In this document: positions 1 to 32,000 of the stretch, one piece after another
Layout of the letters: every line of letters starts with the position of its first letter
Position numbering within the stretch: the stretch's first letter is position 1
Assembly: GCF_001306055.1 (NCBI RefSeq)
Contig: NZ_LGHJ01000017.1
Span: 210,001 to 242,000 of the forward strand
Length of the DNA: 32,000 nt
Source of the DNA: Bellilinea caldifistulae
GTDB taxonomy: Bacteria; Chloroflexota; Anaerolineae; Anaerolineales; Anaerolineaceae
Reading direction: 5' to 3'
Program-made: the position numbers and the translations under genes
The notes under the pieces: model-generated
Databases searched by the model: none
What the model was told of the DNA's origin: nothing
What the model saw: only the letters and a program-made list of their open reading frames with translations

Positions 1-760
1 CCCGGAATGCTTTGGCAGCATCATTATTGCCCTGGCTGGCTTCACCCATCGAACGGGTTAATCGGCTCAAAGAACCGGTCATCGTATCCAGATCGGTGCC
101 GAGCATCGTGCCGACGAAATTCAATTCTTGCAGCTGCGTAGTGCTCAATCCGGTAACATTGGACAAATCCAGTAGTTCGCCGGAGAACTTTGCGGTATCC
201 ACCATCAGTTTGGTGACCCCCAGTCCAATTCCAGCCACAGCTGCCCCAAGCGCGGCGATTGCCGCAACGCCGATTTTTGCTGCCCCGCCCAAAGCGCCCA
301 AAACGTTTGACAGCCCGCGTGTTTTTTCGGCTGTTTCAGCCTGGGCGCGTCCCAGCTCTTCAACTTTTTTTCCTGCGTCCTGCGATTCTTTACCCATCTG
401 ATCCAGCGCAGTTTGAGACTGTTTGAGCTCAAACTGCATTCTGTTCAGAGTTTCAGTTTCGCGGTTCAATTTGATTTGTAAATCCTGCGCCGCGCGGGAA
501 TTCTCCCCCTTCTCGGCAGCAATGCGCCGATACTCATTCTGTAAAGCCCCAACCTTTTTTTGTTGGAGGTCTATCTGACCGGTCAGCGCCTTGATGCGCA
601 TCTGTAATCCATCCGCGCTTTTTGACCAGTCCCCGAGAGCGGCGGCTGAGGCGCGGAAGCCGGATTCAATGATGCGAATATCCCGATTCAGGGCAGCCAC
701 CGCCGCCTTGAAATCGGTAGTATCCAGACTGATTTTAGAACTCAGCGGATTGTCGCTCAT
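1..760 (-). CDS. Tail tape measure protein, N-terminal part (3' end runs off the window)
   Basis: Absent from the ORF track because it is open at the window edge. My minus-strand translation from ATG 758-760 (GGAGG about 10 nt upstream) reads MSDNPLSSKISLDTTDFKAAVAALNRDIRIIESGF..., then coiled-coil, then the hydrophobic GALGGAAKIGVAAIAALGAAVAGIGLGV segment. It lies directly downstream of the chaperone pair, the canonical TMP position. Confidence 0.85.
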   Translation of the reverse strand, partial: MSDNPLSSKISLDTTDFKAAVAALNRDIRIIESGFRASAAALGDWSKSADGLQMRIKALTGQIDLQQKKVGALQNEYRRIAAEKGENSRAAQDLQIKLNRETETLNRMQFELKQSQTALDQMGKESQDAGKKVEELGRAQAETAEKTRGLSNVLGALGGAAKIGVAAIAALGAAVAGIGLGVTKLMVDTAKFSGELLDLSNVTGLSTTQLQELNFVGTMLGTDLDTMTGSLSRLTRSMGEASQGNNDAAKAFR

Positions 761-777
761 GTCATCCGGCCTCCGAT

Positions 778-987
778 TTACCAGCCATCTACCTGATCAC
801 AATACATTGTCTTGCCTGAACTGGCATCGCTCAATCTCGCGACCACCGGCAGTAAACTCTCGATGTCCGTATCATCAATGTCTCGCAGACTCCAGCCAAA
901 TGCCTTAATCAGCGATATTTCGAAATCAAGCAGCCAGTCATCCTCAATTTCCTCCGGGGCATTTACAGCCCCGGAGGGGTAGGGTTT
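778..987 (-). CDS. gpT-like extension of the tail assembly chaperone, reached by a -1 frameshift from the 963-1280 ORF (G-T fusion product 778-1280)
   Basis: The -1 frame relative to 963-1280 is open from the slippery site down to TAA at 778-780. It encodes the acidic peptide ...NAPEEIEDDWLLDFEISLIKAFGWSLRDIDDTDIESLLPVVARLSDASSGKTMYCDQVDGW and has no own start or RBS. Position between major tail and TMP matches the conserved G/GT arrangement. Confidence 0.55.
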   Translation of the reverse strand, partial: KPYPSGAVNAPEEIEDDWLLDFEISLIKAFGWSLRDIDDTDIESLLPVVARLSDASSGKTMYCDQVDGW

Positions 988-1280
988 GAGGGCATCAGCC
1001 CGCGCGCTTTGTTGATGATTGTTTGCAGCACGGTCACCATTTCGCTGACGTCAGCGCCGTTGTTCAGGTCTTCAATCGAGAACCTGTTTCCGAACGCCTC
1101 GACGACCAGCGAAGCCAGGGCATCGATATCGTTTTCAGTCATGTTGTTGACATCCATGCTTTTCGCCATACGCACAGCTGCCTTGAGGATGCGCCACGGC
1201 ACAAAAGCGCGGGTGTAGCTCGCTTTGATCTCGTCGTTCTCGTCGTATAGCGTAATTGTGAGCGGTGTACCGACGGTCAT
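963..1280 (-). CDS. Tail assembly chaperone (gpG-like)
   Basis: 105 aa ORF immediately after the major tail gene and before the TMP, followed by an overlapping -1 frame extension. Confidence 0.75.
   Translation of the reverse strand: MTVGTPLTITLYDENDEIKASYTRAFVPWRILKAAVRMAKSMDVNNMTENDIDALASLVVEAFGNRFSIEDLNNGADVSEMVTVLQTIINKARGLMPSNPTPPGL
981..987 (-). promoter_or_regulatory. Candidate -1 programmed frameshift slippery heptamer A_AAC_CCT
   Basis: Minus-strand tcA AAC CCT fits the X_XXY_YYZ pattern in the zero frame of the chaperone ORF, 6 codons before its stop. The -1 frame is open from here. Confidence 0.45.
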
Positions 1281-1289
1281 ATTGTCACC

Positions 1290-2201
1290 TTATGCAGTCG
1301 TAAATTGGATCGCGCCATTGAGTGTTTGACCGTAAATATCCATCACGGCGTATGTCAACAGGTAGTTCGTGGATGCGGTCAGGTTGCTGGTCGGATCAAT
1401 GGTGATGATCTTCTTGGTAGCATCAAGCGAATTAGATGTGGTAATGACCGTACCATCCGACGACTTGAGGAGCACCACACCGCTGGTGGCGAAGTCCTTT
1501 AGGGCATTGTTGAAGGTGAGAGTCAGATTCGCGCTGACCGAAACGCCCGTCGCGTCATTGAGCGGTACGCTGCTCATCAGAGCAAGAGCAGAGATCGAGC
1601 CGACACCGGGCACCTGAACAGCGTTGAACCAGTTTGCCCCGTTGAAGTTCGTTGTGTCTTCATCGCCAACCACTCGTTTGACGCTGTCAAAAACGCCGCC
1701 GCCAAGATCAAACTTGTAAACCGTTTTGATTGCCGTGAAGGTAAGCTGCAAGGTTTTTGGCTCAGGTTTTTCGCCTTTGGTGGCGGTTTCCTCTTTAGGC
1801 ATATCGAATTTGCCCTTGAGGTACTGATAGTAGCGGTACTTGCCATTCGACTTCAGGCTGCGAAAACTGAGTGCAAAGTACGGTGCAACTCCCGCATTAT
1901 CAAACATGCGCCCGGTAGTCGGGTCGAAAACCCGTCCGGTGATTTTGGCCAGCATTTCGATGGGCATGCCGGTTACGGTCAGATTGATTTTGGTATCGCC
2001 CTCGCTGGTCATCACATCATAAGGCTGGTCATCCGCATATTGAATTTCGAACGATGTGGTCGGCTCCTGGCTCGCTTCTGCCGCCGGAGCAAGATACTCA
2101 GGAGTGTCGGCTGCATAACCGAGAGCATCGTCTTGCGTGACCTCGGCAACGTATAACGAACTCAAGCCAATTTTAGATTTGTATTCTCCAGGGTTTGCCA
2201 T
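1290..2201 (-). CDS. Major tail protein with C-terminal Ig-like domain
   Basis: 303 aa. The N-terminal two thirds resemble phi13-type major tail proteins (MANPGEYKSKIGLSSLYVAEV...YFALSFRS...YRYYQYLKGKF). The C-terminal ~90 aa are a beta-rich Ig-like module (SANLTLTFNNAL...ITIDPTSNLTASTNYLLTY). Position is upstream of the chaperone and TMP. Confidence 0.85.
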   Translation of the reverse strand: MANPGEYKSKIGLSSLYVAEVTQDDALGYAADTPEYLAPAAEASQEPTTSFEIQYADDQPYDVMTSEGDTKINLTVTGMPIEMLAKITGRVFDPTTGRMFDNAGVAPYFALSFRSLKSNGKYRYYQYLKGKFDMPKEETATKGEKPEPKTLQLTFTAIKTVYKFDLGGGVFDSVKRVVGDEDTTNFNGANWFNAVQVPGVGSISALALMSSVPLNDATGVSVSANLTLTFNNALKDFATSGVVLLKSSDGTVITTSNSLDATKKIITIDPTSNLTASTNYLLTYAVMDIYGQTLNGAIQFTTA

Positions 2202-2205
2202 TTCT

Positions 2206-2550
2206 TTACTCCTCTTCCAGGTAGTTGAAATCCATCGCCAGACCGTAATGCCTGGTCTCTGGATTGTAGGGTAGTTCGCGTCTCGCCCCTTGCGTGAATC
2301 CGGCTGTTTTCATCGCTCCCGCAATATCCGGTAGATTTTTTAGACCATTGCGGCTGTAAACGCTAACCTGCACAAGATATGAGCGGAGCGTTTCGTTGTC
2401 GTCGGCGTGCTGGACCGGAGGCGATGAAACCAGGAAGTACACCAGATAGGTGTCCGGGCGCTCCGATTCGCTGTCCACGATCATTGCCCCGGCCGCCATA
2501 GGCAATCCGAGAGGGGCAAGCGCATTGTATATCCGTTCCCAGATCGTCAT
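2206..2550 (-). CDS. Tail terminator / tail completion protein (DUF3168-like)
   Basis: 114 aa ORF between the HK97 gp10-like gene and the major tail gene, with a 4-nt overlap with the upstream gene. Called by synteny. Confidence 0.5.
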   Translation of the reverse strand: MTIWERIYNALAPLGLPMAAGAMIVDSESERPDTYLVYFLVSSPPVQHADDNETLRSYLVQVSVYSRNGLKNLPDIAGAMKTAGFTQGARRELPYNPETRHYGLAMDFNYLEEE

Positions 2551-2951
2551 AATACGCCGCTCTCCTCAAGGCTTTCTTTCATAGCATCCCGTGCTTTTTT
2601 TCCATCTTCTGCAATCGTTGGCCGTATGTAAGGCTGGGCAGCCATTGAGGATGTTCCGTACTCCTGGGCATTGCCGTAACGGGCAGTATCTGCATCCGTC
2701 CAGCCGCGCCTGTGGATCAAACCAACCTCGCAAAACACGAAATTACCGTCCCATTCGGGTCCGAAAATACGGATATTTTCACGCAAATTGCCGGTTCTCA
2801 CCGGGACGCGATTCCTCATACCCTCTTGCAGTACCTCAGCACCTGCCAGCACGGCTCTTGCAGCTGCCTCATCCACGTCTTTCCCGGCTGCGGCTATTTT
2901 TTCGAGATATTCATCCAATCCTTTGAGTGTCAATGTCGCTTTTGTAGCCAT
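2547..2951 (-). CDS. HK97 gp10-family head-tail joining / neck protein
   Basis: 134 aa. LKGLDEYLEKI...VPVRTGNLRENI...GNAQEYGTSSMAAQPYIRP matches the pattern I recall for the HK97 gp10 family. Synteny agrees. Confidence 0.7.
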   Translation of the reverse strand: MATKATLTLKGLDEYLEKIAAAGKDVDEAAARAVLAGAEVLQEGMRNRVPVRTGNLRENIRIFGPEWDGNFVFCEVGLIHRRGWTDADTARYGNAQEYGTSSMAAQPYIRPTIAEDGKKARDAMKESLEESGVL

Positions 2952-2952
2952 T

Positions 2953-3297
2953 TCAGCCTGCCTTCAATCGCTTTACCTTGATCTCAAGATATTCATTGCG
3001 TTCCATGATGTTGTCGATAGATACAATCTCGAAAATTTCGCCGTTTTTATCCACCACCCAGGATTCATCGATGTCAGCCAGATAGCGGATAAGCACAGTA
3101 GCAGGAGCAATGGCGCCGGCCATGTCCGCGGTCCATACCTCTCTGCCGTGAGCGTTCTGCCACCTGGCATAAACAGTTGCAACATTGGTATAAACCTCCG
3201 TTTTGAATCCGCCGGCATCGGTTGTTACCGTCCGCTTCTTCAGCGTTATTGGCGTGCGCAACTCTCCTGGATTGATCGGCTTATCGTTGATTCTCAT
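2953..3297 (-). CDS. Head closure / head-tail adaptor protein (SPP1 gp16-like)
   Basis: 114 aa. The GELRTPITLKKRT...VYARWQNAHGREVW...IRY pattern is typical of phage head-closure proteins. Synteny agrees. Confidence 0.7.
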   Translation of the reverse strand: MRINDKPINPGELRTPITLKKRTVTTDAGGFKTEVYTNVATVYARWQNAHGREVWTADMAGAIAPATVLIRYLADIDESWVVDKNGEIFEIVSIDNIMERNEYLEIKVKRLKAG

Positions 3298-3797
3298 AAA
3301 TCACCGGGTGGAATGATATGCGCTCGAAACCATTTGCCGCTCAGATCACTCGCCACTTGCTTCAGGTGATCATCCAGGCTGATTACAGTTTCGAAACTGG
3401 CGGATTGATCACCGCTCAAGCCGATGATTCCCGTTACACTGGCAACAACATCTCCCCTCTTCACGCCCGGCAAAGAAATATATCCTGATCCGGACAATCC
3501 TTCGAAGGTGTGATAATTGAGTGCCATTGCTTCGAGCTGGACCAGCGCAGCAGTAAGCCCGTGATTGAGTGTGGCGATACCGGATGCAATCATGCCGGGA
3601 TTTTCGAACCACAAGACCAGCAGCATGCGCGCGGCATTTTTCGCCTCAGGCGCGATAACCGGGTCTGCGGTCCAATCCCGGCCCGTCGCCCGCTTGATGT
3701 AAGCGTCCACCTGCGGCAATAGCCGCAGCATTTCCTCGTTATCGATGGTGCAGCGCAGCACACTGGCCGCTTCAGCAGTAGTCAGTATATTTGCCAC
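3294..3797 (-). CDS. Head-tail connector protein (gp6-like)
   Basis: 167 aa directly after the major capsid gene. The N-terminus (TTAEAASVLRC...LLPQVDAYIKRATGRDW) resembles gp6-type connector proteins. Confidence 0.6.
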   Translation of the reverse strand: MANILTTAEAASVLRCTIDNEEMLRLLPQVDAYIKRATGRDWTADPVIAPEAKNAARMLLVLWFENPGMIASGIATLNHGLTAALVQLEAMALNYHTFEGLSGSGYISLPGVKRGDVVASVTGIIGLSGDQSASFETVISLDDHLKQVASDLSGKWFRAHIIPPGDL

Positions 3798-3812
3798 AGG
3801 TGGACCTCCTCA

Positions 3813-4946
3813 TTAGCCAAGCAGAGTAGCAATCGCTTCCGGTTTGACTGCCTTCACGCCCCAGGCCAGTGCCACCTCGTACGCAATCCGGCGCCGCTGG
3901 CGGTACATGGCCACCTGGAACGATATGCCGGTCTGCGGATCGGTGATCACAGTCACATCATCCGCAGCGTCACCGCCCAGGGGCATGGCCGGAACGCGCA
4001 TCAACAAATGAATGGCAGACCGGCTGAAACCGAGATTGGGAGTGTAGTTATTACCCACAGTGACGGCATTGTTATCCGGAATTGCAACACGCAATCCGGG
4101 TTTAGCAATCTTAAAACTGCCGCCAGAAAGCGCAGAGGTAACCACATATTTATTGGCGGTGTCGGCGGCAAAAGTCACAATATCGCCGGCCAGGATGGTG
4201 CCGCTGCCGGTGTCAACCGGGATGGTGGTCTCGCCAACCGCCAGACCGGAACCACTGTTTACAAGATATCCCGTTCCGGTGCCTTTGGTATGCAATCCAA
4301 TTTGTGCACTCTCGCGAATTGCGAAACTAAATACATCCAGCAGGATACCGCGGCGCAGCAAATCAGTGCTGCCGGCCTCGTTGGCTTTGGTCAATTGGGT
4401 GAGAGTACGCAGTTTGGCACCGGCTGTGGTATTGATGACCAGCTGCAAATCATTGGTGGGTGCACCGTTATCTTTCAAAATTTTGAGCAAATTTGCAGCG
4501 TCGCTCAAATCGGATGCAAACGGCGTGGTGCCGGCCGTGCCGTGTGCCCGGCTCGCTGCCACATAGAGAGCCGCAAGGTCAGTCTCAACTTCATTGGTCA
4601 GGGTGCGCATCGCCTGGGCAAACTGGTCGCGCAGGATGATGTCATACAGGCCGCCGAGGGATTTCTGTTCCTCTGCCTCCCAGAAGAAGGTCACCGAACG
4701 TACCTTGCTGATAGTCATGAAATCCGAACCGATTGTCACCGCGGACGGATCGGGACCGGTCGCAGCCGGGACAATATCACTTGCAGCATTGGCAGGTACG
4801 ATCGGGTAGCGCAGCGCCTGGTCTTTGGCGACCTGCTCGCCGCTCGCATCCAGCGTAACCGCCGGAATGAAACCGGTCAGCTCGCGCATGACGATGTCAG
4901 CAGCTGCATAGATGGTTGGAATTAAATTGGTGAGTGTATTACCCAT
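3813..4946 (-). CDS. Major capsid protein
   Basis: 377 aa ORF with GGAGG upstream, located after the protease and scaffold-like genes and before the connector genes. Family not assigned. Confidence 0.8.
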   Translation of the reverse strand: MGNTLTNLIPTIYAAADIVMRELTGFIPAVTLDASGEQVAKDQALRYPIVPANAASDIVPAATGPDPSAVTIGSDFMTISKVRSVTFFWEAEEQKSLGGLYDIILRDQFAQAMRTLTNEVETDLAALYVAASRAHGTAGTTPFASDLSDAANLLKILKDNGAPTNDLQLVINTTAGAKLRTLTQLTKANEAGSTDLLRRGILLDVFSFAIRESAQIGLHTKGTGTGYLVNSGSGLAVGETTIPVDTGSGTILAGDIVTFAADTANKYVVTSALSGGSFKIAKPGLRVAIPDNNAVTVGNNYTPNLGFSRSAIHLLMRVPAMPLGGDAADDVTVITDPQTGISFQVAMYRQRRRIAYEVALAWGVKAVKPEAIATLLG

Positions 4947-4961
4947 TTTGAGCCTCCGTTT

Positions 4962-5324
4962 TTAGTCTTCGATTTTTCCGCCGGAGCGAATGAACCGCGC
5001 TCGATCCACAAGCGACATACGGTCGTACTCCTGACGTTTGATCACCGTTGGTTGATTGTCCACAACCGCCGAATCGGTGGACGAAACAGGAATGAAGTTT
5101 TTGGCAATATCATTAGGGCGATTCGCCCGCTGCATTGCTTCATAAAGGGCAACTGCCTCTTCGTGCTTTTTCTGTGCTTCGTCCAGCGCCGAGCGCAGTT
5201 CAAGCGCGGCAATTTTCCCTTCTTCCGTCCCGGATACGAAGTGTTCGTGGATTTGATTGGCAATCCGCTGCACTTCTTCTTCAGCCGCAATTACGGCATC
5301 GTAAAAAGGTTTCAAGTCTGGCAT
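4962..5324 (-). CDS. Putative scaffolding / head accessory protein
   Basis: 120 aa, helical and charged (EEEVQRIANQIHEHF...ALDEAQKKHEEAVALYEAMQ), between the protease and the capsid gene. Confidence 0.4.
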   Translation of the reverse strand: MPDLKPFYDAVIAAEEEVQRIANQIHEHFVSGTEEGKIAALELRSALDEAQKKHEEAVALYEAMQRANRPNDIAKNFIPVSSTDSAVVDNQPTVIKRQEYDRMSLVDRARFIRSGGKIED

Positions 5325-6496
5325 TACCGTACTCCTTTCTTCAAAATGTTTTGTACTCGCTCATAAAGAACCTGAGCTTCATGTTTCATATCCTCCGTCA
5401 GCGCGCTGGATTCCGACGGCAAGATATTTGTGTTTTCCAGGGCTTGTGCAATTGGGGTTGGGAGATTGCTGTAATTGCGCAGGGCATTTACAACAGCTGC
5501 GCCCTGAGGCAGCTGGATTGGAATGGGTTTTTCATAGTGGATGATCTCATCTACGAAACCGAGATCAAGTGCCTTTTGCGCATCCATCCAGGTTTCCTCG
5601 GTCATCAATCTGGACAACCGTTCTCGCGAGAGACCGGTTTTGCTCACATAGGCATTGAGGATTCCTTCTTTGATGGCTTTCAAAGCATTTGCCATACGGG
5701 TGAGGTCTTCGATGTTTAGTTGAGCCATCAGAAACACTACACTGGGATCGTGCACCATGAAGTATCCGGTTTCCTGTATTCTGACCACATCCCCGGCCAC
5801 GGCTACAACAGTGGCTGCGCTGGCGGCAATGCCGTCAATCTGCACAGTGACTCGACCGGGATAATCGCGAATGATGGTGTGCATCAGACTGGCAGCAATC
5901 ACATCCCCGCCGTAGGAGTTCAGCCGGATCGTGACAGGACCGCCACCGCCCGTGCGGTATAAATCATCTTTGAACATTTTGGGAGTGATATCGTCATCGA
6001 ACCAGCTGTATTCGGAGATATATCCGTACAATTCGATCTCCGGCTCACCGGTTTCGCTGTTTTCCGCATTGACAATCCGCCAAAACGGCTCATAGGGTTT
6101 TGCATTTCCCTCAAAGCAGCGAATAGGCTGCCTGGTATTCGGTTTGATGTTCTCCACTTTGTCTTCCAGCCCGGCGTCACGCCGGTGGGCTCTCAAATGC
6201 GCCTCAACCCCGGCTCGATCTGCATCGGGAATATCCGCCTGGCTCAGCCTGGCTAAAGCGTTGTTCACAGCATTGATATTGGCTGGTGTGTCCGTTCCTG
6301 CCTCATGGTGCGGAAATTTATAACTGGTCTTTGCATCAGGGTCGCCTTCATCATCCACCCAGGCGTGCATATAGCGCAAAACATCAGCATCATTCGGCGC
6401 CTCGGCCACTTCGGCAGGGCCGTCCCAGTCCGATTCGGTATCCACAGGGGTTTTATGCGGTCTTATTGCTCCCATTTTCACCTTCCTTTTCTCCAT
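5324..6496 (-). CDS. ClpP-family (S14) prohead maturation protease with N-terminal extension
   Basis: 390 aa. The core VTIRLNSYGGDVIAASLMHTIIRDYPGRVTVQIDGIAASAATVVAVAGD...MVHDP is a ClpP-like serine protease fold. Located between the portal and capsid genes. Confidence 0.85.
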   Translation of the reverse strand: MEKRKVKMGAIRPHKTPVDTESDWDGPAEVAEAPNDADVLRYMHAWVDDEGDPDAKTSYKFPHHEAGTDTPANINAVNNALARLSQADIPDADRAGVEAHLRAHRRDAGLEDKVENIKPNTRQPIRCFEGNAKPYEPFWRIVNAENSETGEPEIELYGYISEYSWFDDDITPKMFKDDLYRTGGGGPVTIRLNSYGGDVIAASLMHTIIRDYPGRVTVQIDGIAASAATVVAVAGDVVRIQETGYFMVHDPSVVFLMAQLNIEDLTRMANALKAIKEGILNAYVSKTGLSRERLSRLMTEETWMDAQKALDLGFVDEIIHYEKPIPIQLPQGAAVVNALRNYSNLPTPIAQALENTNILPSESSALTEDMKHEAQVLYERVQNILKKGVR

Positions 6497-7700
6497 CGAT
6501 TACATCAATGGCCTGGTAATTCATCGGCATGTAATGGCGGTCACCGCCCGGGTAAGCGCTCATATCGTCCTTCTCGCGGGCTTCGTTGGGCGTCATCATG
6601 CCGTTCTGAATGCGGATGGCCATTGATTCTGCCCGCGCCTTACTATCCATTCGTAAGAGCGCCTCGCGAATAAACTTGAAATAATGCGTTGCCTGTTCCT
6701 CTTGGGACAGCCAGCGAATCCGTGCCGCTTCCTCCCACGGGACCAGATAAGCATCCAGCGTGCCTTGCAGATACTCCAGATACTTCTGTTCGTTAGAGTT
6801 GTAGGCTTCCTTCCCGCGATTGAGCATGTGCTCAGGCAGTCCAAAGAAATTACAAATGTCTCGATCGGTAGCATCAATGGATTCAAGAAATTGAGCGTCT
6901 TTCAGCTGGATGTGAATCGGCTCGAACTTGGTAATCTTGTTATCGAAAACTGCCAGCCGGTAAGCGTTCTCCGCACCGCTCATCGCCCGTTCGTATTCAA
7001 GACGCGCTGCCTGGCGCGCTTCTTTGTTCAATTCCCCTGCAAACTGAATATATGCGGCCGGCAACATACCCTGCGAGTACAGTTTCGATTCGGCCTTGTA
7101 AGCCGCCAGCTGCCGGCCAAACGTCTCCCGGGCAAATGTGATCACTCCGCGGCCGACAAAACCAGTTGCGTCCGGATTGATCAGCAAATGTAGCACCTCC
7201 ACGGCCGGGATGTAACCTGTAGAACCATTCGAAAAAGTGTGGCGGTACCACAGTTCGCCGTCCAGTGTGAAAACCGGCATGGTGCGATCCGCCGGTAATA
7301 CCAGTAATTGACGCGGTCCAACAACCGGGGACCAGATATAGGCGTTCCCGTAAAACAACAGCCATTCGATCACTGCCTTTTTGAATTGAAACGGCGTCCA
7401 GCCCCAAATATTGGGAGATACCTGTAACAGATAAGCGATATTGCGTGTAACCGGATCAGGCTGTATCTGCTCAACCTGGCGGCCGTTTCGGCGCATTACC
7501 TGAAACGGGAGTTTAGCCACATCGTCTGAGATAATATTTTTCGCCCGATAAGCGGTAGCTATTGAATGTGCGCGATAAACCGTTACCTGCTCTCCGGCTT
7601 CGGTGGAATATCCATAGGACGGCACGTATTCATAACGCGGCTGCTCTTGAGCCGGCGCCTCTTTCACATTTGCACTCTTCAAAAGTTCTCTAATCAGCAT
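6453..7700 (-). CDS. Portal protein (HK97-family-like)
   Basis: 415 aa directly downstream of TerL. The length and a motif around RDICNFFGLPEHMLN are typical of portal proteins. Confidence 0.85.
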   Translation of the reverse strand: MLIRELLKSANVKEAPAQEQPRYEYVPSYGYSTEAGEQVTVYRAHSIATAYRAKNIISDDVAKLPFQVMRRNGRQVEQIQPDPVTRNIAYLLQVSPNIWGWTPFQFKKAVIEWLLFYGNAYIWSPVVGPRQLLVLPADRTMPVFTLDGELWYRHTFSNGSTGYIPAVEVLHLLINPDATGFVGRGVITFARETFGRQLAAYKAESKLYSQGMLPAAYIQFAGELNKEARQAARLEYERAMSGAENAYRLAVFDNKITKFEPIHIQLKDAQFLESIDATDRDICNFFGLPEHMLNRGKEAYNSNEQKYLEYLQGTLDAYLVPWEEAARIRWLSQEEQATHYFKFIREALLRMDSKARAESMAIRIQNGMMTPNEAREKDDMSAYPGGDRHYMPMNYQAIDVIDGEKEGENGSNKTA

Positions 7701-7857
7701 ATTTCGCCATCACCTTTCCGATCAGCAAACTCCAGCCGATCAGCATCAGACCACCCACAATCCACGTAACGATCACCGACCAGAGTGATAGGCCATACAG
7801 GATACAAATGCACCCGGCCAGCAAAAGCAGATCATCAAAAAATTTGAGTATCTTCAT
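7690..7857 (-). CDS. Small membrane protein (55 aa) between TerL and portal
   Basis: Below the ORF-track cutoff. My translation is MKILKFFDDLLLLAGCICILYGLSLWSVIVTWIVGGLMLIGWSLLIGKVMAKYAD (two TM segments). Its ATG overlaps the TerL stop (ATGA) and its stop overlaps the portal start region. Confidence 0.4.
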   Translation of the reverse strand: MKILKFFDDLLLLAGCICILYGLSLWSVIVTWIVGGLMLIGWSLLIGKVMAKYAD

Positions 7858-9485
7858 CACATGCCCCATTCTGGATCGAGTATTTTGGCGCTCAGGTCTT
7901 CATTCTGGTAATAACGCGCTCTGGCCATCGCAATCACCCACGCGGCCACGTAGTCAATTCGTTTCGTGCGGTCCAGCGATTTGCCTTTATTTTCTTTCAC
8001 GTATTTGATCAAGCCGCTGCCATTTTTGGCTATGGAAGTATTACCAAAGCACCACGCCGCAACCGGATTCGGTTCGTGGCTGATCTTTTTTTCTTTCAAC
8101 AGCACCTCAATCTGATTCATCGGGTCGGTCAATTGCACAAATGTTTGCGGAATGCCCACGACGGTCAGCCCTTCCTGCTGTAATTCCTGTAACAACATGG
8201 TCGCAAACGCCGGATCGGCATCAACCTCTTTGATGTTGTACAGCGCCTTGAACTCCAGTATCTTGTCACGAATCCGGGTGTAATCTACTACGTTGCCGGG
8301 AGTTGGGGTAATCCAGCCTTGTGCTGCCCACTGGTCATACGGCACTTTATCTCTTCGGATGCGGTCTTGCATGTTCTCCTCAGGTATCCAGCCTTCCCAG
8401 ATGACGCGCCATTCTGAAAGCCCGGGTTGCGGCGGAAAGACCAGCGCCAGTGCGGTCAGATCGGTGGTTGAGGAAAGGTCCAGCCCCATGTAACAATCCA
8501 TGCCGATCATCTCCGCCCTGCCCCAGCTGCCATTCGTGGAATGGAATAATTCCAATGGCAACCAGCTGGTGAGTTTATAGGTCGGCCACTGGTTTAGGCG
8601 TAACCAGCGGAACAGACGCTCGTCCGCAGGGCGCTCTTTCGCCTTCATGGCCGCTTCGCGTATGGTATCAATCTGTATAGTCACCCCCAGGCTCGGATTA
8701 GCCTTCTTCCAGTTTTCCTCGTTGTAAATATCATCTCCGTCGTAGGAGTAAATCACTGCGTACCAGGTGGGATCAACAATCTCACCGGCAATGATTCGCC
8801 GGGCATATTCGTGCTGTTCCCAGCAAATTGAGACCCGATCCGGGTCATCACCCGCAGTAGTGATGATCCACCAAATCGGCTGCTCGCGCGCATCACCGGC
8901 GCCAAACGTCATCACATCCCATAAGTCGCGGTTTGGCTGGGCGTGCAGTTCATCAAATATACAGGCCGAAAGATTCAAGCCGTGCTTCGTATATGCCTCG
9001 GCGCTCAGCACCTGATAAAACGTACCGGTCACCTTGTCAATCAGGCGTTTCTTGCTGAGCTGCAACTTGGTGCGCTTTTTCAAAGCAGGCACCTGGTCGA
9101 TCATGTCCACCGCAACATCAAAGACAATTGAAGCCTGCGAGCGATCGGCGGCGCAGCCGTACACCTCGCCGTTAATTTCGCGATCCGCAAAGGTGTGATA
9201 CAACCCCGCGGCGGCCGCAAGTTCGCTTTTGCCGTTTTTCTTGGGTATCTCAATATAGACGTATTTGATGATACGTTTCCCGCGCTCATCAACCGTCCCA
9301 TACACATCCCGCACGATCTGTTTTTCCCAATCAAGCAGCTTGAACGGCTGCCCGTAAAACCGGCCTTTGGTGTGCTTAAGCGATTCGAAAAAGGTAATTG
9401 CCCGCTGGGCATGAGCTTCACTGAACATCGAACCTCCGCCTAGCAGGAATAGAAAGAAGAGAATAAATAATCCAAATCGCTTCAT
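7857..9485 (-). CDS. terL: Terminase large subunit
   Basis: 542 aa. FFESLKHTKGRFYGQPFKLLDWEKQIV, Walker A-like IEIPKKNGKS, FDELH and a C-terminal nuclease region are typical of Terminase_1 family proteins. The start is ambiguous: 9485 overlaps the TerS stop, or the internal Met at 9428 applies. Confidence 0.9.
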   Translation of the reverse strand: MKRFGLFILFFLFLLGGGSMFSEAHAQRAITFFESLKHTKGRFYGQPFKLLDWEKQIVRDVYGTVDERGKRIIKYVYIEIPKKNGKSELAAAAGLYHTFADREINGEVYGCAADRSQASIVFDVAVDMIDQVPALKKRTKLQLSKKRLIDKVTGTFYQVLSAEAYTKHGLNLSACIFDELHAQPNRDLWDVMTFGAGDAREQPIWWIITTAGDDPDRVSICWEQHEYARRIIAGEIVDPTWYAVIYSYDGDDIYNEENWKKANPSLGVTIQIDTIREAAMKAKERPADERLFRWLRLNQWPTYKLTSWLPLELFHSTNGSWGRAEMIGMDCYMGLDLSSTTDLTALALVFPPQPGLSEWRVIWEGWIPEENMQDRIRRDKVPYDQWAAQGWITPTPGNVVDYTRIRDKILEFKALYNIKEVDADPAFATMLLQELQQEGLTVVGIPQTFVQLTDPMNQIEVLLKEKKISHEPNPVAAWCFGNTSIAKNGSGLIKYVKENKGKSLDRTKRIDYVAAWVIAMARARYYQNEDLSAKILDPEWGM

Positions 9486-10024
9486 GTAGTGCCATTCACA
9501 AAATCGCTTACATCATCGAGGAGCTTCTCCAGTTCGTCTTTCGGCTCATCCGGCTCTTTTTTCGCCGGTGCAACTCCAGCCCTTGCTCTAGGAGTCAAGT
9601 ACAAAGACTGCCGTATCTGTAAGAGCAGTGCGCGCTTGCGATCAGTCCGCGAATCCAGCTTAACGACTACATCGTATGCCTCGACAAGTGTTTCTTCGGA
9701 TGCCTGTTCAATTTGTAAACTTACCCAGCGGTCATAAGCTGCTTTTCTCATTGCGTCCAGCTCGTGAACCTGCTCGGTTAGGATACAGTAATCCACCAGC
9801 AGATCGAAATCCAGCCTGGTTACGATCTCGCCCTCAAGCGACATAAACTCACGCATCAGACGCCGCCAGGTTGCTTCGGCAATTTCATGCCCGCGCAGCC
9901 GAGCCGGAGCACTGAGAGGTAAATCACGATTCGGCCGCATGGCCATCTCTCGCGATTCGCGCTCGGTTTTTTCCGCCGCGGTCTCATGTCGCACAATCAG
10001 AGCTCTTGGTTTTCTTACCGGCAT
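9482..10024 (-). CDS. terS: Terminase small subunit (P27-family-like)
   Basis: The ORF-track frame is 9482-10090. I prefer the Met at 10024 (MPVRKPRALIV...), which starts right after the HNH stop at 10026-28. The body (LSAPARLRGHEIAEATWRRL...LLVDYCILTEQVHEL...LYLTPRARAG) matches the P27-type TerS pattern. Confidence 0.8.
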   Translation of the reverse strand: MPVRKPRALIVRHETAAEKTERESREMAMRPNRDLPLSAPARLRGHEIAEATWRRLMREFMSLEGEIVTRLDFDLLVDYCILTEQVHELDAMRKAAYDRWVSLQIEQASEETLVEAYDVVVKLDSRTDRKRALLLQIRQSLYLTPRARAGVAPAKKEPDEPKDELEKLLDDVSDFVNGTT

Positions 10025-10025
10025 G

Positions 10026-10448
10026 TCAGGATTCCTCACGTTGGGATTTTTTTTCGCGCGGATGCCCGCCTGCGCTCGACACCCTCCCATTCAAAACTTT
10101 TTCAGCCCCCCTCCCTTTGATTTCTTCAAGCGTCTTACGTGAGTGACAGGACTTGCACAACGATTCAAGAGGAGAATTGAGAAATATTTCGATGTTCCCG
10201 CGATGTGGCACAAGGTGATGAACTTCGGTTGCTGGAATATAAAATCCCTGCTGCAAGCATTCCTCGCACCACGGATGATGAGTAAGCCACTGCTCGCGCC
10301 GCTTCTGCCACCGCCGGTCATACAACCGCTGATAATCACTCTGCCGTTTCTGTGGAAACGGCTTGTGATCATCGCAGTACCCCTCTATTACCAATTCGGG
10401 GCATCCCGGATAACGACAGGGTCTCAAAGCAGCCTTTGGCATGATCAC
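10026..10448 (-). CDS. HNH endonuclease (terminase-associated)
   Basis: 140 aa with CRYPGCPELV...C...WCEEC...EVHHLVPHRGN...LCKSCHSRKT (Cys4 plus H-N-H motif), immediately upstream of TerS/TerL as in HK97-like cos phages. Confidence 0.85.
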   Translation of the reverse strand: MIMPKAALRPCRYPGCPELVIEGYCDDHKPFPQKRQSDYQRLYDRRWQKRREQWLTHHPWCEECLQQGFYIPATEVHHLVPHRGNIEIFLNSPLESLCKSCHSRKTLEEIKGRGAEKVLNGRVSSAGGHPREKKSQREES

Positions 10449-11494
10449 CTCAAATCAACCAGGGTCTGTCCATTGTGCTTTACTGCCATCCAGCCCTCGA
10501 TCTGGACTTTTGCCCAGACGTTATTTCCATCCTGCTTGATCTCAATAATCTTTCCCTGTATCCCTTTGGGCAGCTGGGTAATTACAGTATGAGTGGTTAC
10601 TTGCGGCATCGTTCGGAAATTGATTCGGTTGATCCGTACAACCGCTGTTTCGGCTGCAATAGGCTCATCCGACTGTTGTGCGTGGGAGGGCAGGGCAATC
10701 AATGCGTCCCACACGCCACTCGATGCCAGGGCAAGCGCATTCTGCAACGACCACCAGCAAACCCCAGCCGCACCGAATTTGACGACTGCCTCGTAAAATG
10801 CCGTGATGGATTCCGGAAACACAATTCCGCCGTCGCCATGATACGCTCTGCCAATGGGGACAATCGGTTTATCGGTCACAGCGCGCCACTGCTTCCAGCT
10901 CTCTTCGGCATAGCGCACTGCACTGAGAGGATCGTCTCCCCAATTCCAATACATCATCGGCATGCCGAAATCCGCAATGGCCATCGCAGAACGCAATACG
11001 GAAACCGGATGCCATACACCTCTACTGGATGGCGACTGGTACATTGCCCACCAGCACCATCCGATCCTGGCGCCGGACTGTTCGCGAAACTTTTGTAATA
11101 ACTCCTCGGCAGCATGATCAGAATTCGGAACAGCATCAAATTTCGATTCCGCATCGAAAACAAACGCCGACAGACCATAATCATTACAGATGTCCGCAGC
11201 CGCAACCGCCTCACCGATTGGATCTGCTCCGTAAACAGCCGCGCCTCCAATGGTCTCAATACCGGCGTCTTTCAGTGCGGATATCAAATCAACCCTCTTT
11301 TGGTCACGCCAGTAAACGAGATTGGATGAATGCAATACCGCAGAATCAAAACCGGCGTTTTTTAACTCGGTTGCAATTTTGCTGACTTTACCGCCAAAGC
11401 ATGAATTGACGTCCCAAATATAAATAGACTTACCGATCATCACCGCTCCCGCTCCACTCGTCCGGTTCCCAGCATGGTTTTTCTCCGAGTTCAC
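10445..11494 (-). CDS. Putative endolysin: TIM-barrel glycosidase-like domain plus C-terminal SH3b-like domain
   Basis: 349 aa following two membrane proteins. The C-terminal ~65 aa (AVVRINRINFRTMPQV...GKIIEIKQDGNNVWAKVQIEGWMAV) look SH3b-like. The catalytic family is not assigned. The start may be the internal Met at 11440. Confidence 0.55.
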   Translation of the reverse strand: MNSEKNHAGNRTSGAGAVMIGKSIYIWDVNSCFGGKVSKIATELKNAGFDSAVLHSSNLVYWRDQKRVDLISALKDAGIETIGGAAVYGADPIGEAVAAADICNDYGLSAFVFDAESKFDAVPNSDHAAEELLQKFREQSGARIGWCWWAMYQSPSSRGVWHPVSVLRSAMAIADFGMPMMYWNWGDDPLSAVRYAEESWKQWRAVTDKPIVPIGRAYHGDGGIVFPESITAFYEAVVKFGAAGVCWWSLQNALALASSGVWDALIALPSHAQQSDEPIAAETAVVRINRINFRTMPQVTTHTVITQLPKGIQGKIIEIKQDGNNVWAKVQIEGWMAVKHNGQTLVDLR

Positions 11495-11801
11495 CGATCT
11501 GCTTGATCAAGTTCTCAATTCCGCGCATAAGCACAATAATCCTGTCCGCGTATCGGTCAACTTGCCTGCGCAGATTTGCAATTTCGTTTTCCTGTTTCTT
11601 CACTTTTGCCTCAAGTTCTGCCAGACGATCTTTGAGAGGATTGATCAACGCAAGAGCTGCATCGGTAACCGCATCAGCAGCATCTGCCTGATTCTTTTTT
11701 CGGCTTGCAAGATAGACAATGATTCCGCCGGCTACCGTGCTGAGCGCACCCAGAATAGCAACAACGATTCCGTCGGACATTTTCTTAGCCGCGCACATCA
11801 T
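11430..11801 (-). CDS. Membrane-anchored coiled-coil protein of the lysis cassette (holin partner or spanin-like)
   Basis: One N-terminal TM segment (IVVAILGALSTVAGGIIVYLA) followed by coiled coil (LAELEAKVKKQENEIANLRRQVDRY). The likely true start is the Met at 11780, just after the upstream stop. Confidence 0.45.
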   Translation of the reverse strand: MMCAAKKMSDGIVVAILGALSTVAGGIIVYLASRKKNQADAADAVTDAALALINPLKDRLAELEAKVKKQENEIANLRRQVDRYADRIIVLMRGIENLIKQIGELGEKPCWEPDEWSGSGDDR

Positions 11802-12123
11802 TCTTGGAGGGGAAATACGTGCTGATCATCTGGTGGATGTATCCAGCCCCCATCCCAATAGCAATACCCGTGATCACCACGCCAAAAGTTGTCTTTTCCA
11901 CCGGTGACTCGACAAATCTGCCGGCGAGGTAAATCAAATCGAATTGGTAAACAAAAGCCCCGCCAATACCGGCTGCAACTGCAAAATAGATCAGCGCCCA
12001 TTTGTATGGCTGAAGCGCCGGAATGTGATCTACGATACGGCCAAATAAAGCCTCAATCAGCGTCTCGCACATAAACGCAAGCAGCAGCAGTAACGTCAAT
12101 GTGCCAAAAATCTCTCCCGCCAT
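11785..12123 (-). CDS. Holin-like protein (three TM segments)
   Basis: 112 aa with three hydrophobic helices and a charged C-terminus, GGAGG RBS. It is the first gene after a promoter-like element and lies upstream of the endolysin. Confidence 0.5.
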   Translation of the reverse strand: MAGEIFGTLTLLLLLAFMCETLIEALFGRIVDHIPALQPYKWALIYFAVAAGIGGAFVYQFDLIYLAGRFVESPVEKTTFGVVITGIAIGMGAGYIHQMISTYFPSKNDVRG

Positions 12124-12238
12124 TTTGAACCTCCGGTTTAATAAAAAAAGCCGGTGCTTTCCGCGGCCTCGATTAAAAAATCGAAACCACAGAAAGCCCC
12201 GGCTGGTCTGGCCAGCTCCCGACGAGCTAGTTATTTAT

Positions 12239-12266
12239 ATTATACAGATAATTGACAAAATTACAA
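12239..12266 (-). promoter_or_regulatory. Candidate late promoter (TTGTAA-16-TATAAT) upstream of the lysis and packaging genes
   Basis: On the minus strand, the -35 TTGTAA is at 12261-66 and the -10 TATAAT at 12239-44, with a 16-nt spacer. It sits in an AT-rich 155-nt intergenic gap and is followed by a ~115-nt leader with hairpins and a U-tract before the holin RBS. Confidence 0.4.
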
Positions 12267-12277
12267 CCGATTTTTGA

Positions 12278-12466
12278 TTATTTTTTTTTGGCACTCTCAG
12301 ATATTCTGGTTTCGATATATACAATCTCCCCGTTTTTTATAACCAGTGATACTTCGCCATGTTTGTGTTCTTTGACAGCCTTTATCCTTTGAGCTAGCTT
12401 GATCAGGCGGTCAAGATCGATCACCCCCATGACTTCGTTGATTTGTTCTTCTGTGATTTCTTCCAT
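12278..12466 (-). CDS. YezD/DUF2292-like small protein
   Basis: The preferred start is the Met at 12466 (MEEITEEQINEV...), just after the upstream stop at 12471. The C-terminal HGEVSLVIKNGEIVYIETRISE resembles the DUF2292 signature. Low-GC segment. Confidence 0.55.
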   Translation of the reverse strand: MEEITEEQINEVMGVIDLDRLIKLAQRIKAVKEHKHGEVSLVIKNGEIVYIETRISESAKKK

Positions 12467-12470
12467 ATTA

Positions 12471-12752
12471 TCAAAATCGAGAATCGCAATACACATATTC
12501 TGTAATGCTTTCGGTTGGATCGGTTGATTGAGTATTGATCGCCCAAAAGCCCAGCATATCCAGTTCAATCGTCAATGCAAAAACACCGGTGGCGGAATGT
12601 ACGACTCGCGGATCGTTAGACAGGATGGTTTCTGATGTTCTGTCCGGCTTTTGCACATTGAAGACGATTGAAGATGGATCAACAAGATTTCCCGCGGAAT
12701 TGCGAATTTCAACCGTCTTGGTGATTTTAGTCTGTATACGATAGATGTCCAT
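12471..12752 (-). CDS. Hypothetical protein (93 aa, beta-rich)
   Basis: ORF immediately after the 755 aa fibre-like gene, with non-repetitive composition. Low-GC segment. Confidence 0.45.
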   Translation of the reverse strand: MDIYRIQTKITKTVEIRNSAGNLVDPSSIVFNVQKPDRTSETILSNDPRVVHSATGVFALTIELDMLGFWAINTQSTDPTESITEYVYCDSRF

Positions 12753-12755
12753 CTG

Positions 12756-15023
12756 TTACCTCCGCTGTGATTTTCCATTCTGATTGATCGTTTTCAAAAT
12801 GCTGCCTTTTACCGTCCGCATCATGATTGTTCCTGTTTCATCAATCGTTCCGGCCAAGTTGATTTTATCTGCCCAATTGATGTGCACAGCGTTACCCGGC
12901 ATGACATTATGCTGCTGGCCGATATTGATAATCTCACATCCCTGTGCCTGCGCAGCATTCATCAAAGTTAGTTCGGTAATTGTGGTTATCTGTATCGTTG
13001 AAGAAATCTGATCATGCGCCGTACCGGCAATTGAGGTGGCATGCTGCTGAATTACCTGAACGGTCGCGGCAATTTGAATGCCCGCAACCGCGGCGGGTAA
13101 AACCTGCTGGGCTTGCGTAATGGTCATTAGTCCAGAGGCCTGCTGCTGGTATGAATTACTGATTATTGAAGCATGTATCTGTGTTAAAGATATTTGTTGT
13201 GATACCTGCTCCTGCCGGACATTGTTCAAAGTCAGTGCACCTGATGAAAGCACATCGAATGATCGGGATGTAGTCCAGTTTCCCCAGCTGTTTGACCCTG
13301 CTGGGTCCATCCCGCGCACCCGCCAGAAATGCGTACCTAAAGATGGCCATGAGGTTGTCAGGCGTATTGTATCGCCGCTGTTAAATGGGTCTGTATCGGC
13401 TGGAGTCGTCTGATTCGCAAAGCCAGAATCAACATTAGACGTTACCATCGTCTCGGCAAGCACCTCGCGGACGCGGTACCAGGCATCATCCGTAATGCGA
13501 GGGCCGTTATTCGTCGAGTTGGCGCCGTCCAGGTACACATTACCCGCGGATGTCGCGGCAGACGTGCCGGCCGTTGTGATGGCAAGGGCGTTGTTTGTAT
13601 TTGTGTCGTTTGGCCGCCAATCCAGAACGATGATGTAAAACTTACCCGGTTCGAGGCGAATACGGTTTGCACCGGTAAAGGCAAGCGTTTTCCAACCAAG
13701 ATCGGCCGCACCGGGGTTGTATAGATATATTTCGGATTGTGCCAGCCAGCCCGGCGTCGGTGTGTTCGCCGCATCGGCCGCTCCTACCGGATAAAGACCC
13801 GGCAAGGCCTCCCAGGTAACCGTACCATCCGTTACTTCAGTTCCAGATGGTACCGTCTTCCACGCAACACCGTTCCCCGGCCAGGCCGGCTCTGATGCCG
13901 CACTTGTTCCCGCAATTTTACAGCGGTAAACAAAGTGCAAGTCGGCATTGGCGGTGCTGGTTGGGCGAACAATCTGTCCGACCGTATAAGCGGTGGACGG
14001 CGACCAAACCGGCGGAACCGGATTTACCGGATAACCGGCTGCCTCATATACTCTGGCCAGGTAATAGCCGTTGGTCAGCTCCGGCGTGGTTTCGTGCGGT
14101 CCAAAACGGAAGTCCACCGAATCCAGAATTCCACCGGCTGCCTGGAATCCCATACCCAGACGGTCATCAACCTGCCAGTACCCTTCCCACGTTGTTATGG
14201 CCACCGGGTTGGGATGTATGGTTGTTCCCGCTCCGGATGGTTGCTCACTCGTTACAACCGTGCCGCTCTGGAAAAGAGCATTATCGGCTATCTCAACCTG
14301 ATATGTGATGCTGTCGTTATCCGGGTCTGTGCCGGCAAAGTCCAGCTGCACCGGCGAACTTAATTGTGCCTGATCGGGTGTGATCAGGGATACATCAGGA
14401 GGAAGGTTGGGCGGTGCCTGCTGCTCCGAGACGGCAAAGAGAATTCCGATCCAGGTACTGTTATCGATGGCTGCCGTTTTGTTTCCCGTTGCTCCGGCGG
14501 TGGATTGTAAGACGTGAGCTCCGGCAAGCCGGTTGATGGCCAGCGTCGTGGTCATGCCGGACGGCGTAAAGTTGACAGAGTTCGCTGACCAGTTCGCCGC
14601 CATCATCACCAGGCTGTTATTGTGCGTGGTAGTAATTCCGGTCGCTGTGACGGTCGTTCCAGTCCCGATATTATCGGACGGCGTGCCGTCGATCGGCGTA
14701 GTCGAATCTGCTCCCGAAAGGCGCACCATAATTCCGCGCCGCGACGATCCGGTTACATTGATGTTGAAGGTGTGCGATGATGGCTCGCCCACCTGAGCAA
14801 TACGAACTAACACGGCAAGGCCCTGCTGATTGTTGGAGTGCTGCCGCTGCCGCACAAGAGTCCATCCCGAAGCAGAGGCACTGAACGTTCCTGAAGTAAA
14901 TGCACAGGAAACGAATGCAACCAGCACCTCGCCAGCCTGCACGCCAGCGGGAGTATTGACGACTATAGTCGTACCGCTTCCGCCGGGTACAGCACTGGAT
15001 GTGGACTCAACAACAATGGCCAT
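12756..15023 (-). CDS. Tail-fibre-like / receptor-binding-like large protein (755 aa)
   Basis: Contains a fibre-typical carbohydrate-binding-like motif (WSPSTAYTVGQIVRP...FVYRCKIAGTSAASEPAWP...DGTVTWEA), a tandem-domain N-terminus and a Q-rich repetitive C-terminal region. It lies outside the tail operon. Confidence 0.55.
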   Translation of the reverse strand: MAIVVESTSSAVPGGSGTTIVVNTPAGVQAGEVLVAFVSCAFTSGTFSASASGWTLVRQRQHSNNQQGLAVLVRIAQVGEPSSHTFNINVTGSSRRGIMVRLSGADSTTPIDGTPSDNIGTGTTVTATGITTTHNNSLVMMAANWSANSVNFTPSGMTTTLAINRLAGAHVLQSTAGATGNKTAAIDNSTWIGILFAVSEQQAPPNLPPDVSLITPDQAQLSSPVQLDFAGTDPDNDSITYQVEIADNALFQSGTVVTSEQPSGAGTTIHPNPVAITTWEGYWQVDDRLGMGFQAAGGILDSVDFRFGPHETTPELTNGYYLARVYEAAGYPVNPVPPVWSPSTAYTVGQIVRPTSTANADLHFVYRCKIAGTSAASEPAWPGNGVAWKTVPSGTEVTDGTVTWEALPGLYPVGAADAANTPTPGWLAQSEIYLYNPGAADLGWKTLAFTGANRIRLEPGKFYIIVLDWRPNDTNTNNALAITTAGTSAATSAGNVYLDGANSTNNGPRITDDAWYRVREVLAETMVTSNVDSGFANQTTPADTDPFNSGDTIRLTTSWPSLGTHFWRVRGMDPAGSNSWGNWTTSRSFDVLSSGALTLNNVRQEQVSQQISLTQIHASIISNSYQQQASGLMTITQAQQVLPAAVAGIQIAATVQVIQQHATSIAGTAHDQISSTIQITTITELTLMNAAQAQGCEIINIGQQHNVMPGNAVHINWADKINLAGTIDETGTIMMRTVKGSILKTINQNGKSQRR

Positions 15024-15403
15024 TACGAGTTGACCGGATCGCGATTCTCGATCTTGAACGAGGGAATATTCACGGTATTGCCGGCATAAATTGTCTGCGA
15101 GCCGGTCTCGTCAACGTAATATAAAAGACGCTGGTTGACAGTATCCAGTAGTGCGCACACGACCGGGTCTCCCGTTACATCCACCGGTACACCGCTCTTG
15201 GCGGCAACGGTAATCTTGCGTCCTGACACATCGCCGTTGGCGATAGTGAAATCCGTTGGGCTCATGGCTACATCGGCGAGGGCGTAGGTTACGTTCGCTT
15301 CCGTGAAGGTAGTCGGCACCTGGCTGCACAACACCATCTTATTGCACTCCGTGCGGATAGCGTCAAGCAGTTTGTCATGAAGGTAGGGATTACAATACGG
15401 CAT
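15023..15403 (-). CDS. Hypothetical protein (126 aa) translationally coupled to the fibre-like gene
   Basis: Its stop overlaps the start of 12756-15023. There is an RBS-like GGAGAA upstream. No recognisable motif. Confidence 0.5.
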   Translation of the reverse strand: MPYCNPYLHDKLLDAIRTECNKMVLCSQVPTTFTEANVTYALADVAMSPTDFTIANGDVSGRKITVAAKSGVPVDVTGDPVVCALLDTVNQRLLYYVDETGSQTIYAGNTVNIPSFKIENRDPVNS

Positions 15404-15467
15404 CTCAATTCTCCTTTCTTTTACCCATATTATTACAAAACAACATTTGTTTTTATTAAAAAAGCAT

Positions 15468-16028
15468 CTATCTCCGCTCCGCCGGATTTACCAATTTCAA
15501 ACCAAGCGCCGTGAATATCCCAGCTTCTGTGCCGTCATCAATTCGTTCCTCTCCACGGAAAATCCCATAACCGGCACGATACTGCAATCCCAACCGCATC
15601 GCTCGAACTGCTAAGTTCCTGTTGAATTCCGCACTTCCTGTGCGCAATTGCCATAATGCCTCGAAGTTTGACCCGTCATGCTCGCAAATATATAATTCCA
15701 CAGGTATCTCGCCGTATTGGACGTATTGGAAATTGAGTTTGCGAGGATATTCTTTCGGATTGAATGTTCCCCATCCTTTTTTATCGAATAGTTGCAGCAG
15801 CCGGCCAGGATAAATATTTACAATGCATTCGCCTTGTCCAAATAATCCGATCTGCTCAATACGCAGCGTTTCAACAATTGGCCAGATGACAATGTCTATG
15901 TCGTGAACTTTATTGCATTCCCGGCGAATACTGCCGGCGATTTCTACACGATGGCAAACCGGCCGCAGTATGTTGGCAATCTCGTTAGCGGCCTCTTGTG
16001 CATCTTTCAAAGTAAATTCTTTTTTCAC
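15468..16028 (-). CDS. Minimal Pol X-family (Pol beta-like) nucleotidyltransferase / DNA polymerase
   Basis: 186 aa. The GS...D.D motif (AGSIRRECNKVHDIDIVI), a third acidic block (VELYICE), a thumb-like LRTGSAEFNRNLAVRAMRLGLQYRAGYGIF and the C-terminal FTALGLKLVNPAERR follow the order of motifs I recall from the 174-aa ASFV Pol X. Confidence 0.7.
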   Translation of the reverse strand: MKKEFTLKDAQEAANEIANILRPVCHRVEIAGSIRRECNKVHDIDIVIWPIVETLRIEQIGLFGQGECIVNIYPGRLLQLFDKKGWGTFNPKEYPRKLNFQYVQYGEIPVELYICEHDGSNFEALWQLRTGSAEFNRNLAVRAMRLGLQYRAGYGIFRGEERIDDGTEAGIFTALGLKLVNPAERR

Positions 16029-17773
16029 GCTGCCTCCGTTTCCACAGAAACACTCAACAACCGCTCTTCAGGAAGACCAATTTCTTTTGCCAAACCAAGT
16101 GCATATTTTTTCGTTGCCTCAACGCCCTGCATACGCACATTGCCAATAACACATTGCAGCAAATACCAACCAAGCCGCGTCATCACTTCACTCCGATAAT
16201 TTTCGTCACCCGGCTTTACTGCTACACCCAGACGGATAGCACGAATTAGAAATTCGATTGATCCTGTATTCCATTTCCCAAACAAATAACCGGCAAAAAT
16301 TGGGGCGATCTGATTGATATACTCATCCGCCTCCTCTAAATTACGGATTTGCCGCTCCTGTTCCTCTACCCATCTTTCGTCATCTTCCCGGATGGATTCC
16401 AGTTCGGCTGCGCGTTGAATTACCGCCGGCTCAACACTGACGATCTGTACCACCGGCGATCCGGTATGAGTTGTATACGCATTACCACCGGCGTATCCCT
16501 TCAATCGCAAATGCGGTGATTTCTCCTGAATGGCACTTTTGAAATAATCACCCAATTCACCCCACGAAACGTACTGGACAAATTGATTTCCATCCTCGAT
16601 CGGATCGTAAATCGAGATACCCGTTTCCGTGGAAACGCGCTCCAGTTCCAGTTCGATCCATCGGGCTTTCTTGCGCTCATAACAGACCTTACGCCCGCAA
16701 AACCCCTCACCGGCGATAGTCAGATAAAACGGACATTTACTACACGTCGGCGGATTCTTCAAATGATTGTAAACTTCTACGGCCTCCGGCAATTCCTCGG
16801 CTAGCTGGTTGGCCAAAGCAGCGTTGATACCCTCTGCCTTAGCCGAAGCCAATAAGGAAATTTGTTCAATGTCCAGAGTTATGGTCTCTTCGGAGGATAA
16901 AACGCTCTGATAAGGCAGGGTGATTTCTGCCGGCCCGCGGTAGCACTTCTTGAAATCACTGATGGTAACCTGATAATTGATTTTTCCAGATTCCCAGTCC
17001 AGCGGAAACAGATCATTGGCTTTCCCGTTATTCTGCCAGTAAGTATGTAGTCGCTGGATGTGCTTCTCTCCGCTGATTACCGCGCGAATGATGTTGTCCA
17101 CCTGCTCCGGTTTGTCATAGTGATTCGCGGCAATTTCATCGGCCAAATACTCGATGCGCTCGGCCGGCAGTATCTTCTGCACGCTCAACAGCCGGCGCGC
17201 AAAATGTTCGGTGATTACACCACCGGCCAGATACAATTGCACTTTTTCCGGCAACTCCAGCAGACGCATCTTGTTGCGTACCGCACTTTCACTAATGCCG
17301 AATAATTCCCCGATCTCCCTGCTGGTTTTGCCGAACTCCTCCCGATAGCGCCGCATTGCCCGCGCCTCTTCGATGGGCGTCAGGTCGCGGCGCTGTATAT
17401 TCTCACTCACTGCCAATCGGAACATCTCTTCATCGCTGATGTCCTTGATTCTCACCGGCATTTCCCCCCACTGTCCATTGTCGCAGCGTTTGTCTAGCAA
17501 CCGGTATGCCGCCAGCCGGCTGTGACCAAATGCCAGTTGGACATCGCAGCCAAGTTTTTCGAAGATTTCACGCGGATCGTTGATTCTTGTCATTACCTCG
17601 CGAACCGATACCGGCTTGCCGCTTGCATCACAAAGCCGCCCAACCGGCTCTTGCAGCAATCCGTCTGCGAGAATGGACGCCGCCAGTGCCTCTATGTGCT
17701 CCGCGTCCTCTTCTGTGCGCGGCTGCCAGGGGTTTGGAAAAATGGAATAAATCGGGAATAGCATTCGAAGCAT
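16025..17773 (-). CDS. ParB-like nuclease-domain / HTH protein (582 aa)
   Basis: The N-terminal ParB/Srx-type motifs are IFPNPWQPR...LAASILADGLLQEPVGR...FGHSRLAAYRLL. These are followed by an HTH (TSREIGELFGISESAVRNKMRLL) and a long C-terminal region of unknown function. Confidence 0.7.
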   Translation of the reverse strand: MLRMLFPIYSIFPNPWQPRTEEDAEHIEALAASILADGLLQEPVGRLCDASGKPVSVREVMTRINDPREIFEKLGCDVQLAFGHSRLAAYRLLDKRCDNGQWGEMPVRIKDISDEEMFRLAVSENIQRRDLTPIEEARAMRRYREEFGKTSREIGELFGISESAVRNKMRLLELPEKVQLYLAGGVITEHFARRLLSVQKILPAERIEYLADEIAANHYDKPEQVDNIIRAVISGEKHIQRLHTYWQNNGKANDLFPLDWESGKINYQVTISDFKKCYRGPAEITLPYQSVLSSEETITLDIEQISLLASAKAEGINAALANQLAEELPEAVEVYNHLKNPPTCSKCPFYLTIAGEGFCGRKVCYERKKARWIELELERVSTETGISIYDPIEDGNQFVQYVSWGELGDYFKSAIQEKSPHLRLKGYAGGNAYTTHTGSPVVQIVSVEPAVIQRAAELESIREDDERWVEEQERQIRNLEEADEYINQIAPIFAGYLFGKWNTGSIEFLIRAIRLGVAVKPGDENYRSEVMTRLGWYLLQCVIGNVRMQGVEATKKYALGLAKEIGLPEERLLSVSVETEAA

Positions 17774-17782
17774 GAAATCACC

Positions 17783-17920
17783 TCACCTCACCAACCTGAT
17801 CACAATCTCCGGCAGCAGCACGATAGAAACTATCACCAGCACCCAGGCCAGAATGCACACCAGCAGCAAATCGAACCAGCCGCTGATTTTTTTTGGTTTG
17901 TACGGATTGCTCATTTTCAT
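17783..17920 (-). CDS. Small membrane peptide (45 aa)
   Basis: Below the ORF-track cutoff. It reads MKMSNPYKPKKISGWFDLLLVCILAWVLVIVSIVLLPEIVIRLVR and fills the gap between two tightly packed genes. Confidence 0.35.
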   Translation of the reverse strand: MKMSNPYKPKKISGWFDLLLVCILAWVLVIVSIVLLPEIVIRLVR

Positions 17921-17924
17921 ACCC

Positions 17925-18161
17925 TCACCACATCAATTTTTTCAACGTCCGCCGGTCGCGGTCCACAATTGCAAGATTGTTGTAATTGTCCTTCATGATC
18001 AGCCCCGGCGGAAACACGCCCATTTCCAGACCATTTTTGACATCGCGGATCGGCATGGATTTGCGAACGAAATCCCAGTACTCGTTCACATCCACCCCCG
18101 GAAACATCACATAGCCGCAGAAGAAGAGCTGATTTTCAGCCATAATTTCATTCTTCAACAA
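17925..18161 (-). CDS. Hypothetical protein (78 aa)
   Basis: Minus-strand ORF in the operon, with ordinary composition. The antisense plus-strand ORF 17772-18167 is judged spurious. Confidence 0.45.
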   Translation of the reverse strand: MLKNEIMAENQLFFCGYVMFPGVDVNEYWDFVRKSMPIRDVKNGLEMGVFPPGLIMKDNYNNLAIVDRDRRTLKKLMW

Positions 18162-18348
18162 ATCTGAACGCCACTTTGCAGTCGAAACAATTCCGGCGGT
18201 GACCGAAATAGTGCTTGAGTAGATTGTGAATCTCGTTTTTTCGTTGCGGTGTCGGATCGTCCTGCTGTTTTGCCAGCAGATTATCCAGATCGCGGTCTAT
18301 TTCTTCGCCAACCGGGCACAAACTTTTCTCGATGATTACACCGTTCAT
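18148..18348 (-). CDS. Hypothetical small protein (66 aa from internal Met)
   Basis: The upstream part of ORF 18148-18546 is G/A/R-rich and overlaps the next gene. The Met at 18348 forms an ATGA overlap with the stop of 18345-18557 and gives MNGVIIEKSLCPVGEEIDRDLDNLL... Confidence 0.4.
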   Translation of the reverse strand: MNGVIIEKSLCPVGEEIDRDLDNLLAKQQDDPTPQRKNEIHNLLKHYFGHRRNCFDCKVAFRFVEE

Positions 18349-18557
18349 GCTTTTGACTCTTTCCGATCGGAAATCTCGCGCAGTTCCGCCAGCATCGTCT
18401 GGCACTGCGGACAGCTGCGCAGGTGGGAGCGGTAACGCGTTATGGATTCGACATACGGCGGATATTCTTCCTCGTCCACCTGTTCCAGCCGCGCCAGGGT
18501 GATCTGCCGCTCCACCTCGCAGAATAACCGCCATGCTTCCGCACACCGTCCTGCCAT
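18345..18557 (-). CDS. Small Cys-containing (putative Zn-binding) protein (70 aa from internal Met)
   Basis: The Met at 18557 follows the upstream stop (18559). The sequence MAGRCAEAWRLFCEV...SHLRSCPQCQTMLAEL carries CxxxxxxxC and CPQC pairs. Confidence 0.4.
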   Translation of the reverse strand: MAGRCAEAWRLFCEVERQITLARLEQVDEEEYPPYVESITRYRSHLRSCPQCQTMLAELREISDRKESKA

Positions 18558-18558
18558 C

Positions 18559-18882
18559 TTAAAATCTCCATGCAAACGGACGGCGCTGATACAACCAGGC
18601 ATCTCCGGCCTGATGCAGGCTGGACACGCCGGCAATCCGCTTGGCCATCTCGGCCACATCGGCTATGGTCGGAACGCTGGTATAGCGGTGCTGATACAAT
18701 ACTTCGTTTACCGCCAGTTCCAACAGGCCGAGGGGCAGCATCCCCAGCGCCTGCTCGTAAACCAGCAGCTGCCGCTTATCTACTTCCCGCCCAATCGCAA
18801 CCCACAGCCGGGACAACACTGCCAGCCATTCACTGCGTGCATGTTCGTGTATCTGTTCGTTGGTCAGATCGCTCATGGTCAC
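18559..18882 (-). CDS. Hypothetical protein (107 aa) downstream of the replisome organizer
   Basis: 4-nt overlap with the upstream gene. No motif recognised. Confidence 0.5.
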   Translation of the reverse strand: MTMSDLTNEQIHEHARSEWLAVLSRLWVAIGREVDKRQLLVYEQALGMLPLGLLELAVNEVLYQHRYTSVPTIADVAEMAKRIAGVSSLHQAGDAWLYQRRPFAWRF

Positions 18883-19664
18883 ACCTTTGGATTTTCAGAG
18901 ATATACTCGCGGATGATCTCGTCCACATCCTGCTTTTTGCCGTTTTTCGGGGCGCGCTGACGGGACCGGAAAACATTCACGCCGTTCAGAATCGACCAGG
19001 GACCGGCAATTTTGAGCCCCTGCGCCAGCATCTCCCGGCAGGTTGCGTCAATTTCCTCCGGTGAAGCGCGCATCCGCATCAGCTCCAGCATCGCATCATG
19101 CCAGCGGCGGGTCTGGCCTCCGCCGCCGATAGGCGCATGGATTCCCGTTGCGGCGCTGAAAGCCTGAATCAACGGTTTCATCGTCGGTGAAAAATAATCG
19201 TCGTCAGGTTTTTGGTCGCCGCCGCTTTTTGCTTCTGCATCTACTTCTACTTCTTTTTCTTCTTCTTTTTCTTTATCTTCTTCTATTTCTTCTTCTACGT
19301 AACGTTTCGTTACACGTTCGTTTCTGTTTTTGTAACGTTTCGTTACATCTTTGCGGTGATTGGCAACGCGTTCGGCCGGCGTATCAGCATCTTGACGCTC
19401 CGCAAAATGAGTCACAACCCAGACACCAGGCTCCGCTTCATGCACCACCCCGACTTCTGCCAGGCCGTGGAGAGCCTCGCTCAGCTTCGTCTCATCGAGA
19501 CGGAGGATCCACGCCATATCTTCTACGGGCGGTAGTACACCATCGTTCCCGTTCCTGCCCGCAAGCAAGAACAGCTCTATGGCACGCCGGAATAACCAGT
19601 CTGGCATACGTCCCATTTTGGGATCGTCAAGTATCTCAATGTATAACTTTATCCATCGCCTCAT
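18879..19664 (-). CDS. Phage replisome organizer / DnaD-like replication initiation protein
   Basis: 261 aa. The N-terminus WIKLYIEILDDPKMGRMPDWLFRRAIELFLLAG is typical of the phage replisome-organizer N-terminal domain. It has an acidic linker and a C-terminal helical domain. Confidence 0.7.
   Translation of the reverse strand: MRRWIKLYIEILDDPKMGRMPDWLFRRAIELFLLAGRNGNDGVLPPVEDMAWILRLDETKLSEALHGLAEVGVVHEAEPGVWVVTHFAERQDADTPAERVANHRKDVTKRYKNRNERVTKRYVEEEIEEDKEKEEEKEVEVDAEAKSGGDQKPDDDYFSPTMKPLIQAFSAATGIHAPIGGGGQTRRWHDAMLELMRMRASPEEIDATCREMLAQGLKIAGPWSILNGVNVFRSRQRAPKNGKKQDVDEIIREYISENPKV
19299..19346. repeat. Two copies of the 15-bp palindrome GTAACGTTTCGTTAC, 33 bp apart, inside the replisome organizer gene (candidate origin or iterons)
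   Basis: The copies are at 19299-19313 and 19332-19346 and are identical. They lie immediately next to a long T/C-rich, AT-rich tract (19205-19298). Confidence 0.5.
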
Positions 19665-19673
19665 ATCACCCGC

Positions 19674-20069
19674 CTACACCACCCAAACCTGACCGGGCAG
19701 AACCTTGCGGTTCTTGATCACGATTACCGCCAGCTGCTTTGCGCGCGTGTAAATTTCTTTAGATACATCCTGCGCGAGCAGAACCATCTGCGGCTTCCCG
19801 TACCGCTCGCGGTGCATTACCAGCACCGCTTCGATGTTCCCGTCAGGTATGTCATAGACCCGCCAGATCGGCGTGATCATCCCGACAGATAATCCATTGT
19901 TACCGGAATTTATCGCACTTCCGCCGCCGCGGCCGTGCCGTTCGGTCTGCCTGACCCGGCGGCTGCGGCTTTTCTGTGCCGCACCACGGCACTGCGGCCC
20001 CAAACCGGCGGCTATCGAGACGGGATCGGTGAGCGGTTTTCCGCAGCGTTTGCAGCGCGGTTTGCTCAT
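19674..20069 (-). CDS. Hypothetical protein with N-terminal Zn-ribbon-like motif (DUF6011-like)
   Basis: 131 aa. MSKPRCKRCGKPLTDPVSIAAGLGPQCR is the small CxxC...GPxC motif common in phage early proteins. Confidence 0.45.
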   Translation of the reverse strand: MSKPRCKRCGKPLTDPVSIAAGLGPQCRGAAQKSRSRRVRQTERHGRGGGSAINSGNNGLSVGMITPIWRVYDIPDGNIEAVLVMHRERYGKPQMVLLAQDVSKEIYTRAKQLAVIVIKNRKVLPGQVWVV

Positions 20070-20443
20070 AGCAACCTCATCTGAAAACTGTCCCCAAAGA
20101 TGCGCTCGGCTGATTGATCCATCGCCCGTAAGGTCTCGCTCATATCGGCGATCTTGGCGGCAAATTCCATCTTGCGGAATTCTTGATATTCCTCCAGCGT
20201 GTCCGCCCAGTAATAACCGCCGTCCTCGCCGGGTGCAGAGCAGATCAGGTATCCCTTCCGGCGCAATTGCTTGATCATTTCACGCACCTGCCGCTCGCTG
20301 GCCGGCTGCCCCAGCCGGCGCACCATCGCCGTCAACTCATTGCGCCCGATGGCGTTTCGCCGCCCGCGCCGCGATTCGAGCACGCGTAAGATAGCGCGCT
20401 CAAGACCGGGCGGCATTTTTTCGATAATTTCATCGTACTTCAT
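20066..20443 (-). CDS. Putative winged-helix DNA-binding protein (125 aa)
   Basis: GRNELTAMVRRLGQPASERQVREMIKQLRRKGYLICS looks like a wHTH. 4-nt overlaps on both sides. Confidence 0.45.
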   Translation of the reverse strand: MKYDEIIEKMPPGLERAILRVLESRRGRRNAIGRNELTAMVRRLGQPASERQVREMIKQLRRKGYLICSAPGEDGGYYWADTLEEYQEFRKMEFAAKIADMSETLRAMDQSAERIFGDSFQMRLL

Positions 20444-20709
20444 TTCGGCAGTACTCCGATTCCACTTACGCCCATCCGGCTCATTTTCAGCATGGCTACT
20501 TTTTCGCGGTCGATGTAGCGAATAATGGCCGTTACGATCATCCGCTCCAGCCGGCCTTTAGGGACCGGCAGCGCGTAATAGATATCATTGAGCATAATGG
20601 CGCGCATGGCCATGTCTGCTTCGTCAAACGCCTGCTTGCGCCGCAACACGATCCAAACCGCCACCAGCATCCAGAGCGGCAGGTAGAACACGGCAAAAAG
20701 CGATTTCAT
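20440..20709 (-). CDS. Small membrane protein (89 aa)
   Basis: N-terminal TM segment (LFAVFYLPLWMLVAVWIVL). Coupled to its neighbours by 4-nt overlaps. Confidence 0.45.
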   Translation of the reverse strand: MKSLFAVFYLPLWMLVAVWIVLRRKQAFDEADMAMRAIMLNDIYYALPVPKGRLERMIVTAIIRYIDREKVAMLKMSRMGVSGIGVLPK

Positions 20710-21185
20710 TGCTGCACCTCCTCAAACCCCGGCAGGGGTTTATCGAAATCGAGAATATCCGCAGGAATAAGAATGGGGGTAATCAATGACCGGCTTCCGT
20801 GTGCAACCGCCGCCATCATCTCACTCAACAATACCGTGGTGATATTGACCGGCAGTGTCTTCGGGTCCACTTGCCGGAAGCCGTTGGCTTCCATCCACTT
20901 GATCAGGTCACTCATCCGGAAAACATTCACGCCGTTCGCGTTGACCATCCGCAGCAGATCGTCCACAACGTCGCCGGAGCGGTTGATCACCGCAAAAGCA
21001 TACTGCCCGCGGTGCGGCCAGATCATCACGTAGAGGTTATGCCCCTCATAAACTGCCGTCCCGCTGCGCCCCGCTGCTGCTGCCCGCATACCCGCTACGG
21101 TGGAGTAAAAATCGAGTGGATAAACGCTGGCACAGGCAAGCGAGATCAACGCAAGCAGCAATACAAAAATAGATAACCGTTTCAT
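20706..21185 (-). CDS. Secreted or periplasmic protein with signal peptide (159 aa)
   Basis: MKRLSIFVLLLALISLACASVYP is a classic signal peptide. Function unknown; a superinfection-exclusion-type role is possible. Confidence 0.5.
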   Translation of the reverse strand: MKRLSIFVLLLALISLACASVYPLDFYSTVAGMRAAAAGRSGTAVYEGHNLYVMIWPHRGQYAFAVINRSGDVVDDLLRMVNANGVNVFRMSDLIKWMEANGFRQVDPKTLPVNITTVLLSEMMAAVAHGSRSLITPILIPADILDFDKPLPGFEEVQQ

Positions 21186-21493
21186 TTGTTTTGCTCCTTT
21201 CTGTTTTTGTGGTTGGGGGCTGGCTTTCTACCAGCCCCCTGCTGCCCCGCCGGCCGAGGAGGGCGGCCGGCAGTAACAACCTCGATTTGTTCGGGCTCAT
21301 ATGCCCACAACACCCAGATGCCCCCGTGGGACAAGGCGCGCATTTCCTCCGGCAGCTGCGGGTCGTGCGGATCGTGGCTGACCAGTATCCGCCCCGGCAG
21401 GCCGTCTTTTTCCACCAGCCTGCCCTGCACCAGCCCCGGGCCGTTTGGGGTGCGCACTATGGAAAGAAATTGAATTTTAGGTTTATCGGTCAT
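21182..21493 (-). CDS. Hypothetical protein (103 aa from internal Met)
   Basis: The upstream part of ORF 21182-21589 overlaps the tRNA-like element and is P/R-rich. The Met at 21493 gives MTDKPKIQFLSIVRTPNGPGLVQGRLVEKDG... Confidence 0.45.
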   Translation of the reverse strand: MTDKPKIQFLSIVRTPNGPGLVQGRLVEKDGLPGRILVSHDPHDPQLPEEMRALSHGGIWVLWAYEPEQIEVVTAGRPPRPAGQQGAGRKPAPNHKNRKEQNK

Positions 21494-21597
21494 GATTGCT
21501 CCGTTTTGGGGGCGGAAGTCGCTTATACCGCTAATTGCCGCAACGCGCCTCCGCCCCCGGGAGGTGGGGTTCACCGGTGGGGGGGACACCGGCTAAT

Positions 21598-21648
21598 TGG
21601 CGGGGCAGGATTCGAACCTGATTTGCTGGTCTGGTCTGCGGCCCCACC
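21598..21648 (-). ncRNA. tRNA-like minihelix (7-bp acceptor-like stem plus T-arm, no D or anticodon arms)
   Basis: The minus strand reads GGTGGGG-(21 nt)-CAGG-TTCGAAT-CCTG-CCCCGCC-A. It has a canonical T-loop and the acceptor strands pair with one G-U. It lies in a 162-nt ORF-free gap and is followed by the hairpin CCGGTG-N8-CACCGG. Confidence 0.4.
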
Positions 21649-21655
21649 AGTTTGC

Positions 21656-21838
21656 TCATTTCAACAACTCCTGCTCACTCTCTGGATCGATTTCTTCCTC
21701 GTTCTGTTTTTCAAGGGCGTTAGCAATCCGATAAAGCGCAACCGCAATCGCCTCCAGAGCCCATTCGATAGCAATGCTGCCACTGTTTGAGTGTGTATTT
21801 TCGATTAATATTTCGTTCAACTCACGATTGATTTCCAT
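21656..21838 (-). CDS. Hypothetical small acidic protein (60 aa)
   Basis: ORF with GAGGAGG RBS. Helical, lower GC than its neighbours. Confidence 0.45.
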   Translation of the reverse strand: MEINRELNEILIENTHSNSGSIAIEWALEAIAVALYRIANALEKQNEEEIDPESEQELLK

Positions 21839-21944
21839 CTTTCCTCCTCATCTCAAGATAACTTACAAAAACAACAATTGCCAGGGATGCCGCCGGCAGG
21901 CTGCACAGCGCCGCGGTAAAAGCTACCCACTCGTTCATGATTCA

Positions 21945-22176
21945 ACCTCCGCCCGTCTCTCCGGGCCGTCACACCACTTCAAACACCGCAGGTGTCGCGC
22001 GGGAGGCGTCCCTTGCCCTGTCCGCCTGGTCAAGCGTTCTTTCCGCTTTGTCCCCCGCCATTGCAGGCGGAGTTGTAGTCCAGCCGGGCGGGACTTGCAC
22101 CCGCCCAGGCCACTCTGGCGGCTGGATCGAAAGGAGGAGAAGATGAACGGAGTGTCTGGCACACCACCCCGCGCCG
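21945..22176 (-). ncRNA. Structured RNA domain homologous to the 3' third of the module B large RNA
   Basis: There is no credible frame; ORFs 21935-22546(-) and 21937-22146(+) are GC artefacts. It shares a 23-nt identical block GTGACGGCCCGGAGAGACGGGCG, the 19-nt T-loop block GGGTGCAAGTCCCGCCCGG, and compensatory helix changes relative to 28092-28263. Confidence 0.55.
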
Positions 22177-22392
22177 TTAGTCCCGGTTGCGCGACAAGAT
22201 CGCCTCGATCTCGTCGAGGGCTTCCATATTCTCCGCCAGTGCCGTTCCGGCTTTTGCCACCAGGTTGGCCGCCCGCTGGTGCGGAAATTCCTCCACCAGC
22301 CGTTTGAGCGATTCGCGGATCACCCGGTTTGCCAGCCGCGCACGGCTCAATTCTTGTCGGAATACATAACCGCCGATTTTCTTTTCGGTCAT
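22177..22392 (-). CDS. Hypothetical helical protein (71 aa from internal Met)
   Basis: The Met at 22392 has a GGAGGTG RBS. MTEKKIGGYVFRQELSRARLANRVIRESLKRLVEEF... has protein-like composition, unlike the upstream part of the listed 126-aa ORF. Confidence 0.5.
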   Translation of the reverse strand: MTEKKIGGYVFRQELSRARLANRVIRESLKRLVEEFPHQRAANLVAKAGTALAENMEALDEIEAILSRNRD

Positions 22393-22637
22393 AAACACCT
22401 CCGCTTGTCTGCCAAGTGCGCGCTTGATCAAACAAACGGCGTCTAGCCGCCCCGTCGCACAGCCGGTCGAGGTTCTGCCCGACTGCCGCCCGCTGTGCAA
22501 ATTCACCCATTTTGCCTCCCGATTCAATCCTGTACTTGATTCGCAATGGCTAACCAATCACAATAAGCGTGATGATCATTGCGATTAAGCCAAAAACCGC
22601 GAGAAACCAGTTTTCCCAGTCCTCGCGGAATGAATAT

Positions 22638-22829
22638 TTATTCGACTTCATGAGTGACCGCCTCGCCCTCAACCGGGCTGGTATTCCCGTGCCGGCGCAG
22701 CCATTCAAGCCGGATCAGCCGCCGCACCCATGCCGAACGATTGTCGTAAGCATCCTCCACCATCATCCGGTCGATCATGCGGGCGTCTTCCTCAGTTACA
22801 TTCACATTGACCTGCACGAATTCGGGCAT
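22638..22829 (-). CDS. Ribbon-helix-helix (CopG/Arc-like) DNA-binding protein, Cro-like position
   Basis: 63 aa. MPEFVQVNVNVTEEDARMIDRMMVEDAYDNRSAWVRRLIRLEW shows the beta-strand, helix, helix pattern of RHH proteins. It is an early gene divergent from the XRE repressor. Confidence 0.65.
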   Translation of the reverse strand: MPEFVQVNVNVTEEDARMIDRMMVEDAYDNRSAWVRRLIRLEWLRRHGNTSPVEGEAVTHEVE

Positions 22830-22841
22830 GTTGACTCCTTT

Positions 22842-22979
22842 CTACAAAATCACAAAGCGGTGATGTCCGGCATAAAAAACAACGCGCCAGCGGTAGGTCT
22901 TCCAAATAACCAATACCAGCGCTCCGATCTTCAACTGCATGATTTTTTCTATTGGGTTGATAAAAATATCGGTGTTCAT
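22842..22979 (-). CDS. Possible first early ORF (45 aa)
   Basis: Below the ORF-track cutoff. GGAG lies 5 nt before the ATG. It reads MNTDIFINPIEKIMQLKIGALVLVIWKTYRWRVVFYAGHHRFVIL and lies between the early promoter and the RHH gene. Confidence 0.3.
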   Translation of the reverse strand: MNTDIFINPIEKIMQLKIGALVLVIWKTYRWRVVFYAGHHRFVIL

Positions 22980-22993
22980 GTTTTCTCCAAAAG

Positions 22994-23028
22994 TTAGAAT
23001 TTTCTAAATAAACGTCAGATACATCTAA
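22994..23028. promoter_or_regulatory. Two related palindromic operator candidates (TTAGAATTTTCTAA and TCAGATACATCTAA)
   Basis: A perfect 14-bp palindrome sits at 22994-23007 and a 14-bp near-palindrome with the same half-sites at 23015-23028. Their centres are 21 bp apart, and both lie between the divergent early promoter and the first early ORF. Confidence 0.45.
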
Positions 23029-23029
23029 C

Positions 23030-23058
23030 ATTATAGCACCTTATATGAAAATGTCAAG
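23030..23058 (-). promoter_or_regulatory. Consensus sigma70 early promoter (TTGACA-17-TATAAT with TGn extension)
   Basis: On the minus strand, the -35 TTGACA is at 23053-58 and the -10 TATAAT at 23030-35, preceded by TGC. The spacer is 17 nt. It overlaps the start codon region of the plus-strand XRE gene. Confidence 0.6.
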
Positions 23059-23530
23059 CGTATCTTACAATAAATCAGGAAATTCTTGCATCGTTGATGA
23101 CATAATGTTAGGTGTGGATTACAATTTTTCCGAATGGTTGTTGAATCAGTTAAATTCACGTGGGTGGACACAAGCAGAACTGGCTCGCAGAGCAGGCGTT
23201 AGCCGAACAGCAATAAGTGATGTAATCTCTGACAAACACTCTGCTGGATTTGAACTTTGTCTTGCCATTTCTCGTGCGCTGAATCTGCCGCCCGAAACCG
23301 TCTTCCGTGCCGCCGGTCTCTTGCCGCCGGTTTCGCCGGCAATTGCACTCTCCGAAGAGGTAATGTATCTGCTGCAAAAGTTACCGGTGGAAGAACAAGA
23401 GCGTTTTCTTGCATTGTTAAGGTTTGAGGTGGAAAGACAAGCAAAAAAACCTCCAACAAAACCGCCAAAGAAAACATCGCCAACGAGCCGGGCAGAAAAA
23501 CCGGCTCGAAGTGCGTTAAAAGAAGAATAG
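23045..23530 (+). CDS. XRE-family HTH transcriptional regulator (CI-like prophage repressor candidate)
   Basis: 161 aa. SRGWTQAELARRAGVSRTAISDVISDKHSAGFELCLAISRAL is a classic XRE/Cro-CI HTH. It is divergent from the early operon. The C-terminal tail is lysine- and proline-rich. Confidence 0.8.
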   Translation: MKMSSVSYNKSGNSCIVDDIMLGVDYNFSEWLLNQLNSRGWTQAELARRAGVSRTAISDVISDKHSAGFELCLAISRALNLPPETVFRAAGLLPPVSPAIALSEEVMYLLQKLPVEEQERFLALLRFEVERQAKKPPTKPPKKTSPTSRAEKPARSALKEE

Positions 23531-23600
23531 AACACAAATTCTATAAATTTGAGGGAAAAGCATTATAATGAATGTAAATATTCTCCACTGGAAGTAAACC

Positions 23601-24353
23601 ATGAAAGACAAAGTTTCCCTCACCCTTAATGGTGAAATTCCTGTCAATCTTTTTGCAGAAGCTATATCCGGCTTATCCGGTTTGCTTCATGCTCTTACTG
23701 AAGAGATCGCCGCTGGCAAAACTATTGAGTGGCAGATTATAGAGCTCAGCGCCGGCAGCGCCACGGCTGTCATTCAAGGAATTGCTGATACCGCCGAAGA
23801 CGTGGAAAAAATTACTACCGCATATGCTTTCATTGGTCGGCAGTTGCAAATTGGCAATACGATTCCTTATTCTCCAAAAGTTATTCAATCTGCAAGAAAG
23901 ATTGCCAGCATTCTTGACGGAAAAGTTTCTTCCATCGAATTCGGCATTGATGGCGAAATCTATCACATAACCCAATCTGGTTTTCAAGAAAAACCAATGA
24001 CCAAAGCCTATTCTTACGGCGTTATTACGGGAAAGGTAGAAAACCTGATTGGACATAAAACACTAAAATTTACTCTTTACGATAATCTTTTCAATCGTGG
24101 TGTTACCTGTTATGTAGAAGAGGAAAAACGCGAGTTATTAAGAAATATCTGGGGTAAAACCGTATCGGTTACCGGCTATATATACCGTGACATTATTACA
24201 GGTCGCCCTCTTGAAATTCACGACATTGAAACTGTTGAAATTGTTCCTATGAGAGAACCTGGTGCTTATAAAAAAGCTCGAGGCGCTCTTTCCTGGAAAC
24301 CCGGTGACGAAACTGCAGATCAAACCATACGGCGATTGAGAGATGACAATTAG
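23601..24353 (+). CDS. Unknown 250-aa protein, upstream partner of the PIN nuclease
   Basis: Low-GC ORF with a TATAAT at 23564-69 upstream. No motif recognised. The C-terminal ~90 aa (GVITGKVENLIGHKTLKFTLYD...VSVTGYIYRD...LEIHDIETVEIV) look like a small beta-barrel or OB-like domain. It overlaps the next gene by 11 nt. Confidence 0.6.
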   Translation: MKDKVSLTLNGEIPVNLFAEAISGLSGLLHALTEEIAAGKTIEWQIIELSAGSATAVIQGIADTAEDVEKITTAYAFIGRQLQIGNTIPYSPKVIQSARKIASILDGKVSSIEFGIDGEIYHITQSGFQEKPMTKAYSYGVITGKVENLIGHKTLKFTLYDNLFNRGVTCYVEEEKRELLRNIWGKTVSVTGYIYRDIITGRPLEIHDIETVEIVPMREPGAYKKARGALSWKPGDETADQTIRRLRDDN

Positions 24354-24843
24354 TAGACAAAATCTATACTGGGATTCTTGTGTGTTTCTTAGATACATCA
24401 ATAACGAATTAGATAGTACCATTATTGAAGAATTGATGAGACGAGCCGAATCGAAACAAGTCAACATTTTTACATCCACAATTACTATAGCCGAGGTAAC
24501 CCACGCAGCCCAGGAAAGAAATCAATCTGCCCTGAATTCAGTCATTGAAGATGTATTACAAAATCTGTTCGGTCCTCCTATCAAACTGGTAGATTATTCA
24601 ATAACCATTGGTTATGAAACCAGAGATTTCATTCGCACTGCGATGACTCATTCTAAAAAGATCAAGCCAATAGACGGTATTCACCTTACTACTGCATCCT
24701 GGATTGATCGTTACATTGCTCGGTTGGACGAATTCAACACTTATGATCAAGTCCTCAAGTCGCTCTATCCCGATATCATATCCATCAAAATTATTGAACC
24801 ACATGTTGATCAATTACCTTTATTCAACAATCCGCTCCCATAA
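24343..24843 (+). CDS. PIN-domain (VapC-like) ribonuclease
   Basis: 166 aa. The four acidic positions occur in PIN order: LYWDSCVFL (D), ITIAEVTH (E), KPIDGIHLTTA (D), FNTYDQVL (D). Confidence 0.7.
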   Translation: MTISRQNLYWDSCVFLRYINNELDSTIIEELMRRAESKQVNIFTSTITIAEVTHAAQERNQSALNSVIEDVLQNLFGPPIKLVDYSITIGYETRDFIRTAMTHSKKIKPIDGIHLTTASWIDRYIARLDEFNTYDQVLKSLYPDIISIKIIEPHVDQLPLFNNPLP

Positions 24844-25020
24844 CCTAATCAAGCCGGTATTGGATCTAAACCTGGCTTACTGGCAAGAGCGGGAGGCGCT
24901 TTCAGAACAAATCAAGCTCCTGGAAGAAGATTGAGATTGAATTTATCTAAATCCTTTGTTCAATGATGCAGGTCTTGTTTTATATGACTGCCAATAATAA
25001 AAACCCCCAAAAGGTGACCT

Positions 25021-25398
25021 ATGACAGAACCCTATTACGACAACAAAGCACAATATGACCGCATCCGCGGTTACATCATTCCCGGCGAAACCATCTTTGC
25101 CGTTTATGACTGCAAAGGCGGCGGCACGGGGTTTGTCGGCATTACGGATCGGCGCATCATCTTTTACGATCAGGCCTTCCTGACCAAAAAGAAATCAATG
25201 GTTTCGATCCCCTACAATCAGATCATCGGCATTGCCTCGGTGGATGAAGGAGTCATCTTTCAGACCAGCGAAATTACCCTGCTCACCGCCGCCGGCAATT
25301 ACACTTTCCAGTTCCGCGGCGCCGATAAAGCCCACAATGCCTACAGCTTCATCATGAATCAACTGCTTGGACAGGCACATCCCCAATTGAAGGGATAA
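25021..25398 (+). CDS. Bacterial PH-domain protein (YokE/bPH-like)
   Basis: 125 aa. GETIFAVYDCKGGGTGFVGITDRRIIFYDQAF...SIPYNQIIGIA...ITLLTAAGNYTFQF matches the bacterial pleckstrin-homology pattern. Confidence 0.65.
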   Translation: MTEPYYDNKAQYDRIRGYIIPGETIFAVYDCKGGGTGFVGITDRRIIFYDQAFLTKKKSMVSIPYNQIIGIASVDEGVIFQTSEITLLTAAGNYTFQFRGADKAHNAYSFIMNQLLGQAHPQLKG

Positions 25399-25399
25399 C

Positions 25400-26389
25400 C
25401 TATCCCCCCAGCCCCATGATCATATCTCTAACGTCATCACTGACGAGCTTCCCGTAAATCCCGTCAGTGATACCCATATTGGAGTGCATCAGATTCTGGC
25501 TGATCGCCTTCATCTGCGCCGGCGTCCTGGCCTGCTTGAGCGCGTAAACCGCGTGCCCGTGCCGGAATTTGTGCGGCGATTTATAAGCCACACCCGCGCG
25601 CTCACATAAGACTTTTAGATCATCCCGCAGACTGTGGCGCACCTCAAGCCGCTTGCCGGTCGGCTTCTCGGTGGTGATCTCGCCGAAGCGGTCCAGATGG
25701 GCATACCAGTACGCCTCCGGCGGCAAGCGTTTCCGTAGAAACGCATCCCATTCCTGCACCACTTCAAGCAAGTCGGGAATGTTCAGCAGAAACGTGACCG
25801 CCGCCTTGCTGTTTTTGGTGTGCACGCCCTTTGCCGGCAGCTGCAACACGCGGAGGTTAGCCAGGTCCACGCACTCCAGCGGCAGGGTCACGAATGCCCC
25901 AACCCGCATCCCGGAAAGAAACAGAAACGCAACCGCCGCCCGCATCCGGCGCTGGGCGGTCGTATCTGCCGGGCAGCTAACCAGCTTGCGCACCTCTTCC
26001 AGGGTATAAAGCTCGCGCGATTCCAGCTGAGCCTGCTCACTGCGCCCCCGCGACGGGCGCAGACTCTCCACCCAGCGCGCGTCCATGTTTTTGTAGCGCC
26101 GCGGGTACTCGCTTTTGGCCCAGTTCAGGAACGCCCGGCAGGTTTTCATCATCGCGTTGAGATGCGCCGCCGAGAGCGGCTTTTTATTTTTGCCGATCAG
26201 CGCCTCGCAATAAACCGGAAAGGCCGGCCTGATTCGGCCGCACTTGCTGAACGGCTTTTCATCTGCCCATTCCAGCAGGTGGCGCAGACGCGACCAGAGC
26301 GTGTTGATCGTCCCCGGTGAGAGCTGGCGCACGCTGGCCTGGAAGTCCAGGTAGGCTTTCACATCGAGGTAATTCTGTCTGTGGATCAT
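25400..26389 (-). CDS. int: Tyrosine recombinase / phage integrase
   Basis: 329 aa. It has an N-terminal SAM-like core-binding domain and a catalytic region with R (LSGMRVGAF), HKFRHGHA, LMHSNMGITDGIY (H...Y). Confidence 0.9.
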   Translation of the reverse strand: MIHRQNYLDVKAYLDFQASVRQLSPGTINTLWSRLRHLLEWADEKPFSKCGRIRPAFPVYCEALIGKNKKPLSAAHLNAMMKTCRAFLNWAKSEYPRRYKNMDARWVESLRPSRGRSEQAQLESRELYTLEEVRKLVSCPADTTAQRRMRAAVAFLFLSGMRVGAFVTLPLECVDLANLRVLQLPAKGVHTKNSKAAVTFLLNIPDLLEVVQEWDAFLRKRLPPEAYWYAHLDRFGEITTEKPTGKRLEVRHSLRDDLKVLCERAGVAYKSPHKFRHGHAVYALKQARTPAQMKAISQNLMHSNMGITDGIYGKLVSDDVRDMIMGLGG

Positions 26390-26793
26390 GAAGACTTAAT
26401 GAAGCGGTGGATTTTACCGCCGCACTCCGGGCATGTGCCGCTGAGTTGGACCACATTCTGGCGCCGGCTGTGTGGGCGCATCTTCGGCGACTGCACCATC
26501 ACCACGCGGTTGCAGCGCATGCAATACGCGTGCCCGGCCGGCATGGGGGGCTTGCTTTTGCCGCGCCGGGTGGTGGTCAGGTAGTCGCGCGCCCATTGCG
26601 CAAACTGCCGTCCGTTGATCCACACCTTCCCGCCGGCGTCCAGTACCACCGGGGCACCGGCCGGTATATACGAGCGATAGACCGTATCGTGAGAGACCCC
26701 CAGTTCCTCTGCCAGTTCGGCAGGTTTATAGAGCATATTGAGCAGCCGTTCCAAAGCGGCCGCCTTCGATCGGTTCAGTCGTGGCGCTGGCAC
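26386..26793 (-). CDS. HTH plus C-terminal Zn-ribbon DNA-binding protein coupled to the integrase (excisionase or regulator candidate)
   Basis: GTG start with a GGAGGTG RBS. The HTH is YKPAELAEELGVSHDTVYRSYI and the Zn-ribbon is CMRC...CPEC. Its stop overlaps the int start (ATGA). Confidence 0.55.
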   Translation of the reverse strand: MPAPRLNRSKAAALERLLNMLYKPAELAEELGVSHDTVYRSYIPAGAPVVLDAGGKVWINGRQFAQWARDYLTTTRRGKSKPPMPAGHAYCMRCNRVVMVQSPKMRPHSRRQNVVQLSGTCPECGGKIHRFIKSS

Positions 26794-26855
26794 ACCACAC
26801 CTCCGTAGGATGTATTTTAGATCGCCCTGTGCGCGCAGCGGCGATTCATGATAAA

Positions 26856-26864
26856 ATTATAGCA
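26856..26864 (-). promoter_or_regulatory. Extended -10 promoter candidate (TGCTATAAT) for the 26793 HTH and int operon
   Basis: Minus-strand TGnTATAAT lies about 60 nt upstream of the GTG start. No good -35 is present. Confidence 0.35.
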
Positions 26865-26920
26865 CGCACGGCAAAAAAAGCCACTTAAAAGTGGTGATTA
26901 ACAGGCTAGATATTCCAATC

Positions 26921-26957
26921 CGTGAGGTTCGGGGGTTCGAGCCCCTCCGCGCCCACC
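26921..26957 (+). other. tRNA 3'-end fragment (variable region, T-arm, acceptor 3' strand): prophage att core
   Basis: GGGGG-TTCGAGC-CCCTC-CGCGCCC-A-CC is a canonical T-arm plus acceptor 3' strand. No matching 5' acceptor strand, D-arm or anticodon arm can be folded upstream. It lies next to the integrase operon. Confidence 0.6.
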
Positions 26958-26986
26958 TTCACAGGGATTCCATCCCTGTACTCCGC

Positions 26987-27024
26987 AACGCACCTGATGG
27001 ATCCCTGGGTGCGTTTTGTGTTTT
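26987..27024 (+). terminator. Rho-independent terminator following the tRNA fragment
   Basis: 8-bp stem AACGCACC/GGTGCGTT (26987-94 / 27008-15) followed by TTTTGTGTTTT. A separate perfect hairpin CAGGGAT-tcc-ATCCCTG lies at 26962-78. Confidence 0.5.
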
Positions 27025-27041
27025 CAGCAGGAAGGTCAGAT

Positions 27042-27506
27042 ATGGTTACACTCCCCACATTTCTACCCGTTGCCGAAGCCGCCCGCAAGTACGGGCTGGA
27101 TGAGGCCCGCTTGCGCGCTCTGATTGAGAAAGGTAAAATCAGGGCTGGAGTGGTTGCGGGAGAAATGGTCGTGAGCGAAGAAGAAGTACGAGGACAAGCC
27201 ATTGAGGAGAAAGGTCTCCACAAAGAGGATTTGCCGGAGTATCAGAAACATGCGCATTTGAAAGGGCAGGCAATTTGGATTAGAGAAGCAGAAAGAAGTT
27301 ACGGAGTACCAGCAGAAACTTTATCCACATGGGCTAAAAAGGGATATATTAGAATAGTTGGTAAAAAAGGAAACAAAGTTTTGCTGGATGAAGCGGATGT
27401 TGCTTATTGTTCAGATGTATACAGAAAATCAGGCAAGCAAGGACGCATTCTGTTCAATCCAGATGGAACTCCTTATAAACCTAAAACAACTTCACTTGTG
27501 ATGTAA
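27042..27506 (+). CDS. Tandem excisionase/MerR-type HTH protein
   Basis: The preferred start is ATG 27042 (AGGAAGG RBS), since the upstream part of ORF 26922-27506 overlaps the tRNA fragment and terminator. It has two HTH repeats: LPVAEAARKYGLDEARLRALIEKGKIRA and IWIREAERSYGVPAETLSTWAKKGYIRI. Confidence 0.6.
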   Translation: MVTLPTFLPVAEAARKYGLDEARLRALIEKGKIRAGVVAGEMVVSEEEVRGQAIEEKGLHKEDLPEYQKHAHLKGQAIWIREAERSYGVPAETLSTWAKKGYIRIVGKKGNKVLLDEADVAYCSDVYRKSGKQGRILFNPDGTPYKPKTTSLVM

Positions 27507-27549
27507 CTTAATTAAGAGCGCAGTTTTGATCTGCAATATTTATTTTCTT

Positions 27550-27593
27550 AATTGTCAGAAGTTATTGACGCTTCTGACAATTAATGCTATACT
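27550..27593 (+). promoter_or_regulatory. Near-consensus sigma70 promoter (TTGACG-17-TATACT) embedded in a perfect 12-bp inverted repeat operator
   Basis: The -35 is at 27565-70 and the -10 at 27588-93. AATTGTCAGAAG (27550-61) and CTTCTGACAATT (27571-82) flank the -35. The surrounding context is AT-rich. Confidence 0.7.
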
Positions 27594-27599
27594 CCTCAT

Positions 27600-28290
27600 A
27601 GCACTTTTACAAACCAGCGTCCCGCTGAATGCCTCAAACACAACGCCCCGGCGAAAGGGCGTTGTGCGCCCGACCGGGGCGTTCCGTGAGCCGTGCGGTA
27701 ACACGCTCACGGTTGAGGCAAGCAGACCGTGACTGCTCACCCCATCCGCGATTGTAGCATGAGATGACAGCCCTCTGCAAGCCTCTCACAAGGAATGTGA
27801 TTTGCAGAGGGCTTTGTGTTTCCCGTGCGGTGTTGGCTCAAGGCCTTTCAGGCGGCAGGTGCGTTGTGGCGGGTTCAAGTCCCGCCCGCCTGAATTCCGG
27901 TTTTGCCATGCTAACGTCGGCTGAGCAGGGAGGTGGGAGCGGGGCTGAGTCATCAGCACCCGGCGGGGTAAGGGACGGGGAGCCCTTGCCTGACGGTGCG
28001 GCAGGTGAGACCATCGGAAGCCTGCCGGGGGACGTGACAGCCGGGAGAGACCGGCAAGCACCTTGACAAGCGACATGGTAATCCTCTGTTTCCAACCGCC
28101 ATAGACGGGCAGGATGATCCCCGATCCTGCGGTGGGTGCAAGTCCCGCCCGGTTGGACTGCCAAACCTGTCGGTGTCGTTGCACCATCAACGGACAGGTG
28201 CAGCCCGGCACACCCTAACCAGTGTCGGGAAACAGGCAGGGTGACGGCCCGGAGAGACGGGCGCGAGGGCAATCCCTCTCACTTGATCAA
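27600..28290 (+). ncRNA. Large (~690 nt) highly structured phage RNA of unassigned class (GOLLD/ROOL-like context), co-transcribed with tRNA-Met
   Basis: It has no credible ORF. Perfect helices include 27640-48/27657-65, 27684-91/27705-12, 27769-80/27802-13 and 27999-28005/28021-27. There are two GAGAGA-loop hairpins, two tRNA-like T-arm modules, a promoter upstream and a tRNA immediately downstream. Confidence 0.6.
27769..27821 (+). terminator. Possible internal attenuator/terminator-like hairpin within the large RNA
   Basis: 12-bp stem AGCCCTCTGCAA/TTGCAGAGGGCT with an inner TCACA/TGTGA helix, followed by TTTGTGTTT. It could yield a short ~220-nt RNA, with read-through giving the long form. 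Confidence 0.3.
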
Positions 28291-28361
28291 GCGGGAGTAG
28301 CTCAACGGAAGAGCGGCGGCGTCATGAGCCGCAGGGTGAAGGTTCAAATCCTTCTTCCCGT
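28291..28361 (+). tRNA. tRNA with CAU anticodon (Met, or Ile2 if lysidine-modified)
   Basis: Hand-folded cloverleaf: acceptor GCGGGAG/TTCCCGT (two G-U pairs), D-arm GCTC-AACGGAA-GAGC, anticodon arm GCGGC-GTCATGA-GCCGC, variable AGGGT, T-arm GAAGG-TTCAAAT-CCTTC. No encoded CCA. Confidence 0.8.
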
Positions 28362-28382
28362 TCTGTGAAAACGAGGTTTCTC

Positions 28383-28592
28383 ATGTGTGAGCATCGAAGG
28401 AAAGTTGGCGACAATTACGGACTGACCTGCCTGGACTGCGGCGAGGTGTTGGAAGGCTACGGCTATTGGGGACAGACCGATACCTGCCGTCACGTCTGGA
28501 TGAAAAGCGAAGGCGGCTATGAGTGCCTGTACTGCCAAGAATGGCTGAACGAGGAAACCCGGCAGATGTTTCATGGGGGTGAGCAACCATGA
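28383..28592 (+). CDS. Small Cys-rich (Zn-finger) protein
   Basis: The preferred start is ATG 28383 (GAGG RBS) rather than the GTG at 28365 that abuts the tRNA. The sequence is MCEHRRKVGDNYGLTCLDCGEVL...CRHVW...YECLYCQEW. Its stop overlaps the next start (ATGA). Confidence 0.5.
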   Translation: MCEHRRKVGDNYGLTCLDCGEVLEGYGYWGQTDTCRHVWMKSEGGYECLYCQEWLNEETRQMFHGGEQP

Positions 28593-29104
28593 AAATCAGA
28601 ATGCCGTTAGAAGAAGCCGAACGAATTGCGCTGAAATACGCCGAAATGCTTGCGCCGAAATGCGAGCGTATTGAGATCGCCGGGAGTATTCGGCGGCGTA
28701 AGCCAATGGTAGGCGACATTGAGATTGTGGCAAAGCCGCTGATGTCCACAGACTTGTTCGGCTTTTCCACCGGTCATCAAGACCTAACGCTGCCCTTGCC
28801 AACAAGTAAAAACGGGCAGAGGTACAAACAATATCTTCTGCCGGAAGGTGTAATGCTTGATTTGTTCATTGTCCTGCCACCTGCCCAGTGGGGCGTGATT
28901 TTCGCCATCCGCACGGGTGGGGCGGAGTTTTCCCGCAAACTTGTCACGGCGAAACGATACGGTGGTTACCTGCCGTCTGCTTACGTGGTGAGAGACGGCG
29001 CGGTTCATCGTGTTGATACCGGGGAGATGATCCTTACCCCCGAAGAAATTGATTTTTTCAATCTCTGTGAACTGGACTGGATCAAACCCGAAGAAAGGAA
29101 TTGA
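28589..29104 (+). CDS. Minimal Pol X-family (Pol beta-like) nucleotidyltransferase / DNA polymerase, second copy
   Basis: 171 aa. AGSIRRRKPMVGDIEIVA (GS...D.E), MLDLFIV, IRTGGAEFSRKLVT and LCELDWIKPEERN occur in the same motif order as 15468-16028 and as the ASFV Pol X I recall. Confidence 0.7.
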   Translation: MKIRMPLEEAERIALKYAEMLAPKCERIEIAGSIRRRKPMVGDIEIVAKPLMSTDLFGFSTGHQDLTLPLPTSKNGQRYKQYLLPEGVMLDLFIVLPPAQWGVIFAIRTGGAEFSRKLVTAKRYGGYLPSAYVVRDGAVHRVDTGEMILTPEEIDFFNLCELDWIKPEERN

Positions 29105-29106
29105 AC

Positions 29107-29442
29107 ATGCTCGAAGTACAACTGATCGGCAATCTGGGCAAAGACCCGGAAGCGCGCTACACCCCGGACGGCGTGCTGGTGTGCAGTTTTCCGGTAGCGG
29201 TCAAAACCCGCAAGGATGAAACGGTGTGGGTGGAAGTGAGCGCATGGCGGGAGTTGGGCGAACGCTGCCACCAGTACCTGACGAAAGGGCGGCAGGTGTT
29301 CGTGCGGGGCGTTCCGGCGGTGGAAGCCTTCACCCGCAGAAACGGCGAGCCGGGAGCCAGCCTGAAAGTGACCGCCCAGGTGGTGCAGTTTCTGGGCGGT
29401 GGCAAGACGGATGAGAACGGCGGCGAAGAGATGCCGTTCTAG
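29107..29442 (+). CDS. ssb: Single-stranded DNA-binding protein
   Basis: MLEVQLIGNLGKDPEARYTPDGVLVCSFPVAV...WVEVSAWRELGERCHQYLTKGRQVFVRG is an OB-fold SSB pattern. The acidic C-terminal tip is GGEEMPF. Confidence 0.85.
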   Translation: MLEVQLIGNLGKDPEARYTPDGVLVCSFPVAVKTRKDETVWVEVSAWRELGERCHQYLTKGRQVFVRGVPAVEAFTRRNGEPGASLKVTAQVVQFLGGGKTDENGGEEMPF

Positions 29443-29507
29443 TGGTTGCAGACAATTCAATCTCGATCAACCGGTTCGACCGATGTCGAAAGGGCGGAGC
29501 GTGGGCG

Positions 29508-29774
29508 ATGAAATGTGAAAACTGCGGTGAAGTCATCGAAGGCAAAGCGGTATGGCTGAAAGAGGCGGACGGGACGCCGCTGTGCGTCTGTCGGGACTGC
29601 GCCAACCCGGACTTTGGCGGGCTGACCGATGAAGAACTGGACAACCTGATTGCCCTCGAAGCCGAAGTACGGGAGCGAGAAGAGCGCAAGTTTGAAATCC
29701 TCTTCCGCTTGGAAGGGCTGAGGGCGGATGATCCGCTGTGGGCGGAACTGGCGGAACGCCTGGGGGTGAGGTGA
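29508..29774 (+). CDS. Small Zn-ribbon protein
   Basis: The internal Met at 29508 gives MKCENCGEVIEG...LCVCRDCANPDF followed by a charged helix. Confidence 0.45.
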   Translation: MKCENCGEVIEGKAVWLKEADGTPLCVCRDCANPDFGGLTDEELDNLIALEAEVREREERKFEILFRLEGLRADDPLWAELAERLGVR

Positions 29775-29777
29775 GGC

Positions 29778-30074
29778 ATGACCCGCCGTATCTGGCAAGC
29801 CCCGCCGGGCTACTACTGGAAAGTTATCGTTGACCCGACCCGCACGGGAGACGAACCGGGCATGTTCTACGGCGGACATTTCCGCTGGACGGACATCGTT
29901 CTGCCGGGCTGGGACGAGGAGAGCAAGCGCATCCCCTGCCCGTGGCCAAGCGGGACGGTGTTCGAGAACGTCAAGACCGGCGAGCGGGTGGTCGTACGCA
30001 AGGGCAGGGTCATCCGGCTGGAACAGAACCGCACGATGGAGATGGTGAGATGGACGGCTGTATCCTCGGACTGA
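29778..30074 (+). CDS. Hypothetical protein (98 aa)
   Basis: GGTGAGG RBS, ordinary composition, no motif. Confidence 0.45.
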   Translation: MTRRIWQAPPGYYWKVIVDPTRTGDEPGMFYGGHFRWTDIVLPGWDEESKRIPCPWPSGTVFENVKTGERVVVRKGRVIRLEQNRTMEMVRWTAVSSD

Positions 30075-30556
30075 TTTTGTTTCTGGCGGTGGTACTGTAT
30101 TTCACGCTTGGACTGCGGGTGACGGCGGAGTTGACCCCACCGGCGGAGCGGCATGTGGACGCCCGCAGCAATGACCCGGCGGAGACCTACCGCAGGGTGA
30201 TGGGCGTGGCGGATGAGGTACACAGCCGCTGGTACGAGGGCAAACACCCTGATGAGGTGATTCACCTGCACCTGCCCAACCGTGCGGAGATGGCGAAGCA
30301 CGACACGGACGTGCGGATCAATTTTCGCTGGCTGGAACGGGACGCCGGGGATGTGGATGTGGTACTGCACTATGAGGGTGAACCCGCCGTTGACCGGCGA
30401 GTACGCTGGGACAGGGTGGAGCGCAGCGCAGACGGCAGTATCCGGCGTGCCGAATGGCGGCACAGAGTACCCCGAATGGGGCACAAAGAGGCGGGCTGTC
30501 TGCCGCTGCTGGTTGTGGCGGTGTTGGTGGTCGTGGTGGGAGTTGTTCTGTGGTGA
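30050..30556 (+). CDS. Membrane protein with N- and C-terminal TM segments
   Basis: The internal Met at 30050 gives MDGCILGLILFLAVVLYFTLGL... and the protein ends in CLPLLVVAVLVVVVGVVLW. The upstream part of ORF 29942-30556 is R/G-rich and overlaps the previous gene. Confidence 0.5.
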   Translation: MDGCILGLILFLAVVLYFTLGLRVTAELTPPAERHVDARSNDPAETYRRVMGVADEVHSRWYEGKHPDEVIHLHLPNRAEMAKHDTDVRINFRWLERDAGDVDVVLHYEGEPAVDRRVRWDRVERSADGSIRRAEWRHRVPRMGHKEAGCLPLLVVAVLVVVVGVVLW

Positions 30557-31469
30557 AGCGGATGACGGTTGTCGTGTTCCTGTTGCTGTGCGGGTGCGTG
30601 AGCGCACCGGCGCAGATTGTCCCGCCCGACCCGGCGGCGTTGCGGGCAACCGCCCAGGCTGCCGAGGCGTTAGCCGGGCAGGTGGAAGAACAGGCACGGG
30701 CAACCCAATCTGCCCAGGAGACCTACCTGCGGCAGACCGCCGAAGCGGTGAGCATCGAAGCCACCCGGCAGGCGGTCAGCGTGGAAGCCACCAAACAGGC
30801 GTTACTGGTCGCCGAGCAGACCTACCGGATGACGGCAACCGCCCATGCGGTGGAGCGGGAGGCGGAGCGGGAAGAGCAAGCCCGCCGTCAGGAGGGTGTG
30901 CTGCACCTGCTGGCGCTGGTCGTCCTGCTGCTGACCCTCTTATCCCTCGGCGGGGTGTTGGTGCTGCTGGTGTGGAAAGCGGGCAACGAGTGGATTGGCT
31001 GGCAGTCGCGGCGCAGGCAGTTGGTGGAGAGCCGGGCGGGGACGCTGCTGCTGGTGGCGGAGAACGGCCCGCCGGTGCGGGTGCAGGTCATTCAACCGGC
31101 GTTACCGGCGAGGCTGCCGGTGGTCGAGGACGAGGAGACCGAGACCGAGCCGATCCCGTACTCGGTGGACGGGGAACTGGTGGGCTTCATCCAGCGCAGG
31201 GGAGACCCGCAGCGGAGGCTGGTGTTGAGACTGCTGCGGGAGAGCATCCAGGCGGTTGGAGCGAGAAGCAGCCGCTTCCCGGCTGGCGGGAGTTGGGATG
31301 GAGTGCGGAAGTGTGGACGCAGGCGGTGCGACTGCTGTGGCGGTATGTCGAAACCCAGCCGGGCAAGGGTACATACCTGACGGGGGAGTACCCGACCTTG
31401 CAGGAGTTGTACTATGCGGTAGGAGAGAAGCGGGCAATCCTCTCCCCTGCCCCGCAGGAGGTTGATTGA
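30553..31469 (+). CDS. Signal-peptide or lipoprotein-like, coiled-coil, TM-containing protein, apparently interrupted by a -1 frame change near 31258-31265
   Basis: The start is GTG 30553 (GTGA overlap) or ATG 30562, giving (V)KRMTVVVFLLLCGCVSA. Frame A reads well to ...LRLLRESIQAVG, then degenerates. The frame of ORF 30282-31469 reads well only from EKQPLPGWRELGWSAEVWTQAVRLLWRYVETQPGKGTYL to the stop at 31469. Confidence 0.45.
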
Positions 31470-31478
31470 TTGTTCGGC

Positions 31479-31538
31479 GAACAGAACGGCGAACAGAACA
31501 GAACAGGATGGAACAGAGCAGAACAGGGCAGAACGATG
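31479..31538. repeat. Array of GAACAG/GAAC motifs, five of them phased exactly every 10 bp
   Basis: GAAC starts at 31479, 31484, 31491, 31496, 31501, 31511, 31521 and 31531. Those at 31491 through 31531 are 10 bp apart. The array lies immediately upstream of and overlapping the start of the 31536 gene. Confidence 0.5.
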
Positions 31539-31784
31539 GAACTGGATAACGAACTGGTCAAATTCAATCCGTACCGCTGCAAGGCGTTAGGCTTGACGGA
31601 AGTCGAGGCACGCTGTTTGAACTTCGTCCGCATTCACACACCGCTCACGGCACGGCTGAAGCAGAGTTTTCCGGTCGTGTACGAGAAGTTAGAACGGCGT
31701 GGGCTGATCGAGAACATCGGCGGCGAGTGGCGGCTGACCGAAGCCGGGCGGAGCAAGATACGGGTACTTTTGATGGGCAAATGA
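31536..31784 (+). CDS. Small winged-helix-like DNA-binding protein (82 aa)
   Basis: The internal Met at 31536 gives MELDNELVKFNPYRCKALGLTEVEARCLNFV...YEKLERRGLIENIGGEWRLTEAG, which is MarR/wHTH-like. The upstream part of the listed ORF is just the GAACAG repeat. Confidence 0.5.
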   Translation: MELDNELVKFNPYRCKALGLTEVEARCLNFVRIHTPLTARLKQSFPVVYEKLERRGLIENIGGEWRLTEAGRSKIRVLLMGK

Positions 31785-31787
31785 GCG

Positions 31788-32000
31788 ATGCGGCGGTTTG
31801 TGTTGATACGGGAGAGCGATCCCAGCGGCGTGAGCGGGACGGGTATCGTGGCGGAAGGGGTGGAGTTTTCGGATGGGATGGCGGTACTGCACTGGCGGCG
31901 AGAGCCGTATGGGTTGAATGTGTACCTACGGGTTGAAGATTTACTCGCCGTACATGGACACGGCGGGATGAGTTATATCCGGTGGATAGACGGAGATGGA
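31788..32000 (+). CDS. Hypothetical protein, N-terminal part (runs off the window)
   Basis: Absent from the ORF track because it has no stop in the window. My translation from ATG 31788 reads MRRFVLIRESDPSGVSGTGIVAEGVEFSDGMAVLHWRREPYGLNVYLRVEDLLAVHGHGGMSYIRWIDGDG. This is far more protein-like than the listed overlapping ORF 31727-31936. Confidence 0.45.
   Translation, partial: MRRFVLIRESDPSGVSGTGIVAEGVEFSDGMAVLHWRREPYGLNVYLRVEDLLAVHGHGGMSYIRWIDGDG

Follow-up and report, generated by a model that had tools for sequence, protein, structure and literature searches.

RNA elements that mimic only part of a tRNA have been described in several systems. In the mascRNA/MEN-beta elements of MALAT1 and NEAT1 (Rfam RF01684), a tRNA-like fold made up of an acceptor stem and a T-arm, with the other arms reduced, is embedded in a long non-coding transcript and serves as a signal for cleavage by RNase P and RNase Z. 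The tRNA-like domain of tmRNA, including its minimal and its two-piece forms, likewise comprises an acceptor stem and a T-arm, has no anticodon arm and carries a reduced D-loop. In mitochondria, tRNA-shaped units mark the cleavage points of polycistronic transcripts, and where a mitochondrial tRNA is D-arm-less or armless, a short loop can take the place of the D-arm. T-loop modules, which cap a helix and follow a five-nucleotide U...A rule, occur in RNase P RNA, T-box stem I, the ribosomal L1 stalk and riboswitches, where they serve long-range contacts.

Phages and prophages contribute further structured RNAs. The boxB hairpin of phage lambda has the form GCCCU-GAAAA/GAAGA-AGGGC. The put element of phage HK022 consists of two adjacent stem-loops and has no consistently linked phage protein; only ten put sequences were aligned in the respective study (PMC9378689). 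GOLLD and ROOL are large structured prophage RNAs that are often located beside tRNA genes (PMC5737381).

Here we analyzed a stretch of 32,000 nucleotides of Bellilinea caldifistulae (contig NZ_LGHJ01000017.1, positions 210,001 to 242,000), referred to as the window, which contains four tRNA-like minihelices in a prophage. They resemble mascRNA, the sole Rfam family with even a weak match in the region (27849-27892, 21.5 bits, E = 1, below the gathering threshold of 42.5 bits). In contrast to the phage elements, mascRNA is eukaryotic; the minihelices lack an upstream triple helix and their processing is only predicted. With tmRNA they share the acceptor stem and T-arm, and phage tmRNAs adjoin the same sequence motif that accompanies the minihelices (termed the GARAGA motif below) in two loci, L025 and L109. 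Unlike tmRNA, the minihelices have no G3:U70 pair, no tag reading frame and no pseudoknot region, and their acceptor strands are adjacent rather than about 300 nt apart. Their short linkers recall the replacement loops of mitochondrial tRNAs, but the latter are decoding tRNAs with anticodon loops, whereas types 1 and 3 of the minihelices have no 7-nt anticodon loop and the loop size of the hairpin in the long form of type 2 varies. The T-loop modules of other RNAs, in turn, possess neither a stacked 7-bp acceptor-like helix nor a linker in cis that follows the D-loop rule described below. Like GOLLD and ROOL, the RNA region studied here would be a large structured prophage RNA near a tRNA gene; unlike them, it has other sequence motifs and no match to their Rfam families at E ≤ 10.

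Four tRNA-like minihelices in the window

The preliminary description of this DNA, made from the letters alone, had listed four elements in which a T-arm is stacked on an acceptor-like helix, and the sequences of all four were borne out at the places given (Table 1). Elements assigned to module A lie on the minus strand and those of module B on the plus strand. With 7 + 5 stacked base pairs in type 1, 7 + 6 in type 2 and 7 + 4 in type 3, the combined acceptor and T-stem helices have a tRNA-like length, and all four T-loops conform to the U1...A5 rule. Each element thus combines an acceptor-like helix on a T-stem with a seven-nucleotide loop of the T-loop type, as expected of a mimic of the top half of a tRNA, and three of the four fold back into this structure. 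The minimum free energy (MFE) fold matched the model for 22080-22125 (z = -3.8), 28092-28156 (z = -3.7) and type 1 (z = -3.0). The T-stem of 21598-21648, with only 4 bp, is marginal and missing from the MFE fold, which corrects the earlier description. The reported absence of D and anticodon arms does not apply to 28092-28156, whose 32-nt insert holds a 7-bp hairpin with a stem that covaries in relatives.

Table 1. Positions of RNA elements and associated features in the window.
Feature	Position	Strand	Details
Minihelix type 3	21598..21648	-	GGTGGGG-N21-CAGG-TTCGAAT-CCTG-CCCCGCC-A; 8-bp acceptor-like stem including U-1:A73, 4-bp T-stem, T-loop UUCGAAU; in a 160-nt gap 3' of a 60-codon ORF
GARAGA copy, module A	21951..21995	-	P1 ACACC..GGUGU, GAC-G, P2 GCCCG-GAGAGA-CGGGC; followed by RBS and ATG of a 38-codon ORF
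Minihelix type 2, short form	22080..22125	-	CCAGCCG-N13-GGCGGG-TGCAAGT-CCCGCC-CGGCTGG; 13-nt linker CCAGAGUGGCCUG, 6-bp T-stem, T-loop UGCAAGU
tRNA remnant, read as att site	26895-26957	+	beside integrase gene and excisionase-like gene; aligns to intact tRNA of L148/L111
Probable transcript start	27565..27826	+	sigma-70-like promoter (27565-27593), conserved leader, GC-rich long hairpin followed by UUGUGUUU (about 27770-27826)
Minihelix type 1	27849-27893 (27847..27894 with extended stem)	+	CAGGCGG-N13-GCGGG-TTCAAGT-CCCGC-CCGCCTG-A; 9-bp stem UUCAGGCGG/CCGCCUGAA, 13-nt linker with GG, 5-bp T-stem (possible sixth G-C pair), T-loop UUCAAGU
GARAGA copy B1	27914..28055	+	P1 ACGUC..GACGU around a 112-nt structured insert, GAC-A, P2 GCCGG-GAGAGA-CCGGC
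Minihelix type 2, long form	28092..28156	+	CCAACCG-N32-GGTGGG-TGCAAGT-CCCGCC-CGGTTGG; conserved linker (CNNAGNGG), variable 7-bp hairpin, 6-bp T-stem, T-loop UGCAAGU
GARAGA copy B2	28212..28262	+	P1 ACCCU..AGGGU, GAC-G, P2 GCCCG-GAGAGA-CGGGC; 28 nt 5' of tRNA-Met
tRNA-Met (CAU)	28291..28363	+	ARAGORN; Rfam RF00005, 60.8 bits; no encoded CCA; closes the untranslated region

A U at position -1 and an A at position 73 were present in all four minihelices. The discriminator-like A noted before is therefore there, but it can pair with U-1, and because of this pair the acceptor-like helices comprise 8-9 bp. The AATT that had been placed after this A in two of the elements counts the A itself (A-ATTA and A-ATTC). 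The 3:70 pairs are G-C, A-U, A-U and U-G, with no G3:U70 among them, and none of the minihelices has an encoded CCA.

A scanner for minihelices (7-bp acceptor stem, T-stem of at least 4 bp, T-loop T[TG]C[AG]AN[TC], insert of up to 40 nt) returned six matches in the window, which were the four minihelices, tRNA-Met and a hairpin within an ORF at 13061-13090(-). In 300 dinucleotide-preserving shuffles the chance level was 0.14 matches (sd 0.37, maximum 2). For T-arm-like hairpins alone, 13 were found in the window compared to 3.7 expected. The ARAGORN check proposed in the preliminary description was run in default and relaxed mode, and standard tools did not recognize the four minihelices as tRNAs: the only tRNA called by ARAGORN and by Rfam (E ≤ 10) was 28291-28363. 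With relaxed settings, ARAGORN forced low-score calls over three of the minihelices using borrowed flanking sequence. A search of 21000-29000 with the Rfam 15 families for bacterial Y RNA, GOLLD, ROOL and self-cleaving ribozymes gave no match at E ≤ 10, and none was found in 24 related loci. Cobalamin and ykkC riboswitches as well as hammerhead, twister, pistol, hatchet, HDV-like and theta ribozymes were considered and discarded in the absence of an Rfam match.

Conservation of the minihelices in related prophages

For type 1, six homologues were aligned, in which 100% of the cells of the stem columns were paired; three T-stem pairs had changed on both sides and the acceptor stem was invariant. 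For type 2, the alignment of eight sequences covering both the long and the short form showed 95.5% paired cells, the remainder being one-column misalignments, and five pairs with changes on both sides. One of these is the -1:73 pair, which covaries once (UA in six sequences, AU in one). The variable hairpin of the long form also covaries among relatives. For type 3, an identical T-arm followed by AATTA is present in L133/L189 and L213, with acceptor stems that differ in sequence yet are complementary. Altogether, compensatory changes preserve the helices in 6-8 homologues, whose hosts are Thermanaerothrix, Anaerolinea, Bellilinea and further Anaerolineae, and the short linkers are kept in length and content. 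RNAalifold predicted a consensus structure of -97 kcal/mol for the multi-helix RNA region, with six pairs changed on both sides. Since homologues of this region differ by 1- and 2-nt indels, it is non-coding.

According to the preliminary description, its reading would be refuted if the elements were decayed tRNA pseudogenes lacking conservation in related phages. The minihelices were found conserved in related prophages, two types retaining their helices by compensatory changes in six prophages of Anaerolineae, which argues that they are not decayed pseudogenes. They are conserved, non-coding and tRNA-like in shape, and they are embedded together with a widespread cis RNA motif in transcripts that carry tRNAs.

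Linkers and T-loops follow a common rule

We compared the linkers of the minihelices with the D-loops of 619 distinct tRNAs called by ARAGORN in the fetched loci. tRNAs with a UUCRA T-loop had GG in the D-loop in 463 of 466 cases. Among the 70 tRNAs with a UGCAA T-loop, GG was found in only seven, and 47 had a D-loop of the AGNAG type. The linker of the type 1 minihelix (T-loop UUCAAGU) is CAGGUGCG and contains GG. The linkers of type 2 (T-loop UGCAAGU) are CAUAGACGG, CACAGUGGC or CCAGAGUGG and belong to a YAGNG type, and in unrelated viral contigs the linkers AUAGAU, CAAGUG and ACAGAGA were found in UGCAAGU minihelices with short inserts. The linkers of the minihelices thus obey a rule similar to that of phage tRNA D-loops, in which UUCRA goes with GG and UGCAA with AG-rich, mostly GG-poor sequences. 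This suggests that the linker makes contact with the T-loop in the manner of a D-loop, and by this rule the tRNA mimicry of the minihelices looks genuine. Given that some phage tRNAs have another combination of T-loop and D-loop, one may ask whether phages change the elbow of their tRNAs as a means of evading the enzymes of the host.

The phage and the genes adjacent to the minihelices

A blastn search of cultured phages with both RNA regions gave no match. Sequences alignable to the RNA region of module B are present in loci of Thermanaerothrix daxensis (L148), T. solaris (L153) and an uncultured Thermanaerothrix (L111), and also in an Anaerolinea thermophila MAG (L108), Bellilinea (L112) and an Anaerolineales MAG (L099); the order of the modules in L112 differs from that in the window. 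In L148 and L111, the homologous DNA begins directly after an intact tRNA. The corresponding remnant in the window is without the 5' acceptor strand and some of the anticodon arm and has the features of an att-site tRNA fragment, which the four minihelices do not. Because this remnant lies beside the integrase and excisionase-like genes and the tRNA is intact in L148 and L111, modules A and B most probably represent the arms of a single temperate phage on either side of its attachment site.

The layout of promoter, leader and long hairpin listed in Table 1 is repeated in L099, L111, L148 and L153 and likely represents the start of an untranslated transcript. In the window, the GC-rich hairpin and the following UUGUGUUU lie about 20 nt 5' of the type 1 minihelix. 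A CRISPR array in an A. thermophila MAG (L140) contains a spacer that matches 28026-28065 at 39 of 41 aligned positions, which indicates that the host treats the phage DNA as foreign. The spacer targets a copy of the GARAGA motif, a site thus exposed to host defence.

The presence of a gene of the Pol beta superfamily in both modules, as previously noted, was confirmed. The protein encoded at 28589-29104(+) matches the palm and thumb domains of Pfam DNA_pol_B, and the product of 15474-16028(-) shares 30% identity with this protein (E = 1.7e-12). The gene of module B is located directly 3' of tRNA-Met, an arrangement also found in L153. The functional link to the minihelices that had been speculated upon gained no support, as the family does not recur in the neighbourhood from locus to locus and the gene of module A is about 5.5 kb from the minihelices.

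A two-hairpin motif on the strand of tRNA genes

The dominant conserved feature of both regions, which had gone unnoticed in the preliminary description, is the GARAGA motif. It consists of a hairpin P1, the sequence GAC followed by a purine, and a hairpin P2 with a GARAGA loop, and its copies alternate with the minihelices. The 20-mer GAC-R-GCCSG-GAGAGA-CSGGC occurs at 28036-28055, 28243-28262 and 21970-21951(-). One exact form of this 20-mer was found in 54 IMG/VR contigs, and a slightly degenerate form at no fewer than 120 loci in a genome scan; the motif occurs in prophages of nearly all bacterial phyla, including Chloroflexota, Pseudomonadota, Bacillota, Bacteroidota and Cyanobacteria. 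P1 (A-C-N-N-N ... N-N-N-G-U) abuts GAC, shows wide covariation and surrounds an insert of 3 to more than 170 nt. When three stem pairs of P2 were left free in the search, all three were complementary in 113 of the 120 matches listed, compared to 5% expected; about 30 different stems were obtained, with the loop being GAGAGA or GAAAGA. An apparently invariant P2 stem had been an artefact of the exact 20-mer query. G-U pairs show that the structure is strand-specific. With such strong covariation support, the GARAGA motif is, as judged from the alignments, a real RNA structure.

The motif corresponds to no Rfam 15 family, and no description of it was found in the searchable literature by sequence or topic. 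It is present in only 1 of 5426 complete E. coli genomes. Its absence from Rfam 15 and from the other 5425 E. coli genomes may explain why it has gone unnoticed. Several other identities were rejected. A promoter for an ECF sigma factor or a phage RNA polymerase is excluded by the half-spacing of 3 to more than 170 nt, the covariation of both hairpins and the strand-specific G-U pairs. A CsrA site was ruled out by the commonness of the motif in Alphaproteobacteria, most of which are not known to have CsrA. A REP, MITE or CRISPR repeat is incompatible with 1-3 copies per phage, unshared flanks and a motif sequence that extends across phyla. Mu-gpT-DE, suspected from the position of the motif in Rhodobacterales, where it comes after gpT-like capsid genes, gave no match at E ≤ 5, and matches to the motif in Salmonella phages turned out to be a chance look-alike.

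Within 600 nt of 304 distinct motif copies, 133 tRNA or tmRNA genes were located on the same strand and only two on the opposite strand; 41 of the 133 start 0-100 nt downstream of the motif. In the first set of loci, obtained by exact matches, the gap between motif and tRNA was typically 2-10 nt. The closest 33 genes included 12 for tRNA-Met and two for tmRNA, of which that in L109 was confirmed by Rfam. The motif ends 4 nt upstream of the tmRNA in L109 and lies within the tmRNA in L025. In addition, 49 tRNA-like elements not called by ARAGORN were found at 181 motif copies, all on the strand of the motif and none on the opposite one, among them short-insert minihelices in the unrelated lineages L031, L071, L107 and L173. 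Most copies of the motif have no tRNA-like neighbour, so motif and minihelices need not work together. For UGCAAGU T-arms not called as tRNAs, the motif was nearby in 1 of 72 cases; that the P2 loop might be a D-loop mimic docking on UGCAAGU T-loops is speculation.

No protein family was shared by the neighbourhoods of the motif: the largest cluster comprised 12 of about 170 loci, and the Pfam set was diverse. In other phages, the genes 3' of the motif include some of anti-defence type, for example Acb2/Tad1 and ADP-ribosylglycohydrolase. The setting is clearest in a lambdoid E. coli prophage (L234), which accounts for the single match among the complete E. coli genomes: three copies lie between an early promoter and two intrinsic terminators, before the first ORF and at the place expected of nutL. 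The motif of Pseudomonas phage Medea1 is located 3' of the first rightward gene (gp57, hypothetical protein) and near the cI repressor gene, a position compatible with a put/nut-type element. An HNH gene that heads the packaging genes comes after the motif in Ralstonia phage GP4 and Planktothrix phage Pag-Yong1. A terminator scan across all loci, performed on GC-rich DNA, revealed no enrichment of terminators downstream of the motif.

Discussion

RNase P, RNase Z and the CCA-adding enzyme recognize the stack of acceptor stem and T-arm together with the elbow. Given that these enzymes read stack and elbow, and that other phages have genuine tRNAs at the corresponding places, the minihelices would most simply be explained as cleavage marks. 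We therefore tentatively favour a model, to which we give somewhat less than even odds, in which the minihelices are mimics of the top half of a tRNA and mark untranslated leaders of phages for processing of the RNase P type. In this model, the acceptor-like helix would stack on the T-arm and the short linker would replace the D-loop, creating a tRNA-like elbow. In the temperate Anaerolineae phage, the minihelices would sit in long leader or intergenic RNA that is not translated, in slots taken elsewhere by real tRNAs. Host RNase P would act at the 5' side and the enzymes for tRNA 3' ends at the other side, and the cuts would release pieces with defined ends from the untranslated transcript, comparable to the punctuation of mitochondrial transcripts by tRNAs. 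Some features count against processing. The acceptor-like helices are closed at 8-9 bp and CCA is not encoded, which speaks somewhat against a free, chargeable acceptor end; together with the single covariation of the -1:73 pair, this would equally fit a structural helix. Moreover, type 2 has 13 stacked pairs instead of 12 and the T-stem of type 3 is marginal.

The main rival explanation is that the minihelices are never cut and are structural T-loop modules whose tertiary contacts hold a leader RNA of about 450 nt together. We regard this as possible, though not probable. The paired and covarying discriminator position, the lack of CCA and the T-loops obeying the U1...A5 rule are all in line with it, as is the conserved multi-helix setting revealed by RNAalifold, and the different module order in L112 would suit building blocks. 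A plain T-loop cap, however, needs neither a 7-bp stem on a T-stem of 5-6 bp nor a linker that obeys the D-loop/T-loop rule of tRNAs, and in other phyla genuine tRNAs and a tmRNA occupy the equivalent places by the motif.

A second alternative, which we consider unlikely, is that the minihelices are excised as small RNAs, perhaps tailed with CCA, and serve as decoys or substrates for enzymes that act on the acceptor ends or elbows of tRNAs, such as acceptor-end toxins of defence systems or the Pol beta-like nucleotidyltransferases of the phage. The retention of the tRNA top half with loss of the anticodon arm would agree with such a function, and the phage has two small Pol-X-like nucleotidyltransferase genes, one of them next to tRNA-Met in the window and in L153; the anti-defence genes following the motif in other phages point in the same direction. 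Against it stand the lack of a consistently linked protein family, the distance of the Pol-X gene in module A and the paired discriminators, which oppose a free 3' end. The absence of G3:U70, the alanine identity pair, from all four minihelices makes a charged decoy of the tmRNA type unlikely.

There is little room for the view that the minihelices are functionless, either as decaying tRNA pseudogenes or as att-site tRNA fragments. Phages do carry tRNA genes that decay, the window itself contains a remnant of one, and relaxed ARAGORN forces calls over three of the minihelices. Both helices are nevertheless kept by compensatory changes across genera, and the linkers are conserved in length and content. 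Each minihelix retains both acceptor strands, unlike an att fragment, and no resemblance to the 3' end of the integration-site tRNA is seen in any of the four. The remnant at 26895-26957, with its lost 5' acceptor strand, displays what real decay looks like. Finally, that the minihelices belong to a phage tmRNA of divergent or two-piece form is highly improbable: despite the similar tRNA-like domain, the tmRNAs joined to the motif in L025 and L109 and a permuted tmRNA called by relaxed ARAGORN over 27801-28335, this call borrows the 5' end of tRNA-Met and has an implausible tag (AARHTLTSVGKQAG), default ARAGORN and the Rfam tmRNA families (E ≤ 10) gave no match in the window, neither a G3:U70 pair nor a GGAUUCGAC-type 5' element is present, and both acceptor strands of each minihelix lie within 45-65 nt.

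The GARAGA motif may be a separate cis element that acts on conserved host machinery, namely an anti-termination signal similar to put or nut. We favour this role because of the two-hairpin form, the boxB-like purine loop, the independence of a phage protein and the setting in the E. coli prophage. Like put, the motif has two adjacent stem-loops and no consistently linked phage protein; like boxB of the lambdoid nut sites, P2 has a GC-rich stem of 5 bp and an all-purine loop starting with GA; and the three copies in the E. coli prophage, placed between an early promoter and two terminators, match the position of nutL. Differences to put and nut are the six-nucleotide loop, a GUGAC-R flank in place of boxA, the occurrence in nearly all phyla and the location often 2-10 nt before a tRNA, and anti-termination by the motif is only predicted. 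Alternatively, it may be a hairpin that caps new RNA ends, or a small ribozyme. A broader possibility, which we view with some doubt, is that minihelices and motif form a single RNA system of phages across nearly all phyla that acts on host RNA polymerase or RNase P. Such a system would control read-through, cutting and survival of untranslated transcripts that include tRNAs, tmRNAs and the leaders of early and late operons, with tRNA-elbow mimics and a protein-independent RNA element acting directly on universally conserved host machinery.

The minihelices mark an RNA system that has so far not been studied, and not dead tRNA genes. Whereas tRNA mimicry as such is known, conserved phage minihelices of this form and their pairing with an uncatalogued pan-bacterial motif are, as far as our searches show, undescribed in the searchable literature. 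If the minihelices are processing marks, phages would have pared tRNAs down to the minimum that is recognized by the end-processing enzymes of the host and would use them to shape long untranslated transcripts. This principle is known from mitochondria and MALAT1; to our knowledge, it has not been described for phages. The GARAGA motif may matter even more, being short, backed by covariation, present across phyla and tied to tRNA and tmRNA genes. If its predicted role is true, an anti-termination or end-capping signal that consists of RNA only and is used across phyla would be a useful tool.

A two-hairpin motif widespread in phages

The minihelices are neighbored by an RNA motif consisting of a hairpin P1, the sequence GAC followed by a purine, and a hairpin P2 with a GARAGA loop. 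This GARAGA motif was found in prophages and viral contigs from nearly all bacterial phyla (loci L003-L176 and L235-L352; L-numbers denote related loci with their own coordinates), and its two-hairpin architecture received strong support from covariation. Rfam 15 contains no family for it and the searchable literature no description. The copies in the window are listed below.

Features of the window
Feature	Position	Strand	Remark
GARAGA motif	28036-28055	+	window copy
GARAGA motif	28243-28262	+	window copy
GARAGA motif	21951-21970	-	window copy
Upstream words of GARAGA motif	27893-27899		window instance
Integrase	25400-26389	-	
Excisionase-like gene	26386-26793	-	
Pol-X-like protein	28589-29104	+	palm and thumb domains only
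Pol-X-like protein	15468-16028	-	palm and thumb domains only

Up to 150 nt upstream of the motif, the words GAGUAG/AGUAGG were 17-25 fold enriched at many loci (e.g., L067, L080, L162, and L164), and GAAUUCC was enriched about 3-4 fold. In Mu-like prophages of Rhodobacterales, these words lie within a conserved RNA of about 150 nt located between the capsid gene and the Gp36-like gene. Among 5426 complete E. coli genomes, the only match for the motif was a prophage of strain 23GD11002 (L234), which contains three copies with GAAAGA loops at positions 2700-3170. These copies precede the leftward operon's first ORF, with an early promoter on one side and two intrinsic terminators on the other, an arrangement that resembles the nutL layout.

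Two Rfam-confirmed tmRNA genes are joined to the motif. In a viral contig (L025, tmRNA at 9017-9426) it lies within the tmRNA pseudoknot region, and in a Proteobacteria MAG (L109, tmRNA at 5553-5902) it ends 4 nt upstream of the tmRNA 5′ end. In the window itself, a permuted tmRNA was called by ARAGORN at 27801-28335(+) (80% threshold), with AARHTLTSVGKQAG as its tag. This call was considered a false positive, since it makes use of the 5′ end of tRNA-Met and the tag is implausible.

Phage tRNAs with an unusual T-loop

ARAGORN calls (loci L353-L470 and others) revealed a class of phage tRNAs with the T-loop UGCAAGU, i.e., with G at position 55, whose D-loops carry AGCAG or AGUAG instead of the usual GG. 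The GG was present in only 7 of 70 such tRNAs, compared to 463 of 466 with normal T-loops. This co-occurrence suggests an alternative elbow pairing. To our knowledge, phage tRNAs of this class have not been described.

Other features of the window

The two small Pol-X-like proteins (171 and 186 amino acids) share 30% identity; one of the genes is located directly 3′ of tRNA-Met, an order also found in Thermanaerothrix solaris (L153). A perfect acceptor-plus-T-arm-like hairpin at 13061-13090(-) (CGGTTGC-G-GGCA-TTCAAAT-TGCC-GCGACCG) lies within a 755-codon ORF (12756-15023) and is probably due to chance or coding constraint. A low-GC island at 23000-25000 (39-43% vs. about 55% elsewhere) harbors genes for an HTH repressor-like protein, a PIN-domain protein, and a bacterial PH-domain protein; it is possibly an immunity or toxin-antitoxin cassette that was acquired.

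Probable attachment site and CRISPR targeting

Adjoining the integrase and excisionase-like genes, a damaged tRNA copy at 26895-26957(+) aligns with the intact tRNA bordering the homologous prophage in T. daxensis (L148) and an uncultured Thermanaerothrix (L111), and thus probably represents the phage attachment site. In an Anaerolinea thermophila MAG, a CRISPR array with the repeat GTTGCACCCGTCTCGATCCGTTAGAGGATACTGAAAC contains a spacer (L140, 876-916) that matches window positions 28026-28065, spanning the GARAGA motif and its flanks. Judged from this match, the motif site of the phage is targeted by the host via CRISPR.

Follow-up and report, generated by a model that had tools for sequence, protein, structure and literature searches.

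We found that the minus-strand region 21946-22174 is non-coding and specifies a shortened paralogue of the composite leader RNA located at 28083-28267 on the plus strand of the same window (the 32,000 nt of contig NZ_LGHJ01000017.1 that were analysed), which is covered by a prophage of Bellilinea caldifistulae, a member of the Chloroflexota. The two copies, A and B, are built in the same order: first a CCUCC tract, then a tRNA-like T-loop domain with its closing helix, one or more variable hairpins and, last, a two-hairpin motif. Each of the two divergent early operons in the window carries a motif-bearing element. Apart from the composite, the motif is found singly or in tandem in phages and prophages from almost every bacterial phylum. 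We tentatively propose, aware that the idea may well be wrong, that this P1-GACR-P2(GARAGA) module is an uncatalogued autonomous RNA class, either a new small ribozyme or an RNA that directly binds a universal machine such as RNA polymerase or RNase P, which would be placed before phage genes and tRNAs as punctuation or protection, the Bellilinea composite being an elaborated tRNA-like fusion.

Copy A opens with a 5' leader, GCGCGGGGUGGUGUGCCAGACACUCCGUUCAUCUUCUCCUCCUUU (22130-22174, minus strand), that begins directly after the stop codon (22179-22177) of a conserved 71-aa ORF and contains a CUCCUCC tract (22139-22133). A near-identical leader lies 5' of a full composite in two metagenome contigs (L260 and L277), and copy A is a shortened version of this fuller A-position form. 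The T-loop domain (22080-22125), for which RNAfold gives -31.7 kcal/mol and z = -3.1, is closed by helix H1 (CCAGCC 22125-22120 paired with GGCUGG 22085-22080) and encloses a small hairpin, GCCA-GAG-UGGC (22119-22109), followed by the T-loop hairpin GGGCGGG-UGCAAGU-CCCGCCC (22106-22086). The variable middle, at 22025-22070, occupies the position of family helix H5 with a sequence unrelated to that of copy B. An earlier model-made annotation, here called the sequence-only reading, had seen a helix conserved in position at this point, formed by CCGCCUG and CAGGCGG. The position held, and this pairing aligns with H5, but RNAfold favors two local hairpins, with the CCGCCUG/CAGGCGG outer helix equally possible. 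Copy A ends in the two-hairpin motif (21947-21998), with P1 formed by ACACC (21995-21991) and GGUGU (21975-21971), a GACG junction (21970-21967), and P2 formed by GCCCG (21966-21962) and CGGGC (21955-21951) around a GAGAGA loop (21961-21956). The same P1 variant, ACACC/GGUGU, is present at four other loci (L030, L051, L054 and L106).

Immediately after P2, a GGAGG (21950-21946) precedes the ATG at 21938 of a 38-codon hydrophobic ORF (21938-21822; feature 21822-21950, minus strand). While the sequence-only reading was right about this arrangement, the status of the ORF as a true gene is doubtful, and tblastn found no match to it in relatives. A terminator-like hairpin (21898-21879) lies inside the ORF, ~50 nt past copy A. 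An anti-SD/SD pairing of CUCCUCC with GGAGG, one form that the cis-regulatory role considered possible by that reading could take, finds no support: CCUCC is conserved, being found 5' of H1 in 23 of 23 family members, but no conserved GGAGG follows P2 in the homologues. Upstream, a sigma-70 consensus promoter, TTGACA-16-TATAAT with an upstream TG (23030-23057, minus strand; 12/12 matches), would on sequence grounds drive the leftward operon, with copy A ~1 kb downstream and small ORFs in between.

Copy B is part of a longer rightward leader of 693 nt (z = -4.0), all on the plus strand. At its head lies a promoter-like site, TTGACG-17-TATACT (27565-27593), followed by a conserved structured 5' leader (27598-27822) that ends in a strong terminator-like hairpin (27768-27822) and then UUUGUGUUU; contig L267 has a homologous promoter and leader. 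A mini tRNA-like element, composed of an acceptor-like stem and a T-arm, follows at 27849-27892 with a weak Rfam match to mascRNA (21.5 bits), and its homologue lies directly 5' of the composite in L263, L270, L281, L284 and L289. An additional motif copy, B1 (GUGACA-GCCGG-GAGAGA-CCGGC, 28029-28059), has a degenerate P1; a B1-type copy is likewise found upstream in L261, L262, L266, L275, L276 and L285. Composite B itself (28083-28267) consists of CCUCU, H1 (28092-28098 paired with 28150-28156), hairpins including the T-loop hairpin (28131-28149), CUGCC, H5 (28167-28198), H6 and motif copy B2, whose P1 (ACCCU 28212-28216 and AGGGU 28238-28242) is joined by GACG to P2 (28247-28262). A tRNA-Met (CAU; 28291-28363), called by ARAGORN and Rfam, lies 28 nt past P2 of B2.

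Comparison of the two copies and of their homologues bore out the claim that they are versions of one RNA architecture on opposite strands, the one in A being partial. As for their number, the composite indeed has two copies, but the motif has three (B1 being the third) and so do the T-loop hairpins, the third lying inside the mini tRNA-like element. A repeat search recovered the 23-nt identity between 21950-21972 and 28241-28263 as a 100% complementary match. A 19-nt identical block, GGGTGCAAGTCCCGCCCGG followed by [C/T]TGGACT, lies inside a 29-nt match between 22077-22105 and 28131-28159 (93% complementary), and the third correspondence, of TCCAGCCGCCAGAG with TCCAACCGCCATAG, is present as described. 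Read directly from the sequence, the helices closing the T-loop domains are CCAGCC/GGCTGG in A and CCAACC (28092-28097)/GGTTGG (28151-28156) in B, and this exchange of A-U for G-C pairs recurs in winB, L276 and L285. The predicted folds of the T-loop domains are borne out, at z-scores near -3. The 23-nt block is P2 of the motif, and its identity in the two copies reflects the unvarying core of a motif that phages carry across the bacteria, not recent copying. Similarly, the 19-nt block (GGGUGCAAGUCCCGCCCGG) is a generic T-loop hairpin; it is a near-exact match to the start of the RF02003 consensus, that of a group II intron domain I, and it also matches the T-arms of phage tRNAs, in which its UGCAAGU loop occurs as well.

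The region had been said to contain no credible reading frame. ORFs do cross it (for example 21935-22546 on the minus strand, 203 aa), yet indels between homologues are not multiples of three. A coding explanation was rejected because every frame on both strands matches relatives, in broken pieces; together with the non-triplet indels, these fragmentary matches indicate that conservation is at the nucleotide level. Metagenomic relatives of the Bellilinea prophage yielded ~23 distinct composite homologues. In these, 97.3% of the positions of the consensus structure are paired, against 34-51% when the partners are slid, and double changes affect ten pairs, where shuffles give 4.0 +/- 1.5. Across the family, H1 and the T-loop hairpin in particular show compensatory changes, which confirms that the differences between copies A and B preserve helices. 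In relatives, the composite lies at the head of early operons, at one or the other of the two gene positions A and B, and the genes behind it differ, as do the tRNAs found there (Met, Leu, Thr or none). That it adjoins different genes while its helices are compensated supports the proposal of selection on the RNA, not on a protein. Relatives found via a pol-beta-like gene are without the RNA island and therefore contribute no covariation data.

The motif shared by A and B can be defined as 5'-A-[ACNNN..N'N'N'GU]-GAC-R-[GCCNG-GARAGA-CN'GGC]-A, with a total length of 45-60 nt. Its fixed parts are the base of P1, the GAC-R junction, the P2 stem (GCCNG/CN'GGC), the GARAGA loop and the A that follows, with a P1 loop free to vary in length from 5 to 57 nt. 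Part of this apparent invariance is imposed by the exact-match search pattern itself, but divergent copies found by the model retain the invariant stem and loop. The degenerate 22-mer GTGACNGCCNGGAGAGACNGGC occurs three times in the window, where 0.01 occurrences are expected, and covariance model R1 scores the three window copies at 44.7, 41.4 and 38.4 bits (E-values 1e-7 to 3e-9), the first value being that of copy A (E = 3e-9) and the last that of B1. After P2 comes a tail biased toward A (75%), C (45%) and C (43%). This tail resembles a discriminator plus CC. Neither a third helix between the flanks of the motif (pairing at chance level), nor a pseudoknot partner for the GARAGA loop (no enrichment, and no complementary partner nearby), nor an association that would point to alternative pairing of the 3' strand of P1 with the ACC tail could be detected.

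Several lines of evidence indicate that the motif acts as RNA on this strand. Among 118 viral instances, 90 have a 5-bp P1 partner in the exact register, whereas shifted registers give 4-45; among 116 instances from genomes, 65 have one, against ~20 at registers shifted by 2-4 nt and 41-44 at +/-1. The number of instances with a P1 partner is 57 with Watson-Crick pairs only, 89 with G-U allowed and 64 with A-C allowed. When 117 distinct sequences were aligned with the model, 97.4% of the cells were paired, against 21-51% with partners slid, and there were 130 double-change cells, against 33 in shuffles. The motif and the composite thus both keep their helices through compensatory substitutions in independent sequences, as structured RNAs do. 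That P1 covaries and prefers G-U to A-C indicates an RNA, and the RNA reading therefore stood when weighed against a DNA-level site. We give very little credence to the latter, be it a promoter, a recombination or packaging site or an operator, or to a ligand-sensing riboswitch. P2 is a perfect dyad, and a symmetric protein site could produce the covariation of its fourth pair; GTGACA approximates a -35 hexamer and is followed, past P2, by a G-poor region; and related phages have different tRNAs inserted just past the motif. Covariation of P1 across loops of 5-57 nt, with G-U far above A-C, is nevertheless unexpected of DNA. The reading of GTGACA as a promoter was rejected, since no -10-like position is conserved downstream and the spacing over P1 is variable. 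As for a riboswitch, the genes behind the motif are unrelated and some downstream units are tRNAs, which is unlike a riboswitch regulon.

Exact matches to the motif were found in >120 viral contigs and in >120 bacterial genomes from most phyla, including Acidobacteriota, Clostridia, Cyanobacteria, Planctomycetota, Bacteroidota, Chloroflexota, Spirochaetota, Actinomycetota and Proteobacteria. The core is unchanged in low-GC hosts, and the motif is nearly absent from E. coli (1 of 5426 genomes). An identical 22-nt core in phages of Bacteroidota, Clostridia, Cyanobacteria, Chloroflexota and Proteobacteria implies either a conserved contact, for which RNA polymerase, RNase P and the ribosome are candidates as conserved as would be needed, or an intrinsic catalytic fold. 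The motif sits flush 5' of ribosome-binding sites, tRNAs or tRNA-like elements. An ORF starts 2-30 nt past it in ~120 of the 213 cases with a downstream ORF; tRNAs or non-canonical tRNA-like elements begin 3-7 nt past P2 at many loci; and T-arm hairpins lie within 400 nt at 18 of 107 loci upstream and 17 of 107 downstream (background 0.011). Downstream genes are mostly co-oriented with the motif (65 vs 25 opposed), and upstream genes are mixed (47 vs 41). Copies in tandem, spaced by 100-180 nt, are frequent. The motif loci have no partner protein in common, the largest neighbor family being present at 17 of ~120, and the downstream ORFs are diverse, with a largest family of 8 among 213.

Searches for known RNAs left the motif without a match. 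Rfam was searched with the whole window at gathering thresholds, with the two regions and the complete B leader up to E-values of 5-10, with 16 motif loci and with six composite loci, and gave only tRNAs and chance-level matches. A weak match to Rfam 'P10' was discarded as it is on the opposite strand. BLAST of the window against GenBank phages returned nothing, and a full-text literature search with the core sequence and related concepts found no description. Around the T-loop hairpins, the folds place a T-arm-type hairpin (5-7 bp stem, 7-nt loop) inside an acceptor-like helix, and neither ARAGORN nor Rfam RF00005 detects a canonical tRNA at 22080-22125, 28092-28156 or 27849-27892, the only call being 28291-28363. 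A group II intron was rejected because RF02003 (D1-D4) scores 11.6-12.4 bits against a gathering threshold of 49, with the T-loop hairpin alone in common. No intron family reaches threshold in the whole-window scan, and no reverse-transcriptase family matches among the neighboring ORFs scanned. A GGAGAGA in the L001 intron lies where the consensus has a GAAA loop, which makes the likeness coincidental.

What could such a module do? Our preferred reading, held with well under even confidence and drawn from sequence comparison, is that it is a cis-acting signal for transcript punctuation, processing or insulation, which a universal host machine would read. The module would act in cis on the polycistronic early transcript, from which the tRNA-like part and adjacent tRNAs would be excised by RNase P. 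The two-hairpin module would be recognized by a universal host component, RNase P being our first guess and elongating RNA polymerase our second, so that the leader would be uncoupled from the downstream unit and a defined, hairpin-protected end would be left before the next ribosome-binding site or tRNA. Covariation, universality, the lack of a partner protein, placement at unit boundaries and the compensation seen in the composite all speak for punctuation. P2, moreover, starts with G and ends with C before its A/C/C-biased tail, which in sequence terms hints at an RNase P substrate. Several observations weigh on the other side. RNase P normally measures a 12-bp acceptor/T stack, far longer than P2 with its 5 bp; a purine precedes P2 instead of the usual U; and the ACC tail is present in only ~20% of instances and missing from most listed low-GC and non-proteobacterial examples, which base composition could explain. 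A mere end-protecting hairpin also leaves the invariance of the P2 stem and GARAGA loop unexplained, and copy A is ~1 kb from its promoter, behind small ORFs.

Antitermination signals are among the nearest parallels. The phage lambda nutL and nutR sites resemble the module in being RNA signals that act in cis, with a single site in each of the divergent early operons of a temperate phage. Lambda boxB is A-GCCCU-GAAAA-AGGGC-A, and both it and P2 (A-GCCCG-GARAGA-CGGGC-A) have 5-bp stems starting with GCC, purine-rich GA-loops and flanking A residues. Unlike nut, however, the module has a G-C-closed hexaloop, needs the P1 hairpin and GAC junction, and has pan-bacterial hosts. Reading of the sequence showed no boxA (CGCUCUUA-like) upstream of the three window copies, and in the immunity region of lambda model R1 scores no higher than 3.4 bits, with no hit at nutL or nutR. 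No N-like gene or other protein family was seen to be common to the motif loci, although N proteins are small and divergent enough to be missed. The putL and putR RNAs of HK022 are another parallel, with two stem-loops in ~50-70 nt, no dedicated protein and one copy per early operon, and mEp390, a relative of HK022, carries the motif in its pL leader. In contrast to put, the P1 loop is variable in length, copies occur mid-operon and beside tRNAs, and the motif is far more widespread than the ten put sequences that have been aligned (PMC9378689). In HK022 24000-31000, where the put sites were not located independently, R1 reaches at most 7.7 bits.

These parallels raise a second possibility, which we judge rather less probable, namely a put-like, factor-free antiterminator or anti-pausing RNA. 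The nascent module would bind the RNA polymerase that made it, which could then pass the terminators or Rho sites that it meets in long operons, early or late, and in tRNA or leader stretches that are not translated. One copy per divergent early operon in the window, as with putL/putR and nutL/nutR, is in line with this, and the combination of pan-bacterial hosts with no partner protein fits a target as conserved as RNA polymerase. Several placements also speak for it: lambdoid mEp390 lacks an annotated N gene and has its copies only in the ~700-nt pL leader; in the T1-like phage CS01 the motif lies ~45 nt past a promoter, before the terminase operon; in Medea1 an intrinsic terminator and, behind that, tRNA-Met come after it; in two Serratia prophages two terminators come directly after it; and in the window a terminator-like hairpin follows copy A. 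The motif also prefers unusually long non-coding gaps. Across loci, however, terminator-like hairpins are not enriched downstream, with 11 within 300 nt among 194, about the upstream count. In the B-position family a strong terminator is 5' of the composite, not 3'; many copies lie in the middle of an operon and directly abut a ribosome-binding site; the pR operon of mEp390 is without a copy; and the immunity regions of HK022 and lambda are unmatched by the model.

The association with tRNAs would suit a third reading, which we consider improbable: that tRNA-processing enzymes free the module as a stable, trans-acting RNA or decoy, which would titrate a widespread host factor such as a nuclease, a toxin or an RNA-binding regulator, or mimic its substrate. 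Tandem arrays of two or three copies, clustering with tRNAs and tRNA-like elements in RNA islands, an invariant loop and stem reminiscent of a protein-binding site, and an accessory, mobile-looking spread (phages with the pol-beta-like gene lack the module) are all compatible with a decoy. It is, however, without a known candidate target; the loop has no complementary partner nearby; and neither co-orientation with downstream genes nor a position flush with ribosome-binding sites is required of an RNA acting in trans. C4/CI-type antisense RNA was rejected, as the three motif copies are co-oriented and not complementary.

Hammerhead, twister and HDV-like ribozymes behave in genomes much as the module does, and a new class of small self-cleaving ribozyme, a natural RiboJ-type insulator whose cut would leave a hairpin at the new end, must also be weighed, although on the sequences at hand we regard it as quite unlikely. 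Length (45-60 nt), ~20 invariant nucleotides in junction and loop, a phage-restricted yet phylum-independent spread, tandem copies, proximity to tRNAs and the absence of a common protein partner are all reminiscent of small ribozymes. Two simple hairpins, with neither a closing helix nor a pseudoknot partner for the loop, nevertheless offer no obvious way to build an active site, and no Rfam ribozyme model matched: hammerhead, twister, twister-sister, pistol, hatchet and HDV-like models found nothing in the window at E-values up to 10, and self-cleaving ribozyme models found nothing at 16 motif loci at gathering thresholds.

The punctuation reading has its own precedents in tRNA punctuation, mascRNA-type elements and leader RNAs of phages that RNase P processes, such as P1 C4 and P4 CI. 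Shared with these are tRNA-like folds at unit boundaries within a longer transcript and a setting in early-operon leaders of temperate phages. Unlike these processing signals, the two-hairpin module is not tRNA-shaped, and its cleavage is a prediction; the C4 models gave only a chance-level match (c4-a1b1, 11.2 bits, E = 6). GOLLD and ROOL are, like the region described here, long structured non-coding stretches of prophages beside tRNA genes. In contrast to them, the window holds a string of separable modules, not one large fold, and their Rfam models have no match in it at E-values up to 5. The module is short, modular and host-independent, and it sits where synthetic biologists put insulators. 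Were it an antiterminator, a processing signal or a ribozyme, it would represent a new general logic of phage gene expression and a portable tool. The covariance model and ~250 loci obtained here are a resource for such work, and the analysis shows that phage 'tRNA islands' hold further conserved RNAs.

The two identical blocks of 23 and 19 nt and the flanking similarities described in the sequence-only reading are indeed present in copy A (minus-strand RNA 21946-22137) and in composite B (plus strand, 28083-28267), as is the difference in the closing helix H1, CCAGCC/GGCUGG in A versus CCAACC/GGUUGG in B. Predicted folds of the T-loop domains agree with those drawn, with z-scores near -3. No credible coding frame is found either, although mechanical ORFs cross the region: relatives of the window are "matched" by all frames of both strands in broken pieces, and homologue indels are not multiples of three, so what is conserved is the nucleotide sequence. 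Homologues show helix-preserving substitutions, the G-C to A-U swap of H1 being seen again in composite B and in contigs L276 and L285. The idea of an anti-Shine-Dalgarno/Shine-Dalgarno arrangement in copy A found no support. For a degenerate 22-mer of the 3' block, the window has three matches where a shuffle control predicts 0.01, and there are thus two motif copies in B and one in A.

The 23-nt block turned out to be the core of a two-hairpin motif of wide distribution, 5'-(R)A-[A C N N N]-loop of 5 to 57 nt-[N' N' N' G U]-G A C R-[G C C N G]-G A R A G A-[C N' G G C]-A, in which helices P1 and P2 are separated by a GAC-R junction. The P1 helix is real. Of 118 viral instances, 90 have its 5-bp partner at the exact register, versus 4-45 when shifted, as do 65 of 116 genome instances, versus about 20 when shifted by 2-4 nt (41-44 at +/-1). 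The inner three pairs use all of the GC, CG, AU, UA and GU forms, and allowing G-U gains 32 instances where allowing A-C gains 7, which fixes both the strand and the RNA level. A DNA site or a riboswitch ranks last among our readings and is very improbable. Pairing extends to 97.4% of cells in an alignment of 117 distinct sequences (21-51% with partners slid), which leans towards structure since it was fitted to the covariance model. The invariance of P2 is imposed in part by the search pattern; divergent copies found by the model, whose E-values are rough because the calibration was shortened, retain GAC-R, the GCC/GGC stem ends and a GAGAGA or GAAAGA loop, and P2 of one cyanophage copy is GACCG/CGGUC. 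We looked for a closing helix between the motif flanks, a pairing partner of the loop and a switch involving the A-C-C tail, and found none of them. That the module is a new self-cleaving ribozyme, our fourth-ranked reading, is improbable.

Searches used the pattern GTGACNGCCNGGAGAGACNGGC, with a seed set picked by exact match, and returned at least 120 matches in IMG/VR and, with GARAGA allowed, at least 120 in one-genome-per-species bacterial contigs; by our own estimate, 19 specified bases should yield less than one match by chance. The hosts among the matches listed belong to Acidobacteriota, Clostridia, Cyanobacteria, Planctomycetota, Bacteroidota, Chloroflexota, Spirochaetota, Actinomycetota, Verrucomicrobiota and all proteobacterial classes. 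GenBank phages of Synechococcus, Planktothrix, Pseudomonas, Stenotrophomonas, Cronobacter, Rhodobacter, Acinetobacter, Klebsiella and E. coli (phage mEp390) carry the motif, as do P1-like phage-plasmids, while the E. coli genomes searched have nearly none. According to ORF calls, which are crude in GC-rich DNA, 65 genes 3' of the motif are co-oriented with it and 25 opposed, 5' genes are mixed, and at more than half of the loci with a downstream ORF this ORF starts 2-30 nt 3' of the motif. These ORFs are mutually unrelated, and no protein family common to the motif neighborhoods was found. A tRNA or tRNA-like fold lies within 400 nt at about one-third of loci, versus a background of 0.011, often starting 3-7 nt 3' of P2, with tRNA-Met the commonest tRNA. 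Tandem copies spaced by 100-180 nt are frequent, and long noncoding gaps are favored, such as the mEp390 pL leader, the Medea1 early region, a cyanophage divergent region, the region behind int in an Acinetobacter phage and a 1.7-kb gap in P1-like plasmids. In Serratia prophages L140 and L183, two tandem intrinsic terminators stand 31-34 and 66-68 nt 3' of the motif.

The 19-nt block, a generic T-loop hairpin, is found exactly in a jumbo-phage tRNA and a group II intron and matches the start of the RF02003 consensus; its UGCAAGU loop occurs in bona fide tRNAs of related phages. The T-loop domains of the window are not recognized as tRNAs by ARAGORN or Rfam, and we rejected them as introns. Scanning metagenomes for a T-loop core with the motif 92-122 nt downstream gave 38 contigs with about 23 distinct sequences of one common architecture. 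From 5' to 3', this composite consists of a CCUCC tract, H1 enclosing one to three hairpins (usually two T-loop hairpins), CUGCC, hairpin H5, hairpin H6 with the P1 5' strand in its loop, GGCAG, the P1 3' strand, GAC-R and P2. By RNAalifold and pair counting, 97.3% of cells are paired, versus 34-51% with partners slid, and ten pairs show double changes, versus 4.0 +/- 1.5 in shuffles (0/500), with compensatory changes also in H5 and H6. The composite forms a separate family.

The window is a prophage of the temperate siphovirus type, carried on the chromosome of Bellilinea caldifistulae GOMI-1 (Chloroflexota), with genes for terminase, portal, protease, major head and tail proteins, a ParB-like protein, integrase, HTH regulators and SSB. 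A consensus promoter (23057-23030, minus) heads the leftward operon, in which the copy A region lies directly 3' of a conserved 71-aa ORF (22392-22177, minus); this operon also holds an exact 22-nt direct repeat, CCGGAAAACATTCACGCCGTTC, at 18966-18987 and 20916-20937, 1950 nt apart. A second promoter (27565-27593, plus) heads the rightward operon and its untranslated leader of about 700 nt, whose first ~220 nt form a conserved structured leader (27598-27822, plus), homologous to 6315-6540 of contig L267. With two mutually exclusive pairings, AACGCC/GGCGUU and AACGCCCCGG/CCGGGGCGUU, and a strong terminator-like hairpin at its end (27768-27822, plus) followed by UUUGUGUUU, it resembles an attenuator or a small RNA in its own right. 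A mini tRNA-like element (27849-27892, plus) comes next, with a 7-bp acceptor-like stem and a T-arm but no anticodon arm and a weak Rfam match to mascRNA (21.5 bits), whose homologue lies directly 5' of the composite in five contigs (L263, L270, L281, L284, L289). Composite B, also part of this leader, ends 28 nt 5' of a tRNA-Met gene (28291-28363, plus). Directly behind the RNA island and the tRNA, a gene (28589-29104, plus) encodes a small protein of 171 aa that has the palm and thumb domains of DNA polymerase beta and could be a nucleotidyltransferase for RNA 3' ends. Positions 27647-27686 of the leader are 73% identical to 29277-29316 inside the SSB gene, a 40-nt direct repeat.

The composite contigs are relatives of this prophage by tblastn. 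In five (L260, L261, L274, L277, L291) the composite lies behind a 71-aa ORF homologue, as in A; most others have the B arrangement of HTH_17 gene, promoter, conserved leader, terminator, composite, and pol-beta-like and SSB genes. L260 and L277 have a 5' leader almost exactly that of copy A but a full T-loop domain, which makes copy A a reduced one. Gene order behind the composite is shuffled: in L277 (1984-3545) the A-position composite precedes the pol-beta-like and SSB genes that belong to module B of the window, so that early-gene blocks have been exchanged behind the RNA element. A few nucleotides 3' of the composite, close relatives have tRNA-Met (window), tRNA-Leu (L262), tRNA-Thr (L275) or none, and it seems that tRNA genes are inserted as cassettes immediately 3' of the motif. 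The whole RNA island is missing from more distant phages that have the pol-beta-like gene.

Any mechanism must explain an RNA with invariant junction, stem and loop across bacterial phyla and without a partner gene, its location directly 5' of ribosome-binding sites or tRNAs or at operon heads, its tandem copies and its tRNA-like association. Our first-ranked, still tentative proposal is a cis-acting punctuation and insulation signal, which universal RNA-processing machinery would read, RNase P handling the tRNA-like parts and possibly also the microhelix-like P2 with its A-CC tail. A put-like ligand of RNA polymerase, ranked second and rather doubtful, would suit the single motif element per early operon, the motif in the mEp390 pL leader and some loci where a terminator follows, but terminators are not generally enriched 3' of the motif and the terminator stands 5' of the composite. 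A trans-acting decoy RNA, ranked third, is unlikely. In its mode of working the element would be nearest to nut or put signals or to tRNA punctuation, but every test run for membership in known RNA classes was negative. We found no description of it in the searchable literature; an extensive catalogue of candidate structured RNAs from viruses, published in 2023, might include it. We place it among the structured phage RNAs that act in cis as leaders or between cistrons, with a substantial probability of its representing a new class of functional RNA.

A weak Rfam match (13.6 bits) to the Pseudomonas sRNA P10 lies at 21932-21998 (plus), on the strand opposite copy A, and the P10 consensus, when reverse-complemented, shows a two-hairpin layout loosely like the motif. 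In mEp390 (NC_019721), the hypothetical CDS gp36 (27447-27743) overlaps a diverged motif-like hairpin, GUGACA-CCUCG-GAAGAGA-CGAGG, within a pL leader of about 700 nt that has no annotated N gene, and gp36 may therefore be a spurious CDS.

Follow-up and report, generated by a model that had tools for sequence, protein, structure and literature searches.

A candidate VapBC-like toxin-antitoxin cassette with an OB-fold partner in the cargo slot of an Anaerolineae prophage

Within the window, a 32,000-nucleotide stretch of Bellilinea caldifistulae DNA, PHROG matches to major tail, major head, protease, portal and large terminase proteins mark a prophage, and between its HTH_3 regulator and its tyrosine integrase (both recognized with Pfam) lie the genes considered here. 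The three open reading frames assigned to this interval by an initial sequence-only reading are all present on the plus strand: the first encodes a 250-aa protein, hereafter A, the second a PIN-domain nuclease and the third a bacterial PH-domain (bPH) protein, with the PIN ATG at 24343 falling inside the last codons of A and giving the 11-nt overlap already read from the letters. The features of the locus are as follows:

23527 to 23544, no strand assigned: palindrome ATAGAA-N6-TTCTAT, overlapping the stop codon of the HTH gene (from the sequence)
23564 to 23569: TATAAT hexamer (from the sequence)
23601 to 24353, plus strand: gene A, encoding the 250-aa PIN partner, a putative antitoxin or regulator (open reading frame confirmed)
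23601 to 23975, plus strand: N-terminal alpha/beta region of A, aa 1-125 (AlphaFold secondary structure)
24009 to 24242, plus strand: OB-fold domain of A, aa 137-214 (AlphaFold topology, Foldseek and column entropy)
24243 to 24350, plus strand: C-terminal basic tail of A, aa 215-250 (conservation and charge)
24343 to 24353, plus strand: 11-nt overlap of the A and PIN genes, holding the A stop and the PIN start (sequence reading)
24343 to 24843, plus strand: gene for the PIN-domain nuclease, 166 aa, a putative toxin (open reading frame and PF01850)
24373 to 24375, 24493 to 24495, 24673 to 24675, 24739 to 24741 and 24745 to 24747: PIN catalytic codons for D11, E51, D111, T133 and D135, respectively
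25021 to 25398, plus strand: gene for the bPH (YokE-like PH) protein, 125 aa, adjoining the integrase (Pfam)

An Rfam scan of the window matched a tRNA-Met alone, and neither the region nor A had a counterpart, as DNA or as protein, among GenBank phages and PLSDB plasmids. GC content is 0.38-0.41 across 23501-25000, against a prophage value of ~0.53 and an integrase value of 0.60, and the initial description of the whole three-gene segment as AT-rich fits A and PIN, with per-gene GC (and GC3) of 0.417 (0.34) and 0.375 (0.36), but not the bPH gene, with 0.505 (0.64).

The same division between the pair and its neighbor emerges from eight sister-prophage loci (L102-L109), which retain the repressor, the bPH gene and the integrase, with bPH abutting the integrase and the cargo ahead of it either different or almost lacking. 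The alternative cargo includes proteins with the conflict-type domains LTD and HEPN, for which a PADLOC scan returned a weak LTD match alone, and the backbone homology starts precisely at 25021, the bPH ATG. These loci bear out the earlier view of the repressor-integrase junction as a variable cargo slot; as judged by the same comparison, A-PIN is cargo between the repressor and the bPH-integrase backbone, and bPH (recognized through bPH_3, GRAM and bPH_1 matches of ~1e-7 in Pfam) is an ordinary component of that backbone, outside the cassette. The sequence-only reading had instead grouped all three genes into one module, where bPH would serve as a membrane- or ligand-associated accessory. While the genes are indeed adjacent and co-directional here and bPH proteins are known from phages (PHROG 7115), bPH was never found beside A-PIN at any other locus examined, its GC3 of 0.64 stands against ~0.35 for the cassette, and its fixed position next to the integrase persists in sisters whose cargo has been exchanged, so that a three-gene module is effectively refuted by the comparative data.

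The palindrome and TATAAT hexamer upstream, previously linked to the pair, exist as described but do not follow the cassette. L005, L006, L022 and L023 preserve the palindrome arms, with a spacer that varies, and L024, where the cassette lies elsewhere, lacks them; by expectation the exact pattern would occur 0.06 times per window, a figure from a post hoc test. No sigma-70-type promoter was called before A-PIN, as the TATAAT lacks a usable -35 hexamer. From their distribution, both elements belong to the HTH-linked surroundings of the pair in the four closest relatives, and not to the cassette.

The association between A and PIN, on the other hand, holds across loci and phyla. Of 23 distinct loci anchored on A, 21 have an intact PIN gene as its immediate downstream neighbor and the remaining two are decayed copies; in the other direction, A is the gene immediately upstream of PIN at all 76 assessable metagenome loci anchored on PIN. 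The two genes overlap by 8 nt at 42 and by 11 nt at 41 of 94 junctions (83/94 together), with identical overlap geometry in Trueperaceae and Actinomycetota loci, and since the PIN ATG is embedded in the codons for the R-D-x-x-stop end of A, translational coupling is indicated. This coupling had been proposed from the single locus and is upheld, along with co-conservation of the pair, by the wider set. A and PIN further show strict 1:1 linkage and co-divergence; when a mirror-tree test was applied region by region to find the part of A in contact with PIN, the tail did not stand out, and the correlation tracked column number. By gene neighborhood, then, the conserved unit is the two genes alone, A (23601-24353) and PIN (24343-24843).

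This 1.24-kb unit behaves as a mobile cassette: the homology shared with L024 spans precisely the A and PIN open reading frames, and the neighbors differ from locus to locus, with IS1595, rve and DDE transposases, ParB, a Dam methylase, phage genes and housekeeping genes among them. In 42 of 45 loci the GC content of the cassette is lower than that of its flanks (p = 3e-8). The pair is widespread in Chloroflexota and occurs also in Deinococcota, Actinomycetota and Gemmatimonadota, and most chromosomal copies sit among housekeeping genes, with no recognizable defence island around them.

The PIN protein carries the RefSeq label 'type II toxin-antitoxin system VapC family toxin' and matches PF01850 in Pfam with 27.3 bits against a cutoff of 23.6, alongside a weak match to PIN_12. 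Neither single-sequence nor profile searches with it retrieved a PIN protein from the PDB at E<=1. The acidic active-site residues initially picked out by eye are retained across 78 non-redundant homologs, among which median identity is 34%: D11 and D111 are present in 78/78, and E51, T133 and D/E135 each in 77/78. Purifying selection acts on both genes (dN/dS 0.12-0.19 for PIN and 0.08-0.15 for A), and the intact active site predicts that PIN is a catalytically competent ribonuclease.

Its partner is far less familiar. A is annotated as 'hypothetical protein BECAL_02977', with 100% identity to the B. caldifistulae protein, and an exhaustive profile search assigns it to a family of 1,534 clusters/representatives at 50% identity; a family size of just 7 clusters, obtained with a word-indexed search, proved to be a sensitivity artefact. 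As a single sequence, A matched nothing usable in Pfam, PADLOC, NCBIfam, PHROGs or PDB sequences, and 58 members of the family gave no Pfam, NCBIfam, PHROG or PADLOC match to the AbrB, RHH, Phd/YefM or HTH types, with weak tRNA_anti sequence matches in 2-3 of the 58. A profile built from the 58 members retrieved designed coiled coils alone from the PDB (E>0.7). The initial impression of a partner with no recognizable DNA-binding motif is thus matched by the library searches, which placed A in no known antitoxin or DNA-binding family. Members of the family with N-terminal extensions carry no additional domains and are probably miscalled starts.

The AlphaFold model used here, built from a 58-sequence alignment (pLDDT 91.7) in place of a poor six-sequence one (pLDDT 64.6), divides A into an alpha/beta domain at the N-terminus, an OB fold of nucleic-acid type and a basic tail that is conserved and rich in Arg. 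The first 125 residues form an acidic region (pI 4.8) with a beta-alpha-beta-beta-alpha unit, an extra helix and a beta hairpin, ferredoxin-like in appearance; fold matches to ferredoxin-like, TRADD-N and TiaS proteins are weak in this region and stem from the low-confidence first model. In the improved model, residues 137-214 adopt a nucleic-acid-type (tRNA_anti-like) OB fold, a five-stranded barrel in which a helix separates strands 3 and 4 (beta1-3, alpha, beta4-5); nucleic-acid binding by this fold is itself predicted. Foldseek matches to this domain include the LysRS anticodon-binding domain, ExoVII XseA, Stn1, the RecG wedge, Teb1, the TiaS OB domain and phage SSBs, with probability up to 1.00 and E of ~4e-4 to 2e-3 in the PDB and of 5.6e-4 for the best-ranked phage SSB. 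It is the part of A with the lowest column entropy in the family, and its conserved residues include G140, G144, R152, F157, Y160, D161, C170, W184, G192 and R196. The sequence-only reading was therefore right about the OB-like fold but not about its terminal position, since a 36-residue basic tail follows it. This tail (pI 9.5, against a median pI of 5.3 for the acidic PIN family) comprises two short helices, has the lowest pLDDT of the good model, and bears the conserved motifs Y-x-x-A-R-G (223-228) and E-x-x-I-R-R-x-R-D (240-248), with R227, R244 and R247 conserved.

That the OB domain and not the tail is best conserved suggests a ligand-binding role beyond simple inhibition. In one alternative reading, A is primarily the nucleic-acid sensor of an abortive-infection system: phage ssDNA or RNA, or damaged tRNA, bound by the OB fold and the N-terminal domain together, would release or activate PIN, which would degrade RNA and abort the infection. 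The high conservation of the OB domain and its resemblance to ssDNA-, tRNA- and anticodon-binding OB folds speak in favor of this reading, as do a partner three times the size required for simple inhibition, a prophage slot filled in sister phages by LTD and HEPN proteins, and a patchy, mobile distribution like that of defence genes. Structural neighbors of A in BFVD are, moreover, uncharacterized phage proteins, of which one, linked to A at the fold level alone (TMq 0.35), is labeled DUF6575, a domain that occurs in an experimentally selected defence system (Vassallo 2022). Against these points, the phage fold matches reach TM-scores of just 0.27-0.38 and are not backed by sequence: neither A nor its 58 relatives match DUF6575 in Pfam, and hhalign of the A profile with LE1-0037 and LIET2 gp034 gave no signal (probability 0.2), which makes these proteins a fold-level lead alone. 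LE1-0037 adjoins the DUF4365 protein LE1-0038 in its phage. PADLOC models yield no match for the pair's partner protein, and the setting of most chromosomal copies, among housekeeping genes and away from defence islands, is likewise at odds with such a system. We give this sensor-effector reading low though appreciable odds and note that it would extend a toxin-antitoxin reading without contradicting it. A more elaborate version, which we regard as speculative and doubtful, would make A a 'sensing antitoxin' whose OB domain, aided by the N-terminal domain, binds phage single-stranded nucleic acid or tRNA such that the Arg-rich tail is displaced and the PIN RNase freed; the pair would then define a new abortive-infection family, widespread in Chloroflexota and reaching Deinococcota, Actinomycetota and Gemmatimonadota, and phages would hold remote structural relatives of A paired with other nucleases (such as LE1-0037 with the DUF4365 protein LE1-0038).

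The way in which cassettes decay bears on all of these possibilities. At L114, L050 and L101, A is intact and PIN is truncated or interrupted by a nonsense codon, whereas at L047 the N-terminal region of A is deleted and its OB domain and tail are kept beside an intact PIN; among the loci examined, no intact PIN was found without at least the OB domain and tail of A. The asymmetry is based on 3-4 metagenomic loci, where assembly errors are possible, and the chance of 3/3 lesions landing in PIN, calculated from gene lengths, is ~0.06. As far as these sequences go, the pattern is as expected of a toxin and its antidote. L047 also weighs against the sensor-effector reading, as loss of the N-terminal domain next to an intact PIN indicates that this domain is not needed for containment and leaves a sensing role for it as pure conjecture. 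Two other candidates were set aside: the apparent effector swap at L016, with a short A beside a TIR protein, is a decayed cassette next to an unrelated TIR gene, since the start of PIN survives for ~30 codons, and the apparent orphan A at L110 is followed by an intact PIN gene that the gene caller had missed.

Decay also bears on a third possibility, namely that A and PIN make up a holoenzyme in which A is an RNA-binding specificity subunit that brings a substrate such as tRNA to PIN for RNA processing on behalf of the element or its host. The nucleic-acid-type OB fold of A would suit such a task, the TiaS-like order of a ferredoxin-like followed by an OB domain appears among the fold matches, strict 1:1 linkage and co-divergence are in line with it, and PIN-TRAM fusions provide a precedent (COG4956; Matelska 2017, PMC5499597). 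However, a fusion of A to PIN was seen neither in the 247 listed nor in the 1,534 detected members of the family, the cassette is patchy, mobile, often transposase-adjacent and of foreign GC, and its overlapping, antitoxin-first gene order is typical of toxin-antitoxin systems. Repeated pseudogenization of PIN beside an intact A, in addition, is easier to reconcile with a toxin that carries a cost than with a beneficial enzyme, and we consider a holoenzyme quite improbable.

Together, these data favor, with a probability that we put at about 0.6, a reading of 23601-24843 as a self-contained, horizontally mobile two-gene type II toxin-antitoxin cassette, made up of a divergent VapC-like PIN toxin and a new, large antitoxin. 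It builds on the gene pair with its coupling and co-conservation, the intact active site, the fold of A, the mobility and cargo status of the cassette and the asymmetry of its decay, and adds to them, as predictions, physical A-PIN binding, neutralization by the tail, toxicity, an RNA target and a biological role. A would bind PIN and keep it from acting chiefly by means of the conserved C-terminal half of A, made up of the OB fold and the flexible Arg-rich tail, where the tail may occupy the acidic groove of the PIN active site as the C-terminal tails of VapB do, and the alpha/beta domain at the N-terminus would have an accessory part in sensing, oligomerization or regulation. The A family was previously unannotated and, going by its genomic behavior, resembles an antitoxin of a new kind; no PIN partner with an OB fold came to light in searches of the literature. 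Several points count against the toxin-antitoxin reading: A has no recognizable DNA-binding domain, which leaves classical autoregulation without an explanation, the OB domain is better conserved than the tail, the tail did not stand out in the mirror-tree test, the decay asymmetry comes from 3-4 loci, PIN has no sequence relative among solved VapC structures, and neither protein matches a defence-system model. The cassette would most plausibly serve either to stabilize the prophage by addiction or, once the partner has been inactivated, to kill or arrest cells infected by another phage, and a defence role for A-PIN is plausible.

The present analysis offers a first functional hypothesis for a family of >1,500 clusters that every database calls 'hypothetical', and describes a PIN subfamily defined by a three-module OB-fold partner in place of a small DNA-binding antitoxin. 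Should A both restrain an RNase and read a nucleic-acid signal, the pair would provide a compact model for the triggering of toxin-antitoxin systems, a standing question for VapBC, and would add a defence or addiction module to Chloroflexota, a phylum whose phage-host biology is, to our knowledge, almost unexplored. The hotspot itself, with interchangeable cassettes between the repressor and the bPH-integrase backbone, should help in the search for further systems.

Prophage moron and defence hotspots are known next to immunity and integration genes, as with lambda rexAB beside cI and mycobacteriophage defence genes near int or the repressor. The slot described here resembles them in its variable cargo between repressor and integrase, with alternative cassettes or almost nothing in sister prophages, and we know of no defence phenotype for any cargo of this Anaerolineae prophage group. 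In agreement with the initial view that the pair has no place in a named defence system, PADLOC-DB v2.0 models gave 0 matches for A and a chance-level Cas12c match alone for PIN (E = 0.03).

Among proteins that combine similar folds, the C-terminal module of TiaS shares with A, at the fold level, an alpha/beta sandwich followed by an OB fold, and the OB domain of A is of the tRNA_anti type found in TiaS, LysRS and AspRS (Foldseek probability 0.96-1.0); this likeness is one of fold only, as whole-chain TM-scores are ~0.25, sequence similarity is absent and A has none of the catalytic domains of these enzymes. The PIN-TRAM proteins of COG4956/YacL and Rrp44, with its PIN and CSD/S1 domains, likewise join a PIN domain to an OB-like nucleic-acid-binding module, but there the two are fused in one housekeeping protein for substrate recruitment, whereas A and PIN are separate genes of a mobile, patchy cassette in which PIN is apparently costly. 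Closer parallels are found among toxin-antitoxin systems, where PIN/VapC-like toxins pair with many unrelated antitoxin folds, including PanA, DUF2680, DUF2080 and SynP1 (NetFlax, PMC10440598). These NetFlax pairs have the same bicistronic architecture as A-PIN and have links to phage defence, while A matches none of their antitoxin domains in Pfam, is larger and multidomain, and carries a nucleic-acid-type OB fold. The comparison with VapBC itself cuts both ways: A has 250 aa as opposed to ~70-100 aa for VapB, contains an alpha/beta domain and an OB fold instead of an AbrB, RHH, Phd or HTH domain, and has no sequence similarity to any catalogued antitoxin, and PIN belongs to a divergent subfamily with no detectable relative of solved structure, for which VapC-like neutralization and autoregulation are putative. 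Conversely, the two systems share a PIN nuclease bearing the catalytic set D-E-D-(T-x-D), a partner gene that directly precedes and overlaps the toxin gene on the same strand, mobility as a two-gene cassette carried on prophages and near IS elements, and a partner whose flexible, Arg-rich C-terminus recalls the toxin-binding tail of VapB.

The conserved unit at this locus consists of two genes, A, encoding a 250-aa protein, and PIN, encoding a nuclease, together referred to as the cassette. The sequence-only reading had grouped both with bPH, a bacterial PH-domain gene, in a proposed prophage abortive-infection or defence module; its observations were confirmed and its interpretation partly supported, with all three open reading frames matching the claimed coordinates, lengths and strand and both domain calls backed by Pfam:

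23045-23530, HTH_3 regulator (Pfam), flanking the cassette
23601-24353, plus strand, A, 250 aa
24343-24843, plus strand, PIN, 166 aa (Pfam PF01850, 27.3 bits vs. a cutoff of 23.6)
25021-25398, plus strand, bPH, 125 aa (Pfam bPH_3, GRAM and bPH_1, each at ~1e-7)
25400-26389, tyrosine integrase (Pfam), flanking the bPH side

The window is prophage DNA, since it holds PHROG matches to major tail, major head, head protease, portal, large terminase and replication proteins, and an exact protein match assigns it to Bellilinea caldifistulae. GC content over 23501-25000 is 0.38-0.41, versus ~0.53 for the whole prophage and 0.60 for the integrase, in line with the AT-rich segment described before, and the PIN ATG at 24343 lies within the final codons of A (...AGA GAT GAC AAT TAG), reproducing the 11-nt overlap.

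Among 23 distinct A-anchored loci, taken from contigs and reference genomes of Anaerolineae, other Chloroflexota, one Trueperaceae and one Actinomycetota and including two IMG/VR viral contigs and five long metagenome contigs, PIN lies immediately 3′ of A in 21, the two exceptions without an intact downstream PIN being decayed copies (compared loci L016 and L114). Anchoring on PIN instead, A sits immediately 5′ in 76/76 metagenome loci with sufficient upstream sequence, so that the two genes form a co-conserved pair, as proposed; the A-stop/PIN-start overlap measures 8 nt in 42 and 11 nt in 41 of 94 junctions. No third gene recurs beside the pair across the loci compared, and an HTH regulator adjoins it in the closest relatives only. 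Searches of Pfam, PADLOC, NCBIfam and PHROGs assigned A to no family, and it has no PDB sequence match. A word-indexed search returned homologs in 7 clusters only and an exhaustive profile search 1,534 representatives (50% identity), of which 453 reached E<=1e-30; their length is close to 250 aa in nearly every case. Members are labelled “hypothetical” in every source, with no Pfam domain among the 58 scanned and no domain fusions found in the family.

The proposed variable hotspot between repressor and integrase is borne out by sister prophages (L102-L109), which carry close bPH homologs in a common layout of HTH_3 repressor, variable segment, bPH, integrase and DUF5679 protein, and in which the segment matching window 23531-25020 holds other genes, including those for LTD- and HEPN-domain proteins. 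Homology to their backbone restarts exactly at the bPH ATG (25021), while in L024, a relative whose upstream context differs, homology covers exactly 23601-24843, from A start to PIN stop. GC3 is 0.34 for A, 0.36 for PIN and 0.64 for bPH, and bPH was never found beside A-PIN at other loci. Because of the slot variation, the sharp breakpoints and GC3, the hotspot idea was right but the three-gene grouping wrong: on sequence grounds we assign bPH, present in the sisters without A-PIN, to the prophage backbone and A-PIN to its cargo.

The sister slots hold four or five genes. Three encode a 186-aa, an LTD-domain and a 206-aa protein; the HEPN part that completes the set consists either of two genes overlapping by 4 nt (199 aa, then 131 aa with the HEPN domain) or of one gene for a fused 308-aa HEPN protein. 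The slot of L104 holds a single 105-aa ORF only. PADLOC returned a weak LTD match for this cargo and nothing else, and the 199-aa/HEPN pair looks like another toxin–antitoxin or defence candidate. Abutting the integrase, a gene at 26386-26793 (minus strand) encodes an HTH plus DUF5679 zinc-ribbon-like protein, possibly an excisionase or recombination directionality factor, and the gene is kept there in all sister prophages; a second excisionase-like ORF at 26922-27506 (plus strand) has weak PHROG matches.

Elsewhere the neighbours of A-PIN change locus by locus: phage terminase with an Arc-like protein, endolysin, DUF5131 with Dam methylase, ParB or transposases (IS1595, rve, DDE) at some loci, and housekeeping genes (MFS transporter, Fe-S oxidoreductase, aminotransferase, ribosomal proteins, ArgRS) at others. 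Cassette GC is below that of the flanks in 42/45 loci (median difference -7 points; Wilcoxon p = 3e-8), and the cassette is, judging from these contexts, mobile.

Both upstream elements noted earlier, a palindrome at 23527-23544 and a TATAAT at 23564-23569, were found, and a promoter scan called no sigma-70-type promoter upstream of A. Since the four closest relatives sharing the HTH gene keep both the palindrome arms (with a spacer that varies) and the TATAAT, and L024 has neither, these elements are features of the local setting rather than parts of the cassette. The HTH gene carries in its 3′ end an inverted repeat rich in GC, GAGCCGG-N9-CCGGCTC (23485-23507), whose arms are kept and whose loop differs in L005, L006, L022 and L023, and which may form an RNA hairpin between repressor and cassette. 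Facing leftward on the minus strand, a perfect sigma-70 consensus (TTGACA, 16-nt spacer, TG-n-TATAAT; 23057..23030) probably marks the divergent early (cro-side) promoter; because it overlaps the first ATG of the HTH_3 ORF (23045), the true repressor start may be a later ATG. The early region also holds a perfect 22-nt direct repeat, CCGGAAAACATTCACGCCGTTC, at 18966-18987 and 20916-20937, 1,950 nt apart. A 24-mer resembling a tRNA T-arm (...GGGTTCAAGTCCCGCC...) occurs twice upstream of the sole tRNA (tRNA-Met, 28291-28363), at 27865-27888 and 28128-28151, sites at which Rfam and ARAGORN made no call, and 28131-28262 is 84% identical, reversed, to 381-512 in the early region of L102; integration events may have left these behind as att or tRNA remnants.

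Across 78 non-redundant PIN sequences (median identity to the window protein 34%), the catalytic set is all but invariant, with D11 (78/78), E51 (77/78), D111 (78/78), T133 (77/78) and D/E135 (77/78), and Y9, R98 and H114 are invariant as well. The acidic active-site residues are thus conserved in 77-78 of 78 homologs, as expected from the initial assignment, the fourth being D135 in a T-x-D motif and not the less conserved E130. PIN, named a VapC-family toxin in RefSeq, shows dN/dS of 0.12-0.19 against close relatives; its family is acidic (median pI 5.3) and represents a divergent subfamily, as no solved PIN structure is detectable by sequence or profile.

An AlphaFold model of A from a 58-sequence alignment (pLDDT 91.7, pTM 0.67; an earlier one from 6 sequences was poor, pLDDT 64.6) gives the following architecture:

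aa 1-125, alpha/beta region: beta-alpha-beta-beta-alpha unit, further helix, hairpin
aa 126-136, variable linker
aa 137-214, canonical OB fold
aa 215-250, tail with two short helices, the model's lowest confidence

The OB-like domain recognized from sequence is therefore present, but A does not end in it. PDB chains gave no whole-chain match (TM-scores <=0.25), and the OB domain structurally matches the LysRS anticodon-binding domain, ExoVII XseA, Stn1, RecG wedge, Teb1 and TiaS; top matches in a viral structure library were uncharacterised phage proteins (E 3e-9 to 7e-5, at TM-scores of just 0.27-0.38), with phage SSBs also among the matches. Over 154 family members, conservation is highest in the OB domain, and the basic tail (pI 9.5) contains Y-x-x-A-R-G and E-x-x-I-R-R-x-R-D as conserved motifs; A shows dN/dS of 0.08-0.15. 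A fold-level neighbour, BFVD hit Q6NE06, was matched by length to LE1-0037 (381 aa) of Leptospira phage LE1 (L020, locus at 38735-40413, minus strand), immediately downstream of the DUF4365 protein LE1-0038. DUF4365 is a PD-(D/E)xK nuclease-like domain, and the two may be an analogous pairing of A-like protein and nuclease; hhalign found no sequence-level support for LE1-0037 as an A relative (probability 0.2).

Gene order, coupling, mobility and an intact nuclease site most likely fit a type II toxin–antitoxin cassette with A as antitoxin (probability roughly 0.6). Three to four metagenomic loci show an asymmetry of decay, PIN being broken and A intact: PIN is cut to ~37 residues in L114 (8743-8964) and carries an in-frame stop in L050 (664-1173) and L101 (2965-3456). 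Both genes are degraded in L016 (6004-6530), where an unrelated TIR-domain gene lies downstream, and no compared locus had an intact PIN with A wholly missing. In L047 (2517-3477), directly after a GC-rich housekeeping gene, a natural deletion has removed the N-terminal domain of A; the 156 C-terminal residues that survive comprise the OB domain, the tail and what is left of the middle helix-hairpin region, and the PIN that follows, again overlapping by the usual 11 nt, is fully intact. In VapBC complexes, VapB tails bind and neutralise the toxin; the decay asymmetry, L047 and the basic, flexible, Arg-rich tail support the view that A, through its C-terminal half (OB plus tail), would do likewise to PIN. 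A regional co-evolution test of A versus PIN did not discriminate between A domains. That the OB fold is so well conserved suggests an additional nucleic-acid ligand that A may bind, and the same conservation would suit two other roles, a sensing antitoxin within an abortive-infection system, which we consider unlikely, and, less likely still, a subunit recruiting substrate to PIN. The toxin–antitoxin cassette would be of greater interest if A proves to be a nucleic-acid-sensing switch.

As the sequence-only reading anticipated, the pair cannot be placed in a named system, PADLOC having no model for A or PIN. NetFlax showed many unrelated antitoxin folds to be partners of PIN/VapC-like toxins (PMC10440598), none of them corresponding to A. 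In the PIN superfamily survey the partners described are small and have a single domain, and RNA-binding barrels are mentioned solely as fusions such as PIN-TRAM (PMC5499597); literature searches turned up no PIN partner described as having an OB fold. VapBC is the closest system and A-PIN shares its PIN domain and operon organization, yet lacks the small DNA-binding-domain antitoxin that defines it, and A is not classed as a VapB because it is neither small nor equipped with such a domain. Set against these systems, A-PIN emerges as a widespread, unannotated and mobile toxin–antitoxin-like PIN cassette with a novel multidomain partner, carried here as prophage-hotspot cargo.

Follow-up and report, generated by a model that had tools for sequence, protein, structure and literature searches.

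Large structured RNAs that lie beside phage tRNAs, such as GOLLD and ROOL, have long been a puzzle. GOLLD has a conserved 3' core, and ROOL adopts a multi-pseudoknot fold of ~580 nt. GOLLD is found close to tRNA islands; its linker can itself contain tRNAs, and one example lies beside a Met-tRNA (bioRxiv 10.1101/2024.12.08.627333). The leader RNA described here shares with both families that it is a long, structured non-coding RNA of a phage-like element with links to tRNAs; it is GC-rich, has tRNA-like parts and is joined to a tRNA-Met. It differs from them in that it is a chain of autonomous modules, forms the 5' leader of a replication operon behind an operator-controlled promoter, and belongs to elements of Anaerolineae hosts.

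Other described systems resemble the leader or single parts of it. Like the leader, the P4 CI and P1/P7 C4 RNAs belong to untranslated leaders of early or replication operons, in a tRNA-integrated element, with RNase P-type signals and internal complementary repeats. In contrast, the present leader is much longer, its complementary segments are adjacent, and it has neither an Rfam C4 match nor any sign of a released antisense RNA. Antitermination is represented by HK022 put, lambda nut and rrn boxBAC, promoter-proximal structured RNAs of early operons. One part of the leader, a motif named GARAGA here, resembles boxB in its second helix (P2), whose GC stem of 5 bp is closed by a loop of purines only, and like the rrn spacer signals it is found beside tRNAs in untranslated RNA. 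Unlike put, nut and boxBAC, it recurs many times within a genome, immediately ahead of start codons or tRNAs, and its spread over phyla is not accompanied by a common phage protein. The put RNA of HK022 (74 nt, two long stems plus a triplex) binds the zinc-binding domain of the beta' subunit (PMC9378689); compared by that description only, its shape differs from those of the GARAGA motif and of the leader's 5' domain.

Minihelices made of an acceptor stem and a T arm, placed within a longer transcript and near structured RNAs, are shared with MALAT1 mascRNA, the tRNA-miRNA units of MHV68, mitochondrial tRNA punctuation and the stable RNAs of the T4 tRNA cluster. The leader differs from mascRNA-type signals in belonging to a bacterial mobile element; its processing is a prediction, and its mascRNA-like Rfam score is 21.5 bits against a family threshold of 42.5. 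The RNase III sites between T7 cistrons and the 5' and 3' stabiliser hairpins are, like the GARAGA motif, recurrent structures between phage cistrons just upstream of ribosome-binding sites. GARAGA, in contrast, has no long duplex: its two short helices are combined with a loop and a junction that do not vary, and it is common to unrelated phages across phyla.

The window is the whole stretch of 32,000 nucleotides that was analysed (Bellilinea caldifistulae, NZ_LGHJ01000017.1, 210,001-242,000 of the forward strand), and all positions are given in its numbering. The untranslated leader of the early (replication) operon spans positions 27600-28363 and belongs to an integrative phage-like element of Anaerolineae (Table 1). 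In ~40 related Anaerolineae elements the leader occupies the same site, between a tandem-HTH gene and replication genes. Gene order among the homologs is constant: the HTH gene, a terminator, a promoter, 470-1040 nt free of ORFs, then Zn-ribbon, NTase and SSB genes. The host tRNA gene is intact 80-160 nt upstream of the HTH gene in most of 80 related loci. The initial annotation had assigned the RNA to a "phage module B". The mobile-element setting stands, with a tRNA-fragment att site adjoining the end of the element and replication genes as its early genes. Module B is therefore an element distinct from the integrase-bearing module to its left. Viral relatives of the 171-aa NTase were found at six loci, with neither a tRNA nor an RNA homolog.

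Table 1. Features of the leader RNA locus and its paralogous unit (window numbering).
Feature	Position	Strand	Source
tRNA 3' fragment (T arm, acceptor 3' strand, ACC): att junction, left end of the RNA-bearing element	26913..26957	+	read from sequence
Intrinsic terminator of the upstream tandem-HTH gene (hairpin and T-rich tail)	27519..27549	+	homolog alignment
Operator-like perfect 14-nt inverted repeat around the -35 box	27548-61/27571-84	.	repeat I1
Sigma-70-type early promoter TTGACG-17-TATACT, extended -10 TG	27565..27593	+	10/12 consensus positions matched
Ultra-conserved 5' leader domain: AGCACCUUUCCAAACC leader, then four hairpins	27600..27750	+	homolog alignment
Perfect 12-bp hairpin, variable module	27769..27813	+	repeat I2
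TLS1, tRNA-like minihelix	27847..27894	+	alignment A5
GARAGA motif copy 1	27912..28057	+	R1 core 40.3 bits, E=1e-9
TLS2, tRNA-like element	28091..28157	+	alignment A3
Spacer hairpin, TLS2 to motif copy 2	28165..28199	+	repeat I7
GARAGA motif copy 2	28212..28263	+	R1 43 bits, E=2e-10
Small hairpin GAGGG-CAAU-CCCUC, within the 28-nt spacer upstream of the tRNA	28265..28278	+	read from sequence
tRNA-Met (CAU), 3' CCA not encoded	28291..28363	+	ARAGORN; Rfam tRNA 60.8 bits
Paralogous unit in the module A early operon: tRNA-like minihelix 22126-22079, hairpin, GARAGA motif 21999-21947	21947..22126	-	nhmmer E=3.5e-5

At the terminator upstream of the leader the GC hairpin is different in every aligned locus, with TTTT after each. 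The arms of the operator vary by element, with palindromy kept around an invariant TTGACA. The -35 and -10 boxes are kept in ~20 homologs. The near-consensus promoter read in the initial annotation was reproduced, together with the inverted repeat that brackets it, which is perfect over 14 nt and so longer than the 12 bp claimed. Transcription probably starts near position 27600.

The ~690 nt after the promoter were described as ORF-free, and this was upheld. No ORF overlapping the leader matches a Pfam family, substitutions in the homolog alignment fall evenly on the three codon phases (599/671/648), and short indels among homologs are mostly not multiples of three; a coding role was rejected on these three grounds. 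The sole small ORF with an ATG start, at the 5' end of the leader, has no conservation in the homologs. The long helices listed earlier were all found again: 12 bp at 27769-80/27802-13, 8 bp at 27684-91/27705-12, 7 bp at 27999-28005/28021-27, and 10 bp (9 claimed) at 27639-48/27657-66. The minimum free energy of the leader region has a z-score of -4.5 on the + strand. The - strand also folds better than shuffled sequences (z = -3.5). Conservation in ~40 related loci (~20 from genomes and ~20 from metagenomes) is more decisive than the z-score against chance structure. A promoter-driven, non-coding and highly structured RNA in a mobile element, running into a tRNA-Met, is thus borne out, with evolutionary conservation added. 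Against cultured phages, a BLAST search with an 851-nt region gave a match through the tRNA only.

The leader is a conserved RNA assembled from separable modules, and not one giant fold. A domain of several hairpins forms the 5' part; the other modules are a variable hairpin, a pair of tRNA-like minihelices, one or two GARAGA motifs and sometimes a tRNA-Met, and some homologs have inserts between modules. Whole modules are lost and gained independently among the homologs, the 3' unit stands by itself in module A of the window, and the GARAGA motif is self-contained and occurs on its own in hundreds of unrelated phage contigs, so that one large integrated fold is unsupported. Apart from the first helix (P1) of GARAGA copy 1, no long-range helix between modules is conserved in the homolog alignments.

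The leader does not belong to a known RNA family. The 4227 families of Rfam 15 gave no family match to it, even at E<=10 on a search space of 1.1 kb. Searches of the whole window at gathering scores and of positions 27400-28500 at E<=10 returned only tRNAs and sub-threshold noise, for example a group II D1-D4 fragment with 12.4 bits and E=5. Membership in GOLLD or ROOL, raised in the initial annotation, fails in both searches, where neither model matches. The setting is theirs, a phage or prophage with an adjacent tRNA, but this is a feature of context and insufficient for membership. For tmRNA, RNase P RNA and group I/II introns there is likewise no Rfam match, and ARAGORN reports only the tRNA. 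The C4 / P4 CI model has no match at E<=10 in 27400-28500. Hammerhead, twister, twister-sister, pistol, hatchet and HDV-like ribozymes have no Rfam match in the leader region or in 15 motif-bearing viral loci, and none at E<=10 in 350 nt around the motif in one locus (L025); these viral searches, too, gave nothing beyond tRNAs and sub-threshold noise.

The 5' domain is ultra-conserved. Its nucleotide identity is 85-100%, compared with an amino-acid identity of 50-81% for the adjacent HTH protein. Comparison of 34 distinct sequences shows stems without any variation and loops that differ both in length and in sequence; double changes occur in 3 of 33 predicted pairs, and with invariant stems covariation cannot prove the fold. 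A segment within it, AACGCCCCGG (27642-51), has two alternative partners, 27657-66 and 27674-83 (repeats I4 and I5), and both pairings show a compensatory change in one homolog (L253). Both helices are fully complementary and each precludes the other, which suggests a switch. The hairpin pattern of the domain has no match in IMG/VR. Its 120 listed matches in metagenomes are mostly GC-rich chance, with ~20-25 true homologs among them. Judged from these sequence searches, the domain appears to be specific to Anaerolineae elements. The 12-bp hairpin that follows is kept in the closest relatives only, with other sequence in its place elsewhere.

Two tRNA-like T-arm modules had been proposed. Both are present inside acceptor-like helices, with compensatory changes in both helices. 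TLS1 consists of a 9-bp acceptor-like stem (27847-55/27886-94), a 13-nt linker and a T arm, GCGGG-UUCAAGU-CCCGC, followed by A-AUU; it has no D arm and no anticodon arm, and its T stem shows G-C/A-U exchanges (alignment A5). Its mascRNA-like Rfam match is weak (E=0.14) and below the gathering score. In TLS2 the acceptor-like stem, UCCAACCG/CGGUUGGA (28091-98/28150-57), has 8 bp, the middle arm (28109-15/28124-30) has 7 bp, and the loop of the T arm reads UGCAAGU; a D arm is again lacking. In alignment A3 one of its acceptor pairs changes from G-C to A-U in three sequences, and a T-stem pair is U-A, C-G or U-G. Both elements thus have what defines a tRNA-like minihelix, i.e., an acceptor-like helix of 7-9 bp, a T stem of 5-6 bp, a 7-nt T loop (UUCRAnU and UGCAAGU in A3 and A5) and covariation. 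Neither is called as a canonical tRNA by ARAGORN or the Rfam tRNA model, which call only 28291-28363, and neither encodes CCA, as is also true of the element's tRNA-Met. The 120 listed matches to the T-arm 15-mer GGTGCAAGTCCCGCC are ordinary phage tRNA T arms or chance, none with a GARAGA motif nearby, and a longer TLS2 acceptor pattern gave no viral match.

Around these elements the spacers vary. The pairs of the spacer hairpin after TLS2 covary among homologs (alignment columns 141-146/185-190). At the site of the small hairpin before the tRNA two homologs (L258 and L260) have a larger insert. The tRNA-Met itself, into which the leader runs as first described, is found among homologs only in L258, L260 and L264.

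GARAGA is a motif of ~50 nt with two stems and the consensus 5' R-AC-nnn[loop or insert]nnn-GU GAC R G-nnn-G GAGAGA C-nnn-C A. The family is defined by an AC..GU P1 that ends at GAC-R, a P2 with G-C as first and last pairs, and a GARAGA hexaloop, P2 being followed by A. The covariance model (R1) finds three copies in the window at 40-45 bits (E<=1e-9). In copy 1, P1 (ACGUC 27914-18/GACGU 28031-35) carries a 112-nt insert in its loop; the junction GACA (28036-39) leads to P2 (28040-44/28051-55) with the loop GAGAGA (28045-50). The same P1 with a short loop is found in L250 and L264, where the motif scores 54-55 bits, and copy 1 with its insert is entirely missing from L268, L251, L252 and L279. 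Copy 2 has P1 ACCCU 28212-16/AGGGU 28238-42, the junction GACG, and P2 GCCCG/CGGGC (28247-62) with a GAGAGA loop, and is kept in the homologs. The two GAGAGA-loop hairpins had already been recognised at 28040-55 (GCCGG/CCGGC) and 28247-62, and the swap of GCCGG for GCCCG between them is a true compensatory change. Each homologous leader has one or two copies, always on the + strand.

The third copy lies in a paralogous unit of module A, between an ORF that ends at 22177 and an ATG at 21937, and scores 45.2 bits (E=4.5e-11). This unit holds only a tRNA-like element, a hairpin and the motif, i.e., the 3' unit of the leader. Compared with TLS2, its minihelix keeps the acceptor stem, with a compensatory change, and the T arm; the middle arm is missing.

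GARAGA forms a distinct family, without an Rfam entry and with a wide distribution across phages of several bacterial phyla. An exact 20-mer of the motif occurs in at least 120 IMG/VR contigs, and a relaxed scan gave 77 further instances, 68 of them with a fully complementary and highly diverse P2 interior. In all, the number of IMG/VR contigs with the motif is well over 190. Among cultured phages it has been detected in those of Proteobacteria and Cyanobacteria, and cultivable carriers include phages of E. coli, Cronobacter, Pseudomonas, Stenotrophomonas, Rhodobacter and cyanobacteria (e.g., Cronobacter phage CS01 and Pseudomonas phage Medea1). The version in phage mEp390 occurs, unannotated, in one of 5426 E. 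coli genomes. Single-sequence nhmmer comparison of the leader RNA with motif-bearing viral loci showed no similarity outside the motif. No description of it was found in the literature, including surveys of structured RNAs; the supplement of a survey of 10,006 csRNAs may already list it. Likenesses to the SRL, CsrA sites, k-turns, hammerheads and boxA were considered by eye and dropped, as the defining nucleotides misalign.

Covariation had been named as the test of the structure; compensatory changes are found in the tRNA-like stems, and both stems of the motif covary strongly. For 57 sequences that form an independent set, the share of paired cells is 98.3%, compared with 24-43% in slid controls, and there are 101 double-change cells vs 23 +/- 4 in shuffles. 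Of 116 instances, 72 have a P1 whose end coincides with GAC, vs 36 +/- 5 after shuffling and 13-18 at shifted anchors. Some 20 invariant nucleotides are gathered in the junction, loop and closing pairs. The G-U pairs assign the RNA to the gene strand, and at hundreds of loci the motif is strictly on one strand relative to the genes.

The motif often forms arrays, either before tRNAs or before start codons. A tRNA starts 2-6 nt after it in five loci (L050, L045, L119, L104 and L095), and it lies 50-190 nt after a tRNA in 11 loci. Almost all tRNAs of the 120 loci are on its strand and no more than ~200 nt away. Arrays of two or three motifs followed by a tRNA have been observed. In ~36 of 118 instances a start codon is found 10-30 nt downstream, and the genes are unrelated. 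Terminator-like sites near the motif were found in neither direction, which is uninformative on a transcriptional role.

The reading that best accounts for the leader, to which we give about an even chance, is that it is a precursor cut at its tRNA-like marks, with the GARAGA modules serving as independent cis-acting elements that promote processing or define RNA ends. The processing we infer purely from the arrangement of parts. The tRNA and the two minihelices would be cut by host enzymes, RNase P on the 5' side and RNase Z or exonucleases on the 3' side, and the 5' domain, the spacers and the mRNA that follows would become separate RNAs. Each GARAGA module would then close a spacer at its 3' end, immediately upstream of the next tRNA, tRNA-like element or ribosome-binding site, where a conserved host factor may recognise it and so define, protect or insulate RNA ends. 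Downstream tRNAs and cistrons could in this way be expressed independently of upstream sequence. The 5' domain most likely would control read-through into the replication genes. Counting against a precursor with simple end protection, the invariant GAGAGA loop, GAC-R junction and closing pairs are not needed by a mere end-protecting hairpin and indicate specific recognition or catalysis beyond what this reading names. Other points against it are that TLS1 and TLS2 encode no CCA, that the 5'-domain stems do not vary, and that the - strand folds better than shuffled sequences as well.

A bolder version is possible but tentative. GARAGA may be a new functional RNA class in phages of at least three phyla, either a minimal self-cleaving ribozyme or an antiterminator that binds RNA polymerase or Nus factors directly, and the 5' domain, as a put-like RNA or a switch, may be another regulatory RNA, confined to one lineage. 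The leader would then be the founding example of a modular "RNA island" that organises the expression of phage tRNAs and operons.

Processive antitermination as the task of the leader is unlikely. The 5' domain, the GARAGA modules or both would bind RNA polymerase or Nus factors and confer resistance to Rho and terminators across the leader and the operon. Motifs do lie downstream of both early promoters, at 330-660 nt in module B and ~1 kb after the perfect promoter of module A. In the E. coli phage mEp390 the motif comes just after a CI-like repressor and a small ORF, the leftward early-leader position held by nutL in lambda and putL in HK022. Untranslated arrays of tRNAs and ncRNAs are natural targets of Rho, the invariance of loop and junction nucleotides across phyla fits a universally conserved partner, and the confinement of the 5' domain to one host lineage has its precedent in put RNA (PMC9378689). 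However, many copies lie 10-30 nt before start codons within late or structural operons, or directly before tRNAs (2-6 nt), and up to three copies occur within 260 nt, which a factor that rides on the polymerase does not need. Terminator-like sites are not enriched downstream, and neither the sequence nor the shape resembles put, with its 74 nt, two long stems and triplex.

That GARAGA is a new small self-cleaving ribozyme, cutting the leader instead of or besides RNase P, is distinctly unlikely. Its size (~45-50 nt), its ~20 invariant nucleotides between covarying stems and a P1 loop that accepts inserts of >100 nt would suit one. So would its phage intergenic sites, often in tandem and before unrelated genes, a distribution reportedly shown by hammerhead, twister and pistol ribozymes in phages. 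Yet it has only two helices and a 4-nt junction, no conserved pseudoknot partner was detected, and no known ribozyme family in Rfam is matched, not even weakly.

Still less probable is a leader for immunity or copy control of the P4 CI / P1-P7 C4 type, in which a small RNA excised by RNase P pairs with its own transcript and terminates or silences the replication genes. The position is that reported for P4, an untranslated replication-operon leader in a tRNA-integrated element, the tRNA-like signals are of the RNase P type, and AACGCCCCGG is perfectly complementary to two other segments, with both pairings compensated in L253. Against this, Rfam C4 is not matched, adjacent complementary segments resemble an intramolecular switch rather than an sRNA and its target, and the promoter is already flanked by a protein operator whose sequence diverges between elements as immunity determinants do.

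A single large RNA of the GOLLD/ROOL kind, divergent or of a new class as the initial annotation suggested, acting whole and possibly as a multimeric cage, is by now very improbable. It would explain ~700 nt of strongly folding RNA in a phage-like element with tRNA-like parts and a link to tRNA-Met, but neither model is matched at E<=10, modules come and go independently within a total length of 470-1040 nt, the 3' unit stands alone in module A, and only P1 of copy 1 links modules over a long range. That the region acts as DNA, as an origin of replication or a site of packaging or recombination, or that it is a tRNA gene array in decay with no RNA function, is scarcely credible: the 5'-domain stems are invariant beyond what structure alone requires, the region adjoins replication genes and T-arm fragments could be relics of tRNA genes, but variation is limited to hairpin loops, G-U pairs occur in the motif and TLS stems, the motif keeps to one strand relative to genes at hundreds of loci, compensatory changes maintain the minihelices, and a strong promoter drives the region.

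The locus adds to GOLLD and ROOL a third, unrelated example of large structured RNAs beside phage tRNAs, one whose parts are separable and can be studied individually. GARAGA is compact, has very strong covariation support, is absent from Rfam 15 and is found in hundreds of viral contigs, and its function is directly testable given the cultivable phages that carry it. Should it prove to be a signal for processing, insulation or antitermination, the motif would represent a general principle in the design of phage operons and potentially a portable tool. That conservation is higher in the 5' domain than in the proteins encoded next to it points to a tight interaction with some host machinery, in a phylum that has been little studied.

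The leader, the ORF-free RNA at ~27600-28363 between the tandem-HTH gene and the replication genes of module B, is shown here to be a conserved, promoter-driven non-coding RNA of autonomous modules, one of them a widespread new motif. With its homologs it makes up a new family of modular leader RNAs in Anaerolineae mobile elements. The features proposed for this stretch in the initial annotation were all recovered. The sigma-70-type promoter TTGACG-17-TATACT (27565-27593), whose -10 is TG-extended, matches at 10 of 12 positions; the inverted repeat around it is longer than described (a perfect 14 nt, 27548-61/27571-84). All four proposed helices are present, two of them 1 bp longer than stated, as are two GAGAGA hairpins and two T-arm modules in 27550-28363, and tRNA-Met(CAU) at 28291-28363 is called by both ARAGORN and Rfam. 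The proposed lack of a coding frame also holds. Pfam has no match for any overlapping ORF, and among 20 homologs the leader has no codon periodicity (599/671/648 substitutions per phase) and short indels that are mostly not multiples of three; a coding reading is excluded. The claim of heavy structure is harder to judge by folding: the + strand is 4.5 SD better than dinucleotide shuffles, but the - strand also has z = -3.5, so that fold energy alone is undecisive.

Leader homologs 3' of the HTH gene were found at about 20 genome loci with nhmmer, and ~20 more in a metagenome pattern scan. Conservation varies sharply along the leader. In all homologs 27632-27745 is 85-100% identical, compared with 50-81% for the flanking HTH protein. 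Further along, two tRNA-like elements, TLS1 and TLS2, and both cores of the GARAGA motif (copy 1, 27912-28057; copy 2, 28212-28263) are kept. Most homologs have other sequence in place of the 12-bp hairpin region, 27907-28031 or the entire motif copy 1 is missing from five (L268, L251, L252, L274, L279), only L258, L260 and L264 have a tRNA-Met, and some hold extra inserts before the tRNA. The GARAGA motif is present once or twice in each of the homologous Anaerolineae leaders. The conserved, promoter-driven, structured non-coding RNA thus stands, but a single integrated giant fold is not supported, since modules are gained and lost independently among homologs and the corresponding unit of module A, the neighbouring element to the left, stands alone. 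Kinship with GOLLD or ROOL, suggested earlier, fails the sole membership test applied, the Rfam models for both, which have no match, and the gain and loss of modules also disagrees. The resemblance to descriptions of those RNAs is context only.

The gene 5' of the leader encodes a tandem-HTH, excisionase/MerR-like protein; 3' of it are a small Zn-ribbon-like ORF, a 171-aa Pol-beta-like nucleotidyltransferase, an SSB and more early genes. A search with the HTH protein, one genome per species, gave 80 loci, nearly all in Anaerolineae/Chloroflexota, most with an intact host tRNA gene 80-160 nt 5' of the HTH gene. The window has a tRNA fragment at this place; therefore the leader RNA is part of an integrative element that starts, on its left, at this att junction. 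To the left of the junction, the integrase and module A are parts of a neighbouring element. The junction implies that a single tRNA site holds two integrative elements in tandem. Gene order in homologs is constant: HTH gene, terminator hairpin, palindrome-flanked promoter, 470-1040 nt without ORFs, then Zn-ribbon/nucleotidyltransferase/SSB genes. The nucleotidyltransferase gene is optional, and the leader RNA is not present with six relatives in IMG/VR, the viral contig collection scanned. The operator palindrome arms vary per element (L250-L279, the Anaerolineae loci, against window 27548-27584), and the enclosed TTGACA and -10 box are invariant. The diverging arms suggest the pattern of heteroimmune repressor/operator pairs, and the tandem-HTH protein encoded next to them may serve as the repressor.

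Features of the two elements and of a motif-bearing phage (window positions, except for phage mEp390)
Feature	Position	Strand	Context
tRNA 3' fragment (T arm, acceptor 3' strand, ACC)	26913-26957	+	between integrase module and tandem-HTH gene; host tRNA site of relatives
171-aa protein, weak Pol-beta palm and thumb matches (minimal PolX-like nucleotidyltransferase)	28589-29104	+	directly after tRNA and Zn-ribbon ORF, before SSB
Paralogous unit: tRNA-like minihelix, hairpin, GARAGA motif only	22126-21947	-	in the other early operon, flanked by an ORF on each side
Perfect consensus promoter TTGACA-16-TATAAT with TG	23057-23030	-	drives module A early operon
cI-like HTH_3 repressor gene	23045-23530	+	divergent from module A early promoter
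Further tRNA-like minihelix: GGUGGGG, 20-nt linker, CAGG-UUCGAAU-CCUG, CCCCGCC, A-AUU	21648-21598	-	directly after small ORF
GAAAGA-loop motif variant, mEp390 (L128)	2488-2525		after CI-like repressor and small ORF, heading 300-nt ORF-free stretch

Acceptor/T-arm minihelices are classical minimal substrates for RNase P and tRNA 3'-end enzymes. TLS1 (27847-27894) has a 9-bp acceptor-like helix and a T arm with loop UUCAAGU, its T stem showing G-C/A-U exchanges among homologs; it scores 21.5 bits, under threshold, with the Rfam mascRNA model. TLS2 (28091-28157) combines an 8-bp acceptor-like helix with a middle arm and a T arm whose loop is UGCAAGU, and compensatory changes occur in its acceptor helix and T stem, also between the two window paralogs. 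Neither is called as a tRNA by ARAGORN or Rfam. Both would be cut by such enzymes within the leader. UGCAAGU, a non-canonical T loop with G at position 55, is common in phage tRNAs, including tRNA-Met (viral contigs L130-L249), and a tRNA-like sequence, gacagtggagcgttacaaaataacacaagaatatgtaacaaagcgGGTGCAAGTCCCGCCaccgcc, recurs in more than 10 of these contigs. In module A, the early operon also holds a tRNA-like minihelix and a GARAGA motif, ~1 kb 3' of its promoter, and the further minihelix there resembles TLS1, A-AUU tail included. Between the module A repressor and the integrase are genes for a PIN-domain protein (24343-24843, +) and a bacterial PH/GRAM-domain protein (25021-25398, +), in a low-GC island (39-44% GC); the two are possibly a moron or defence cargo.

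Both GAGAGA hairpins are cores of one two-stem motif (P1, GAC-R junction, P2, GAGAGA loop). At least 120 IMG/VR contigs carry the exact 20-mer GACRGCCSGGAGAGACSGGC. Of the 116 unique instances among the matches listed, 114 have complementary bases at its two S positions, and in 72 a P1 helix ends exactly at GAC (shuffles, 36 ± 5; shifted anchors, 13-18). The first two P1 pairs (A-U, C-G) are invariant and the inner ones covary. The relaxed pattern GTGACRG-NNNN-GAGAGA-NNNN-CA gave 77 further instances, 68 with the four free P2 positions fully complementary and very diverse. In this independent set 98.3% of cells are paired, double-change cells number 101 (23 ± 4 in shuffles), up to 6 pair types occur per position and slid partners pair only 24-43%; the covariation alignment was fitted to the model and so favours P1, P2 being anchored by invariant flanks. 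The structured strand is the transcript, as shown by G-U pairs and a constant orientation relative to genes. The loop is GAAAGA in viral contig L095 and mEp390, and the P1 loop accommodates inserts of >100 nt. No Rfam family matches at E<=10, and no description was found in the searchable literature, though a large survey may list it without a name. The motif is also carried by cultured phages, every time in intergenic DNA that lacks annotation, among them Cronobacter CS01/ESP2949-1, E. coli mEp390, Pseudomonas Medea1, Stenotrophomonas Pokken, Rhodobacter RcCWillis, Phaeobacter MD18 and several cyanophages. It is apparently an undescribed cross-phylum phage RNA element linked to tRNAs and intercistronic junctions.

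Among the matches listed, 18 of 120 viral loci have a tRNA, nearly all on the motif strand and within ~200 nt. The tRNA begins 2-6 nt 3' of the motif in five loci, and in eleven it comes 50-190 nt after one. Eight of the tRNAs in these viral loci are tRNA-Met. Arrays of 2-3 motifs ending in a tRNA (L095, L104, L014, L078, L068, L070) mirror the window. A start codon lies 10-30 nt 3' of the motif in about 36 of 118 instances listed, before unrelated genes (head-tail adaptors, terminase, methylase, HNH proteins, small unknowns). P2 is followed by an A in 74% of instances, with enrichment of ACC(A). Terminator-like sites are not enriched near the motif. Motif-adjacent phage tRNAs are often long, 87-98 nt with insertions (L104 1498-1595; L119 747-843, 887-973; L045 65-152; L042 5739-5832), and ARAGORN gives them odd anticodons, e.g., Asp(auc). 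These RNAs may contain introns or else be tRNA-like and non-canonical.

The 5' domain (~27600-27750) has neither a match in Rfam nor a counterpart in IMG/VR. Its stems are invariant in 34 distinct sequences, changes being limited to loops and linkers, with loop-length shifts of 1-4 nt; because of this invariance, there is little covariation (3 of 33 pairs). This constraint on the sequence itself suggests that the domain contacts a host machine. AACGCCCCGG (27642-51) is perfectly complementary to 27657-66 and also to 27674-83, and rare variants retain both pairings (L253 alters both partners; GGGCGC variants strengthen the 3:4 helix), which suggests a conformational switch. Assemblies often break within the leader, less than ~1 kb 3' of the HTH gene (L250, L252, L254, L256, L257, L259, L265, L266 and others). 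Two such elements occur per genome in Thermanaerothrix solaris (L250/L258), Anaerolinea thermolimosa (L262/L268) and T. daxensis (L263/L267). Being nearly identical, the 5' domain probably behaves as a repeat in assembly.

Most likely, the leader would be a precursor punctuated by tRNA-type processing signals, in which GARAGA modules, closing each spacer on its 3' side and preceding tRNAs or ribosome-binding sites, would serve as cis elements, recognised by a factor, for the definition, protection or insulation of RNA ends, and the 5' domain would gate read-through into the replication genes. Other readings are kept because simple end protection leaves the invariant loop and junction unexplained. 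Processive antitermination, put/nut/boxBAC-like, is unlikely but leads these. The mEp390 motif occupies the same position as lambda nutL and HK022 putL. That the motif, with its invariant junction and loop, is a minimal ribozyme is improbable, and an immunity RNA of the P4/P1 type is slightly more so. The finding at this locus holds up, and its interest goes beyond that of a single odd site, though for a reason different from that first proposed, and it leads on to an apparently undescribed phage RNA motif that crosses phyla.
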